Shown: positions 1 to 64,000, numbered from the stretch's first letter. The stretch is DNA of 64,000 bases from Selaginella moellendorffii (GCF_000143415.4 NW_003314268.1:263117-327116), one strand, 5' to 3'. Notes: a model not told the origin generated them from the letters alone. Numbers and translations are program-made.

Positions 1-1790
1 AACGTCATGGTGGAGGTAAAATACGTTATTTTGTCTAAATTTTGAAGTTATTGTTCTTTTTTGTCAGGCGGGAAAATTTGTGAAAGACGAAGTTATTCGA
101 GCACTTCTATTAGTCGTGAGCAATGCTCCTGATCTGCACGGTTATACTGTTCGTGCGTTGTACCGGGCATTTGCTCATTGGGACGGTCAGGTATTCTGTG
201 GTTTTGAGATTATGTCATTAAGCCTCTGACTATATGGTGGTCAGGAAAGCTTTGCTCAAGTTGTTCTTTGGTGTATTGGAGAGTATGGTGAAATGCTCGT
301 CAACAATGCGAATGAGCTGGAGGGAGAAGAACCAATCACGGTAAGCTGGATTACTGGATGTGACATAAAGTGAAGACACTGTGACTCTCAGGTTACGGAG
401 TCGGATGCTGTGGACGTGCTGGAAAATGTTTTGAAAGATTTCCGAGTGAGCTCCAGTACGCGGGCCTTCGCACTTACAGCAATGCTAAAACTTTCTTCTC
501 GTTTTCCCTCATGTGCAGAGTAAGCACCTTTGATTTCAGTTTGTAAGCTCAATTATTTCTTTGCAGCCGGATCAAGGAGGTGATGATGCAATATAAAGGA
601 AACTTAATACTTGAGCTCCAACAGCGAGCCATTGAATTCACGTCCATCCTCAGCAAGCATCAAAACATAAAGTGAGTGTAACAGCAGCCATGCGTTTGGT
701 AGACTTACGGGTGGTTTCTACCGATTTGCAGAGGGGCGTTACTCGAGAAAATGCCAGCATTAGATGCAACCGCCTACAGTACCAAGCGAGCCGATGCAGC
801 CGGAGTATCGCTTGCAAATGGAAGAGCATCAATACACGAAACTGGTCCAGTGTCCACATCTAATGGACCAGGCTCACAACCAATCCTGACAGATCTGTTA
901 GACCTCAACGTGGACGACACTCCAGCTCCTCCAGTTCAGCGGAAATCAGCTGGTGATGTACTCTTGGATTTATTGGGAGCTAATCCAAGCGCACCCTCTG
1001 CATCTCAAGGTCAGACTTACTACATAATGTGTTAGTAGCATCTGACAATTTTGAAAACGCAGAACAAACTTCAGGAGGTGGCTCGGATGTGCTGATGGAT
1101 CTTTTGTCCGTCGGCTCTTCTTCACGACAACCTGTGATCTCAAGCAGTGGCCTGGATTCGCTCTCTCAACCGATTAAGCAGTCGTTTGTCGAAGCAAGGA
1201 AACCCACTGGTATGGATATGGACCTTCTTGGGGACCTTGGAGACAGTAATGGTGGTAACTAATCAATTGCTGTTTGATTATGTATGTATTAACACCAAGT
1301 TTGTGTGTGTTTGCAGCTCCTATGTATCCGACCATCCTTGCTTATCAAAGTGAGGCCTTAAGCGTAACTTTCGAGTTCAAAAAGGTCCCTGAGAACCCCC
1401 AGTTGACCCTGATTTTGGCATCTTACGCGAATGCTTCTGGAAAGTCATACACGGACTTTGTTTTCCAGGCAGCGGTTCCAAAGGTGAGCAGGAATTCGGA
1501 TTGTGACAAGCCTGATAACAATCTTTCCTTTTTGCGTTTGTTAGTACCTGCATCTCCGGCTGGAGCCTGCAAGCAACAGCGAGCTTGAACCGAAGGAGAG
1601 AATCACTCAAACAATAAGAGTCGAGAACAGCATGCTTGGACAGGTTTGCTTCGTAATCTTCTGTAGAGATTTGTGACGAATTTGGCTGTGACAGAAACCT
1701 TTGGCCATGAGAATACGAATTAGCTACAAAGTGGATGGCCAGGACGTCCTGGAGCAGGGCCAAGTGCACAACTTCCCTGCTGGTTTGTGA
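1..1790 (+). CDS. AP-1 complex gamma-adaptin, 3' part (multi-exon; 5' end outside window)
   Basis: Spliced exons read AGKFVKDEVIRALL.., VVLWCIGEYGEML.., LELQQRAIEF, a hinge with DLLDL/LLDLL clathrin-box-like motifs, and a GAE ear domain (TDFVFQAAVPK..LEQGQVHNFPAGL*). TGA at 1788-1790; short GT-AG introns. Confidence 0.92.
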
Positions 1791-1985
1791 TAGGTATGGA
1801 GAAAACAATTTTGGTTCGTCAATAAAGTATTGTTTCTTTTATTTGATGGTTTCTGAGATGGTGGACTCGTCCTTGAAACAAGGAAAACTCGAAAGCTCAC
1901 CATTGAGAAGTTTTCACTCGAGGACGACGACTCCCACGTATTAGCCATGTTACAAACGAATTTGTGAAATTGAGAAGATGAGCGA

Positions 1986-4612
1986 TTGCAAGCCAAGCCT
2001 TCATCACCAAGCGCTCTATGGTTTGGTCATTTTGCTCAATCTCCCGCATTCTCTCGAGATGGCATAAAGAGGCTCCTTGCTAGCCATATTTGTCACGGCG
2101 CTTTTATTTTGGACGAGGAAAGATGGGAGTTTGTACGCGTTCCTGGATCCAAGCTGCCACTAGAGCTTGCGCGTATACTTCCTGCGTTTCCACAGCTATT
2201 CCAGCAACTGGTATTTCCTTTTCTTACTTAGAGCTGGTAGCTCTAGAAGCATGCAATGAGCATTCATGGGACTCTCTCGCTATTCCTTTGGAGCGGATCA
2301 TGGACACACTGACTGTCAGCTGCAGCGTTGTCAACCATCTTCAGCACTTGAAAGACTCAAAGGAGCTTTGGGTTGCAGTAGGTGACATTTGATTTCTTTT
2401 TTATTTTACATTGGCTACTTTTACTTTTTAGAATTATCTTTCTATATGATGAAAACACTAACTCATTAGCTTTTAGCTTTGTATATTATCACATTTTTTT
2501 GTAATTTACTCTGGATTAGTGTTTGAAATGTCAATAAAATGTTACTGATTTTTACTTGAGTAACTAAGGTTCTTTTGTAGGAAATCGAGGTATCTCTAGA
2601 GATTGTAATTTTTGTGCGAGAGACACCAAAATCTGTTTCTTCTAGGCACAATGGAAAGATTTTGATCTTAAACTTGTCAAAAGCAAGCCTCTCTTTCAGA
2701 GCTTCAAGGCACCTCAAGAAGGCCCAAGCTTCCAGGATTTCAATGACGCACAGAAAAGAACTGTGGAAAGCTACGTTAAGAAGGAAATTGTAAGAGGGGT
2801 TCATTTGGAAGATGGACAAAAGAAGCTCTTCAACCAGTATGAAAAGGTATTCTTTGTATTGATCATGTTTTTTTCTATAATACTACATCCAGGAACTAAT
2901 GGAGCTGACTAGAAAATTCAGTGGCAATATCCTCGATTCCATTAGAAAATATGGCAAACTAGTTACTAGTGTGGAAGAAGTTGAGGGATTGCCAGCAACA
3001 TCTCCGGCACTTGCAGCAAAAGCAGCAGCTTCAGAGGTGGTTACTTCTAAACCCAATATAAAAGCTCACATATTTTTTTGTTTCTCAGGGCTATGAAGCT
3101 GCAACTCCAGAGCTTGGGCCTTGGCTGTTCAAGATCGATAAATCTAGTTATTTCTGAGTGATGAAGCATCTGAAAAACAGGAAAGCCCGAGAGGAGTTGT
3201 ATATGGCTTACAGAAACAAAGCTTCTTCCGGGGAGTTCAACAACACTCCTGTCTTGACACGGATCTTAGAACTCCGAAATTTGAAAGCCAAACTTCTTGG
3301 TTACAAGAACTATGCCGAGGTGATTCAAGCTTTCCTTGTTCTTCTTTTGGTCTTATGATTCTCTTCCAGGTTAGTATGCTTTTGAAAATGCTAGAAAACC
3401 TTCGAAGTGGTACATGGGATCACGCTTTGCAAGAAAAGTTTAGCTTTTTTGGGATGATATGAAACTTTACTCCATGAATGTTCCAGAACTGGAGGCTTGA
3501 AGGCTCTCTCAGCGTCCAATGGTGAGAATTATGATCTCATGCCTTGGGAACTTCCATACTGGATGGAAAGGCTACGAGAAGCCAGGCTTGACATGAGCGT
3601 TTACAATTAACTGTCCACGAATTCATGAATTATTTGCAGGAAGAGTTCAGGCCATTCTTTGCATTGTTCTTGCTTGCAAAAAGACTCTTTTCAATAGAGA
3701 TTGATGCGGCAGACAACCTCGTGGCACGTAAGTGTTTTAACTGTCGTGCACTTCAAGAGGTGTCTTCTCCGTAGATTTGGCACGGCGACGTGAGGTTTTT
3801 CAGAGTGAAAGATATGGATACCAAAGAAACGCTTGTCTACTTTTACATAGATCCATACTCAAGGCCGCTGGAGAAAAGAGGTGGTGTGTGCCAAAGAGAA
3901 GTCGAGCTCTTGGACCAGAGGGTTGTGACATCCGACTCCATGCTTGTATCATCGTTTGCAATCAGACGCCGCCTCTCGGAGACAACCCAAGCTTGATGAC
4001 ATTTGACGAGGTATATATTACATTTTATAGTCATTTTATAGCCATTGATTTGATTTCATGGTTGTATAGATGAAAACACTGTTTCACGAGTTTGGCCACG
4101 CTTTGCAACACATGCTCACGACGCAAGACGTGATATTCGTTTCAGGTATGCAAAATGTAGAACAAGATGCGGTAGATCTCCCCTCGCAATTCATGGAGAA
4201 CTGGTGCTAATTTAGAAGGGTTATATAATAAATTTCCATTGCAGGGACACACTGTCAAGCTTTGCCAAGCATTACAAAACAGGCGAGCTACTTCTTGAAT
4301 CGCTATTTCAAAATATCAAATCATCTAGAACACTGAGAGCTATAGACATGTTAAACCAAGTATGCTTGCTTTATATTTTTTTCTTTTTCTGATATTTCTG
4401 TTGAGTTGTATCAGGTTTTACTAGCAGCAGTGGATCTAGAGCTCCACTCCAACTTTGAGCGTAATAACTTGACAAGAAGTATACGTGAAGTGTATAATGA
4501 ATTTTCACAGAAAACTCAGGTTCCACAGTGTATGCCTGGAGAACAATATCTCAACAGCTTCTTACATATTGTGAATGGTATGTATGTAGGATACGCCTGG
4601 GAACCATCTTGA
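1986..4612 (+). pseudogene. Oligopeptidase A (M3 metallopeptidase, organellar OOP-like) pseudogene
   Basis: Exons encode [59 protein letters not shown] and [14 protein letters not shown] followed by in-frame TAA (4208-4210). Frameshift after KRGG; start approximate. Confidence 0.8.
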
Positions 4613-6460
4613 ACGAGCAAAGTAGCTCCAAGCTTCCCAGTGTACCTGGAAGCTAGCATGTTCATGTAAGTACTTTCACACAGAAACAACACGATAAGGT
4701 TGCTCTTGAGATGAATGAGATTCGATTATGCAGTGTTGCCAAATTTGGTCAAAAAACTCTTCAAAAGAAATAACACACAGGGAAAGATCACTCTAGTGTC
4801 TTTAATTTGTTGCATTTTTTGCATCAATAGATTGTCAAAAACAATTTGTAATTTGTTTACATTTGGTCCTATCAACCACATAGTGACAGCTTTTTTTATT
4901 GTCATAGATGCTCTGTCTCACAAAAGAGCATAAAGAATAATTTCTTGGATGCCTGCTTAAATATTCTAGTGTAATGTTTGTAAATATATATATGTATATA
5001 TATGTATTGCTCGATAATACATTAATTATAATATTATAGTATATGGATAGTCCATTTGAGATTGAATCTAGTCCATCCATCCTTGTATATAAGAAAAATT
5101 CTAAGCCCCAATTAGTATACTTATTTCTCAAGCACTTATATTGGTGGGGATAAGGGGCATTGCAATTTGTCCCTGAAGAGGTAATGCTTTGCTTTAGTGT
5201 TTAAGATTGTGTTTTTTATTCATATTTCTTCATTTTCTTTTAAATCTAGATTTGTATTATCTTTTTGCAAAATCTAGAATTCTAGTTATTGTTATACTTA
5301 GATTTACTCTTCTTTTGATATTCATTGCATTTGCATTCTTCTACTATGTCATGTTGTCATTGATCAAGGAGTATGTTACTTAAGGTTGTTAATACTATTC
5401 TATTAGATCAAACTTTTGGTGCTGTGGGGTGTGATGATATTAGTGTTACACCTATCTTTGGTGTGTTACTGTTTTCAACTTTCATAGGACTTGATTATAC
5501 AACTTATTTTATTCTCAATGTTTTACCATCTTTCATTGATATGGAGCATGATTGTGACATCGATTAGCAAGGTATGGATAATGCAGTCTGATTCTTAAAG
5601 AATATTCAAGATCAAGTTTATGGGAAGATAATGTGTATGAGCTTGAGTGGATTTCAAAGTGTGATAATGAACTTGATTATTATGGAGATAACTTAAAGAT
5701 CAAATGGAGATTTTACAGGGTAGATGTAAATCCTTCAATTTACTATTTGTTCTTTTTTCTTTATTTTTTACTCTTTCCCAACCTTTTCTTATTTCTCAGT
5801 CTAAACCACTTTCTTATGTTCTTAGTGTTCCTTCTTTGTTTGTAATATTTCATTCTCCTGACACATTAATCATTTCTGACTCTTATGATTCTCATTTTCA
5901 ATCCAATGTTGAGTTAAGTGTTTTTATATCATTCTAATACTAATCTAGATGTTGAGTATATGCATAAAGTTAAGAATTTTATTTTTTTTTCGTTAGTAAA
6001 GTCTTTGATTAGTTTTAGTGTTGAGTATTCCTTTATTCCAAGGGTTCAGTCACTTTAGCTATAATTTCAAGTTGAGTGCATATCTCTACTTATGAATGCC
6101 ACTGAAAGCCTTTGTTTTATCATTGTTGCCAAGGAATTTATATTTCTCTTGAGTGTGGATGTTATTATGATTTTCCCATCTTAAGTGTTGAATTGTGTGT
6201 TGAGGAAGTTGAGCAGTGTGAATCTTTTATTTATATTATGGTGGCCGAAGTATTTTATAATAGAAAGTCTTTTATTTTCCAAGTTTTGAGCACATATCCT
6301 TCTTTTGATTTTCCCATTTCTGCATTGTCAGCTATTGCAAATTCCTCTTCTGATATTTCTTTATCCACTTTTATTTCTTTCACAATTTTTTTCCTCAATT
6401 TTTTTCATTTTCTCCTTTTTGCTTCGACATTTCAACCTTTTTTTTCTTTGAAGGAGGGGG

Positions 6461-7609
6461 TGTAAGGAACCAACTCGCCGAGGTGTCGTAGGCTAAGGGA
6501 ACCCCGAAAGCATGACCAAAATGACAAAGAGTTCATCGGATGGGACCAAGTCAAAGATCGAGTCCAAGACCGACTCTAGGACCGAGTTCGAGATAGAGTC
6601 CGGAATCGAGTCCAAGACCGACTCGGGAACCGAGTTCGAGTCCGAGTTCGAGACCGAGTTCGAGACGGAGTCCGAGATCCGAAATCGGGTCCGAGACCGA
6701 GTCCGAAGTCGAGTCCGAGGTCGGGCCCGAGATCGGGTCCGAGATCGAGTCCGCGATCGAGTCCGAGACCGAATCCGAAATCGGATCCGAAATCGGATCC
6801 GAGATCGAGCCAGAGACTAAGTCCAAATACTAATACGGGTCAAGGGGTGAAAGCCCAAAGCGTGCGTCCCCCAGGGGGGGGGGGGCTGCAGGGGGTTCCA
6901 AAAGTATAGTAGGGATAGTGAGGTCCAGGAACCAGTTTTGAAGGGACTCTCCAGTTGGGCTTCCAAACCAACTTGAGGTTGGGACTGGGACTAAGGGGCC
7001 TTGGGTGGGAGTGAGCATGGACTTGGCTGGTGCCGGAGGGGCCATCCAAGGAAGTGCTCAAGAGCAGCTCCCACTCCCGAAAGGGAAACCGATTGCGGTG
7101 CTCCCGGCTCATGTGGAGTGGTGCCCCACTTGAGTACCATGCGGCTCATTGGTCCTCGCCCTGCCTAGGGGCTTGGGCCTTCCTTCGGGATGGAAGTGGG
7201 GGGCGAGAGGTACCCATACCGGGCCGTTAGGCCACGGTGTTTCGCCCCGGCGTCCCGAAGCAAGTGTTGCACTCAAGACTTGGGATTTAGAGGGTCCCAT
7301 GATCAAGTCTTGTGGTACCAAGGGATGTTAGGAACCTGGAAGCTTGGTGTGCTTGGCTGCTTGTGCTTGCGGGGAGTGTAGCCGAACCTTAAGTCCAGTC
7401 TAACCCGGGGAGGGGGATTGAGAGTGATTTGGGAATCCGTGGAAGGATGGCTAACACTCCATTGCTCGTGCAGTGAGTAGCTGAAACCAAGTAGGAGCTG
7501 GTACCATAGGCGAGAACCTTGGCAAGGGAACTTAGCAAAAGCCAAGGCAGTGTTGGACGGATAGACGAGGTAAGCTGGCAAATTGGAAAGGAAAAATTTG
7601 TGGCTTACA
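6461..7609 (+). repeat. 5' LTR
   Basis: TGTAAG..CTTACA; about 17 substitutions by eye (all transitions) versus 12847-13995; contains a CpG-rich hexamer array and a poly-G run. Confidence 0.96.
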
Positions 7610-7612
7610 ATT

Positions 7613-7624
7613 TGGTATCGGAGC
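7613..7624 (+). promoter_or_regulatory. Primer-binding site (initiator tRNA-Met type)
   Basis: TGGTATCGGAGC 3 nt after the LTR end; one base from the usual plant TGGTATCAGAGC. Confidence 0.9.
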
Positions 7625-7668
7625 CTTTATCTCAGTTCTAGCGAAGGATAGAGGCGGATTGCTGGGAG

Positions 7669-10600
7669 ATGGCAAGGGCAGGGCGTAAGCGAACCCAGGT
7701 GGAGACGGAACCTCCGCCGGAGCTGGAGCCTCCGGTTGAACAAGAGGCTATGGATGAGGAATCCCTGCAGGAGGAGGACTCCAGTGAGGAAACTTCCAAG
7801 CAGGAGTCCGGTGGCGAGGTTCGGTCGTCCAAGGCTCGATTGGACGTGCTAGAAGGACAGTTGGCACAGACCAATGCCCTGCTGGAGACTCTCGTACGCA
7901 AGTTAAAGCGTGACGAGAAGCGGAAGAAAAAGCGAAAGACTGCGGATGCTGGTAGCGCAGAAGGTGCGGACCCTTCGGCAGGGACTGAGGCAAAACCAGA
8001 CAAGGTCGAACAGACCGAAGTGGAATCAGTCCCTCAGGCAGTTCCCAAGTACAAACCAAAGCCCCCACCGGTGTTCAAGGGAGTGAACGACTATAAGGTT
8101 GTGGAGGATTGGTTTTACGATATGGAGGACTACTTCCGAGCGTTGCGGTTACCGAGCTCGGAGAAGGTCCCATGTGCAAAACCATACTTGGCAGATAATG
8201 CCAAGTCTTGGTGGAGAACAACGGAGGCCAACGAAGGACCGGTGGCCACCTGGGACATGATGAAGGCGAGGATCCGCGCGACATACGTTCCTCCAAATGC
8301 CACTCTGCATCTGAGAGATGAGTTGAGTAGGCTGAAGCAAACTGGAACCATCCAGGAATATGTGAATGGGTTCATGGCAAAGAGGATACTTGTCACGGAC
8401 ATGGGGGATATGGATGCGTTCCATGCCTTTATATCAGGTTTGCAAACCTGGGCTCGCGGTGAGGTGATGCGCTGGAACCCGACCAACTACAAGGAAGCGT
8501 TGGATGCGGCCATCAAGGTGCATTTCAACGATAACCTGCGAAAGGGGAACACGACGGGGTCGGGATCCACGTTTCACAAAGGGGCCAAACCGAGGGGAAC
8601 ATATAGCAAGGGGAAATTCAAGAAGAGTTTCTCTAAGAATGAGTCCTCGGGGTTCCGGAAAGGCAAAGCCGGTGGCCAGCGAGCGAGTACGTGGGGGAGT
8701 CAAGCGAAAAAAGACAAACCCATGGATAAGAAGGTCAAGTCGTATAGCAGCGTGGGCAACAACGTATGCTACAACTGCGGCGAAGCGGGACACTTCTCGA
8801 GGGAATGTCCCTACCCGAAGAAGGCCAGAGCCAATATGGCCATCAAGTCGGGTGAAGTCCAAACTGAGGTATGTGATCCAGTCCCTAACTCAAAGTTACT
8901 CATTACACGAGCAACTTTGGTAGAGAGTCGTTCGCGACATCTACTAGCCCTCCGAGGGAAGCTCGGAGGTAGCTTTGTTAAGATCCTTATTGACACGGGT
9001 GCTTCGGATAATTTTGTGGCTGCAGACATAGTCCGGCAAGCCGGACTAACGGTGCAGCGGCTAGGCGAACCAAGGACTATAGAGTTTGTTCAGGGTAGCC
9101 AAAGCACCGATGAGATACTTCGACAAGCGAGAGTCGAAGTGGGGACATGGAAAGTGGACATGGATTTCACCGTCTTGGACATGGCGGGATTTGACGTGAT
9201 CTTCGGAATGGATTGGTTTAATCGGTTCGTGGTAGCCCTGCATGGACAAGGTAGGAATCTTGTGGTATTGGCGAATGCCCAAGGAAGAAGATCTAGGGTG
9301 GAGGCCCAGGATCTAAAGGTAGGGCAAAGCAAGGCCAAAGAGTCATGCTTAAACCTGGTGTCCACGAGAGGACAACTCACTAAAGGAACTAAGGCAGCCT
9401 TTTTGTGCTTACTCTCGGTGAAGAGTGACAAAAAGACAAGAACGGAAGAAGTACCTTTAGTGATCCAGCAGGTGCTGGACCAATTCCAGGATACCATGCC
9501 AGAGGAGCTACCGGCAGGGTTGCCCCCCGCACGACTGATAGAACATAAGATTGAGCTGGTCGAGGGTGCTGAGGCGGTGGTTCGTCCACCCTATCGATTG
9601 AACGAAAAAGCACTCAAGGAGCTCAAGAGCCAACTAGAGGAGTTGGTGGACAAAGGGTATGTTAGGTTGAGCAAGTCGCCGTATGGGGCGCCGGTGCTAT
9701 TTGTGAAAAAGAAAGATGGATCTATGCGCATGTGCATAGACTACCGGTTGCTCAACAAGTATACCAAGAAGAACAAGTACCCTTTGCCAAGGATTGAGGA
9801 CCTGTTCGATAGGTTGGGAAAGGCAAAATACTTCTCGAGGATTGACCTAAGGTCAGGATACTACCAGATCAGGGTAGCTGAGGAAGATGTCGAGAAGACA
9901 ACCTGTCGAACGAGGTATGGGAGCTTTGAGTTTTTGGTGATGCCCTTTGGGCTGTGCAATGCGCCGGCAACGTTTTCGGCGTTGATGAACCACATCTTTG
10001 TACCCTATCTGGATCGCTTCGTGGTCGTCTATATTGACGACATCCTGATCTATAGCGAGACGCTAGAGGAGCATGCCGAACACTTGGCGAAGGTGTTTGA
10101 GAAACTAAGGGAACACAAACTGTATGCTAAAGAGAGCAAATGTGACTTTGCTCAACAAGAGGTAAAGTTTCTCGGGCATGTGGTGGGCCAGGACGGGCTC
10201 AAGGTGGACCCGGAGAAGGTCCAAGCGATCCAGGAATGGGAACGACCATCGAATGTACATGAGTTGAGGGCGTTCCTGGGGCTATGCAACTACTATCGAA
10301 AGTTTATCAGACACTATTCGAGAGTAGCCCTGCCCTTAACGGACCAAACAAGAAAAGGGAAGATGGTATGGACAGCGGAATGCGAGGCGGCATTCGTCCA
10401 CCTCAAAGGGAAGTTGAGGAAGGCTCCGGTGTTGGCATTACCAGACTTTGGTAAGGACTTTGAGGTAGACACGGATGCTTCGGACTTTGCGTTGGGCGCA
10501 GTTTTGAAGCAAGACAACCATCCAGTAGCGTTCTTCTTGAAGAAGCTGGACAAGGCTCAACGGAAGTGGCCTGCCCACGAGAAGGAATTGTTTGCGGTGG

Positions 10601-12441
10601 TCAAGGCGCTCAAGGAGTGGCGACACTACCTTGGGAGACACTTCAAGGTTTACACGGACAATGTGGCAACGAAACACTTCTTGTCACAGCCCGACCTAAG
10701 GGGAAAACAAGGTCGGTGGGCCAATGCTTTGGCCGAGTTTGATTGCGAGATCCTGTACAAGCCTGGGAAGAGCAACATCGTGGCAGATGCGCTAAGTCGA
10801 AAAGCGAGCTTGAAATTGGCGATATCTAGCGCGACAGCAACCTTTTGGGACGATGTGCGGACCGCATACGAGAGTGATGGTCTAGCACAAGAAGTGTTGC
10901 TGAGGAATCTGGAGGCGCGGGAAGCTCACCAGAGAGGTGAGCTGCCAACGGAAGAGAAAACGGGCTATGCGGAACGCAACGGACTCATATATTACAAGCA
11001 AACGAGGGTGTATGTTCCAGAAGGGGAACTAAGGAAGGTAGCCTTGGAAGAGTGTCATGACGGACCTCTCGCGGGACACGGCGGAGTGCCCAAGACGATG
11101 GGCTTACTCAAAAGGAAGTATCACTGGCCAGATATGGCTAAGGACGTCCAAGACTATGTAAAGACATGTCCAACATGTCAGCAGGTGAAAGCCGTGACGA
11201 AGGCTAGTGGGGGCTTGTTGCAAAGCATCCCCATTCCAGATCGTCCGTGGAAATGTCTCACGATGGACTTCATCACGGGACTACCCCCAAGCGAGGGGTT
11301 CGATGCGATATTCGTGGTGGTGGACCGATTTTCAAAGATGGCACATTTCATACCCACCACAACGGATGTGGATGCGGAAGGTGTGGCGAAGCTGTTCTTC
11401 GAACAAGTGGTTCGAGTGCGGGGAAGGCCGGAAGAGATTATCTCAGATCGAGATAAGATCTTCACCAGTAGGTTCTGGAGGACACTCCTAGAACAGTATC
11501 GCACCAAGTTGAAATTCAGCACGGCCTATCACCCACAGACAGGTAATGGATATTGAGTCAAGATTGATGGCACTAACACTTCTTGACAGACGGACAAACG
11601 GAAAGGGTGAATAGGCAGCTGGAGGATTATTTGCGATGCTATGTCTCGGGAGACCAGACCGACTGGGTAAGTCATTTGGGACTTGCGGAAATGTGTTATA
11701 ACAACTCACCACATTCGAGCATCGGGGTGAGTCCATGGGAAGTCATCAATGGGCGAGCTATTGAAGGTCCTGTGGAACTCGGCGTGGCCGAGTATCATGG
11801 AGAGTTACCCGCAGTGGAGGCATTCACGGCGGAAAGACTCAACATTTGGAATCTAGTGAGGGATTCCTTGGAACGGGCTCAACAAAGGCAAACTAAGTAC
11901 GCGAACCAAAAGCGTCGAAATGTGGAGTTCCAAGCTGGGGAGAAGGTGTGGCTGAACACCAAGAACCTCAGGCTACCAAGTGGGATCAGCCGGAAGTTGA
12001 CCCAAAGGTAAAAATGCATGTATTCCTGTAAATGAATTGATCTTGAGTTCCTTAAGCAGGTTCGCGGGGCCTTACGAGATTGAGGCTCGAATCGGTAAAG
12101 TGGCTTACCGTCTCCGACTTCCTCGAGAGATGGGGAAGATGCATCCCGTGTTCCACGTGAACTTACTCAAGCCGTATTTTGAGGATCCGCTTCGCAAGGA
12201 CCAAGTAAGACCTTTACCTGAGGTTATCCAAAGGGAGGAGGAATACGAAGTCGAGGCCATCCTCAATGCGCGCAAGAGCAAGCGACAAGGACGCGAGGTG
12301 AGAGAGTTCCATGTGAAGTGGAAAGGATTTCCACACTGCGAAGCAACATGGGAACCGGAGGAGAACCTAGCGAACGTGCGAGATCTAGTGGAGGAATTTC
12401 TGCATGGCAGAACTCTATGTACTTATGCAAAGTTCAATTAA
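7669..12441 (+). CDS. Gag-Pol polyprotein, join(7669..11542,11590..12007,12060..12441), 1557 aa
   Basis: Zn knuckle [14 protein letters not shown]; protease LIDTGAS; RT YIDD; RNase [13 protein letters not shown]; integrase HHCC, MDF..SDRD..GQTER; GPY motif; chromodomain [22 protein letters not shown]. Splicing joins three ORFs into one 4674-nt frame. Confidence 0.92.
11543..11589 (+). other. Spliceosomal intron (47 nt, phase 1) in the integrase core
   Basis: CAG|GTAATG..CACTAAC..TCTTGACAG|AC; removal restores YHPQTDGQTER; in-frame TGA at 11554-11556 if retained. Confidence 0.9.
12008..12059 (+). other. Spliceosomal intron (52 nt, phase 2) in the integrase GPY/F region
   Basis: AAG|GTAAAA..CTTAAGCAG|G; removal restores [12 protein letters not shown]. 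Confidence 0.88.
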
Positions 12442-12846
12442 AAGTATCAATTTGAGAAGTTGAGCAATGGCATATGTTGGGACCCGAAGGCGCGCCGAAG
12501 GTAAGCTAATTAGCATGGGTTAGCTAGGTCGACCAGGCGTAAGGAGCTACGCCCGACTCCCTGCGGGGATGTCGAAACCGTAGACGTATTCTATGGAGGT
12601 TGGGTTCAAGTCCCAACCTCCGTAAAGCAAGGCTGGGTTCAAGTCCCGACCCCATACTAGGGCGTGGTGAGGGGAGGAGTATAGGGACGCCTATATTCCG
12701 TTGTCATGAGCTCTTGGCCGGGGAGGCTAACTTAGGCACACCGCTAAGTGGGGGGATGCCCCCGGAGACATGGTCAACAAGTCGTAGGATAAAAAAAAAA
12801 GAGACGTTCGATGTGGGCATCGAACTTCTTCTATGGGTGGTTGAGT

Positions 12847-13995
12847 TGTAAGGAACCAACTCGCCGAGGTGTCGTAGGCTAAGGGAACCCCGAAAGCATG
12901 ACCAAAATGACAAAGAGTTCATCGGATGGGACCAAGTCAAAGATCGAGTCCAAGACCGACTCTAGGACCGAGTTCGAGATAGAGTCCGGAATCGAGTCCA
13001 AGACCGACTCGGGGACCGAGTTCGAGTCCGAGTTCGAGACCGAGTTCGAGACGGAGTCCGAGATCCGAAATCGGGTCCGAGACCGAGTCCGAAGTCGAGT
13101 CCGAGGTCGGGCTCGAAATCGGGTCCGAGATCGAGTCCGCGATCGAGTCCGAGACCGAATCTGAAGTCGGATCCGAAATCGGATCCGAGATCGAGCCAGA
13201 GACTAAGTCCAAATACTAATACGGGTCAAGGGGTGAAAGCCCAAAGCGTGCGTCCCCCAGGGGGGGGGGGACTGCAGGGGGTTCCAAAAGTATAGTAGGG
13301 ATAGTGAGGTCCAGGAACCAGTTTTGAAGGGACTCTTCAGTTGGGCTTCCAAACCGACTTGAGGTTGGGACTAGGACTAAGGGGCCTTGGGTGGGAGTGA
13401 GCATGGACTTGGCTGGTGCCGGAGGGGCCATCCAAGGAAGTGCTCAAGAGCAACTCCCACTCCCGAAAGGGAAACCGATTGCGGTGCTCCCGGCTCATGT
13501 GGAGTGGTGCCCCACTTGAGTACCATGCGGCTCATTGGTCCTCGCCTTGCCTAGGGGCTTGGGCCTTCCTTCGGGATGGAAGTGGGGGGCGAGAGGTACC
13601 CATACCGGGCCGTTAGGCCACGGTGTTTCGCCCTGGCGTCCCGAAGCAAGTGTTGCACTCAAGACTTGGGATTTAGAGGGTCCCATGATCAAGTCTTGTG
13701 GTACCAAGAGATGTTAGGAACCTGGAAGCTTGGTGTGCTTGACTGCTTGTGCTTGCGGGGAGTGTAGCCGAACCTTAAGTCCAGTCTAACCCGGGGAGGG
13801 GGATTGAGAGTGATTTGGGAATCCGTGGAAGGATGGCTAACACTCCGTTGCTCGTGCAGTGAGTAGCTGAAACCAAGTAGGAGCTGGTACCATAGGCGAG
13901 AACCTTGGCGAGGGAACTTAGCAAAAGCCAAGGCAGTGTTGGACGGATAGACGAGGTAAACTGGCAAATTGGAAAGGAAAAATTTGTGGCTTACA
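12847..13995 (+). repeat. 3' LTR
   Basis: Near-identical to 6461-7609 and of the same length. Confidence 0.96.
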
Positions 13996-15823
13996 GGGGG
14001 TAGAGGGGATGGATGGGAGTTCAGCCCTGATAATAGAGTGAGGATAAATGAATACAATATTGAAGCGAGGACAAATGATATGGATTGTAGAGTGAGGATG
14101 AGCATAGTGAGTTTGAACAAAATATCTAGCCTAATGTGAAACCCAACAAATGCAATAATGGAGTGAGGCCAAATATAGATGGTAGAGTGAGTAGAAGTAT
14201 AACAAGTCTAAATAAAGTTGGTGCTTCCAAATGTTTTTTCCTTTGAAGGGATAAGGAGGATATGAAGGATAAATGGAGTGAGTTCAATTTTTCATATGCA
14301 ATGCTAAACAAAGATGAAGAGACAAGTTCTACATGTAGTTGTAAGTTTGAGTTAACAACAGTCTCAAAGAATTATCAACGAGTAAACTTAAATATGGGAT
14401 ATATTATTTATTGCAATGGAATTTCATGGATTACAATGGTTCTTGAAGTTCTTTGCTTTGGTTCAAAGTTATGGTTTAAGATTAGTTTAAGCATTTGGCA
14501 TTTATACACAAAAGTATAATTGGTTCATTAGGATTTTATAAATGACTAATACTTATACCTTAGCTTTGGGTTTTGTTTCAATCATGGTTGTTAGCAATTT
14601 TATTGGTGGTTTTATGGGAGTTTTAGATTCTTGTGATAATTTATAATTGTCCAATAGAAGCTCCAGATGTTCCACCTGACTTATTGCCATCAACTTTTTT
14701 ATCTTTTGGAGGGGAGGATAGTGTAAGGTTTATAAATATATATATGTATATCTATGTATTACCCTTAATTATAATACTATAGCATATGAACCATTCATTT
14801 AGGATTAAATCTGGTCCATTCATTCTTGTAGAAGTCTAAACCCCAATTAATATGCCTATTCCTATATCTTGGGAAAGAGCTTTACAAACTCACAATTAGA
14901 ATTTAGTATTTATTTATGTTGACCCCAATGCTTTCTTTTTGCACTGCCTAGTTGTTCTAGCTAAGTGTGGGAGGGTTGAAATGCAATCACTATTTACTAG
15001 TTAGGAAAAATCTGACTATGTTTTAACTAGGATCTAGTACTTAAAATATTTATATTTTAGCATTTACTTTTTACCAGAGCTATCAAAAGTATGATTGGAC
15101 ATAGTCATATGTATATATATGAGTAGGATATATATAAAAAACAATTCTACCTAGCATGATTATAATTATAATTGCATGCAAAAGTAGATGCCCACAAACA
15201 AAAGTTTCCACACACATATTAAAACAATTCTAACTTGAGTGTCTCAAACATATTTAAATATTCATGTGAATAATTTTATTAATTAGATTTTAAACACTTG
15301 CTTAATTAGTAATTAGAAGTGGGCTGGAAGAAGCCCATTGTTTGCTGTGTCTTCACTGCATTGCCACCACCTAAGAAAGACAAATAAAGTGCACCTAAAT
15401 ATTGAGCAAGACATGTGTTGCAATTTAACTTTTATCTGCAATAGTAGCCTGTTGATTTTAAGATGCCACACTAGATTGTTTTGATGTGTAGACACGTTTA
15501 ATGTTTTGAAACTAGGAACATTTGAAAGGAATAACCTAATGCTAAAGAAGTCCTATCAACCTCCTATAGCTGAGGTAGATGAGAAAGAGTTTTTTTCTTT
15601 GTAACTTTACACTATCAAAGAGACATATGGCTCTAAAACATTTGGGAGGAATCTCTCAAACATAACTTTGGACTTCAATTTGCAATAAAGAAGCTTCATA
15701 AATTTGGAAAATACAAGTAAGATTTTTATAATTTTCTAATTGATCTCTCATGCTTTACTTAAATAGGTTGAGAAAGTTCATTATTCAAGACTCATAGAAG
15801 AAGTGTGCATCCCTAATGAAGAA

Positions 15824-16251
15824 GTAAATATTTTATCTTGTATATCTTCTTAAGTAGAGTAAAAGAAAGAAGCTTAAGCAAAATTGAGTTATGCCTAATC
15901 TTAGGCATCCAAAAAAGAAAGATTCAACATAAGCAACACTCATTATGGACAAGTATAAAACAATTAAAAACAGTTATAAAATTATGTAATATATAAGTAG
16001 CACTTAGATATATTGAAAAACAAGCCCCACTCATTATTGTATGCATTTATGTTGAATTAACATTTTTTTTTCTTGCCTATATATGTTTGTGCTAAATAGA
16101 GTTGAGAGAATGACATATGTTTATCCTTACTGACACCTTTGGGATTTGAAACTAAGTTATCTTTTATTCTCTTTTTATTCTACTCTTCTTATTCTCTTCT
16201 TTTTCTCTCCTTCTATGTTCTTGTCTCTATTTTTTTATTATTGTTTTATAG
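15824..16251 (+). repeat. ~400-bp intron-like repeat, copy 1 (copy 2 at 22445-22830)
   Basis: Both copies start GTAAAT, end in a pyrimidine tract plus AG, and share blocks such as CCCCACTCATTATTGTA and AATAGAGTTGAGAG. Confidence 0.65.
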
Positions 16252-16256
16252 GTAGG

Positions 16257-19200
16257 TGTAAGACACAACAAAAAATGTAGATGCTTTTTAGAGAATAAGG
16301 TGTGACTAAACCAGTGCATGAGTTCCACAAGATGGTGTTATTCCCTGGCATGGTGTCAAAGAGTCGCTAAGCTATGCCACCAAGGCATATGCTGTGGCAA
16401 TGGTGTTCCAGGAGAGATTGTTACACAGCGGCATCGAATCAAAAGTAGGAGTGGAACTCTAAATGAAGTGTTCAAGAGATGAGCACGAAGCAATCGGTGA
16501 ATGAGTCTTTAAAAAAGGACACAAGAAAGACTGACATATGGCAAATGTTATGACATATAGAAGTGTTAGGAACGAGTTCAAAAAAGAGTCCAAAATGGAG
16601 TTCGAAAAGGAGTTCAACATGAAGTCTAAAATAGAGCCTGATATAGACCCAAGATGGACCCGAGATGGACCCGAGATGGAGTCCAAGATGGAGTCCGAGG
16701 TGGGTCCGAGATAGAGTGTGAAGTCGAGTCTGAGATAGAGTCCGAGGTCAAGTCCAAGATGGACCCAAGATGGAGTCCGAGATGGACCCGAGATGGAGTT
16801 CGAGATGGAGTTTGAGATGGACTTGAGATGGTGAAACGAACAAGAGAGTGAACCCTCAACCCTTAATGCGTTATGACCTTAAATCCCACAGGCCATAGAA
16901 TATTCTTGGAATATTCCTATAGTTCGTGCCTCGCTCATGACCCAGCCATATATGGCAGCCTCGAGAAGCTAAACGAGCCTCACATGAAGGGAGTCCAAGG
17001 TAATACGGCCATGGAGAAAAGATGTGCAAACGGCAACACCAACATCGTGACAAATGGTCACGAAAGAAAGAAAGTAATATGGCTTTCTCATATGACAATA
17101 CAGTCATGGAAAACAAGAGAATGAGAATAGAACAAATGGCTCAAATCATATAGCAATACGGCTATAGAACTCAATTCTCCCCTTCCTTAAGAATGTCATC
17201 CAAGTCATAACCAAAACTCGGAAATCTTCACGTTATCTTCAGTTTCCCATGTAGCTTAGTCCATGGAATAACCATTCCACTGAACTAACAACTCCTTAGT
17301 TGTTTTCCAGCGTGTTTTCACCAATCTTTAAGCAAGAATATTGGCCAGACCAGCCTTCTCTGCATCAATCTTTGGAACCTAGATGATGGACTGATCCACG
17401 ATATCACTAGAGTGCAAACACGCTTTAAGCTTACTTACATGGAACGTTGGATGAATCTTCGAACTAACTAGCAAGTCCAAAGTGTATGCAAGATCCCCCA
17501 CACGCTGTAAAATTGTCCAAGGCCCACAATACCGTGGAGACAACTTAACACTGCCACCTCCTTTTAGAGACCGTTGTGCATCCGATAGCTTAAGGAAAAC
17601 CTTGTCACCAACTTTGTACTCTTGGTGACGATGATGCTCATCAGCCAATTTTTTGTCTCGCTCTTGAGCTTGCCTCATGTTCAATTTTGCCAACTCAAGC
17701 TTGTCTTGCATATCCTCTAGGAAATCATAAGCATGAGGAACCCGAACAAAAGCCAAATTCAAACTCACAAGAGATCTAGGCTCATAGCCATACATTGCCA
17801 TAAAAGGAGACATGCCAATAGCCGATTGATGAGTGCTATTGTGAGCAAATTGAAGCAAGGCAAATACTTCTCCCATACTCCCTGTTGAGTCAAATTTCCC
17901 ACAAAAGACCTTAGCATATCTTCTAATAGCTGATTCATGCACTCTGTCTGCCCATCAGATTGTGGATGCTCACCATTACTCATGCTCAGCTTAGTCTCTA
18001 GCTTCTCAAAGACCGTTTGCCAAAACTTGGATGTGAACTTGGGATCCTGATCACTCACAATGTCACTCGGCAAACCATAGAGATTGAATAACCGATCTAC
18101 AAACAACTAAGCAAGTTCAGAAGCTTTTATTGTTGTCTTCACAAGGAAGAAGTGAGCCATCTTCGTCAAACGATCCACAACAACCCAAATGGCATCATTT
18201 CCTCGAAAAGTTTTGGGCAAACCAGTGATAAAGTTTATCGAGATGCTATCCCACTTATTCTTGGGTACATGTAAAGGATGATATAGACCAGCAAGCTTCT
18301 AATGATCAACTTTGACCGCCTAGCAGGTCAAACAACCACGTGCGTACTTCTCAACATCTAACTTCATCCCAGGCCAAAAGAAATGCCTCTTCATCAACAT
18401 ATATGTTCTCAATACCCTTGGATGCCCAGCATTTGGCATATCATGACACTCAACCAAAATCCGTTTGATGAGTTTGTCAACATGAGGAACCACTAAACGT
18501 CCCTTCTTTACCAGGATTCCATCTCGTATTTCAAATGACGCAAACTTGTCACCCTTCAAATCCGTAGAGGCGTCCCTCAACAAAACCTTCACACGAATAT
18601 CAGTGATAAAGGAGTTGAAGTCAGCAAACTCCTTAAGCTCATCCAAGAGATCACTGGATAGCTTCACGAACGAGATAAAATTTACCATCTTGGATAGCAT
18701 CAACCACTTTATTGTTACCTCCATGCTTGTATCAAATCTTAATAGACATTTCCTACAGGAACTCTTGCCAACGAGCAAGGCAGCCTCAAAGATTCTTTTG
18801 TCGACTAAAATATTGGAGAGACTAATGGCCTGAATCCACATGGAAGTCCGATCCATATAGATAATATTGCCATTCTCGAGTAGGTCAATTCCGCTACGTG
18901 GAATCAAACTTGTGGCTCATGAATGCAAGAGAATGCCTAATTTGAAGCAATACGGCCCCAAAAGCACTATCACTCACATCATTGCCTATAATTTCCACCA
19001 TATTCACTTTATCATTCATTGACCCCTTCAGAACAATCCTTGCTCTGATGTCTAGCTCTATGGCAACGAAAACAATTGCTCTCTGCTTTGTCTTTCTTTC
19101 GCTGGTCCAAACGAAGTTTTTTAGCCTCACTCCCATCTTCATGCTTTGAGCCACAATGGAATAACGGCTGTTTCTTCCCCGAATATGAAGAATCAACAAG

Positions 19201-21209
19201 CTGGTCATCATGTTGACTACTCCGTAGACTATCTCGTTGACTAGAGTTGACTAAGTTGACTAGTGGTTCGGGCGAAAAGATTTGAGCTTTAGTGATAGCA
19301 TTAGTCAATGTTGCTGGAAAATCTTTCTTGACCTTCTGTTGCACATCCACTGAGCTCAAGCCTTTGATGAAACATTACACCTTTAGCAGTTCATTATAGG
19401 TACTCATGAGATTAAGGCAAAGATCACGAAACTTGCGGGCATATGCATCCAAAGACAAAGTCCCCTACCAGATCTCTAACAACTGGTTCACGAGATCAAC
19501 CTCTTCAAAATTCTTGACAAATGAAGTGTGGAAAACTTTCGTCAAATTAGTCCAAGAAGTTGGCTTTGGATTAGCTTTAATGTAGTTCTTCCACCACGAA
19601 GAAGCATGGCCCATAAGCTTCATCACAAAGAAATCTATCTTCACCTTATCTTCACAAGGATTGTGAGACTAACAACTTTCCCATAATTTCAACTAAGAAT
19701 CAACCTTTTGACTATCACAAACATCTGGTGATGATTTCCATTCCATAATGTCATAATCCTTAATGTACCAATGGTAATCATGGACATGAGATCGATTTAA
19801 CCTTTGAGGGTCCATGTGAAGCAAGAAATCTTTAATGAGATTAACAGAATCCTTAACTTCCTTTATGTCGCTCTGAACCTCAGAAATCTAGCATCTTTGC
19901 CGCACAACGACATCATCAAGAGTTTTGTCTTCATCATCATGGCCATCATCACTAACGCCATACTCCTCATCAGGTTCAATATCTTGCTCACTTGCCATCC
20001 CCAAAAGAACGTGCTGCTCCGATACCAATGTAGGCCAACCTCCCAACCCTTAAGGCGTTACGGCCTTAAATCCCAAAGGCTATAGAATATTCTCAGAATA
20101 TTCCTATAGTTTGTGTCAGATGGAGCTCAAGATGGAGTCCAAGGTCGAGTTGAGATAGAGACCGAGATCGAGATTGAGACCGAGACCGAGACCAAGTCCG
20201 AGACCGAGACCAAGTGTAAGACCGAGACCGAGTCTGAGACTAAGACCAAGTCCAAGTCCGAGGGTGAAAGCCCAAAGCAATCAACTCCCAAACCCTAGGG
20301 GCTTTGGGAGCTCTAAAAGTATAATAGGGGGAAGACTCCAATAGTACCAGTTTGGCTAGGAAAGGCCAGTGTGACTAAGGAAAACTATACTTATTTGTTA
20401 GGTGATGATATAACCATTGAGGGGTAGTTTAATGAAGTGTTCAAGAGTTAACTCTAGCTCCCCCAAGAGATCGAATGATCAATGCTCTCAATCCAAGTGT
20501 GGGTGGTACTACTTACTTGGATACTTAGTGTGGCTTAACGGAACCTTGCTCTAGCCCCATGGCTAGGGCACCCAAAAGCAAAAGGTGGGAAGATTATTCA
20601 TGAAGCTTGAGTAGGGCTATGGTGTTCTAAAATGTTATCCTAAAATCCTAAATTGTGAAAAAGAAAAAGAATAATTCTTTAGTGTAGTGATTAAAAATAT
20701 GGTCATATGGTGAAGAAGTTCCAAAGGACAGTGGGACTTAATGGTTAGGCTTGGGGGCCTTGACCCAGTAATAGTGTTGGCAAACATAGCTATGGACAAA
20801 AAGGGACTTGGTGGGGACCAAAAAAGGGATATTGGGGAAGACTATTCCCTATGTTTATGGGCATTTTAAGGATGCTAAGGAATGGATCTAGAATGATCAC
20901 TCATGGATAGATAGCTAAGTCTTTGAGAGATGGGATTGTGATGTAAGTGGTGTTGAATCACCGGTATAACAAAGGTGAATGGGCATGGCCTTAGCATAAT
21001 AAATTGATATGTTGGTAGTACATTTGGGTGTCGGTCATGGGATCGGACATGTGGAGCACTTAGACCAAGTGCAAAGGTTGAGTGGCATGAATGCCATTCT
21101 CGAGGCTAACACTGAAATAAGATTTATGGAGGTTCTGAGTAAGACTCCTCTAAGTGGTTGGATGTGTGGTTAAATGACTAAAGTAGAATAAAAATTTTAA
21201 TCTCTTACA
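16257..21209 (+). mobile_element. Solo LTR (same family as 59218-60707) interrupted by a nested element
   Basis: TGTAAGACAC..TCTCTTACA; imperfect TSD GTAGG/GCAGG; hexamer arrays on both sides of the insertion; 20.3-21.2 kb aligns to the reverse complement of 59.2-60.2 kb. Confidence 0.8.
16849..20118 (-). mobile_element. Degenerate Ty3/gypsy chromovirus lacking protease and RT
   Basis: PBS TGGTATCGGAGC at 20016-20027; gag and knuckle CFRCHRARHQSKDC run straight into RNase H (DVSDSAFGAVL), then integrase (HPQSDGQTE, KLSPRYCGPW), a chromodomain remnant and a PPT at ~17174-17188. LTR copies at ~16849-17173 and truncated at 20029-20118; many stops. Confidence 0.85.
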
Positions 21210-22444
21210 GCAGGGGCAAAAATGCAAGTATAAGCAAATGAAACCTTACTCATTTTTTATAACCACGGTGGGATAAGTTGTCACTTTTTGGCTTGAAAAA
21301 CAACTGGGAGAAAATCACTTGTGAATTCCAAATATGCCCAACACTAAGAATCACAAGTAGATGTCCTTAGTGATTCCAAAGGCCCTGACCCTAAACAACA
21401 TTAAATGAAAGAGCTCTTTTTGTGATTGTAGTGGCTTAATGCCCAAACAATGCAAGAAAGATAGTTCTCAACCGTCACTAAAGCCACAGAGCATGGGATA
21501 AGTTTGAGATTGAAGTACGGCATATATTGTCAAGAAACTCAAGTTTAAATTGTTTTGCTAGCAATTTCTTGAGAAAAATCCAAAAAAAGAATGAATGGAG
21601 TTTGTTTGATGTGGAAAACACCATCAACTATTTAAGAATTTTTTCCTTTTGAGCAAGTTCTCATTTGGGCTTTTAGAAGACACATTTTTTAGTAGTGTGT
21701 CACAATTTTTTTAGGCATACACAAGTAGAAAAATTGGGCACTTGTAACTCTTGTCTTTGACTCTAATTTAAAGAGAGTTAAAACCAACTTTAGTAAAGAA
21801 CAAATTAGGGAATTATTCACCTAAATCTTATGAGGATTTGACAAAGGCAAAATCATAATTAGAACATTGTATTATCTCAAGGCTTTAATCCAAAGTCCTT
21901 TAGCTTGGACAACTACTCAAATACGGTTTAAAAGTAGATTTGTCCCGAGTTTAAGTTTCCTATGCATATTGCAAAAGCCTATGAGACTCGAATAAGACTC
22001 ACAAGTCGAAAATTCAAAAGTTTTATAAAGGAGCTCACTCAACATATCGAAGGAGGCAATCAATTAGTTGACGAGTTGATACAACCAATAAAAGATAAGG
22101 AAACTACGAAGTATCACATGCAAGTCTTGAGCTACCTAAAGACAATCACCAAGAAAGTGGATGGAGTCATAGGTGAGTAGAATCATTAGCACCACATAAT
22201 TGAAGAGCTCAAGAGCGCAATCCCAACTTCTATATCCACCAATATAGAGCACATTAGCTGTCAAGACCAACACATCACTATACATGATCAAAAGAATCAG
22301 AACATACGTTAAGAACTTGATAATCTACACCAAAGTGTTGAGCTTGTCACTATGAAAACCAAGCTCAACAAATTGAAGCAGGATTTAAAGAATCTGATTG
22401 CATAAAGACAAGCAATAGCTTTGTCATGTGGGAGTGATGAAAAA

Positions 22445-22830
22445 GTAAATGTTTTATCTTATATATTTCCCAAGTAGAGCAGTTTAGGCAAAATGAAGTT
22501 ATGCTTAAACTTAGAATAAAAGACTCGACTTAAGAAATACTTGTCATAAATAAACCTGAAATTGTTAAGAATGATTATAAAATCATATAGTATATAAATA
22601 ACACTTACATGTGTTGAAAAACAACCCCCACTCATTATTGTATACATTTGCATTAAATTAGCCATTTTTTCTCCCACTTATGACTGTTTGTGCAAAATAG
22701 AGTTGAGAGTGATATATATCTATCCTTACTCATGCTTTTGGGGTTTGAGGTTGAGTTCTCTTCTATTCTTTTTTTATTTTTCTTTTCTTTTTTATGTTTT
22801 TGTCTCTATTTTTTTATCACTATTTTGCAG
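22445..22830 (+). repeat. ~400-bp intron-like repeat, copy 2
   Basis: Homologous to 15824-16251; followed by GTAGGGGCAA, the empty site of the solo-LTR insertion. Confidence 0.65.
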
Positions 22831-23269
22831 GTAGGGGCAAGAACGGGAGTATTTGCAAAAAAAGCTTTACTCAATCTCAACATTAATTGAGTTTATATAT
22901 ATCTATGTGTGTGTGTGTGTGTGTGTGTATTATAATAGTGTTCATCTTTAAAAGTCTATAATGATAATAACTCCATTTTTTTATAATACTAAGCTTCATA
23001 ATACAATACATAAAAGTTGTAGTAAAATATACAATAAGATTACAATCACATTACATAGTTGAAACATATTGACTACTATAACATATTTGATTACTACATA
23101 ATGTTGTTATAGGGCCTTCAGATCCACTTATAAGAGTTGAAATATACATATTACAATCTTGAGTCTAATTTAAAATTAAATATTATTTACATAAGATTTC
23201 TATTGGAACTTTGGTGCATACAAATTCATGTTGGCTCTAGTCCAGCTTTCTATAATTGCAGTGCCTAAA

Positions 23270-26200
23270 CACTTCCTAGTATATTCTAGTTTATTCTACC
23301 ATCTAATGGTTGATATTTAGAAATATTATTCTTGTGTTTATAAATTATTAGCATGTTTATAATATAAAATTTCATTTGATCAATTGAATCAATAAATAAG
23401 AATAACACTACTATTAAGCAAATGGAGCCTTGCTGCATGCCAGTGCAGTAACTTATTAAATATTGTACATAAAGATTTAATTATGGGCACTGATGGTGAT
23501 GAATTATCCATATGGCAAGTATATGGCAAAATCATTACATGTTTTTTTTTTTTTTTATTCAAAGTCAGAGGGATGTGTTGATTTTATGATTGTGTGCACA
23601 CAAGTAAATGCATTGTGCTGCAGGGTTTTGTGTGGAGTATGAGGCTGTGAGCGAGTAAGCTAGGGCGATCAATTGCTAGTGATTGAGCCAATGTGAGCAC
23701 AATTGAGTGAGGGTCGAGACCATGCTAAATTGAGGGCAAGAGCAAACCATCGATTGAGTGCCAAGGCACATAAGAAGGTTCTTCCAACCAATCAAGTTCT
23801 AGGGTGTGTGAGGGATTGATTGGGAGCTTGGGCTAGCTGAAGCTGCACGGAAGCTGAAACACAAGTGCTACAACAAGCATGCATGGGCAAGTGCTTGCAA
23901 GCGCTTGTAAAGTAGAGCTTTTGATATGTCCTACTTCTTACTATTATCACCTACTTCTTCTTGCCTCCTCCCTACCAAGCATAGCTGTGACGACTTGCAA
24001 GAACTCACATTTGGACACAAACGCTTTTTATTTATCTTTTCAGTGCTCTAGGTATCTGCGGGATACACAAGGCTACATGATTGAATTGATTATGACCTTA
24101 AATATTGATGAAGTATATGGAATAAGAGCCACTTATGAACAAATGGTGGAAATATGCCAATTTGGTGTTAACTGTTTAGCATATTTCTCTAGAGAATATT
24201 AGAATTAAAACGTCATTACAACATAATTTCTAGAAAATCTATGTGCGGGTTTGGCTATTATTTTAATGTCCAAAAGATTTATTTTACATTTGCTGTTGGA
24301 TTATTGAATAATCAAATTGATCGATAATTATAAACATGTATAAATCAAGATTAATTTTATTTCATATCAACCATTAAATGGTAAAATAAACAAGAATATC
24401 CTAGGAAGTGTTTAAGAAATTTTATAAATTATAAACATGTTTATAAATTATAAATAAAAACTTAATCTAAATGAATAACAACCATTAGTTGGTAGCATAT
24501 CCTAGATATTCAAGCATATTCTAAATATATCCACTACCTCTTTATAAGTTTGCTTAAACAAACAAAAAATGCACAATAGTCTTATATTTGTAAAAAAAAG
24601 AGACAGGTTATACCATGCAAGAGCCCATGACTTCCACACAACATGCCCTAATTGAATATATGTATTTATGACTAGCCAAGAATTCATGAGTTCTATCTCA
24701 ATATAATTTTTTATCTTGTTTGTTTGAAGTTTTCATTTCCATTTTTCTTATTAAGCTTTTGCATATATAACTTTTTTAAGTTAGCCACCATGCTTGTTAA
24801 AACGAGGTCTATCATAAGGTAACTTATGACATTGATAAAACCACTTTCACCTTATAATGAAATTCTTTATAGTATTGTGTGATATCCACATTGGAAAAGG
24901 AATTGAGGGAAAATTGGAATTAATTGATAAAAATGCTCTAGTTTGGATCTTATACCTATGTAGGATGTCATATTCTAAATTGAAAGCAATAGTTTTATAA
25001 GATTACGTCTTAAATAGTAGTTATTAAGCTAGCTAGATTTATATACTTACTATATTTGTTAGCCATTAAAAAGATATATGCATATAATAATGTACCTTTC
25101 AATATGATCCTATTGTGGGAGTAGTATCATATTGTCAACTTAAAGTGGATCATAAGACCTCAATGTCCCCTCCAAATGGAGAGAGTCTAGCCCTTCTAAT
25201 CGACAAAGAGCTTCACTTTGAATGAAGTTCTGCAGATAATAACATGATTATTCGCTGCTTTGTCTATGCCAAAGACATATAAGTATTCTAAAAACTAGTT
25301 TCTTTCTTCAGTATAGTTTCTATCATATTGAGGTGTACTATATAAGAATTAAAATGTTGTTTAATATTTTTTAATATTCTAAATCATTTTCGAATGGTTA
25401 AATATTTTAAATCATGAGCAAGTACGCTGTAGCCATCTTGGTAGAATGAATAATTCCATTATCTTTAGTGAGGACATGTTTGAACTCATAATTAATAAAG
25501 TGTGCTAGACAAAAACCATTTTGGCCTTTATATGTCTTTCTAAGTTAGAGATTTGGAAGTCAGTGAGACCCCACGTGCTCTATACCAAAATGCTTTAATA
25601 TTCCAAGTAAATTTCCAACTGAAACAGTTACGATGACAAAGTAGTTCTGGTAGAAGGTCGTCTTTAAAACACTGTGGAATTAAATTTTTGTTTATTATGA
25701 TACATCAAATATATAAACATCTTCATATGTGTAGCTTCTTGCATAATGTTGATATAGCCATGTTTGATTATTAAGTGCCTTTGTGATCCATCTATTTCAT
25801 CTACTAGTCTCTCACAGTTGTCAAGGTCGTAGGCATTTTCCAACATAGAGACTTTGGGCACTTTGTTTTGTGTAGCTATAGTCTTCTATATATCTCAGTG
25901 TAAATGCATGAGAATAGAATGGATCAGAGTACAAAAAAGAGTGATGAGTCTCTTTTACATTATAAAATCGAAACATCCATAAGAAGTTGAGACAAAGAGC
26001 ACTAGACTGTAATATAACAAAAAATGCTCTACTCACACAGAATTTCTCAACACCCTTAAATAGACAGTGTTAACATGTGAAGGAAGTAAAATTAAATACC
26101 ATAATCTCTTTAACATACCGCAACTAAGTTGCTCTCCCATTTCCTTCTCCACTGGAGGAACTACAACATTAGACTGGGCACTTCCAGCATGGTGTTCACG

Positions 26201-27182
26201 GTGTGTGTCATACCTCGGATCACAATCAGGCATGTTACATCTCCTGCCATGTCCATAGTTTTGGCATGCTACAGAGGAGGGGCTAGAAGGTGGTGTAACC
26301 ATTCTGTTATTTGTCTTGGATCTGAAATTGTGAGGTGGTGTAGCAAATCCACCTCATCCACATGCTTACCTGGATCATTTTCTTGGTGTAAACTCGTATT
26401 AAAAGAGTCTGATGGACTTGAGTTCAACCACATTCAAGCATGCTGCGATTGAAATGTGGTGGGAGCATGAGAAACTCCACGTACTTTGCTGTGGCACTAT
26501 CCTTGTAGTGCATTAATGGTTGTTCAGTGGATAAAAGGGGTCTTGTAGCTAGTTTTTCTGCAACTTCCATCATCTCCCTATAGCGTAGGAAGATAGCATT
26601 CCTGATTGTTTGACTGCAGCTCTAATAGAAACACTTAACAGAAGTTTGTCTGGCTTTCTAGTTCCAAAAAAATGGCCCATTTTTTCTGCCATATAATAAA
26701 CACTTTCAATATATAAAAAATAATATCAAAAGAAATATTGAAATATTTTTATAATGTTTGAGTGTGGGCAAGTCTTGCATACTCTATTTCTTCTCAAACT
26801 ATTCATTATTATCCAGCTCTCTTGCAATTTTCATGCTCATGAGAGATACCTCCTCCACTTCCATGTTGGTAATGCTCTTTAGGACTGAAATCCATTTTAA
26901 TGAATATTATTCCATAAAATAATTATACTTAAATTAATCTAATATGTATATAGAAAGTTTCTGGTTTGCTTAAGCAAACTGGTAGTGAATATATCTAGAA
27001 TATACTTGGATATTCTGGGAAATTCTACCATCTAACAGTTACTATTCATTTAAATTAATCTTTACTTTAAAATTTATAAACATGTTTATAACTATAAAAT
27101 TCTATTTGATTAATTGGATTAATAAATAATACTAAACACTACTATTAAGAAAATAAAGTGTTGCTGCATGCAACGCACAGCA
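23270..27182. repeat. Three copies of an AT-rich repeat (~23270-23450 +, ~24290-24570 -, ~26950-27182 +), possibly Helitron-derived
   Basis: Shared ATTCTACCATCTAA, CATGTTTATAA and AACACTACTATTAAG; the + copies end in a GC hairpin (GCTGCATGCAACGCACAGC) resembling Helitron 3' subterminal hairpins; no clean CTRR end seen. Confidence 0.45.
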
Positions 27183-27819
27183 AAACATTTGCATGATGAA
27201 GCAAACTGATATTTAAGAATCTTAATCAAATATATAGATATTTATTAATATTAATTAAAATAATTATTTAAGAATAATAATTTAAAATGTTGATTTTTTA
27301 ACAGTATTATTAAAATTGTTAATATTTATCAATATCCTTAATTGCAATTGTGAATCAATGTTGTTCAAAATTTCATGACACTCCTTTGCAAGAGACCCCA
27401 ACATGTTTTTTAAATTTTTCTTTGATCTACTTTCACTTGCTCCGAGGGTTTGGAAAACTATTTTTATGAAAATCCCTCATTAATGTTTCTTCTAGACGGT
27501 TGTTCTTTTTAATCTCTAAGAAATATCTCAACCAAGTACTAGTTCTATTTACTCAAGATAGCTAAATATTGATATCCCTTATTCTTATTATGAATCTGTC
27601 ATGTTTGTTTTCTATCATCAATTTGATATTTTGAATTCTTTTATATTTAATTATCAATACTTAGTTCTCCAAGAATTGAAGCTTCACTTGAAGAAATACT
27701 ACATCTTCATCAGGAGGTTGATCATATACCTCAAATTGGTCTGACCTGCTAACATGCACATCAAACTCTGACTTGAGGTGGCCAAATTAAGAAAACCTTA
27801 AACCCTAAGAGGTTTGGGG

Positions 27820-29313
27820 ATGGAGGCGGTGGTGCGGGCTGCGCTCTCGTTTCACACCGACAAGGGAAGGGACGACTCGAGCCGTAAGCTAACGGCCGCG
27901 GAACAGGCCCAGGTATGTATACCTCCACCAACCTACGAGGACGAGAGTGTCTTCCCCGGAAATTCCAAAAGCATCCACACGGATTTTGCGTCGGACAATG
28001 TCGCCTCCTGGACGCTGGGAGCCTGGGATGGCTTCCTGGACGAGGTGCGAGACTTCTCGCAGCAGCTGCCAAGAACGGGCTCTTTCTACTCCAAGCCCGA
28101 CACCACCGTGGAGCCGATCTCGGACGCATCGGGTTTGGCTATGGACCTCCAGGACGGCTTGCATCGCCTGGGACGGAACATCAGTGCTTTCTCTGCTCAA
28201 AGCGTGGTGGGTTGGCCGGATATCTGCGTGGAATGGCGAGACAAAGATGATGCTCCGGCGCTCCTCGTGGGTATTGTGGAGCTCGACACTTTGCCAGCGT
28301 TTCCACCGTCACGTATCCGGGAGGACTTGGTCTCGTCACCGACATCACAGTTTTGGCCAGTATTGAACCGGCTGAGGGAGATGTTGGCTCTGTCGGGAGG
28401 CCTGCGTTATGGCTTCGTGACGACGAGGACAAAGTACTGGTTTTGCTATGGTGACGAGACCGTGCTGGCCCTGTCACCACCGGTGGATGTCGAGAGCGTC
28501 ACCTTGGCTTGCTTCTGGTACCTCATGGCTCTTTCCGAAGGGAAGGAAGCGAAACCTCCACCGATGAAAACTGTGTGGAACGTAGGCCGCACTACTGATT
28601 TCACAGGCATGCAAGACGCGATGAAGGGCATGGTGAAAGATTTAGCCACGACGCTACTGGCAGATGGCAGCAGCAGCGGGGGCCAAGTCCACGAGAAACT
28701 CGAGTTTTGGTCGAGTCGAGAGTTTGAGCTGGGCCGCAGGCTTTACAAGTTCAACTGTGACATACTCTATGCCAAGCTGCGCAATGGTGGCGACGAAGTG
28801 GTGCTTAAGATCCGGGACCTCGGGAGCCATCGGAGCTGCTTGAGGGACGAGCTGGAAAGGTTTGTCAAGGAGGTTTTGGCGTACAAGAAACTCCGGAGAA
28901 TCCAGGGGCGTGCCATACCACAGCTGAGGAGCTACGGGTTTATGAGTGGTGGCATGTTTGCTGTGCTTGTGCTGAGCTATGGTGGCCAGCGTCGCGATTT
29001 CCATGCTCTCGACGCTGCATCGTCTGGACGATATGGAGAAGAAGCTGCTCGAACCCTGCATATGATCCATCACCGAGGGCTTGTTCACGGCGATCTTGAC
29101 ACGAGCTCGGTGGTGGTGAGAAGTGAGGAGCCTCTGCGGGTGACTATTGTTGGACTTTCTCGAGCCCAGCCTGCTGCGACGGCCAAGGAATTTTCTCGAG
29201 AAATGGTAAGGATCAAGGCAGGTTGTGGAATGACAATCAAGGAAGCCCGGAAAGTAAGGCTTCACTATAGCGATGATGATGACACTGGAGATGACACCAC
29301 GCCAAGTGGTTGA
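27820..29313 (+). CDS. Intronless protein: degenerate PD-(D/E)xK-like N-domain plus fungal/Crinkler-type kinase-like C-domain
   Basis: Open ~497-codon GC-rich ORF with WPDIC..VELD, LRYGFVTT..YWF, VVLK, EVLAYKKLRRIQGRAIP and HHRGLVHGDL; telo-box AAACCCTAA just upstream. Confidence 0.7.
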   Translation: MEAVVRAALSFHTDKGRDDSSRKLTAAEQAQVCIPPPTYEDESVFPGNSKSIHTDFASDNVASWTLGAWDGFLDEVRDFSQQLPRTGSFYSKPDTTVEPISDASGLAMDLQDGLHRLGRNISAFSAQSVVGWPDICVEWRDKDDAPALLVGIVELDTLPAFPPSRIREDLVSSPTSQFWPVLNRLREMLALSGGLRYGFVTTRTKYWFCYGDETVLALSPPVDVESVTLACFWYLMALSEGKEAKPPPMKTVWNVGRTTDFTGMQDAMKGMVKDLATTLLADGSSSGGQVHEKLEFWSSREFELGRRLYKFNCDILYAKLRNGGDEVVLKIRDLGSHRSCLRDELERFVKEVLAYKKLRRIQGRAIPQLRSYGFMSGGMFAVLVLSYGGQRRDFHALDAASSGRYGEEAARTLHMIHHRGLVHGDLDTSSVVVRSEEPLRVTIVGLSRAQPAATAKEFSREMVRIKAGCGMTIKEARKVRLHYSDDDDTGDDTTPSG

Positions 29314-29566
29314 AGGAAGATTCTTAGAACTAATTTGCAGGCTTTTAGAGCAAGAAAGTTGTGAGTGACAAGTCAACAGGCTAGCAGAATGAAATAGCTG
29401 TTTTATAATAATAGTTACTGAATATAAATTACCACAGAAAAAGCATATTAACGTTGTCTAAACTATGATACTATATCAAACTATAAAAATATTATACTTT
29501 AACATTCAACTATATTTGTAAACTATATATTGCACATCTTTTATTTACACATGCATAATATATATA

Positions 29567-29626
29567 TATAATGCACACAATCACATTTTGATTACTAGCA
29601 ATCAAAATGTGATTGTGTGCATTATA
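29567..29626. repeat. Perfect 27-bp inverted repeat with 6-nt loop
   Basis: TATAATGCACACAATCACATTTTGATT-actagc-AATCAAAATGTGATTGTGTGCATTATA. Confidence 0.9.
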
Positions 29627-31287
29627 ATATTTGCATGGGACACGTCATATGCATAGTAGCATACCACCTGCAAAAACACTTCATGCCACATATGTGGCAA
29701 TGTTGTCTCCTCTTTCAGGATCACACACTCCAGCTTATCTAGTGCCCCCATATAATGCCACAATCTCTATCAATCAACTAATAACTTTATCCAACACTTG
29801 CTGCTGCTGTGGGATTCTATAAATCAAACCCTCATTCTTGGAGAACTTGAGCACTATGTCACAATATGTGTGACATTTGTGATTCTTTCATGTTTTAAAG
29901 AGATTGGCTAGATTCTAGATTGACACCTAGATGCATGTAACTATTGAAGATCGAAGGTGAGTGCTCAGTGTGTCAAATCAAGCATTCCAAGATATTGCCG
30001 AATTAAATGGCAAACAGCTTGCATGTGGAGGCTCATGACTGGTGCTCCTTTAGTGGGATCTATGATGCTTGTTTCCAATCTGGTCAAATCTTGCAACACA
30101 ATCTTACTAAACATAAAACATGAAGAAGTAAACTGATTGGCCATGCTAAGATATTTATATATATATATGAGTCATATCTATGTTTTTTTTCTAGGCTCCA
30201 CCCTAAGTACACTTCCCTGGACAACATGACATAACTTCAAATTTAATTAGTGGTTTTCCATCTCAAACAATATAGTTTTTTATGGCATTTTTCAGGTCAC
30301 CTATCTTAATATTATTCAAACCCAAACATGTTTAACTCTATATATCTTAAGATCCTTAATTAATTAGAACAACATTATCCTTTCTCTTTACACTTAAAAT
30401 TCATCAAGATAATAGGGTTTACATGCATTTATTTTTATATCGCTTTTTCAGTATTTCTTTCCCTTTTTAAACACAGCTGGATGGTAGTACTTGCTTATAT
30501 ATAGCCTCAAGATTTTGCAACACTTTTGATTGGATACACTCCTTTCCAACTTATGATTTTTAAATGCCAATGGAATCTACACCAATTGATCCACACAATC
30601 ACAATCTACACCAATTGATCCACACAATCACATATTTTGATAATTATGTTTGCTCTTTTCCATAGCATCCATCCAATCACACTAAACACTAAAACATTAA
30701 ATCTTGTTGATGTGTCAAAAACTTGAGTGGCATGTTAATTGGCTGACGCAATGTGGCAAACTTGGGCATGTAATATTTTGCAGTAATTGATGCCTATCCT
30801 ATACCCATCAAGATAAAGTCCAAGCCACATGTGCTCTAGTGGCGGTTCTGAGTGTGAAGTGACATAGTTGTTAGAGTGGTTGTCGGTGTGAAGTGACATT
30901 AGAATGGTTATCGATTGTGACTTCGAATTGACTCCAAATTGCTTGTGCCTATTGAGAAAAAAAAATTGGCAGCAAGGTGTGAACCAGTTGCCACAAATGT
31001 GTTGCCATAAGCACCACCTGCATCACCTCCCACAGAAACTCAAGCTCCCCAGCCTGACACCCGAGAACAGCTCGGGCTAGTTCTTTCACAATGCATGACA
31101 CAGTCTGCCTCCATGCTTCCATTGGAAGTTTTCTGGACTCCTAGCATTTTTAAGCATTTTTATTGTAAAATTTCTTTATTCTGGATCACATCACACAGAC
31201 ACAGAACACATTAGTTAGAACACATTATTAGAATGCCAAGAGCAACACACACTCAGGCAAACATTCAGTCCCCAGCACACGCTTTCC

Positions 31288-31661
31288 TCAAGGTTTTGTG
31301 TTTTTTTCATCTTTCCTAGCTGCAGCAAAAGCAAAGCAAAAGAGTGAGAAACAAATACAAGATAGGAAAGAAAAGTTCTAGTGCCTGGGTAGCCAGCAAA
31401 TTTGCACACGTCCAGCCCGGTGCAAGCGACGAGTGCAGCCCGCAGCGCCTGAACATCGTAGTTGGGGATGTACTTTTCGCAGTCGCAAACCGCAGAGCCC
31501 AGAAGGATGAGCTGCACGCAGCAGCTGTTAGCCGGGTTGGGGAGCAAATTCCCGCAAGACGTGCAGGTCTTGTAGCTCACGGCCTTCGACAGAGAGTTGG
31601 AGCTCGCCGTCGCCACCATGTAAACCAGAAACACCACCATTGCCACCGACTTGCAGCTCAT
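31288..31661 (-). CDS. Small secreted eight-cysteine (nsLTP/prolamin-like) protein
   Basis: Signal peptide followed by C-x2-C..CC..CxC..C..C; probable GC-AG intron 31320-31384 giving the tail ARKDEKNTKP*; TATA-like element near 31755. Confidence 0.7.
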
Positions 31662-31867
31662 CGTTGGTTCAAAACTCTGGAATTTCTTTAGAAAGAAAGA
31701 AAAGAGAAACCAAGAGGGAGTGTGTGCTGGGTGGTGTGAGGGGAGAGAGAGCTATATATCCCCGCAAGGAATGCCTCTCCACCACCCACACAGTATCCCC
31801 AGGCACGGACACTCCGAACGAAATTACTTACCAGATGCAAACAAATGCTGGACAAGGAGGGACCGCC

Positions 31868-32440
31868 TCACGCTTTGTCCTCCTCCGTCTTCTGTGCGTC
31901 CAAAATCGCTGCCAGCGAGGGTGGCGGCCGGTAGACAATGCTTCTCTTCCACTTGGCCTTGAGCTTCCTCGACTCGCGTGGTTTTATCCCGCGCTCAATC
32001 TCTCGCTCTCGTTTCACGGTGAGCATCCGAGCAATCTGCGATAAGTAGGAGAGCGTGGGCTTAGCCGCAAAGCTGTTTCTAGACTTAGCTTACCTTCTTT
32101 TTCATGTTCTTGTAGTCGCTGACACGGTAGTCCTGCCGGGTTACCTTCTTGCAGCGCATGAGAAAGAGCTCGCCCTTCAAATCCACCACCGTCTCGTTGA
32201 TGAGCTCGTCCGACATCCCCCGGATTTCCTTGAGCTCGATGGTCCTCTTGGCCATCATGGACACTCTGAGCGGCTGCGCCCTCAGCCGCAAAGGTGCTGC
32301 GATCTGAGTCCTCTTCAATCCCTGCTAGAAAAAACCCACCAGCAAAGAGCTGAGAGCAATGCAAATCAGAATTCGAGCACACTTACGCATGAATCCAGCT
32401 TGAGCCTCAGTCCTGCCATTCCTGTCGCTGCAAGCGCCAT
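31868..32440 (-). CDS. RPL29: Plastid 50S ribosomal protein L29 (nuclear-encoded, 3 exons)
   Basis: Transit peptide then ELKEIRGMSDELINETVVDLKGELFLMR..MKKK|IARMLTVKRERE..KWKRSIVYRPPPSL. Confidence 0.88.
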
Positions 32441-32574
32441 AGCCACAAAAGGATGAGACACTAGAAGAAGAAAAAATTTGGTTTTTTTTTTTAACTTTCT
32501 TCCATTACCTACCTATAGGTAAGGTAATTCTTCACAAATCAGGAAAACAAAAAAGAGAAAAACATCGAACCATC

Positions 32575-35500
32575 TCAGCGCATAGATTGCTGGTGAGCTT
32601 TAGTGATTCTCCGCACGGCGGTCAGCCAGACACCACATTCGTCCCACTCTCGCGATGTCAAGTCGCCCTGCACACAGAGAAAAGATGGATCGTCAGCTAC
32701 ATACGGCAGAGGAAAAGGCAAACTCACTAGTATCTCATGAGCCGAAGGGAAATTCCGACTATCCAGTGCCTGACAAAGCAGAAGTAGCTTCGTCTCGACA
32801 TTTGGCGATACGTCCCCAGAGTTTAGCTTGGCGAACAAAGCTCCAAGCTTTCTGGAGTTGTCATCCACTTCACGTTTCTTTACAGGGTTGCTCATATCGG
32901 ACGTTTCAGCGAAAAGCCTTTTGAACGTAGAAACCACAGGCTTCAATTCATCTGTAAAAGAAACCAAATGTAAAAACACGTTGTGTAAGGCGACATTACC
33001 TTTAACATTCTGTGTGTCAACGGTGTGGACAGTCGGGGGAGGGGCCGGCGCTGATGGAGCTGTGTATGTAGGCTGGGGTGCTGGGGCAGATTGTGCTGGT
33101 GCTGTATATGTTGCTGGAGTAGAATGTGGTGGTGCTGTATATGTTGCTTGAACTGTATAAGGAGTCTGTTGTTGTAAGTGTGAGATCAATGGTTGAGCAG
33201 CTGTCGGTGGACTAGGAAGGCGTTGGAGAGGAGGCTGCACAGGCTGCACGCGAACAGGGTTGAATCCAGCAACAGGATTGAATCCAGCGGGCGTATGAAC
33301 TTCTGTTTGATGTGACGGTCTCGGCACCATGAAGCTTGAAGCAGGAGGTTGCACACGAACAGGGTTGAACATAGTTGGAGGCGGGACGTGAGGTTCTGTT
33401 TGCTGTGGAGGCCTTGGAACCATCAAGCTTGGAGCAGGAGCGCTAGGAGCGGGAGAAGATGGTGCATACTGACCCATCGTTGGCGTTGGCGTTTGTGTGT
33501 AATGCGGGTAGTCGTACGGTTGCGAAGAAAATCCCTATGAGCATCCCACATTAGGACAGGTAACAACACATCTCGAAGTACCTGATTGTAACTCGGCGTA
33601 TACCCAGTGTTAGGATACATGGGTGATTGACGGCTTGCCACTGGCGCTGGCGCGGGCGCGGGCGCTGCCACTGGCACTTGCGGCGGTTGCTGACTTCTCT
33701 GAATTCTGTCTCGAAGTATCGTCAAACTTTGAGGTAGTTCCCCGGGGACCAAAGAGAGATACGCGCCGGCAGATTCAACAAGTCCTTCACTCGCAAGAAG
33801 TTCACAAAAACTCTCTACTGCCTTTGCTAAGGCCGGAGTGAGTCGCTTAAGTTCGACAGCGACAGCCAGCACAAGTGACTTCTCCACTAAATCCTGTGAT
33901 CCCAATGTTAGTAGCAAGAGACACTGAAACAACCATACCTGTAAATTTGTCGTAACATGCTTCCCATGATTTGGGGTGCTGAACGCGCGAGAAAGCACTT
34001 CAATAGTCTTCTCAACATTGCCTGCACATATATAACAGATTGTTGCTGCTTGAACATCGCCGCCAAGATCAAGCCTTGAAGCCAACGCATTAGCAAGTTG
34101 TGACCAGTCTTCACCACGCGCGTACTGCGAAAAAAAGAAGAAAAAAACAACTGTAAATCTACTTCGCATAAAGCAAATAATACCGTAGCCAGAAGAGCTA
34201 ATGTCTGCTTCCATGCAGCTAAAGGCCTGTTTGCGACTAATCCACTGAAATCTCGTGTTACAATCGCGGACAGAACCTGGCAATATAAACCGAGGTGAGA
34301 TTTAGGAACACAAGGCATCACGAACCTTGAAATATGAACGTTGGTTTTTCTTCACATACTCATCCCGAGTTTTCTCTCCCAAAGCTTGACTTCCAGCATA
34401 AGCAATGCTCAAGGCATCCGCAATTCGGTTCATAGAAATGCATTGTGCCACTGCTCCCTTGAAGTCTCCAACAACCAGTGCCTCCTCGATTGCATTGTCC
34501 GAGTCCCTGCTAGTATCATCTACTTCTTGTTCTTCTGTGCCTTCTGCGGTGGTCTCATCTTTCCCGTTCATTTGTCCAGCAGCTACCTCGGGTTCTTTTG
34601 GCTCTTGAAGGTTTTCAAAAAAGTCCTCCCCATCGTCAATTGGTGTTTCTACAGCCGGTACGTCTGTTTGAATTTCGGCCTTCTCTTCAAACTCTTCGGC
34701 AAGTGCGTCGACTTCAGAAAATTGAAAGCCAAGCTGATTCAATAGAGCCTTTCTTCCTCCATCATCGTCAAACATCAGCTTCAAATATTCCCACACTTCT
34801 CGTTCTTGATCAGATCTGCTAAAAGAAAAATTAGGATGACTGCACAAGCAAAGAATGGAAGACATACTCTGCTTCAGAAGCTTTTCGATCACAAAAAGAC
34901 TTCAAAAGAGTCCTTCGATCGCCATTGGTAACAGCTTCCTCAAATTCAGTCGAACGTTTCACCGTGCCTTCTTCGATCGCCAAACTATGAACCTTGACCT
35001 GTAAGGAAATTTCGAGTTGCGAATAGAGTACAAAGGTGAAGATGTCTACCTCCGAAGCTATAGAATTTTCAGCCTTCTTTTTAAACGAGACGAGCTTTCC
35101 ACCAAAACCGAAACTCGTTCCCACTGGTCTCTTGAGCCACTTTGGTGCCTTCAAAACCACTGTAACAACAAGCCGAAAGCTTACAATATTACCAAGACAT
35201 GGCTCTACATTACCAGGAGAAGTACGTCCATATTCCTTTTCATTATGGTGACAGGACTGGAACAAAACGAGATTCTCTTGTATAACAAACGAAATGTACA
35301 TTCCATGACCTACCTCAATACTGTATATGCCAACTCTTCCATCATACGATGAGGCGGATAAGATGCCAGGCGTCCGGGTAGACCATTGCACGTCAAAATT
35401 CCAACTGTTGCCTCTAGGTAACTCCCCGATAATCTTTCAATCAATTGCCACAAGTCAAGGAAAAACCAACAGATATAAGCCAGGAAAGCTTACCTCCCCT

Positions 35501-36718
35501 GAAACGTCCCAGCACAATGTTCGATTGTCCTTTGCAGAACTTAGTAGCATCGAACTATCACTTGGACACCAAGCCAGTGAAAGGATTCCTGTAACAAACA
35601 AATTTAGGCATGCAACGGATGGAACAAATCGCACCTTTTGAATGTCCAGTAAGAACTCGTGTCGGATGATTCGCTTTTCTCAAGTCCCAAGCCTACAGAG
35701 GTATAAAACTCAGAACAAAGGAAACAGAAAGCGAAGCTCTTACCTGTAAACAAGGCATATTGTCATCGTCAACTGCGACAATTAACTCGGTTGGAACTTC
35801 CGGATTCCATTGTAACGCAGAGTATCGCAGTTTCGATTGTGGATCTGAGAAGCTGAAGAGGAACATGAAAACAAGAAATCAAAGTAAGTTGGAACCTTAC
35901 CTCAAAACACTTTTTCGTTTCTTCAAGTCCCATACCACTGAAAAAGAAAACAACAGCAAATAAGGAAGACTTAGAATTCAGCGCCGAAAGTACCGCAAAC
36001 GCCTTCATTTGATGTTGTAGCAAAGATATGAGAAACCTTCCGGTTCCATGAGAGGTGAGAAATCGACGATGCTCCTTTCCACTGTAGAGAAAATCATAGT
36101 ACTAGACTGGTTCTGAGTTTAAAAAGAAAATAGAAAAACCTGAAGCGGTGGACATGGCTTCGGGGCAGCAGTATCCGTGAGATCCCAGATGTAGACCGTG
36201 CCTTCAGCATCACCAGACGCAAGGAAATTCGGAGTGATCGGGTTAAACTCTAGCCCAACGATCTGAAATTCCACAAACAGGGTTGAAAATCGAGCAAAGT
36301 AACAAGAATGCTACCTTCTGTGTGTGCTTTTCTATCTTCGCCTCGGCGGCACTCTCCGTATTGCTCTGGAAATCGCTGCAAAGACAAATGTGACCTAGAG
36401 ATCTAGCGGTCGATCGCTGGCCTACCTTACAAGCGCGGCCGGATTCCAGATATTGATGCTCCCATCCGCCAGTCCGCCGGCCAGCAATCCCGCCTCACCC
36501 GCCCAGCTGAGGCGATTCAGCGGCTCGGCGGTGGCGCAGGATCCCACCAGCGGCAGCTCGACGTCGTCGCTGGCCAAATCGAGCTTGAAGAGCTCCAGGC
36601 ACGTCGACGAGCTGAGCGAGGAATCCAGAGATCCGGCGACCGTCCCCGCGGCGATGAGATTCTCGCTGGGGCTGAACGCTGCTATGGCCGAGCGCGAGAT
36701 CGTCTTGACAGCCGCCAT
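32575..36718 (-). CDS. SEC31: COPII coat protein SEC31
   Basis: WD40 N-terminus (LIAAGTVAG), [44 protein letters not shown], a Pro-rich region and the C-terminal [20 protein letters not shown] domain; many short introns. Confidence 0.93.
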
Positions 36719-36843
36719 GGCTCCGCTCGCTCGCTCGCTCGCTCGCTCCTCACAATAAGCCCTAGATCGCGAAGCCTCGATCAAATGCCGTCGATGCCAT
36801 GGACGGCCCATGATAACATTCCAGAGAATATCCTCCTACCTAG

Positions 36844-37301
36844 CTACATTCTTCTCTCGTTGCTGGGAGTCGAACCAGGCTCGTCCTTTGGCGCGTTTGG
36901 GAAGAAGGCGATGAAGAGGAGATTGTTAACGATGGTGATAAGGAAGAGAATGGCAGCGAATTTCAAGAAGAAGGCACTCTCCACCTCGGGGAACTGCGCG
37001 ACCTCCAATTCCTTGTCGGATTTTCGTGGCGGCGGAGGAACTGATCGAAGCAAGCAAGCAACATCGATAGCATTGAGCATTTCGATCGAAGAAATCTCTT
37101 CTTCCTCTTACCGGAAGAAATTCTTGGAGGAGATCTGGTGGACGAGAGGCCCTCGAGCTGATTGTCGAGCTGCTGGAGCTTAATCTTGCGCTGTTCTTCA
37201 TCGCTTTTGCTGCAACACCGCGCTGCTAATCCTCGCCTCCTCCTCAAGAGCGAAAACGCTGCTATCCTTGGAATCGCTACTAGCGTTACGAGCGACGCCA
37301 T
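36844..37301 (-). CDS. Small putative plastid protein with one C-terminal TM helix (2 exons)
   Basis: Transit-peptide-like N-terminus; GTAAG..CAG intron at ~37041-37111; hydrophobic FFLKFAAILFLITIVNNLLFIAFF. Confidence 0.6.
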
Positions 37302-37465
37302 GGATGGATTAAACTCCGATTTGCTGCGGAACAACGTTTGATTTTGTTTGACTTAATATGGACGATGGATGGATGCTGAAAATCTAACCAGAAAGATCCA
37401 TGAATATAAAGAAAATTCTCAATTTTTTCTTTATTAATAATAAGAAAGCATTTTACAAGAATCAT

Positions 37466-37539
37466 TGGCCCATGCAGGTCTCGAACCTGCGACCTTCGCG
37501 TTATTAGCACGACGCTCTGACCAACTGAGCTAATAGGCC
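37466..37539 (-). tRNA. tRNA-Ile(AAT)
   Basis: GGCCTATTAGCTCAGTTGGTCAGAGCGTCGTGCT-AAT-AACGCGAAGGTCGCAGGTTCGAGACCTGCATGGGCCA folds as a cloverleaf. Confidence 0.95.
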
Positions 37540-37637
37540 TCACATGACAACATTGTCAAGTTTCAGCTTACAATGCATCGCAGATAGCTAATTTATGGTT
37601 TGTAGAAATATTAGTAATAATGTTTATAACAACTAAA

Positions 37638-37709
37638 GGATCCGTGGCGCAATGATAGCGCATCTGACTCCAGATCAGAAGGCTGCGTGTTCGAATCACG
37701 CCGGATCCA
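37638..37709 (+). tRNA. tRNA-Trp(CCA)
   Basis: GGATCCG..TCTGACT-CCA-GATCAGA..GTTCGAATC..CGGATCCA with a downstream T-run; D-loop reads GA instead of GG. Confidence 0.9.
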
Positions 37710-38555
37710 AAGAGAATTTCTTTTTGTCTTCCTCCATTCGTTCTATAGAACCTCATTTTTTCTCTCGTATGGATCATCGCACCAACAAACATCTGATCCA
37801 CGAGCGCGATGCTCATGGCAATCCCAATCGTAGCTTAGCAGCAGCAGCAGCCCATCACGCAGTAGCGCCCACAGCATTTGCGCGCCATCCGAGCAGCACA
37901 CGAGCATTCTTTCCGCGATCGCGGGTGAGCTCCCAGACCTCCAAGAACAAGCCACTCCCCCCAACCAAAGCCACTCGATTCCCACACTGGAGTAGCTCTT
38001 TGGGCTCGAAAGTCCAGGTGAGAGTCGAGGTGAAACGAGAACAAAGCCACGAATCGTCTCACATGGACTCCATGGAGTAAGCGATCACCCTCCTGCCGGC
38101 CAAATCCAGCGCGTACCGCACAAGGTGCTTGCCACCACCTTCGTCAAGCACACTACCGTCCTCGAGCTTGAGATACCGCTTCACCTCCCACGAATCCAAT
38201 CGATCGTCGGACATGCTCTCGATCCTCGCCAGCTTGAATACGTGCTCTGTAGCGACGACAACCGTGAAGACTTCCAGGATCCCGACCCCTCTGAAAGGGG
38301 AGAGGTTCCTGGGAGGATCTTCGTCGGCCGAGGCAGCAGCGCACACAAATGTGTGATCTGGAGCATCCACAAGCCCAGCGAGTTATTGAAGATCGCCAGC
38401 CTCGAGAGGGCTCTTGCTCGGGCTCGTGCTCGGGCTGGGGTCGGGAGGAACGCCACCCAGTGATCAATGGCGGGCTTGCAGGTGGCGGAGCACGTAGAGG
38501 GCTTCCATGGAGTCGTTGCTCAGCTAGAACCCTAACTAATAGAGGATTAGGGCTC

Positions 38556-39475
38556 CTACTGGAAGAAGACCCAGAGCAAATCTGGGAGGGTTTGCTTGGG
38601 GCGGATGAAAATCTTCAAGCTCTTCTCTAGCATCCCCGCGGCGGCGTCCAGCCCCTTGGCGCTCAGCTTGGCGCACAGCGACACATCCAGATACTCGAGG
38701 CGCGAGCAGCCGCGGGCAATGTGGAGCAATCCCTCGTCCGAGAGCTCGCCCCTCTTCATCTCCAGGTGCTTGATCCCGCGCAGGGATCGCGATAGCACCA
38801 GCGCCTCGTCGTCGTCCCCTCTGGCCAGGAGCTTGTTCCGCTCGATCCGGTCGCTGTTCCTCAGCATGTTTCGCTTGAGCCGGATCAGGCGCGGGCAGTG
38901 CCGCCCCAGGGCTTCCAATCCGGCGCTGGAGATATTGTAGCAGTCGCTGATGTCGATCGATGCCAGGAGCGGGCATTTGTACGCGAGCGTCATCGCCGAG
39001 GAATCGGTCACGCGGAGGCTGTTCCGGATCCCCAAGCTCACGAGCTTCGGGCACCTGTTGGATCGATCATCGAAAATTTTTCCAGTGTTCTTCCAAGGGA
39101 CGAGAGATCATACCTGTGAGCGATGTATTCCAGGGAGGAATCGCAGCAATGCATGGTGCGCAGGTCTTGGAGCATCCCGCGGCTCCGATCGACGACCTCG
39201 TGGATGATCCACTTGATCTGATCGTCACACTCGAACTCCCACCAGAAATCCTGCTGCACGCGCGCCAGGAACCACGGCTCTATGTCCACGCTCGTCCAGC
39301 AATGCGGCTCCTCCTTGCATGCCCTGTTCCATCTCTTGCAAACCAGTGGCGCGCTCAAGAATCTCTCCTCAAACGGCAGCCTCGCAAGGATCTGCGCCAG
39401 AAGATCGGGAAGTAGCTGCTCCCAGCAGGAGAAAGATTGCTCATCTTCCAGGCCATTTCCCTCCTCGTCGGTCAT
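38556..39475 (-). CDS. F-box/LRR protein (SKIP1/FBW2-like), 2 exons
   Basis: F-box WEQLLPDLLAQILARLP..VCKRW; Cys-type LRRs (CPLLASIDISDCYNIS, CSRLEYLDVSLC). Confidence 0.88.
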
Positions 39476-39548
39476 GATCTTGATCAAGAAACGACGCCAC
39501 TGCTATCTAGCCCGAGATTGGGAAGGGCATTGTGATTGAAATCTGCCG

Positions 39549-41270
39549 ATGGCGCTGCCGGCTGCCGCTACTCAGCATCTCGATCGCTCCCGGCGTCTCG
39601 ATATTTCGATCCAGCCAGCGATCACACCGGACCCCGATATTTCGATGAATCCGCTCGAGTCCCACCCGCGCCGTCGCCTAGATCTTGCCTGGGACCCGAT
39701 CAAGGAGCTCTTCGCCTGCATTCTTCGATGCTGTGGGAACGCTCAAGATCTGGCCAAAGTGCGCTGGATCCACGCCTGCATTCGTCGCAGCGATCGACAC
39801 CGCGACGATCCCGACCTCGCCAATCTCCTCCTCCAGATGTACGCCCGATGCCACAGCCTGGCCGACGCGCGCGCCGTCTTGGAATCGATGCGCGCCCCGG
39901 ACGCTTCCTCTTGGACGATTATGATCGGCGCCTGTGCCAAGAACGGGCATCTGGAAGATGCCGAGGGCATCTTTGCGAGCATGGCGAAGAAAAGCATCGT
40001 GAGCTGGAACGCGATGATCGCAGCGTACGCGATCAACGGCCAGATCGATGCCGCGCGGCAGACCTTCCACGCCATGCCACAATGGGACGTGGTATCTATC
40101 ACGGCTATGCTTGGGGCATATGCCCAACACGGGCATCTAAACGCCGCCAAGGCTCTTTTTGAAACAATGCCTGAGCGCAACGTGGTGACGTGGAACACAA
40201 TGGTGACGGCACATGGGGTAAGCGGAGCCGTAGATGCCGCTGAATCGACGTTCCAGAGCATGCCAGAGTGGAACCTTGTCTCGTGGAACGCAATGCTCCA
40301 GGCATATGCCGCGAATGGGAATGTAGATGCCGCGCAAGCCACATTCACAGCCATGCCAGTTTACAACATGGTATCATGGAATGCAATGCTGGGAGCATAT
40401 GCCCATACCTTCCATCTTGATGCAGCCGAGTCTACCTTCACCGCAATGCCCTGCCGAGACACAATCTCCTACAATGTCATGATCGCGGCATATGCCCAGG
40501 GAGGGCATATCTACGCGGCAAAGCGAGTATTCGACGCCATGGACGAGAGGAATCTCGTATCGTGGACAACGCTGCTCCACGCGTACGTCCACATCGGCCG
40601 TATTGAAGAGGCCAAGGGAATCTTTGACAAAATGCCCTCACGCAATATCGTGTCATGGACGGAGATGCTGCAGGGCTACTCGGGGGAGGGCCGTCTGGGA
40701 GCCGCCGAGGAAATATTCGATGAGATGCCACAACACAACGTTGTGTCGTGGACCGCGATGCTCCACGCATATGCCGGAAACGGGCATATGGACGCGGCAA
40801 AGGCTCTGTTTGATAGAATGCCACAAAAAAACAGTGTGTCCTGGACGACCATGCTCCAAGGCTATGCCCAAAACGGGCATATCGAGGGAGCCACGGCCTT
40901 GTTTAGGAGAATACCCGAGCTCGACGTTCTCTCCTGGACGACCATGGTGACGATCTTTGCTCACTCTGGCTCTGGCTGGATCGCCATCGAGTACTTCCGG
41001 ATCATGCTGCTCGAGGGTCTCAAACCCAGTAGAGTCTCGATCCTCAGCGTCATGGTCGCTTGCAAACACGTTGGTTTGGTCCGGGAAGGCTGCCGCTACT
41101 TTGTCTCCATGAGAGACGATCACGGGCTCTTTCCACTGGAGGAACACCACTCTTGCTTGATCGAGATCCTGGATCGAGCAGGCCAGTTCGAGACGTTGTC
41201 GAGCAGTAGCTTATTCAGTGCCAAGTTCTGCTCCTTGGTAAATGACGAGCTCCTCCAGCAGCTTCTCTAA
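39549..41270 (+). CDS. PLS-class PPR protein with long 31-aa SS-type array, truncated in the E region, no DYW
   Basis: Repeated 'A..F..MP..N.VSW.AML.AYA..G' motifs, then SVMVACKHVGLV..EEHHSCLIEILDRAG. Confidence 0.92.
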   Translation: MALPAAATQHLDRSRRLDISIQPAITPDPDISMNPLESHPRRRLDLAWDPIKELFACILRCCGNAQDLAKVRWIHACIRRSDRHRDDPDLANLLLQMYARCHSLADARAVLESMRAPDASSWTIMIGACAKNGHLEDAEGIFASMAKKSIVSWNAMIAAYAINGQIDAARQTFHAMPQWDVVSITAMLGAYAQHGHLNAAKALFETMPERNVVTWNTMVTAHGVSGAVDAAESTFQSMPEWNLVSWNAMLQAYAANGNVDAAQATFTAMPVYNMVSWNAMLGAYAHTFHLDAAESTFTAMPCRDTISYNVMIAAYAQGGHIYAAKRVFDAMDERNLVSWTTLLHAYVHIGRIEEAKGIFDKMPSRNIVSWTEMLQGYSGEGRLGAAEEIFDEMPQHNVVSWTAMLHAYAGNGHMDAAKALFDRMPQKNSVSWTTMLQGYAQNGHIEGATALFRRIPELDVLSWTTMVTIFAHSGSGWIAIEYFRIMLLEGLKPSRVSILSVMVACKHVGLVREGCRYFVSMRDDHGLFPLEEHHSCLIEILDRAGQFETLSSSSLFSAKFCSLVNDELLQQLL

Positions 41271-42764
41271 ATGCACTGGCACCGAGCGGGTGGCAATTGA
41301 GCGTTGGAGGGTCTTCTCCTGTCCCGAGCAATCGCCTCTCGAACACCCGGAAGCTTGGAGCGGACTTTCCTCCAGATCATGTTGACGGCTCCATCCTTGA
41401 TAGCAGCACCTCTGCCGCCGGGAAAACCATTCTCGTACTCGAAATGGTGCTGTAAACTAGCCAGGTTGTGACGCATCTGATTCCTGACCTTGCTGCTGAA
41501 GCTGCTCAGGTGCCGGACGAGCCACTTCGGCAGCAAAGCGTCGTGAACTGACACAAAGATGGCGAATTGCGTGTAGTCGAGCATGCCTTCGAACGGTAGC
41601 TCGATACTGTCGCTGACGATCACGGGTATGCACAGGCTTGCCACTGCATCGAACAGACGGCAGGAGCTGGGCGTGTCGCCGGCAGGGTGGAGGCAAAAGT
41701 GAGAGTTTCTCATGCCTTGGACTGCTTGGACCTGGCCTGTTCTGTTGGGAAAGCCTTCCTCTAGCAACACTCCGGGCTCGCCATCGAGAACACTCCATAG
41801 CTGGTCCCGAACAAGTCCAGTCTACGAGAGAAACAAAAGGAAGAAAAATGAGAAACCAAACACGATGTAGAACAATTAGATTACAATAAAAAAGTACGTA
41901 CTCTGTGACGATATCTTGCGCCCTTGAAGTAGAGAAGCGTGCTGCGAACGGCATTGTCTTGCGAGAGTGCTAGCGTTGGAAGAAGGTGAGTATATGGAAC
42001 GATGACATCTTTGATCAACGAAACCTGAGTGTGATAGATGGGCTGGGGACTGCTCAAATTTCTAGAGCTCTTTGCATCTTCCATGTACCAGCCACCAAAA
42101 TCCACAACCAGAAGGATGGAGTTGGCTATCTCGGCCCGGAAGTGGTACATGGCCATCGGATCTAATTCATTCATCCGAGAGTTTGGTAAAACGAAGATTT
42201 TGTTTGCGTAGGCCTACCTGTGAGAACGAAGACGTGATCTCTTCCACCCGAGCGTTGCCACCGCGAGGAGCTCGTCACAATCTCCATGACCGCCCTCTGC
42301 CTCTCGTAATCCTCATTATCCTTGCGGTGCCTGAAATGCCCCTTCCCATTCCTGAGCTGTGCCTCCGCGCTGAGCGCTGCGAAGAACGGCACGAACACCA
42401 CATCCGCCTGGTCTGGATCCAAAACCCTGCGGGCGAACGACGCATCGCTTCCCGCTTCCAAATCTCCCAGAATCCAATACTCCGCGCTGTACTGTCTGAC
42501 GAGAGGATCGTCAGGGTACGCCGGGAAAGCATCGATCTGGCTCACAGCACTCCCTGGATAGCTCCTCACCAGGCCGTAGTTGAAATCGCGAGAGAGATTC
42601 GCAATGTGGACGCCAATGCCGCCGCTCCAGCTCCGATCGTCGTCGACAGCTGCCCGCTTCAAAGAAAACCCCGATGGATTGGAGTAGAACAGGACGAGGA
42701 ATGTGATCTGAGACGCAACGATCGTGATCGCGGCGGAAGAAGCACCGCATCGGGGCAGCTGCAT
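41267..42764 (-). CDS. Exostosin-family glycosyltransferase (GT47, ARAD-like)
   Basis: QYSAEYWI, ADVVFVPFFAALS, WQRSGGRDHVF, KDVIVPY, FCLHPAGDTPSSCRLFDA; start codon uncertain. Confidence 0.9.
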
Positions 42765-43151
42765 TCGATTCGAGAGAAAGAAATAGGGAAGAACCCTAGA
42801 AAATATTTTGGAGTCCACTCCACGGACTTGAGAGCCGGATTCCAATTCGGCCGTGAGTCCGTACGCACTGGGTGTAAAGTCCATTCCATCCATCCACAGT
42901 CCCGTTTCGTCGTGGTCGGCCTCTCCAATATGCGATAATTTCTAGGGATTTTAGCCCCATTTCTTGGTTCCAAGAGTTCTAAACCCTCGCCCTGCCCAGC
43001 GGGGATCGTCGCGGCGCCGGATCTGGTGAGCTCCCCGATCGATACTCCTCTCCCACCTCCGTAATCTCGCTTCTCGAATCTCATTCTCTCCTCCGCCAGG
43101 TGAAAATCTTCCATTCCCACGCGCGGTGCCTCCGATCTGGATGCGCCAGTG

Positions 43152-44765
43152 ATGGCCGCCGCTGTAGGTATGGCGCACACCATGGTAGCGGGATCCGAGC
43201 CCACGGCGGCGACGAACACCAGCAGCAGCAGCAGCAATGGCGGCGGGGGAGGAGGAATTCCAGGTCGCGTGGATTGGGCAAACTGCCGCCGCAAGTCCGC
43301 GCACGTCGTCCTCTGCCCGCTCGTCCGCGTCGGCCATCTCAATCCGATGATGATCCTGGGGCAGAAGCTCGCGCAGATGGGGCTCTCGGTCACCGTGCTC
43401 ATCCCCGGGAATCGCCCGCTCCGCCGAGTCCTCAACAACAATCCCACCGACGGCCTGGACGTGCTGCTCGAGGTGCTGGACATGGCCGAGGACGAGGACT
43501 CCTGGCAGCCCAGCAGCCGATCCATCGCCACCGGCGCGCGGCGGCTCCAGGTGGATATGTGCGCCGTGGCCAGCACCATGTCCATGTTCCAGATGCACGG
43601 CGAGGCCCTCCGCCGCAAATTCGACGAGATCAGGCGCTCACCATCGCCGCCCGTGTACGCCGTGATGGATTACATGCTCTTCTCCTCGGCCAGCGATGGA
43701 TTCCTGGCCGAGAACGCCAGCCTCGTCCCGATCTGCGTCTTCTGCCCGATCTCCGCCGCCAGCATCATCTTCCATATGTCGGCCTCGCAGCAGACGCTCC
43801 CCTCCAAGCTCGCTGATGGGTTCGTCATCCCGGGGCTGCCACCATTCCGCCCACACGACATCTCCGACTACTACCGCGAGACGTCCCACGTCTTGAATCT
43901 CCTCTTCTCCGAGCACAGCAATCTCCTGGCCGAGTTCCATCGCCTCATGATCAACACCTTCTACGACCTCGAGAACGGCCCCCTGGACGTGCTCCGCCTC
44001 GACGCCAAGGCCACCAAATCCAAGGTCTACGCCGTCGGCCCGCTCCTCCCGCCCGAGTTCTTCAAGCTCGATCTGGCCAAGCCCACGGGCGATCGCGCGG
44101 TGGAGGAGATCAAGGAGCACCGCGATCGTCTCGTCAAGAGCGCCGACGAGCAGCGATGCAAGGAGTGGCTCGACGGCCAGCCGGAGACCTCGGTGCTCTA
44201 CATATGTTTCGGGAGCTGGATCTCGCTGTCGCGCGCCCAGATCTTGGAGCTGGCGGTGGGATTGGAGGCGAGCGAGCAGGGATTCCTGTGGGTGTTCTCG
44301 CGCGTCCAGGAGATGGAAGCTCTCCCGGAGGGATTCGTGGAGAGGATGGCGAGTAGCAACAAGGGCTTCTTCTACGTTGGCTGGGCGCCGCAGTTCGTCA
44401 TCCTCAGTCACTCCTCCACGGGCGCGTTCGTGACGACGTGCGCGTGGAACTCGGTGCTCGAGTGCATCTCCCTGGGCGGCCTGCCCATGCTGGCGTGGCC
44501 CATCACCATGGACCATCTCCCCACGTGTCGCTACCTGGTTGACGTGCTCCACGTGGCGGTGGAGGTGATTGGCGACGGCGACGAGCGTCTCGTGGGGCGT
44601 GCTGAGGTGGAGGCCGCGGTACGCGCGGTCACGGTCGGGGAGGAGGCCGCGGCGATGCGGCGGCGTGCCGCGGCACTGCGGCGTGCGGCGTGCGAGGCGG
44701 CGACGCAGGAGCCATTGCGGCCGTTTGTTACCGAGGTACTGCGCCACGCCCACCAGCCGCAGTAA
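43152..44765 (+). CDS. Family-1 UDP-glycosyltransferase, intronless
   Basis: HVVLCP..GHLNPM, INTFYDLE, WLDGQPETSVLYICFGS and PSPG box WAPQFVILSHSSTGAFVTTCAWNSVLE..AWPITMDH. Confidence 0.93.
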   Translation: MAAAVGMAHTMVAGSEPTAATNTSSSSSNGGGGGGIPGRVDWANCRRKSAHVVLCPLVRVGHLNPMMILGQKLAQMGLSVTVLIPGNRPLRRVLNNNPTDGLDVLLEVLDMAEDEDSWQPSSRSIATGARRLQVDMCAVASTMSMFQMHGEALRRKFDEIRRSPSPPVYAVMDYMLFSSASDGFLAENASLVPICVFCPISAASIIFHMSASQQTLPSKLADGFVIPGLPPFRPHDISDYYRETSHVLNLLFSEHSNLLAEFHRLMINTFYDLENGPLDVLRLDAKATKSKVYAVGPLLPPEFFKLDLAKPTGDRAVEEIKEHRDRLVKSADEQRCKEWLDGQPETSVLYICFGSWISLSRAQILELAVGLEASEQGFLWVFSRVQEMEALPEGFVERMASSNKGFFYVGWAPQFVILSHSSTGAFVTTCAWNSVLECISLGGLPMLAWPITMDHLPTCRYLVDVLHVAVEVIGDGDERLVGRAEVEAAVRAVTVGEEAAAMRRRAAALRRAACEAATQEPLRPFVTEVLRHAHQPQ

Positions 44766-45084
44766 AAAGTGGCGATCTACCTTTAATTCCGGGTGGTGGG
44801 TAAATTTCTTTCTTTTTTACCTTTTCATACCGGGCGGGGCAGCAGTGGAAAACAAATTTTTATGGGTATGATCTACTACGTCGAAAGGTTTCTACGTGAT
44901 TTTTTTCTTGCTTGCGAAGGTTTCTACGTAGTGTTTTTTTTCTTCTTCTCTTACGTGGGAGAGGTACTTAAGCATTTGCTTGCTTGGGGATTGGATCTTT
45001 TAATTTTTTCTTTCTTTGTGCCTTGGTTTGTTCTCTTGTTTATAATCCTCATCTCTTTATATGAGCGGTCTAGGGAGATCGGCT

Positions 45085-46723
45085 ATGGCTGCCGCCTCGT
45101 CGCAGCAGTTCGCAGGTCTCGCGCTCCCGCGCAATCGCTCGTCGACGGCGGCGTCGTCCCAGCGCGCAGCATTCACAAGAGCGTCGTGTTCTTCCTCCAG
45201 CGATCAAAATCAGGGTTCTTCGGTCGGCTGTGGTGGCAGGCGGAGCTTCCTTGGCGGCGCCGCTGCTAGCGCTGGCTTGGTGATCGCATTGCCGACGCTG
45301 AGGTCGTCCGCAGCCGAGGAGCAGCTGTCGCAATGGGAGAAGGTCCCGCTGCCGATTGATCCCGGCGTTGTTCTTCTCGATCTTTCCTTCGTTCCGGACG
45401 AGCCGAATCGAGGTTTGTATCGGTTAATGGCGCTGAATTTTCCGAAATATCGGTGTTCCTGGCAGGATTCTTGCTCGGGACGAGGCAAACGCTGCTGGAA
45501 ACCAAGGACGGTGGAAGATCGTGGTCTCCCAGGAGCGTTGCATCCGCCGAGGAGGAGGATTTCAACTACAGGTTTAATTCCATCAGCTTCAAAGGCAAGG
45601 AAGGATGGATCATTGGAAAGCCCGCGATTCTTCTCCACACATCCAATGCTGGCGAGACCTGGGAGAGAATTCCCTTGAGCTCTCGGCTTCCTGGCAATCC
45701 AGTTAAGTTCTAGCATCTAGAGAAGTGCTGTTCTTGGCGCTCTCATTCATACCTTCTTTTTGCTTTCCATTTCCAGGTGGTGATTCAAGCAACTGGAGAC
45801 AAGCAAGCAGAGATGGTCACCGACGAAGGAGCGATCTATGTAACATCCAATGCTGGTTACAACTGGAAGGCCGCAGTGGAGGAGACGGTCTCGGCAACTC
45901 TTAACAGGTAAAGAGAAGCATTTTTTTGTTCCTCTAGCGATTGGAAGTTTATTGAGTTGTGTTAGATGATCTGCCAGAACTGTGTCAAGTGGAATCAGTG
46001 GAGCTAGTTACTACACGGGAACTTTCAACACAGTGAATCGCTCACCGCAAGGTGACTACGTTGCGGTGTCTAGCAGGGGCAACTTCTATATGACCTGGGA
46101 GCCCGGCCAGGTAAATGGTTGTGATCTTAAGCTGCAAGTCACGATGTTGATCTGTTTTCGTGGTTCAGCCTTACTGGCAACCTCACAACAGGAGGAGTGC
46201 CCGACGCATTCAAAACATGGGATGGCGTGCTGATGGTGGTCTTTGGCTTGTTGTTCGTGGAGGTGGTCTCTACCTTGGGAAATGCTTGGGTGTAAGTTTC
46301 CTTCTCGTTTATCTTTCTTTTTTGATGTTTGATGTTTGATGTTTTAAAAAGGTGTGCGAGGATTTCGAAGAGGCCAGCATTCCAAGCAGGGGATTCGGGA
46401 TTTTAGACTTGGGATACCGGTCTAAGGTGTGAATGTCAGCACTGGAACGATAGAATTGAAAATGTGTTTTTGTTTTCTACCAGGACGAAGCTTGGGCTGC
46501 CGGTGGAAGTGGCATGCTGCTCAAGACAACCGATGGAGGAAACACTTGGAGCCGAGATAGAGTCGCGGACAGCATTGCTGCCAACTTATACTCTGTCAAG
46601 TAAGCTCTTCTCGCTTCTAAATTTTTTAATCTCACTTCCGTCTAAAACAATCACAGGTTCCTCGACAACAAAAAAGGCTTCGTGCTAGGCAACGATGGTG
46701 TTCTTCTCCGCTACCTCAGCTAA
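45085..46723 (+). CDS. HCF136: Photosystem II assembly factor HCF136/Ycf48
   Basis: Tat signal [61 protein letters not shown]. Confidence 0.96.
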
Positions 46724-46752
46724 GAATCTCCATCAAAACTATCAACTGGGCG

Positions 46753-48492
46753 ATGGTTTCCCGATCGCCCAGTTCATCGGCAGTAGAGAATTTGCTACAG
46801 CAGCAGCAGCTCCAATCCCTGGCAGCGCTTGTAAAATCCCACTCGAGCTCCAAAGATCTAAACATCGCCAGACAAATTCACGCTCGAGTTCTAGACAGTC
46901 CTCTCTGGCCTAATAGATTCCTCGCCAATCTCCTCATGGAGATGTACGGCAAGGCGGGCGGCATGGACGAGGCGCGCGAGATATTCGACGGCATCTCCCA
47001 CCCCAACACCCACAGCTGGAATATACTCATCGCGGCATATACCCACAACGGGCAATTTGATGTCGCCCAAGCTCTATTCCACGCCATGCCCGAGCGCGAC
47101 GTCGTGGCGTGGAACTCGATCCTGGCGATGGAGGCGGCGCGCGAGGATTTCCAGGCGATGAAGGCGATCTTCAATGCGATGCCGGCGCCGGATCTCGTCT
47201 CCTGGAATGGTATGATCGCGGCATTCTCCCAGGCAGGGCACCTCGCGGCGGCCAAGGAGATGTTTGATCGCATGCCGCAGCGCGATCTCGTGTCCTGGAA
47301 CACGATGATCCAGGCGTTCTTGCTGGCCGGGCAGATCCGCGAGGCAGAGATCATGTTTTGGGGCCTCCCGGACAAGAATGTGGTGTCCTGGAACACGATG
47401 ATCCAGGGTTTCGGCGAGAAGGGGCAGATCCACGGCGCCAGGGAGCTCTTCGATGCGATGCCGTGGCGAAATATCATCTCCTGGACGGCGATTCTATCGG
47501 CGCACTCGCAGAGGTCGGATCTTTCCCAGGCGAAGGAGCTCTTCGACGCCATGCCCGAGCGAAATCTCGTCGCCTGGAACGCGATGCTAGCGGCATTTGC
47601 CGAGAATCACGATCTGAAAGGCGCCAGCGCGGTGTTCGATTCGATGCCGTGCCGCGACGTCGTGTCCTGGACGGCGATGCTTGTGGCATTGGCAAGACAG
47701 GGCAGTGTGGAATCCGCGAGAGAGATCTTCGAGCAGATGCCACAGAGGAACACTGTTTCATGGAACGCGATGCTGGAAGCTTATGCCCAGAATGGGCATC
47801 TGGAGGATGCGAGGCTTGTCTTCGATCGAATGTCTCACAGGGACATCGTCTCGTGGAATGGAATGGTAGCGGCGTACACTCACAGGAAAATGGTGATCCA
47901 AGCCAAGGCCACCTTCGATTCGATGCCGCAGCGCAACAATCTCTCCTGGAACACCATCGCCGCGGCGTATGCCCTGGCTGGGAAATCCACCATAGCTCAG
48001 CGTCTCTTTGACACCATGCCAGGGAAGAACACCGTCTCGTGGAACTCACTCTCGGCAACTTATGCCCAGTCCGGGCATATCGATCGAGCAATGGAGATCT
48101 TCCACGGGATGCTGGCTGCTGGATTGGAACCGGACGAGGTCTCGTTCGTGATCATGCTCTCGGCTTGCAGCCACGCCGGGAAGCTCGATCAAGGGTGGAG
48201 CTACTTTGCTCTCATGACTGGGGAGTTTAAGCTGGTGCCTTGGGCAGAGCACTACTACTGCATGGTGGATGTTCTTCGGCGGGTCGGGCAGCTCAAGCTG
48301 GCTGAGAGTCTGGTCAGCAACATGCCCTTTGTTCCAGATAGCAAGGTTTGGGGATCTTTGGTAGCGGTGTGTGTGCCGCAAGAGCAAGAGATGGAGCGAG
48401 GGAATCAAGCAGCCAAGAAAGCGTTTGAGATTGAGCCAGGAAATGCTGCTCCTTATGTATTGCTGTGCAATCTCTGGGGTAAGATCACTTGA
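46753..48492 (+). CDS. PLS/E-class PPR protein with SS-type array
   Basis: About 12 tandem 31-aa repeats, then LSACSHAG, EHYYCMVDVLRRVG, MPFVPDSKVWGSL and EPGNAAPYVLL; no DYW. Confidence 0.93.
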   Translation: MVSRSPSSSAVENLLQQQQLQSLAALVKSHSSSKDLNIARQIHARVLDSPLWPNRFLANLLMEMYGKAGGMDEAREIFDGISHPNTHSWNILIAAYTHNGQFDVAQALFHAMPERDVVAWNSILAMEAAREDFQAMKAIFNAMPAPDLVSWNGMIAAFSQAGHLAAAKEMFDRMPQRDLVSWNTMIQAFLLAGQIREAEIMFWGLPDKNVVSWNTMIQGFGEKGQIHGARELFDAMPWRNIISWTAILSAHSQRSDLSQAKELFDAMPERNLVAWNAMLAAFAENHDLKGASAVFDSMPCRDVVSWTAMLVALARQGSVESAREIFEQMPQRNTVSWNAMLEAYAQNGHLEDARLVFDRMSHRDIVSWNGMVAAYTHRKMVIQAKATFDSMPQRNNLSWNTIAAAYALAGKSTIAQRLFDTMPGKNTVSWNSLSATYAQSGHIDRAMEIFHGMLAAGLEPDEVSFVIMLSACSHAGKLDQGWSYFALMTGEFKLVPWAEHYYCMVDVLRRVGQLKLAESLVSNMPFVPDSKVWGSLVAVCVPQEQEMERGNQAAKKAFEIEPGNAAPYVLLCNLWGKIT

Positions 48493-48499
48493 AAACTTT

Positions 48500-50493
48500 T
48501 GAATTTTTTCAACTTTCATATTCTCAAAATTTTGAAACTTGCAATGTCCTCCACTTTTTCAGTAATTGAGATCATTTCAAATTCCAAGGCTTTACCAGAG
48601 AAAGAAGATGTCTTGCCATACTTTTGTCCAAGTTGCTGGTGCGTGTTTAGCACAAGAGAGTTACAAACTGCAAGAGAAAAGAGTAGTAGAAAATGCCTTT
48701 GACAGGAACTCCGCAGACTCGGGTCCATTTGGTAGATCTCAAGACACCTGTGAGATCTCGTTTTCTTTATGTGCGGGGGAGTTGCCTTGAGCGATTGGAG
48801 AATAAGTGTGATCACAGGCTTGGTTGACGCTGTTTTGCTCTGGCTTTTGATAGATTAAGCTGTAGTTACTTGATTCGATGCCAGCAGCTGGAAACAACCC
48901 AAGGATTTACATTGGTTCCCAAAGTAGCTCGTGTGAATTCCACACCTTTGTATCTGGAGAAAATTTTACGAAAGGTAGAATTTCCCCATTCTGCCAAAAA
49001 TCTAGTTGGGAAGTTTACAGCGTCATTCAAGTGAAGCAGATGAAAGTTTGAGGCTCTAGAAAATCCTTGAGTACACTCAGACTCTTCTTTTCTCTCAGCT
49101 ACATCAATGAAAAAAAGAAAGTGAACATCCAGATCGCAGCAAGTGAGAATGTATAGCATGCCCTGTCCTGTCCTAGAGCCTGAGCACCTCCCAGGCATTG
49201 CTGCTATGGTGGGAATGTTTGTGTCATGTTAACATCATAGCTGTTAAGCCTTAACTTTACTGGCACTCCCTCTTTTAGGCATTTGCAGTCATGAAATGCC
49301 ACAAGGATTTCTTGAGGCCTTCTCACTGCTTTAACCCATGGCGATGGTCCAGAATGTCATTCCCTAGGCTTAGGGGAATGAATGGACACTCAATGAATGC
49401 AATGAGATGGGTCTTGCTTCTTGGTGCTCTAACATCACAGCATATAACCAGAAAGGGGATTTGGCAAGGGTGTCTTGGCTGTTGTGCAAAATGCCTATGT
49501 ACAGCAAAAGCCTTTTGGCATTTGCTTCAAAAAAGGAAAAACTAATGTAAATTCCTGGAAACACGTTCAGAGTGTCGATGGTGGTGGATGAGAACATGTG
49601 GATGATTTTGAAACCTCAAATTTGGAAGTACAAATTTGTTTCCTAGGAATTTGTTCTTCCCACAGCAATTCCCCCTCTTGGGTATTTGCTCCAACCTGAA
49701 GTTACAAGGGATAATGATATATGCAAAGGGGCATTGATTGTAATGCATGAAAAGTTTCTAAAACTCTTATATATATGCATTACACATTACATGAAGCATG
49801 TGTTGCTTCTCAAAATGAGGGAATTCTATCCTAAAACAAATGTCCATCAAGTAAAATTGCAATTTCATCACATAATGAAGTTGTCTTAATTTGAAGCCAT
49901 CATTGAAATTAAAGATAAGAAAGGCTTGAGGGATAGTTGTATGATTGATCCTAACTGGGTATGGCCTTTCACACTATGCTAAGCTATAGCTATTGCATAA
50001 GCACTTCTTTACAAGGCTAAAACGGAATGCTTCTGTAAACTCATAGTAAAAGGTATTCAACAATATTTTGATAAATTCAACATGAAAATTGTTAGGAATA
50101 AAAAGGTGTACTATGCTCAAAACTTGATTATGCACCTTCAAGACTAGAAATTTCCTGAGCCAAGGTTTAAAACCATGATGAAAATTGAAGAATTGCATGT
50201 TATGAGCATGCTTCAAGTAGTAGAAGCCATGGGGCAATTGGAACAAATGGGAAATGTTGAAGTTTGTAAGGCTCTCATGAAAACCTTGCACACACAAGGA
50301 GTTTTGAAATATAAGGGATTGTATTGTCTACAAGCAATCTGTAATTTGTTAAAGATTTCATGGTCCTTTAAGGAAATCCTTATTATCAAAGTGGCTCCTT
50401 CTTCACCTCCTCCAGCATCTGCTCTTGGTGCTCCACCAGCCTTGCCACAATTGGGAGTTGCAACTCAGCCAACGGGAGCAAACTGGGAAAGCT
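48500..50493 (-). pseudogene. Decayed long paralogue of the 54406-55209 gene
   Basis: 50425-50493 aligns to 54450-54520, and 48476-48530 aligns to 54392-54445; the sequence between is interrupted by stops. Confidence 0.55.
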
Positions 50494-52236
50494 CTTGGCA
50501 ATCCCCAACTTTACTACTCACATACAAAAGTGAGGAAACACAGATGCCAAGAGCTATTTCAAAGCCAAGGACGCTTTGGAGCAAGCACAAAAGGTGGTGG
50601 AGGCTGGCACTCCAAGCTTTCCTAGTTTGCTCCCACTGGCTAAGTCGCAGCTCCCAATTGTGGTGAGGCTGGTGGAGCATCAGGAGCAGATGCTGGAGGA
50701 GGTGAAGGAGGAGCCACTTCAATAAGAAGGATTTCCTTAGAGGACCATGAAGTCCTTGATAGATTACAAATTGCTTGTAGATAATACAATCCCTTCTATT
50801 TTAGAACTCTTTGTGCGTGCAAGGTTTTCATGAGAGCCTTGTGGATTTTAACATTTCCCATTTGCTCCAATTGCCCCATGGCTTCTGCCACTTGAAGCAT
50901 GCTCACATCATGCAATTCTTCAATTGTTATTATGGTTTTAAACCTTGGCTTAGAAAACCTGTAGTCCTAAGGGAGTACAATTAGGTTTTGAGTGTAGCAC
51001 ACCTTTTTATTCCTGATAGTTCTCATGTTGAATTTGTCAAAATATTGTTGAATATCTTCTACTGTGAGTTCAAAGAAGCATTCCATTTTAGCCTTGTAAA
51101 CAAGTGCTCATATAGCAACCACAACTTGGCATGGTGTAAAAGGCTATACCCAATTAAAGTCAATTATACAGCTATCCCTTAAGCCTTTCTTGTCTTTAAT
51201 TTTGGTGATGGCTTCAAATTGGGACAGCTTTATTATGTGATGAAATTGCAATTCTACTTGATGGACATTTGTTTTAGGATAGAATTCCCTCATTTTGAGA
51301 AGCAACACATGCTTCATGTAATGTGTAATGCATATGTCCAAGAGTTTTAGAAACTTTTCATGCATTACAATCAATGCCCCTTTGCATATATCACTGTCCT
51401 TTGTAGCTTCAGCTTGGAGAAAATACCCAGGAGGGGGAACTGCTGTGGGAGGAACAAACTCCTGGGAAACAAACTTGCACTTCCAATTTTGAAGCTTCAG
51501 AATCATCTGCGTGTTCTCATCCACCACCATTGATACTCTGAACGTGTTTCCAGGAATTTGCATTTGTTCTTCCCTTTCTGAAGCAAATGCCAAAAGGCTT
51601 TTGCTGTACATAGGCATTTTGCACAACAACCAAGACGCGCTTGCTAAATCCCCTTTCTAGTCATATGCTACGATGCCGGAATGCCAACAAGCAAGACCCA
51701 TCTTATTGCATTCATTGAGTGTCTATTCATCCCCCCTAAGCCTAAGGAATGACATTCTAGACCATTGCCGTGAGTTAAAGCAGTGAGAAGGCCTCAAGAA
51801 ATCCTTGTGGCATTTCATGACTGCAAATGCTTGAAAGAGGGAGTGCCAGCAAAGCTAGGGCTTAGCAGCTATAGCATTAGCGTGACATGAGCATTCCCGC
51901 CATAGCAACAATGCCTGGAGGCACCCAGGCTCTGGGATGGGACAGGACATGTTGGCAGTGGAAGCGGAAGTGGAAAGGCATACACACGAGGAGGAAGAAC
52001 TGTATATATATATATCTGTATATGATTGTGTACATATACATAAAGTTATTGCCACGTGGGCATAACTACTGCCACATCATCTCTACCTCTAACAAGGACA
52101 TGCTATACATTCTTGCCTTCTGCAATCTGGATGATCACTTTCTTTTTTTCATTGATGTAGCTAAGAAAAAATAGGAGTCTGAACATACTCAACGATTCTC
52201 TAGAGCCTCAAACTTTTGTCTACTTCACTTGAATGA
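49023..52236. repeat. Large inverted repeat: arms ~49023-50493 and ~50615-52236, spacer ~120 nt
   Basis: Arms are colinear reverse complements (e.g. TCATTCAAGTGAAG / CTTCACTTGAATGA); the ORF track shows matching peptides on opposite strands (DICKGALIVMHEKFLKL). Confidence 0.93.
51950..52094. mobile_element. 145-bp solo-LTR-like insertion in the right arm of the inverted repeat
   Basis: TGTTG..TAACA termini flanked by AGGACA direct repeats; absent from the left arm (~49160). Confidence 0.7.
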
Positions 52237-53124
52237 TCACTAGGTTACAGCAAAGGCACTTATATAGATGTGGAGCCTTATGCACTATGGTATTAATTTT
52301 TTTGTAGTAAATAATTTTAAATTGTTGTACTAGCATATTGCAAGGTTGTGTAAACACAAAGGTGAGACCCAGCTTGCCTCATGAATTCTCAAATACTAGC
52401 TTATATACTATTTATATTGTCTACCTTTATAACTCTATTATATGGATTCTATGCTCATGCCTTGATACATGGGGCAACTCATTATAGTCGTGTGTTATAG
52501 TATGCATGTGATTTTAAACACATACACACAGGATAAATGTAAATTTTGCCAGTGTAAACGATGTAGGAGTTGACAATGCTCTTGAACATAATGCAGTAGA
52601 AAACAATATATAATATACCAGTAGAAAATAATATGGTATATTGTTGGGGTACTCAAGGCATGAGTTTTATTCAGAAGATGTTGACAAAAAATTAGGTTTG
52701 CTTTGAATATTTTCTTACATATGTTCATCACTCTCTACCATTGAGCATGTTTGGTGTGTTATATATATTTTATGCATCATTAGGATATTTGTGATTCCTT
52801 CACTACATGTAAATGCAGTATACTTTTTTCTTTTTTTGGCTGTCTTTAGAGATGGCGAGTGACTAAATTTTTGTTTTCTAGAAACTTGCAAAAGTTTGTG
52901 ACATGCCACAAAAAATTTAAACTCCTTTAATTTTGGAACTAAAGAACTATGCAAATTGTGAATGTGCAATTAACTTTGTTTGTCAAGAATGCATTTGTAT
53001 CTTTATGTAATTAAGCTACTTTATCAAAATATCTTAGTTCTTTAGAAGGAAAAATTGTATATTAAAAAATAGAAAATTTCACTTGGTTGTGAACACTCCC
53101 ACCTCAAAAAAATCATCTCTCCCA

Positions 53125-54410
53125 ACCGCACGAAAATATTCAACTACATCTTCCACCCCAACACCCACAGCTGGAATATACTCGCAACAGGCAATTTGAT
53201 GCCGCCCAAGCTTTATTCCGCCCGAGCGCAATGTTATGGCATGGAATGGCGATGGAGGCAGGATTTCCAGGCGATGAAGGCGATCTGTAATGCGATGCCG
53301 GCACTAGATCTCATCTCCTGGAATGGTATGATCGCAGTATTCTCCCAGGCTAGGCAAGCCAAGGAGATGTTTGATCACAAGCCGCAGCGCAATCTTGTGT
53401 CAAAGAACACGATGATCCAGGCGTTCTTGCATCCTGGAACACGATGATCCAGGGTTTTGGCAAGAAGGAGCAGATCCACAGCACCAGGGAGCTTTTTGAT
53501 GCGATGGCATGAAATATCATCTCCGCAATTCTATCAGCGCACTCGCAGAGGTCGGATCTTTCCCAGGTGAAGGAGAGATTACACAGCAATACATAAGGAG
53601 CAGCATTTCCTGGCTCAATCTCAAACGCTTTCTTAGCCCTCGCTCCATCTCTTTCTCTTGCGGCACACACACCGCTACCAAAGATCCCCAAACCTTGGTA
53701 TCTGGAACAAAAGGCATGTTGCTGGCCAGACTCTCAGCCAGCTTGAGCTGCCCGACCCGCCGAAGAACATCCACCATGCAGTAGTAGTGCTCTGCCCAAG
53801 GCACCAGCTTAAACTCCCTAGTCATGAGAGCAAAGTAGCTCCACCCTCGATCGAGCTTCCTTGCGTGGCATCACAAACTAGACCTCGTCCGGTTCCAATC
53901 CAGCAGCCAGCATGCCGTGGAAGATCTCCATTGCTCGATCGATATGCCCGGACTGGGCATACATTGCCGAAGTACGGTGTTCTTCACTGGCATGGTGTCA
54001 AAGAGACGCTGAACTATGGTGCATTTTTCCGCCAGGGCATACGCCGCAGCTGTTCCAGGAGAGATTGTTTCGCTGCGGCATCGAATCGAAGGTAACCTTG
54101 GCTCGGATCACCATTTTCCTGTGAGTGTACGCCTCTACCATTCCATTCCACGAGATGATGTCCCTGTGAGGCATTCGATCGAAGACAAGCCTCGCATCCT
54201 CCAGATGCCCATTCTGAGCATAAGCTTCCAGTATCGCGTTCCTGTTTCTCTGTGGCATCTGCTCGAAGATCTCCACACTGCCGTGTCTTGCCAATGCAAC
54301 AATAATCGCCGTCCAAGATACGACGTCGCCGCACGGCATTAAATCGAACACCCTTCTAGATCGTGATTCTCGGCAAAATGCCGCTACCTCGGTGGGTAAG
54401 ATCGCTTAAA
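53125..54410. pseudogene. PPR pseudogene: duplicate of 46753-48492 with an internal inversion
   Basis: 53125-53575 (+) matches ~46975-47538; ~53576-54390 (-) matches ~47590-48475; GGGTAAGATC resumes on + at ~54394; multiple small deletions. Confidence 0.88.
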
Positions 54411-55209
54411 ATTTTTGGAATTTTTCATTTTCTATTCTGAACTTCCGCGCCTGGTGCTCCACCAGCCTCGCCACAACCGGGAGCTGCGACTCAGCCAGCG
54501 GGAGCAAACCGGGAAAGCTTGGAGCGCCAGCCTCCACCACCTTTCGTGCTCGCTCCAGAGCGTCCTTGGCTCTGAAATAGCTCTCGGCGTCCAGCTTGTC
54601 AATGGGAACAAAATCATACTCTCGTTTGCTCCCCCACACGCACTTTGCCAGTCTCTTGAAGCGGAAATCCCAAACCGCGCACTCCCACTGCATATTGATA
54701 TCCATAGCCACCGTGCGCACACCGTCCCTCCACTCTGTGAAGCTTGTCGAGCTCGTCGCGCTCGCGGCAAAGACTTCCCTCTCGGCAGCACACGCCAGCC
54801 TCTGCGCAAACTCGATCGCCGGCCACAGCTCCTTCGTCGGCAGATCGTCCCACTCGTCCAGCAGCGGGGAGAGTCGCGCCACCCATTCCTTGCCCGGCGC
54901 CGGGCCTGGGTAGTCGAAGTATGGATCCTCCTCTGCAATGAAGAAGTTCTCCATGAAGAGAGCCGGGTATTTCAGACCGCGGGCGCTGCCAGTCGCGACA
55001 CGGGCGAATCGCTGGTAGAAGGAGAAGTCGAGGATCATGTCCATGTGGTATTCCACGCGGAAAGAGAGACGCTCCATGAGCAGGTTGACGAGGGATTTGT
55101 AGCAGTTGTAGTCGTCATCGCTTGGCTGTGCGACGCTGTAATATCTCCTCACCCGGACAGGACGACTCCTCCTCGCCAATGCCGCCAACGCCGCCAATCC
55201 AGCCGCCAT
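54406..55209 (-). CDS. Orphan 267-aa protein with mitochondrial-presequence-like N-terminus
   Basis: Intact GC-rich ORF; MAAGLAALAALARRSRPVRVRRYYS is Arg/Ala-rich, free of acidic residues and has an R-x-Y-S cleavage-like motif; no domain recognised. Confidence 0.6.
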   Translation of the reverse strand: MAAGLAALAALARRSRPVRVRRYYSVAQPSDDDYNCYKSLVNLLMERLSFRVEYHMDMILDFSFYQRFARVATGSARGLKYPALFMENFFIAEEDPYFDYPGPAPGKEWVARLSPLLDEWDDLPTKELWPAIEFAQRLACAAEREVFAASATSSTSFTEWRDGVRTVAMDINMQWECAVWDFRFKRLAKCVWGSKREYDFVPIDKLDAESYFRAKDALERARKVVEAGAPSFPGLLPLAESQLPVVARLVEHQARKFRIENEKFQKF

Positions 55210-55932
55210 CCTTTAAGGAAGAATAGGAATTTAGGGATTTGAATATTCGCCAAAAAACCAGTTCTCGAAATTCACCATCGCCACAAGCTAACAAACGAAC
55301 CAGTCACGACTGAAAATGCAAAAGCTTCACACCCCAAAGCAAATGGCTGGTTTGGGGTGCAGCATTTCTAAACAGACCTGAGAAGTCGGCATTGTTGTTC
55401 CCACTCAAAGTTGACTTGGAGGGATCATAGCCACTGATAGCTTGACCTCTCCCAGAAATGAATTCGCCACAACCAGCTCTTGCTGCTCCGGCACGCACAC
55501 AAAAACACATGAGAACTTCTGATGAAGCAAGTTTATGCGAAATTACGCCAACCTGGATGATATATGATCCGCAGCAGATAATCTTGTAGGAGATAACCTT
55601 CAACCCCTGCTTTCAGTGTTTCCGGATTGCCCACAACGATTTGCACCGAGCGTGCCAGCATCCCATAGTCAAAGCTAGTCCCAAATCATCTTTTCACATA
55701 ATTTTAGCAAGGAAAGGAAAAACAAAATGCCTCAAACATTTTCCCATTGAAGGCAAATGGCACCTGGGGATCGGTTCTCTCATGGCGAAATTTAATTAAT
55801 TCAACGTGGCGAGGTTTTCTCATGTCAAAATTTAAGTAAAAATTATCGACCAAGATTTGTTTCTAAAGACGGACGGCTGCGATGATATTTAATTGTTTTT
55901 GCTTTTAGGGCTAACTAGTTTAGGGCAGGGCG

Positions 55933-57231
55933 ATGGCGATCATCTCTGAGGTAGAGGAGGAGGCCGAGGTCCCCAAGCCCGTCGCCGCGGCTCCCCCGTC
56001 GGACTCCGGCAATGCTGCTCATGACAAGATTTTGGAGGCGCTGCTCAAGGAGCACAATGATCAGCCGCTGGAGCTGCTCAAAACGGTAATCGGCTTTCTC
56101 ACGCGCCGCTCGGCCGCCTTCCCCGACGAATACTTCGAGAGGCAGCTGTCGGAGATCGTGTCTAGCGCCAAGAGGCGGCGCGTCGATGGCAAGAAGAAGA
56201 ATGCGGTGCCGGTGCCCGAGGCGGCGCCGTCGCGGGATTTCGAGAGCGAGCACAAGCATAAGGCCACCGGCGGTGGATCAAGTGGCAAGCAATCGGCGTC
56301 GGCGGCTGTCCAGGAAACCAAGAACGAAGTCAAGGAAGTGGAGAGTTCTAACTCTACCGGATTGAGTAAGTTTATTTTGTTCTTTGCTTTTTAGTTCTTT
56401 GCTTGATCCTTTCGGTTCTTGGGTTTTTCTTCCTGCTTACAATCTTTGTGTTCTTGCAGAGATCAATGCTGGAAATGGTGCCGATCTCGAAAAGTACTCG
56501 TGGACGCAAACATTAAGTGAGCTGACGGTGCAAATCCCCGTTGCAAAAGAGATCAAGGCGCGAGATATCGTCTGTGACATCAAGAAGAATCATCTAAAAG
56601 CTGGGCTCAAGGGTCAGCCGCCAATTCTCGAGGTGAGTGAAGGGATTCTCTTTCCTATTCTCTCACACTGTTGCTTTTTCTGTTATCAGGGCGATCTCTA
56701 TGCATCCGTCAAGGTGGACGACTGCTTCTGGAGCATTGGTATGTGTTGCTGGTTGTTTATCAAGAGTTGGATGATTTTCTTGCTCTCAATCTAGATGCTG
56801 GCGATGGAAAGAAGGAAGCGGAGAAGTTCCTTTCTATCCTCCTCACCAAGACGAACAGGATGGAGTGGTGGAAAAACGTTGTGAAAGGCGAGCCAGAGAT
56901 TGACACTCAAAAGGTTGAGCCGGAGAACAGCAAGCTGGGGGATTTGGACGCAGAGACTCGGCAGACCGTGGAGAAGATGATGGTATTTCATTTCATTTCT
57001 GTCTTTGTTCGCTGCTTAGTTTACTTCGTCTCCCTCGTTTTGCAGTACGACCAGCGGCAGAAGGCGATGGGATTGCCAAGCTCCGAAGAACAGCAAAAGC
57101 AAGAGATGCTCAAGAAGTTCATGGCACAGGTGAAAGCTTTTCTCTTTTGCGTTTTGGGATTTCTTTTCTCATTTTGATTTTGGCTGTGGCAGCACCCGGA
57201 AATGGATTTCTCCAAGGCAAAAATCTGCTAG
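55933..57231 (+). CDS. NudC-family co-chaperone (BOBBER-like)
   Basis: MAIISE.., [55 protein letters not shown]|[18 protein letters not shown]. Confidence 0.94.
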
Positions 57232-57537
57232 AGTAGAGACCGTATGAATGTCTTTAGCATGCCAATTTCATAGTTTTAAGCGAATATTCTAAGCCTTAAA
57301 ACATTCACTTTTCAAATTTGGGCGAATATTCTAGTCCTAAATTCGATAAAATTGCAAATTCACTAGGAGCAAGTGAAACTTTCCTTTTGCCTTGTGGCAT
57401 TTGTTTGTCCTCTTTCCTTGCTATATTCTGTGGCCTATGCTGATCCCAAGACTTTGAAGATGCTGCCTGGCGAAATGCCTCAAGTACTTGCCCATTGGAG
57501 GCGAGAGGAGTTCTTTATCTTTCTATTTGGAGAAGAA

Positions 57538-57620
57538 GTGAACCCTAGGCTAATTTCCCAAACAGGCCATAGAATATTCTTGGAATATTTTGTGGCTTAT
57601 GTTATTCTCCCCTCCCTCAT
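57538..57620 (-). repeat. Small LTR/PPT remnant related to the 16849-20118 element
   Basis: GTGAACCCT..ACAGGCCATAGAATATTCTTGGAATATT matches 16848-16915, followed by ATTCTCCCCTCCCT resembling the PPT at 17174. Confidence 0.55.
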
Positions 57621-59217
57621 GAATTAGCCATGATGGCAAACTCAGAAAAAGCTTTAGTTATGGAGAGTGTGGACCACTTTTGAATTCACAAGTTGAAGAA
57701 TTGAGATTACAAGTTGAGCTCAATTTTCAATTATAATTTAATACAAACATTATAAACTTTAAAATATTAAGGTTATAATTTCACAAATCTCTACACATTT
57801 AATTTAAATATTAATTATATGCCATAATAGAGATGTTTGTTAGAACATAAAATAAGATGTTCACAGAAAAAGTATTTTTGTCACTTTTTTAAATTTGTAC
57901 TCTGTACAGTAAATATCAGTTTGTCAAAATTTAAAAATTATTAAATTTGAAATAAGATTCTATATAAGGCGATAACCATTAATGTATGAATCTTCATTTG
58001 CACTCTTATTCAAAGGAGAAATACACAAGAACGTTTATGGGTTTTAATGTTAATAATATTTACTCTTGCAATCTTTCTTCCCAAAGTAATAATTCAAGGG
58101 CTAGAAGCTATAATAGTCATTTCATTATATCACAATTAAATCATACAAGAGAAAAAAAAGAAAGGATAATAAAGATAGTGATCACAAGTTGGAGATAAAT
58201 GCAATGACAAAGGATGCAATAAATTGGGTGAAAAAGAATCCCTCTTATTTGTTTTAGAAAATTGCAATTCCGTGATTTTCAAGAAATGCCCTAAATATTT
58301 TCTAGCTTCTGGTGCAAATAATGGTGATGATCAATATGATGGTATATATACTCTTGCAATACATTACAACATCACATACCCAAAAGATTACTATGAAATA
58401 TTTTTTGAGATGGTAAAGACAGAAATAAAAACACACGAGTACTACAGAGTATTGCAAAAAGAACACTCATAAATATATGAAATGAAAATATATTTTTTTT
58501 AATTATCTAAAGTATAATAAGTATATACTATTGATAGAGAATAAATATCAATAGTTTTTGAAAATCTAGTTAGCTCTAAAAGTCTTTTGCAACTCAGCAA
58601 TAGTAAAGCTTGCGTGGTATATATGAATATCCACTTTAATGCCCTGGTGTAAGATGTTGATGAAGATATAGTACATATGTGTACAAGAAGCAAATGCCTT
58701 CCCATGTCCCTCATGTTTCATAAAGTCTAGATATATGCAAAAAGATTTTGAATGACAATTTTATACTCATCACCTTCTATTTTGACTATACTCCTTTACA
58801 AGTATATATACTCTATACTTCATAGAGAGAATCTCACACTCAAACTTATTTTACCCTGCTTCTGCTCAGTATTGATAAATTTAATTGCCTTACCTTTTCT
58901 TGCTGGCCTCATGTGCATCTATGTAGGAACAATTTTGATTTTATCATTCATGTCTCCAACTCTCCTCTTAAGATTGAAACTAGATTTCTCAAGGTTTTCA
59001 ATCTCATCTGAGGTGAGCACAACCCTATTAGCAACTGGACATTCTTTAAATACTGCATCAAGTTTAGTCACTATAGTGTCTTTAAACAATTATGTATGGT
59101 TGGTATTAGTGTTGCAACAATATAGCCAACACCATTTTAAAAATTTACTTGCTTTCATTCCCTATGGAAACATAGGGTTAGAATAGAAGCAGATTTGTCA
59201 CCATAGATCTAGGTTTA

Positions 59218-62200
59218 TGTAAGTGATTAAATTTTTCATTTTATTTTAGTCACTTAACCACACCTCCGACCACTTGAAGGAGTCTCATTCACAACCTCCG
59301 TAAGTCATATTTTGGACTTAGGGACTTGCTAGCCCCAAGAATGGCATTCCTGCCACTCAACCATTGCACTTGGTCCAAGTGCTCCACGTGTCTGATCCTA
59401 TGACTGACACCCCAAGGTACCACTGACATATCAGCCCATTACACTAAGGCCATGCTCATTCACCTTGGTCACACTGGTGGCTTGACACCATCTACATCAT
59501 AGTCCTGTCTCTCAAAGACTGGGCCATCCGTCCATAAGTGATCATCCCAGATCCACTCCTTAACATCCTTAGGATGCCCGCAGACATAGGGAATAGCTTT
59601 CCCTATTATCCTTTTTTCGGTCCCCACCAAGTCCCTTTCTACTCATGGCCGTGTTCGTCAACATTGCCATTGGATCAAGTCCCACAGGCCCGACCACTAA
59701 GTCCCACGGTCCTCTAGGGCTTCCTCACCACACAATTGTATCCTTGGTCACTACACCAGAGGACTACTCCTCTTCCTTTCCACAATTTGGGCCTTTGGGA
59801 CAACATTTCAGAACACTGTGGCCCTACGCGAGCCTCATGGGTACTCTCTCCACCTTCCACTTTTGGGTGCTTTAGCCATGAGCTTAGAGCGACGTTCCAT
59901 TAAGCCATGCCAGGTATCCAAGTAGGTAGTGCCATCCATACTTGGACTAGGAGCATCGACCATTCGATCTCCCGAGGGAACTAGAGCCGGCTCACCAAGC
60001 TACCCCACTTGTCAGTTTGTATTCACTATAGTCTTGGACTTTCCAGTGGTCAGCTCATCACCCAACACTAGGCATGGCCTTCCTAGGCCAAACTAGCCTT
60101 TCCTGGCCAAATTGGCTCCACTGGGCTCCAACCCCCCACACTCTCCCTACTATAGTTTTGGAACCCCCCGCAGCCCCCCCCCCCCCCCTCCTGGGGGACG
60201 ATTGCTTTGGGCTTTCACCCAACAGCCTGTATTAGTACTCGGACTTGGACTCAGACTCGGACTCGGACTCGGACTTGAACTCGGACTTGGACTCGGTCTC
60301 AGTCCCGGTCTCGAACTCGGACTCAGACTCGGTCTCGGACTCGGACTCAGACTTTGTCTCGGTCTCGGTCTCAGTCTCGGTTCCATCTCGGGTCCATTTC
60401 GGACTCCATTTCGGACTCCATCTTGGGTCCATCTCGGACTCCATCTCGGACTCTATCTCGGATTCATCTCGAACTCCATCTCGGACTCCATCTCGGGTCC
60501 ATCTCGGGTCCCTTTTTGGAGCCTCGCTTATTGCTCGCTCCGTGTTCATTCCTCGAGCACTTTGTTGGGAGTTCCACTCCCGATCTCAACCTTTTAAGTC
60601 GGAGCTTTTAGTCCAAATGTGTTATGCTCGTTTGGCTTTCGCTTCAGCCATTACCACGTGGCACCCTTTCGGCTCCACTTTAAGGCTTAGGGATTTTGTG
60701 TCTCACAACTCCACCACCCATAAACGAAGTCCGATGTCCTCATCAAATGATAAACTATTTTATAAAGTAATACCAATATATATTACCCTTTCCATTCTTG
60801 GCATCTCACCAATATTCGTCAATGGTTTGATACCGAAGGCTCACCATGCTTTGTCCATCCTCTAAGGAGCATAGTCTTTTCAACTTAGACACTGGATCAC
60901 TTGTGGTGGTTCTCTCCTTTTGTTGGTTTAGTTCTCGCTAAACCTATTATAGATGCCGTCTCTATCTCAATCCCACTACTCCTTCTTGAATAGTCTTAAT
61001 TTCCATTGATATAACCTTTACACTTTGGAACTTTTACTTTTGACTTCTCAAAGTCAATTTCCTAGGTGTCTCCAACACTTTGCATTGCACATATTGTGCA
61101 ACTCCACTTCCTCATCCTAGAAAGTTCTCTACTTAAGGGCACCATCATCCTCTTTTCTATTTCGTACCACCTTGAGCACTAAGTTTTAGTTATCATAATT
61201 TGTGCTAAGGATGTTCATGGCCCTATTATTTGGCTACCTTACCGCTCTCTGCTTTAGAGCTTCCACTTTCGCCAAATCGGAGCAATTGGGAATCCATCCT
61301 TAGAAACACATTGCTTTTCCCACAATTTGTTAGCACCTAACACATTAATGTTCTTTGGCCTAACTTTGCTTTTTTGGATTCTTTCCCATGATTCTTATAG
61401 CTCTTTTTTTAGCCACTAGTCTTTTGCTGCTATCCTTGATTGTTGCACCCAACAACATCGGATCACTACTTCTATTCTTGAGATATTCTTTCGGTTCCAT
61501 AGCAAAGACTTTGCTTTGCCAAGTCCAGAGGGTGTTCACCCTTAGTACGTCTCTTTAGCATTTTCCACTATAGGCTCTATCCCTAACCCAACTTTATGAC
61601 TCTCCCATGGGTTTCTTATAGAAATTACTTTCTTCGGACTCACTATGCTATCGCATTGTCACAGATCATTTCCCTTAGGTGTTCTTCCCACTTGGTCACT
61701 TTGACCAAGCCACACCATTATCAATAGTTCAAATTAACACTTTGAACTATGAACTTTATCCTTTTAACTTCACAAGGACTTTGTCCTTGTTTTAGCCATA
61801 AGATCACCTAGTGATCTAATCTTGGCTCCTTACAGGTTTGCCAATAGGTATTAAATCTTCCAGACCTTTAAGTTGTTCACCATCAACCCTGGGGGCATCC
61901 TCCACACTTGGCGGTGCACCCAAGCCAGCCCTTTTAGCTAAGGGTCCATAGCAACTGAGACTGGGTGTCCCCATCTTGTTCACCATGTCCTTGGTGCCAC
62001 TCACACCAAAGTGTTCAAATTAGATATGCTGAGCCACACTAGGCAATCTAACTGTGCATCATGACTCCAGGGCATCCCCCGCTTGGCGGTGTGCCCAAGC
62101 CAGTCTCTTTACTGAGAGTCCATGACCACCGAAAAATGAGTGTCCTCATATTTCAAACCATCACCTCGCCCTAGTGAGTTGGGACTCAAACCCAAGCACT

Positions 62201-64000
62201 AGAGGGTCGAGACTCGAACCCAACCTCTGTATATGCATCTACAGAAGGCATCAGGCATGACTCCCCATGCTAGTGCACCAACTTATACTCAAAACACGTT
62301 AAAGATCACAACTTAGGAACCTAGTTCCTTCGCACTGCCAAGTCCTCTCACTTGACAAGTTTATGATCATGTATGGACTCCTCCATATTTGGCCCCACGG
62401 GCCACCCCTTTGAAGTTGGCTCCTTCAACTAGGGTATTTGTTCCCTTGACTTGTCAATCTTAGTTAACAGGTCATCTGACCACCGTAACATGGTTCATGT
62501 ATAAGCGTGAAAGTCCTTAACCATCGACTTTTGTTCAAAGCCCTCTCTTTGAACACTTAGGAACTACTTCCCTAATCTTGATAGCCTCGCCTCTTGGCAA
62601 GCTTCAAGACCACGCTTCTGCTGCGCCACTCTAATTTTGCGCGCTCTATGAACCATTTGCACTTGGCTTCCTAGGTATTAAGCTACATAGAATTGTCTTT
62701 GGGAACTTTTGAAGGAACTTTGTCCCTTAGTTTGCTAAGGCCTCTCCTTTTGCAAGCTTTTAAATTGCCATATGGTCTAACATGGATAATTCCATGCTTT
62801 AAACTCTTTATGGCATCATGGTTGCTAAAAACAACATACTTGAGCACCCACTTGATTCTCCACTCCCAACTGGCATAACCACCCTTGGTTATGCAATTCA
62901 ATTTTTATAGTTTGGTTCTATCTCCTTACTACTTGCCTCTAGCCTCACACCTTTCCTTCAGTTATTCTCCTCCAGACTAGGAGGATAGCTTTGCACTTTT
63001 TACTATGCCGTAACAAGTATTCTTAGGGATGAACTTACCCGATAGCTTAGGGAGTGGTTCCTCAATCCAGGTATGCTCAACTTATAATCCCACACACCAG
63101 GATTAATGTTGCTATTTATAGGCTTTTATATACCCATCACTAGCCTTGCCAAAATTCCATTTTGGCTTTATCCAATTTGGGTAGACAGTTTTCTTCTGTC
63201 TTTGCAACCTTGGACGTTTGGATAGCACCTTCTATTCATCATTCGCTAGGGACTTAATCCCTTGGGCCTTATCTATTGCCCTCGGGACACTAAACACCAC
63301 CTCCTGGTGTTTTAGAGTGTTTGGGTGTCTCAATGATGGCTTCTTTGATAATAAGCATTTCCTTTTATGACATTGACTCACTATATCGCAACATAAGCAA
63401 TTTATCCCCTGTAAGGGTATATCTAACTTTTTTATGCCATTAAGAAGTCTTAAGTAGCCATATTCTACCTGTTTAATCAATTATCTTGCATCTCTTGCTT
63501 AATTGCCTCATAGTTGTCAAGTCCTATAACTCATTGCTTGGTGCTTCCACACCTCCATCATTATCTAGGTCACCACACTCCAACCGCATGCTTTCCAACT
63601 TAGGCTATGCTTTCCTATTTCCATTAGGATTCCTTTGGGAAGGGGTTTTCGTGAACTTGCCAACTTCATCTAAGCTCTATTTCGTTAAAGTGGGAATTGT
63701 CATTATCCCACTTGTAAAATAAGGTTTCCAAACCTTTATATAGTATATAAATATAACAAAATTCAACTGCATTGAGGCACATGCCATTTTATTTTAAACA
63801 AGGAAATGTCTACTCAATCACTTCTCACTGCTTCACCTCTCTCTTCTCCTTGTCATCGTCGTCCAATTTCTTTCCATCCTTTTAATATTGGCTCAGTTGC
63901 TCCGAGTCTAGGTGGAGCCCAAGTCCCCATTCAATCTTTACTTTCCCCTTATTAATAAAACAACTTCGTAGACTTCCAATAACATGCTGTAACACTTCTA
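59218..64000 (-). mobile_element. Degenerate LTR retrotransposon: 3' LTR 59218-60707 plus internal region running off the window
   Basis: On the minus strand the LTR reads TGTGAGACAC..CACTTACA, preceded by TATGGGTGGTGGAGT as in the intact element; shares the hexamer array, GGGTGAAAGCCCAAAGC, poly-G and the 3'-UTR hairpin module; no intact pol ORF. Confidence 0.82.

What the first reader, a model, noticed from the sequence alone, without database searches (positions are those of the whole stretch)
11543..12059. LTR retrotransposon whose integrase is split by two spliceosomal introns
Seen: the pol frame breaks twice, each time at a short AT-rich GT..AG insert (11543-11589, 47 nt, with CACTAAC branch point; 12008-12059, 52 nt). 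Precise removal restores YHPQT-D-GQTER and KLTQ-R-FAGPY and gives one 1557-aa frame. The element is otherwise intact and young (1149-bp LTRs differing at ~17 sites, perfect TSD). The other chromovirus in this window (17.4-18.1 kb) has both motifs uninterrupted. Established: reverse transcription of spliced RNA purges introns, and the Glu in GQTER is the third DD(35)E residue. Inference: unspliced RNA stops at TGA 11554, giving an integrase without catalytic Glu, GPY/F or chromodomain, so integration would depend on splicing while only intron-retaining RNA is copied.
Basis: partly seen in the sequence, partly recalled or inferred. Interest (0 to 1): 0.95.

Follow-up and report, generated by a model that had tools for sequence, protein, structure and literature searches.

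The report
Retrotransposon that needs splicing for integrase
A young, abundant LTR retrotransposon of the spikemoss Selaginella moellendorffii carries two small true introns inside its integrase gene and a third in its leader that cuts out the reverse-transcription primer site. Only spliced RNA can encode a working integrase, while only unspliced RNA appears able to be copied back into DNA.

Summary
The element at 6461-13995 is an intact Ty3/gypsy chromovirus: 1149-bp LTRs 98.5% identical, 5-bp target duplication, one gag-pol frame of 1557 codons. That frame is broken only by two AT-rich GT..AG inserts, 11543-11589 (47 nt) and 12008-12059 (52 nt).

Public RNA data show both inserts removed exactly, together, in one 1083-nt transcript contig. 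One raw RNA-seq read from a second study shows the 47-nt splice. A third intron, 7570-7635 in the leader, is also spliced; it removes the last 40 nt of U5 and the primer binding site. A DNA run of the same species, with very deep coverage of this family, shows none of the three joined forms.

Of 35 listed differences between the expressed copy and this copy, 29 are synonymous in the splice-defined frames, so the spliced protein is under selection. The host is Selaginella moellendorffii.

Best reading: spliced RNA is a non-replicable mRNA for full Gag-Pol, and unspliced RNA is the replicable genome, which is how the introns persist. Linkage of the three splices on single molecules is not shown.

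First readers of this scan noted the same pattern in many other windows of this genome; those notes are unchecked. I found no published description. The closest precedent is the Ogre intron.

The parts
6456..6460 (+). Target-site duplication, left copy (GGGGG)
   Evidence: GGGGG lies directly before the 5' LTR and again at 13996-14000.
6461..7609 (+). 5' LTR (1149 bp, TG..CA)
   Evidence: 98.52% identical to 12847-13995, with 17 mismatches (all transitions) and no gaps.
7570..7635 (+). Leader intron (66 nt, GAG|GTAAGC ... TCTCAG|T). It removes the last 40 nt of U5, the PBS and 10 more bases.
   Evidence: X15 contig record 9 (1341 nt) joins 7567->7634 (cut +2, GT..AG). X1 DNA shows no such joint. 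Sequence.
7613..7625 (+). Primer binding site (TGGTATCGGAGCC), 3 nt after the LTR end
   Evidence: Searches give the sequence. The likeness to the 3' end of plant initiator tRNA-Met is from memory and was not tested here.
7669..11542 (+). Exon 1 of gag-pol: Gag, CCHC knuckle, protease, RT, RNase H, integrase zinc finger, and the integrase core up to both catalytic Asp
   Evidence: translation; Pfam: Retrotrans_gag, zf-CCHC, RVP_2, RVT_1, RT_RNaseH, Integrase_H2C2, rve.
11543..11589 (+). Integrase intron A (47 nt, phase 1, CAG|GTAATG ... TGACAG|A). If retained, translation stops at TGA 11554-11556.
   Evidence: joint 11537->11585 (cut +5) in X15 contig record 13 and in one X23 raw RNA read (41 nt on the shorter side). 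The joint is absent from X1 DNA.
11590..12007 (+). Exon 2: rest of the integrase core, including the catalytic Glu (GQTER)
   Evidence: 4 of 6 listed differences from the expressed copy are synonymous in this frame, against 2 and 0 in the other two frames.
12008..12059 (+). Integrase intron B (52 nt, phase 2, AAG|GTAAAA ... AAGCAG|G). If retained, translation stops at TAA 12009-12011.
   Evidence: joint 12005->12058 (cut +2) in the same X15 contig record 13. X1 DNA record 7 (11998-12086) carries the intron with both borders.
12060..12441 (+). Exon 3: GPY/F SH3-like domain and chromodomain, then the stop codon
   Evidence: SH3_Tf2-1 2.5e-15, Chromo 2.6e-16; 6 of 7 listed differences are synonymous in this frame.
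12847..13995 (+). 3' LTR
13996..14000 (+). Target-site duplication, right copy (GGGGG)
17229..18562 (-). Comparator: integrase region of a second, decayed chromovirus of another family, with no insert at either position

Best explanation
This is a member of an abundant chromovirus family of Selaginella moellendorffii that carries three genuine U2-type spliceosomal introns: one in the leader and two inside the integrase coding sequence.

The full-length transcript can take two routes. Spliced RNA has one continuous 1557-codon gag-pol frame. It is the only RNA that can encode an integrase with the complete DD(35)E triad, the GPY/F domain and the chromodomain. Because the leader intron takes out the 3' end of U5 and the primer binding site, this mRNA cannot prime minus-strand synthesis or give a cDNA with a proper LTR end. 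Unspliced RNA keeps U5 and the PBS and is therefore the replicable genome. On its own it can only encode Gag-PR-RT-RNase H plus an integrase stump that ends four residues before the catalytic Glu. Integrase must therefore come in trans from spliced mRNA, and new copies always inherit all three introns.

Shown: the introns are in the DNA. All three are removed exactly in RNA, and the two integrase introns are removed together on one contig. No joined form was seen in the one DNA run laid. The spliced frames are under purifying selection.

Inferred: leader splicing goes together with integrase splicing on the same molecules; unspliced RNA is exported and packaged; and lack of the PBS is what keeps spliced RNA out of the replication cycle.
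For: One search gives most of the RNA and DNA evidence.
- X15 contig record 13 (1083 nt, depth 9.4) covers 11217-11537 | 11585-12005 | 12058-12398. Both introns are cut at GT..AG in one contig.
- X15 contig record 9 joins 7567->7634, again GT..AG.
- X15 bin depths over the introns fall exactly as expected if intron sequence has zero depth (6.96 and 6.70 against 9.36). X15 therefore behaves as RNA, and the spliced form dominates in it.
- One X23 raw RNA-seq read, from another study, shows the 47-nt splice.
- X1 DNA contigs have depth 0 for all three joints, against summed depths of about 36,000-85,000 across the region, and they contain intron B with both borders.

29 of 35 listed differences between the expressed contigs and this copy are synonymous (P about 5e-9 against the transition expectation of 0.34). 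For exons 2 and 3 alone it is 10 of 13 (P = 0.002), and only in the splice-defined frames.

the copy has an intact ORF, LTRs 98.5% identical and a perfect TSD, so it transposed recently with its introns in place.

splice signals are canonical and the introns are AT-rich.

first-reader notes report the same 516-517-nt two-intron pattern in many other windows of this genome. These are leads and were not checked here.
Against: - Contigs 9 and 13 are separate, so nothing shows that the leader and integrase introns are removed from the same molecules. An RNA that kept the PBS but had lost A and B would be copyable.
- X15 is labelled RNA only by a guess of the tool. My case that it is RNA rests on its intron-free coverage and its small total size.
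- Raw-read support is a single read. X24 had no reads on the stretch at all.
- Logan contigs drop rare variants, so rare intronless DNA copies are not excluded.
- No unspliced RNA was seen in X15, so the proposed genomic RNA was not observed directly.
- I could not fetch other genomic copies myself.
Confidence: 0.72

Rival explanations
1. The introns are real and must be spliced for integrase, but their persistence has nothing to do with the leader intron. Only unspliced RNA is packaged, either because a packaging or dimerisation signal lies in intron sequence or because a distinct, unprocessed RNA pool is used, as in retroviruses, Ogre and BARE. On this view the loss of the PBS from the mRNA is incidental.
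For: The facts fit this reading equally well. Ogre keeps its intron without any PBS-removing splice being described (as summarised in PMC6317226 and PMC4408406). BARE uses separate RNA pools for translation and for packaging (PMC3735527).
Against: The leader intron spans exactly the U5 end plus the PBS. That alone is enough to make the spliced RNA unusable as a template. No packaging signal is known for this element.
Confidence: 0.2
2. The integrase part of this family is dispensable and splicing is a by-product. Copies are mobilised by the integrase of another family, and the inserts are tolerated junk that happens to be recognised by the spliceosome.
For: Other chromovirus families with uninterrupted integrase exist in the same genome. 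Non-autonomous families are common.
Against: Differences between the expressed copy and this copy in exons 2 and 3 are mostly synonymous, and only in the spliced frames (10 of 13). All integrase, GPY/F and chromodomain motifs are intact. The two inserts have canonical signals and restore conserved motifs to the residue.
Confidence: 0.05
3. The inserts are post-insertion mutations private to this copy, or the spliced contigs are assembly artefacts or DNA of intronless copies.
For: Only one raw read supports splicing. The kind of run X15 is a guess.
Against: The spliced contig is about 3% different from this copy, so it comes from another copy that has the same borders. DNA run X1 carries the intron sequence at family-level depth and shows no joined form. 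X15 lacks intron sequence altogether, which a DNA library of this genome could not. The three independent joints are all exact GT..AG.
Confidence: 0.02

Closest known systems
Ogre elements (Ty3/gypsy, Tat/Ogre lineage) of pea and Medicago
   Same: Both are LTR retrotransposons whose polyprotein frame is interrupted by a spliceosomal intron. The intron must be spliced to translate the downstream pol domains, yet genomic copies keep it (as summarised in PMC6317226, PMC4408406 and PMC12786077; the primary papers are not held in the library).
   Different: Ogre has one intron of a few hundred bp between the gag-protease and RT-RNaseH-integrase ORFs. It is spliced in only a subset of transcripts and is thought to set the Gag:Pol ratio. 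Here there are two 47-52-nt introns inside the integrase of a chromovirus, plus a leader intron that removes the PBS. In the one RNA data set, the spliced form is the only one assembled. The lineages are different.
Subgenomic gag RNAs of Ty1/copia elements (Drosophila copia, Arabidopsis EVADE, barley BARE)
   Same: The spliceosome is used to make RNA species with different roles, and translation and replication are divided between RNA pools (PMC12786077, PMC3735527).
   Different: In those elements the 'intron' is the pol coding region itself, and unspliced RNA encodes the complete polyprotein. Here unspliced RNA cannot encode a complete polyprotein.
Foamy viruses (Pol from a spliced mRNA) and retroviruses in general
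   Same: A pol product is made from a spliced RNA that is not the packaged genome (PMC7828637). From my own knowledge, not checked here: in spuma- and deltaretroviruses the major splice donor lies in R, upstream of the PBS, so their spliced RNAs also lack the PBS.
   Different: Retroviral splicing removes whole upstream genes to reach a downstream ORF. It does not repair a coding sequence interrupted by small introns.
Penelope-like and DIRS retroelements that retain introns
   Same: These are retroelements whose genomic copies keep spliceosomal introns (Arkhipova et al. 2003, cited in PMC6431247).
   Different: They belong to other classes, with different replication and priming. They have no LTR-PBS logic.

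Membership tests
Ty3/gypsy chromovirus (Metaviridae, chromodomain-bearing) | Direct LTRs with TG..CA ends, flanked by a short target-site duplication | tested here: met
   1149-bp LTRs, TG..CA ends, 5-bp GGGGG duplication.
Ty3/gypsy chromovirus (Metaviridae, chromodomain-bearing) | Domain order Gag(CCHC)-PR-RT-RNaseH-IN | tested here: met
   Pfam hits occur in this order along exon 1.
Ty3/gypsy chromovirus (Metaviridae, chromodomain-bearing) | [quoted passage not shown] | tested here: met
   SH3_Tf2-1 and Chromo in exon 3. They are reachable only after splicing.
Ty3/gypsy chromovirus (Metaviridae, chromodomain-bearing) | Assignment to a named clade (Tcn1, Reina, CRM, Tekay, Galadriel, Chlamyvir) | not tested
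   The nearest proteins are only 41-54% identical in the integrase. No reference tree was built.
U2-type spliceosomal introns | GT..AG borders with donor, branch-point and acceptor signals, and AT-rich composition as in plant introns | tested here: met
   donors GAG|GTAAGC, CAG|GTAATG, AAG|GTAAAA; branch-like CTTAC, CTAAC, TTGAT; GC 0.33-0.39 against 0.52.
U2-type spliceosomal introns | Exact removal in RNA | tested here: met
   three exact joints in X15 contigs and one raw read in X23.
U2-type spliceosomal introns | The joined form is absent from genomic DNA | tested here: met
   X1 DNA contigs have depth 0 at all three joints. Contigs can miss rare variants.
Ogre-type intron-containing LTR retrotransposons | Tat/Ogre lineage, with the intron between the gag-protease and RT ORFs | tested here: not met
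   gag to the integrase core is one ORF. The introns lie in the integrase and the leader. The element is a chromovirus.
Ogre-type intron-containing LTR retrotransposons | Splicing needed to translate downstream pol domains, with the intron kept in genomic copies | tested here: met

The most novel reading that the evidence does not exclude
This retrotransposon family has a self-enforcing division of labour written in introns. The fully spliced RNA is a translation-only messenger: it has a complete integrase frame but no PBS and no U5 end. The unspliced RNA is a replication-only genome: it has the PBS but an integrase cut before the catalytic Glu. Integration therefore depends on the host spliceosome, and the introns can never be purged by reverse transcription. 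The introns may also have been kept because splicing helps a plant transcript to be exported and expressed and to avoid RNA silencing.
Probability: 0.4. Interest if true: 0.88.

Novelty: new variant of a known kind. Interest (0 to 1): 0.8.

Why it matters
Textbook logic says retroelements lose introns, because they pass through spliced RNA. Engineered introns are even used as reporters of retrotransposition for this reason. Ogre was the main LTR-element exception.

Here an abundant, recently active chromovirus keeps three introns. Two of them sit in the catalytic enzyme that the element needs for insertion, and the third offers a simple structural reason why spliced RNA is a dead end for replication.

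If the model holds, it gives a clean natural system for several questions:
- how LTR elements separate mRNA from genomic RNA;
- how intron-bearing RNA leaves the nucleus in plants;
- whether introns help transposons escape RNA silencing.

It also matters for annotation. ORF-based tools will call such copies defective, and the family's proteins are missing from the large protein collections searched here.

Tried and rejected
- **Protein searches for close relatives.** The aim was to test intron positions in other copies or species. The integrase-region search gave only relatives 48-54% identical, all with uninterrupted integrase. Exon 2 alone gave no hit in the word-indexed search. In the exhaustive search it gave only clusters 41-50% identical.
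- **Hits starting about 10 residues before GQTER.** Several hits start there. I first wondered whether this marked the same intron. It is better explained by a Met that I recall is often conserved at that place in gypsy integrases, so I rejected it as evidence.
- **Exact-product look-ups.** The 1295-aa ORF, an exon-3 sub-ORF and a neighbouring PPR gene were not on record.
- **The search of earlier findings.** The search by sequence was blank, which means nothing according to the operators. No note mentions intronless copies.
- **Rfam.** Nothing was found on 6000-14200.
- **Leader fold.** In the fold of 7540-7680 the donor pairs with the LTR end, but z = -1.58 is not significant.
- **RNA run X24.** No reads on the stretch, so it is no test.
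- **Candidate 'exitron' at 8869-8947 (note s1-420526).** No joint was seen, but X15 has almost no coverage there, so it remains untested.
- **Literature.** Six searches and several papers turned up no description of introns in a chromovirus integrase or of a PBS-removing leader intron in an LTR retrotransposon. Subscription papers are not covered.
- **Sequences.** I built no joined or consensus sequence of the element.

Full report
**What is in the sequence**

The window holds a complete LTR retrotransposon at 6461-13995. Its LTRs (6461-7609 and 12847-13995) are 1149 bp long and align without gaps, with 17 mismatches (98.52% identity). They end in TG..CA and are flanked by GGGGG on both sides.

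An ORF starts at ATG 7669, 60 nt after the LTR, and runs for 1295 codons to TGA 11554-11556. Pfam finds Gag, a CCHC knuckle, protease, RT, RNase H, the integrase zinc finger and the integrase core, in that order. The core match ends at the last residues of the ORF.

The frame breaks at 11543-11589. This is a 47-nt insert that begins GTAATG, ends GACAG and holds CACTAAC. After it the frame continues with GQTER for 138 codons. It breaks again at 12008-12059, a 52-nt insert that runs from GTAAAA to AAGCAG. It then continues with FAGPY through an SH3-like GPY/F domain and a chromodomain to a stop at 12439-12441.

Counting from the translation, the Glu of GQTER is 35 residues after the first Asp of SDRD. 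The third residue of the DD(35)E triad therefore lies just behind the first insert.

Without the inserts the coding sequence is 4674 nt, which is 1557 codons plus stop. The inserts have GC 0.38 and 0.33 against 0.52 for the coding sequence. A second, decayed chromovirus on the minus strand at about 17.2-18.6 kb has HPQSDGQTE and KLSPRYCGPW uninterrupted.

**Host**

The window also holds intronless PPR genes, one with an E motif, and a UDP-glycosyltransferase. The glycosyltransferase ORF is 100% identical to an NCBI protein of Selaginella moellendorffii (P0121). The host is therefore this spikemoss. From my own knowledge, it is a plant with unusually short introns; I did not check this here. 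Inserts of 47-66 nt are thus of the host's usual intron size.

- **Run X15.** The run holds 26 Mb of contigs in all and was guessed to be RNA by the tool. It has a 1083-nt contig (record 13, depth 9.4) lying on 11217-11537, 11585-12005 and 12058-12398. With the stated shifts of +5 and +2, the joints are 11542^11590 and 12007^12060, both GT..AG. Both introns are thus removed exactly, and together, on one assembled transcript.
- **X15 behaves as RNA.** The X15 bin depths over the two introns (6.96 and 6.70 against 9.36 beside them) are what one gets if intron sequence has no depth at all. A DNA library of this genome could not look like that, so X15 behaves as RNA and the spliced form dominates in it.
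- **Run X23.** This is a documented RNA-seq run of another study. It had only six reads on the stretch. The one read that crosses junction A is spliced, with 41 nt on the shorter side.
- **Run X24.** It had no reads and is no test.
- **Run X1 (DNA).** It covers the family at summed word depths of about 36,000-85,000. It contains intron B with both borders (record 7, 11998-12086; depth 84,739 at 12010). It shows depth 0 for each GT..AG joint; its only joints are scattered one-contig deletions of depth 3-14.

Those outcomes were private inserts, no junction reads, or mostly intronless copies. The caveat is that contigs can hide rare variants.

**A third intron**

X15 record 9 (1341 nt) joins 7567->7634 (cut +2), which removes 7570-7635. 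The donor is GAG|GTAAGC and the acceptor TCTCAG|T. The LTR ends at 7609 and the PBS (TGGTATCGGAGCC) is at 7613-7625. This 66-nt intron therefore removes the last 40 nt of U5, the PBS and 10 more bases, and the acceptor lies 33 nt before the gag ATG. It is confirmed here at the RNA level and absent as a joined form from X1 DNA.

**Selection**

The expressed contigs differ from this copy by about 3%. Of the 35 differences listed that fall in coding sequence, 29 are synonymous and 28 are at third codon positions. Against an expectation of 0.34 for transitions, P is about 5e-9. In exons 2 and 3 alone, 10 of 13 are synonymous (P = 0.002). In the other two frames the counts are 2 and 0 of 6 for exon 2, and 2 and 0 of 7 for exon 3. 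Many of these variants are also common in X1 DNA, so they mark subfamilies. The protein encoded by the spliced message, including the parts behind each intron, has therefore been under purifying selection while the family diversified with its introns in place. Only the rows shown by the tool could be used (40 of 126).

**How it most likely works**

Spliced RNA is the only message for a complete Gag-Pol, and it has lost the PBS and the U5 end. By the established mechanism of LTR-element reverse transcription, it can neither prime minus-strand DNA nor yield a cDNA with a correct LTR terminus.

Unspliced RNA keeps the PBS and U5 and is the only usable template. It therefore hands all three introns on to every new copy. 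On its own it encodes Gag-PR-RT-RNase H and an integrase stump (...YHPQTGNGY stop). If only B is retained, the product lacks the GPY/F and chromodomain parts (stop at 12009-12011).

Integrase would thus be supplied in trans by spliced mRNA.

Shown:
- the introns exist, are spliced exactly, and stay in the DNA;
- the spliced frames are under selection;
- the copy is young and intact.

Inferred:
- the three splices are linked on single molecules;
- unspliced RNA is exported and packaged;
- loss of the PBS is the barrier. A packaging signal inside an intron, or a separate RNA pool as in BARE (PMC3735527), would do the same job.

**What is known**

A 2025 review states that plant LTR retrotransposons generally lack introns, and names Ogre and EVADE as the exceptions (PMC12786077).

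In Ogre, one intron between the gag-protease and RT-RNaseH-integrase ORFs is spliced from a subset of transcripts to allow translation of the whole polyprotein (PMC6317226; PMC4408406). Copia, EVADE and BARE splice out pol to make a gag message. Foamy viruses make Pol from a spliced mRNA (PMC7828637). Penelope-like elements keep introns (cited in PMC6431247).

Surveys of Selaginella chromoviruses do not mention introns (PMC2864245; PMC6317226). I found no report of small introns inside a chromovirus integrase or of a leader intron that removes the PBS. The library does not hold most subscription papers.

The element is a chromovirus by every structural test. It works like Ogre in needing splicing for pol, but it is not an Ogre. 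I rate it a new variant of a known kind.

**Earlier notes of this scan**

First readers noted the same two-intron pattern, mostly as a 516-517-letter span, in many other windows of this genome, and a second family with integrase introns. In all, 328 notes hold the three words 'retrotransposon', 'intron' and 'integrase'. The listed ones are unchecked, and none reports intronless copies. I could not read those copies. The X1 DNA depths are my own evidence that the introns are family-wide.

**Limits**

- One read-laying run only.
- One raw read for junction A and none for junction B or the leader.
- The RNA nature of X15 is argued from its coverage, not taken from a record.
- No linkage between the leader and integrase splices.
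- No direct alignment of other genomic copies.
- In line with the rules for plant proviral stretches, I only observed.

Noticed in passing
window 6461-7609 vs 12847-13995: All 17 differences between the two LTRs are transitions. In the C-bearing copy, 5 are in CG, 4 in CHG and 8 in CHH context. This looks like deamination of methylated cytosines. One of them (7574 G in the 5' LTR, A at 13960 in the 3' LTR) is position +5 of the leader-intron donor.
   Followed up: partly
window 7569-7609: In the minimum-energy fold of 7540-7680, the leader donor GGUAAGC can pair with GCUUACA at the LTR end, which is the likely branch region. This could hide the splice site in some RNAs, but z = -1.58 is not significant.
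   Followed up: partly
window 11538-11589 and 12006-12061: There are short direct repeats at the intron borders. GACAG stands before donor A and again at the end of intron A. AGGT stands at both ends of intron B. The repeats fit an origin by insertion or duplication at a proto-splice site, but they are short enough to be chance.
   Followed up: no
window 6529-6850 and 12915-13236; also 60136-60476 (-) and 62060-62227 (-): A 12-nt tandem repeat array fills part of U3 in both LTRs. A 71%-similar array and a 3'-UTR-like piece near 60-62 kb look like a remnant of a related element with no pol left.
   Followed up: partly
window 15918-22709 (-): A second chromovirus of another family, old and decayed. 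It has low GC, frameshifts and stops, and LTR-like repeats only 75% identical. Its integrase has no insert at either intron position.
   Followed up: partly
window 8681-9023: X15 transcript contigs leave a gap here, with depth 0-0.85.
   Followed up: partly
window 10900-12600: Runs labelled with three other (coded) organisms hold 0.53-0.64 of the 31-mers of this stretch. Nearly identical copies may therefore occur outside the reference strain or species.
   Followed up: no
window 37466-48492: A host gene island: tRNA-Ile and tRNA-Trp back to back (37466-37709), two intronless PPR genes (39549-41270, 46753-48492; the second with an E motif) and a UDP-glycosyltransferase (43149-44765) identical to an annotated S. 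moellendorffii protein.
   Followed up: partly
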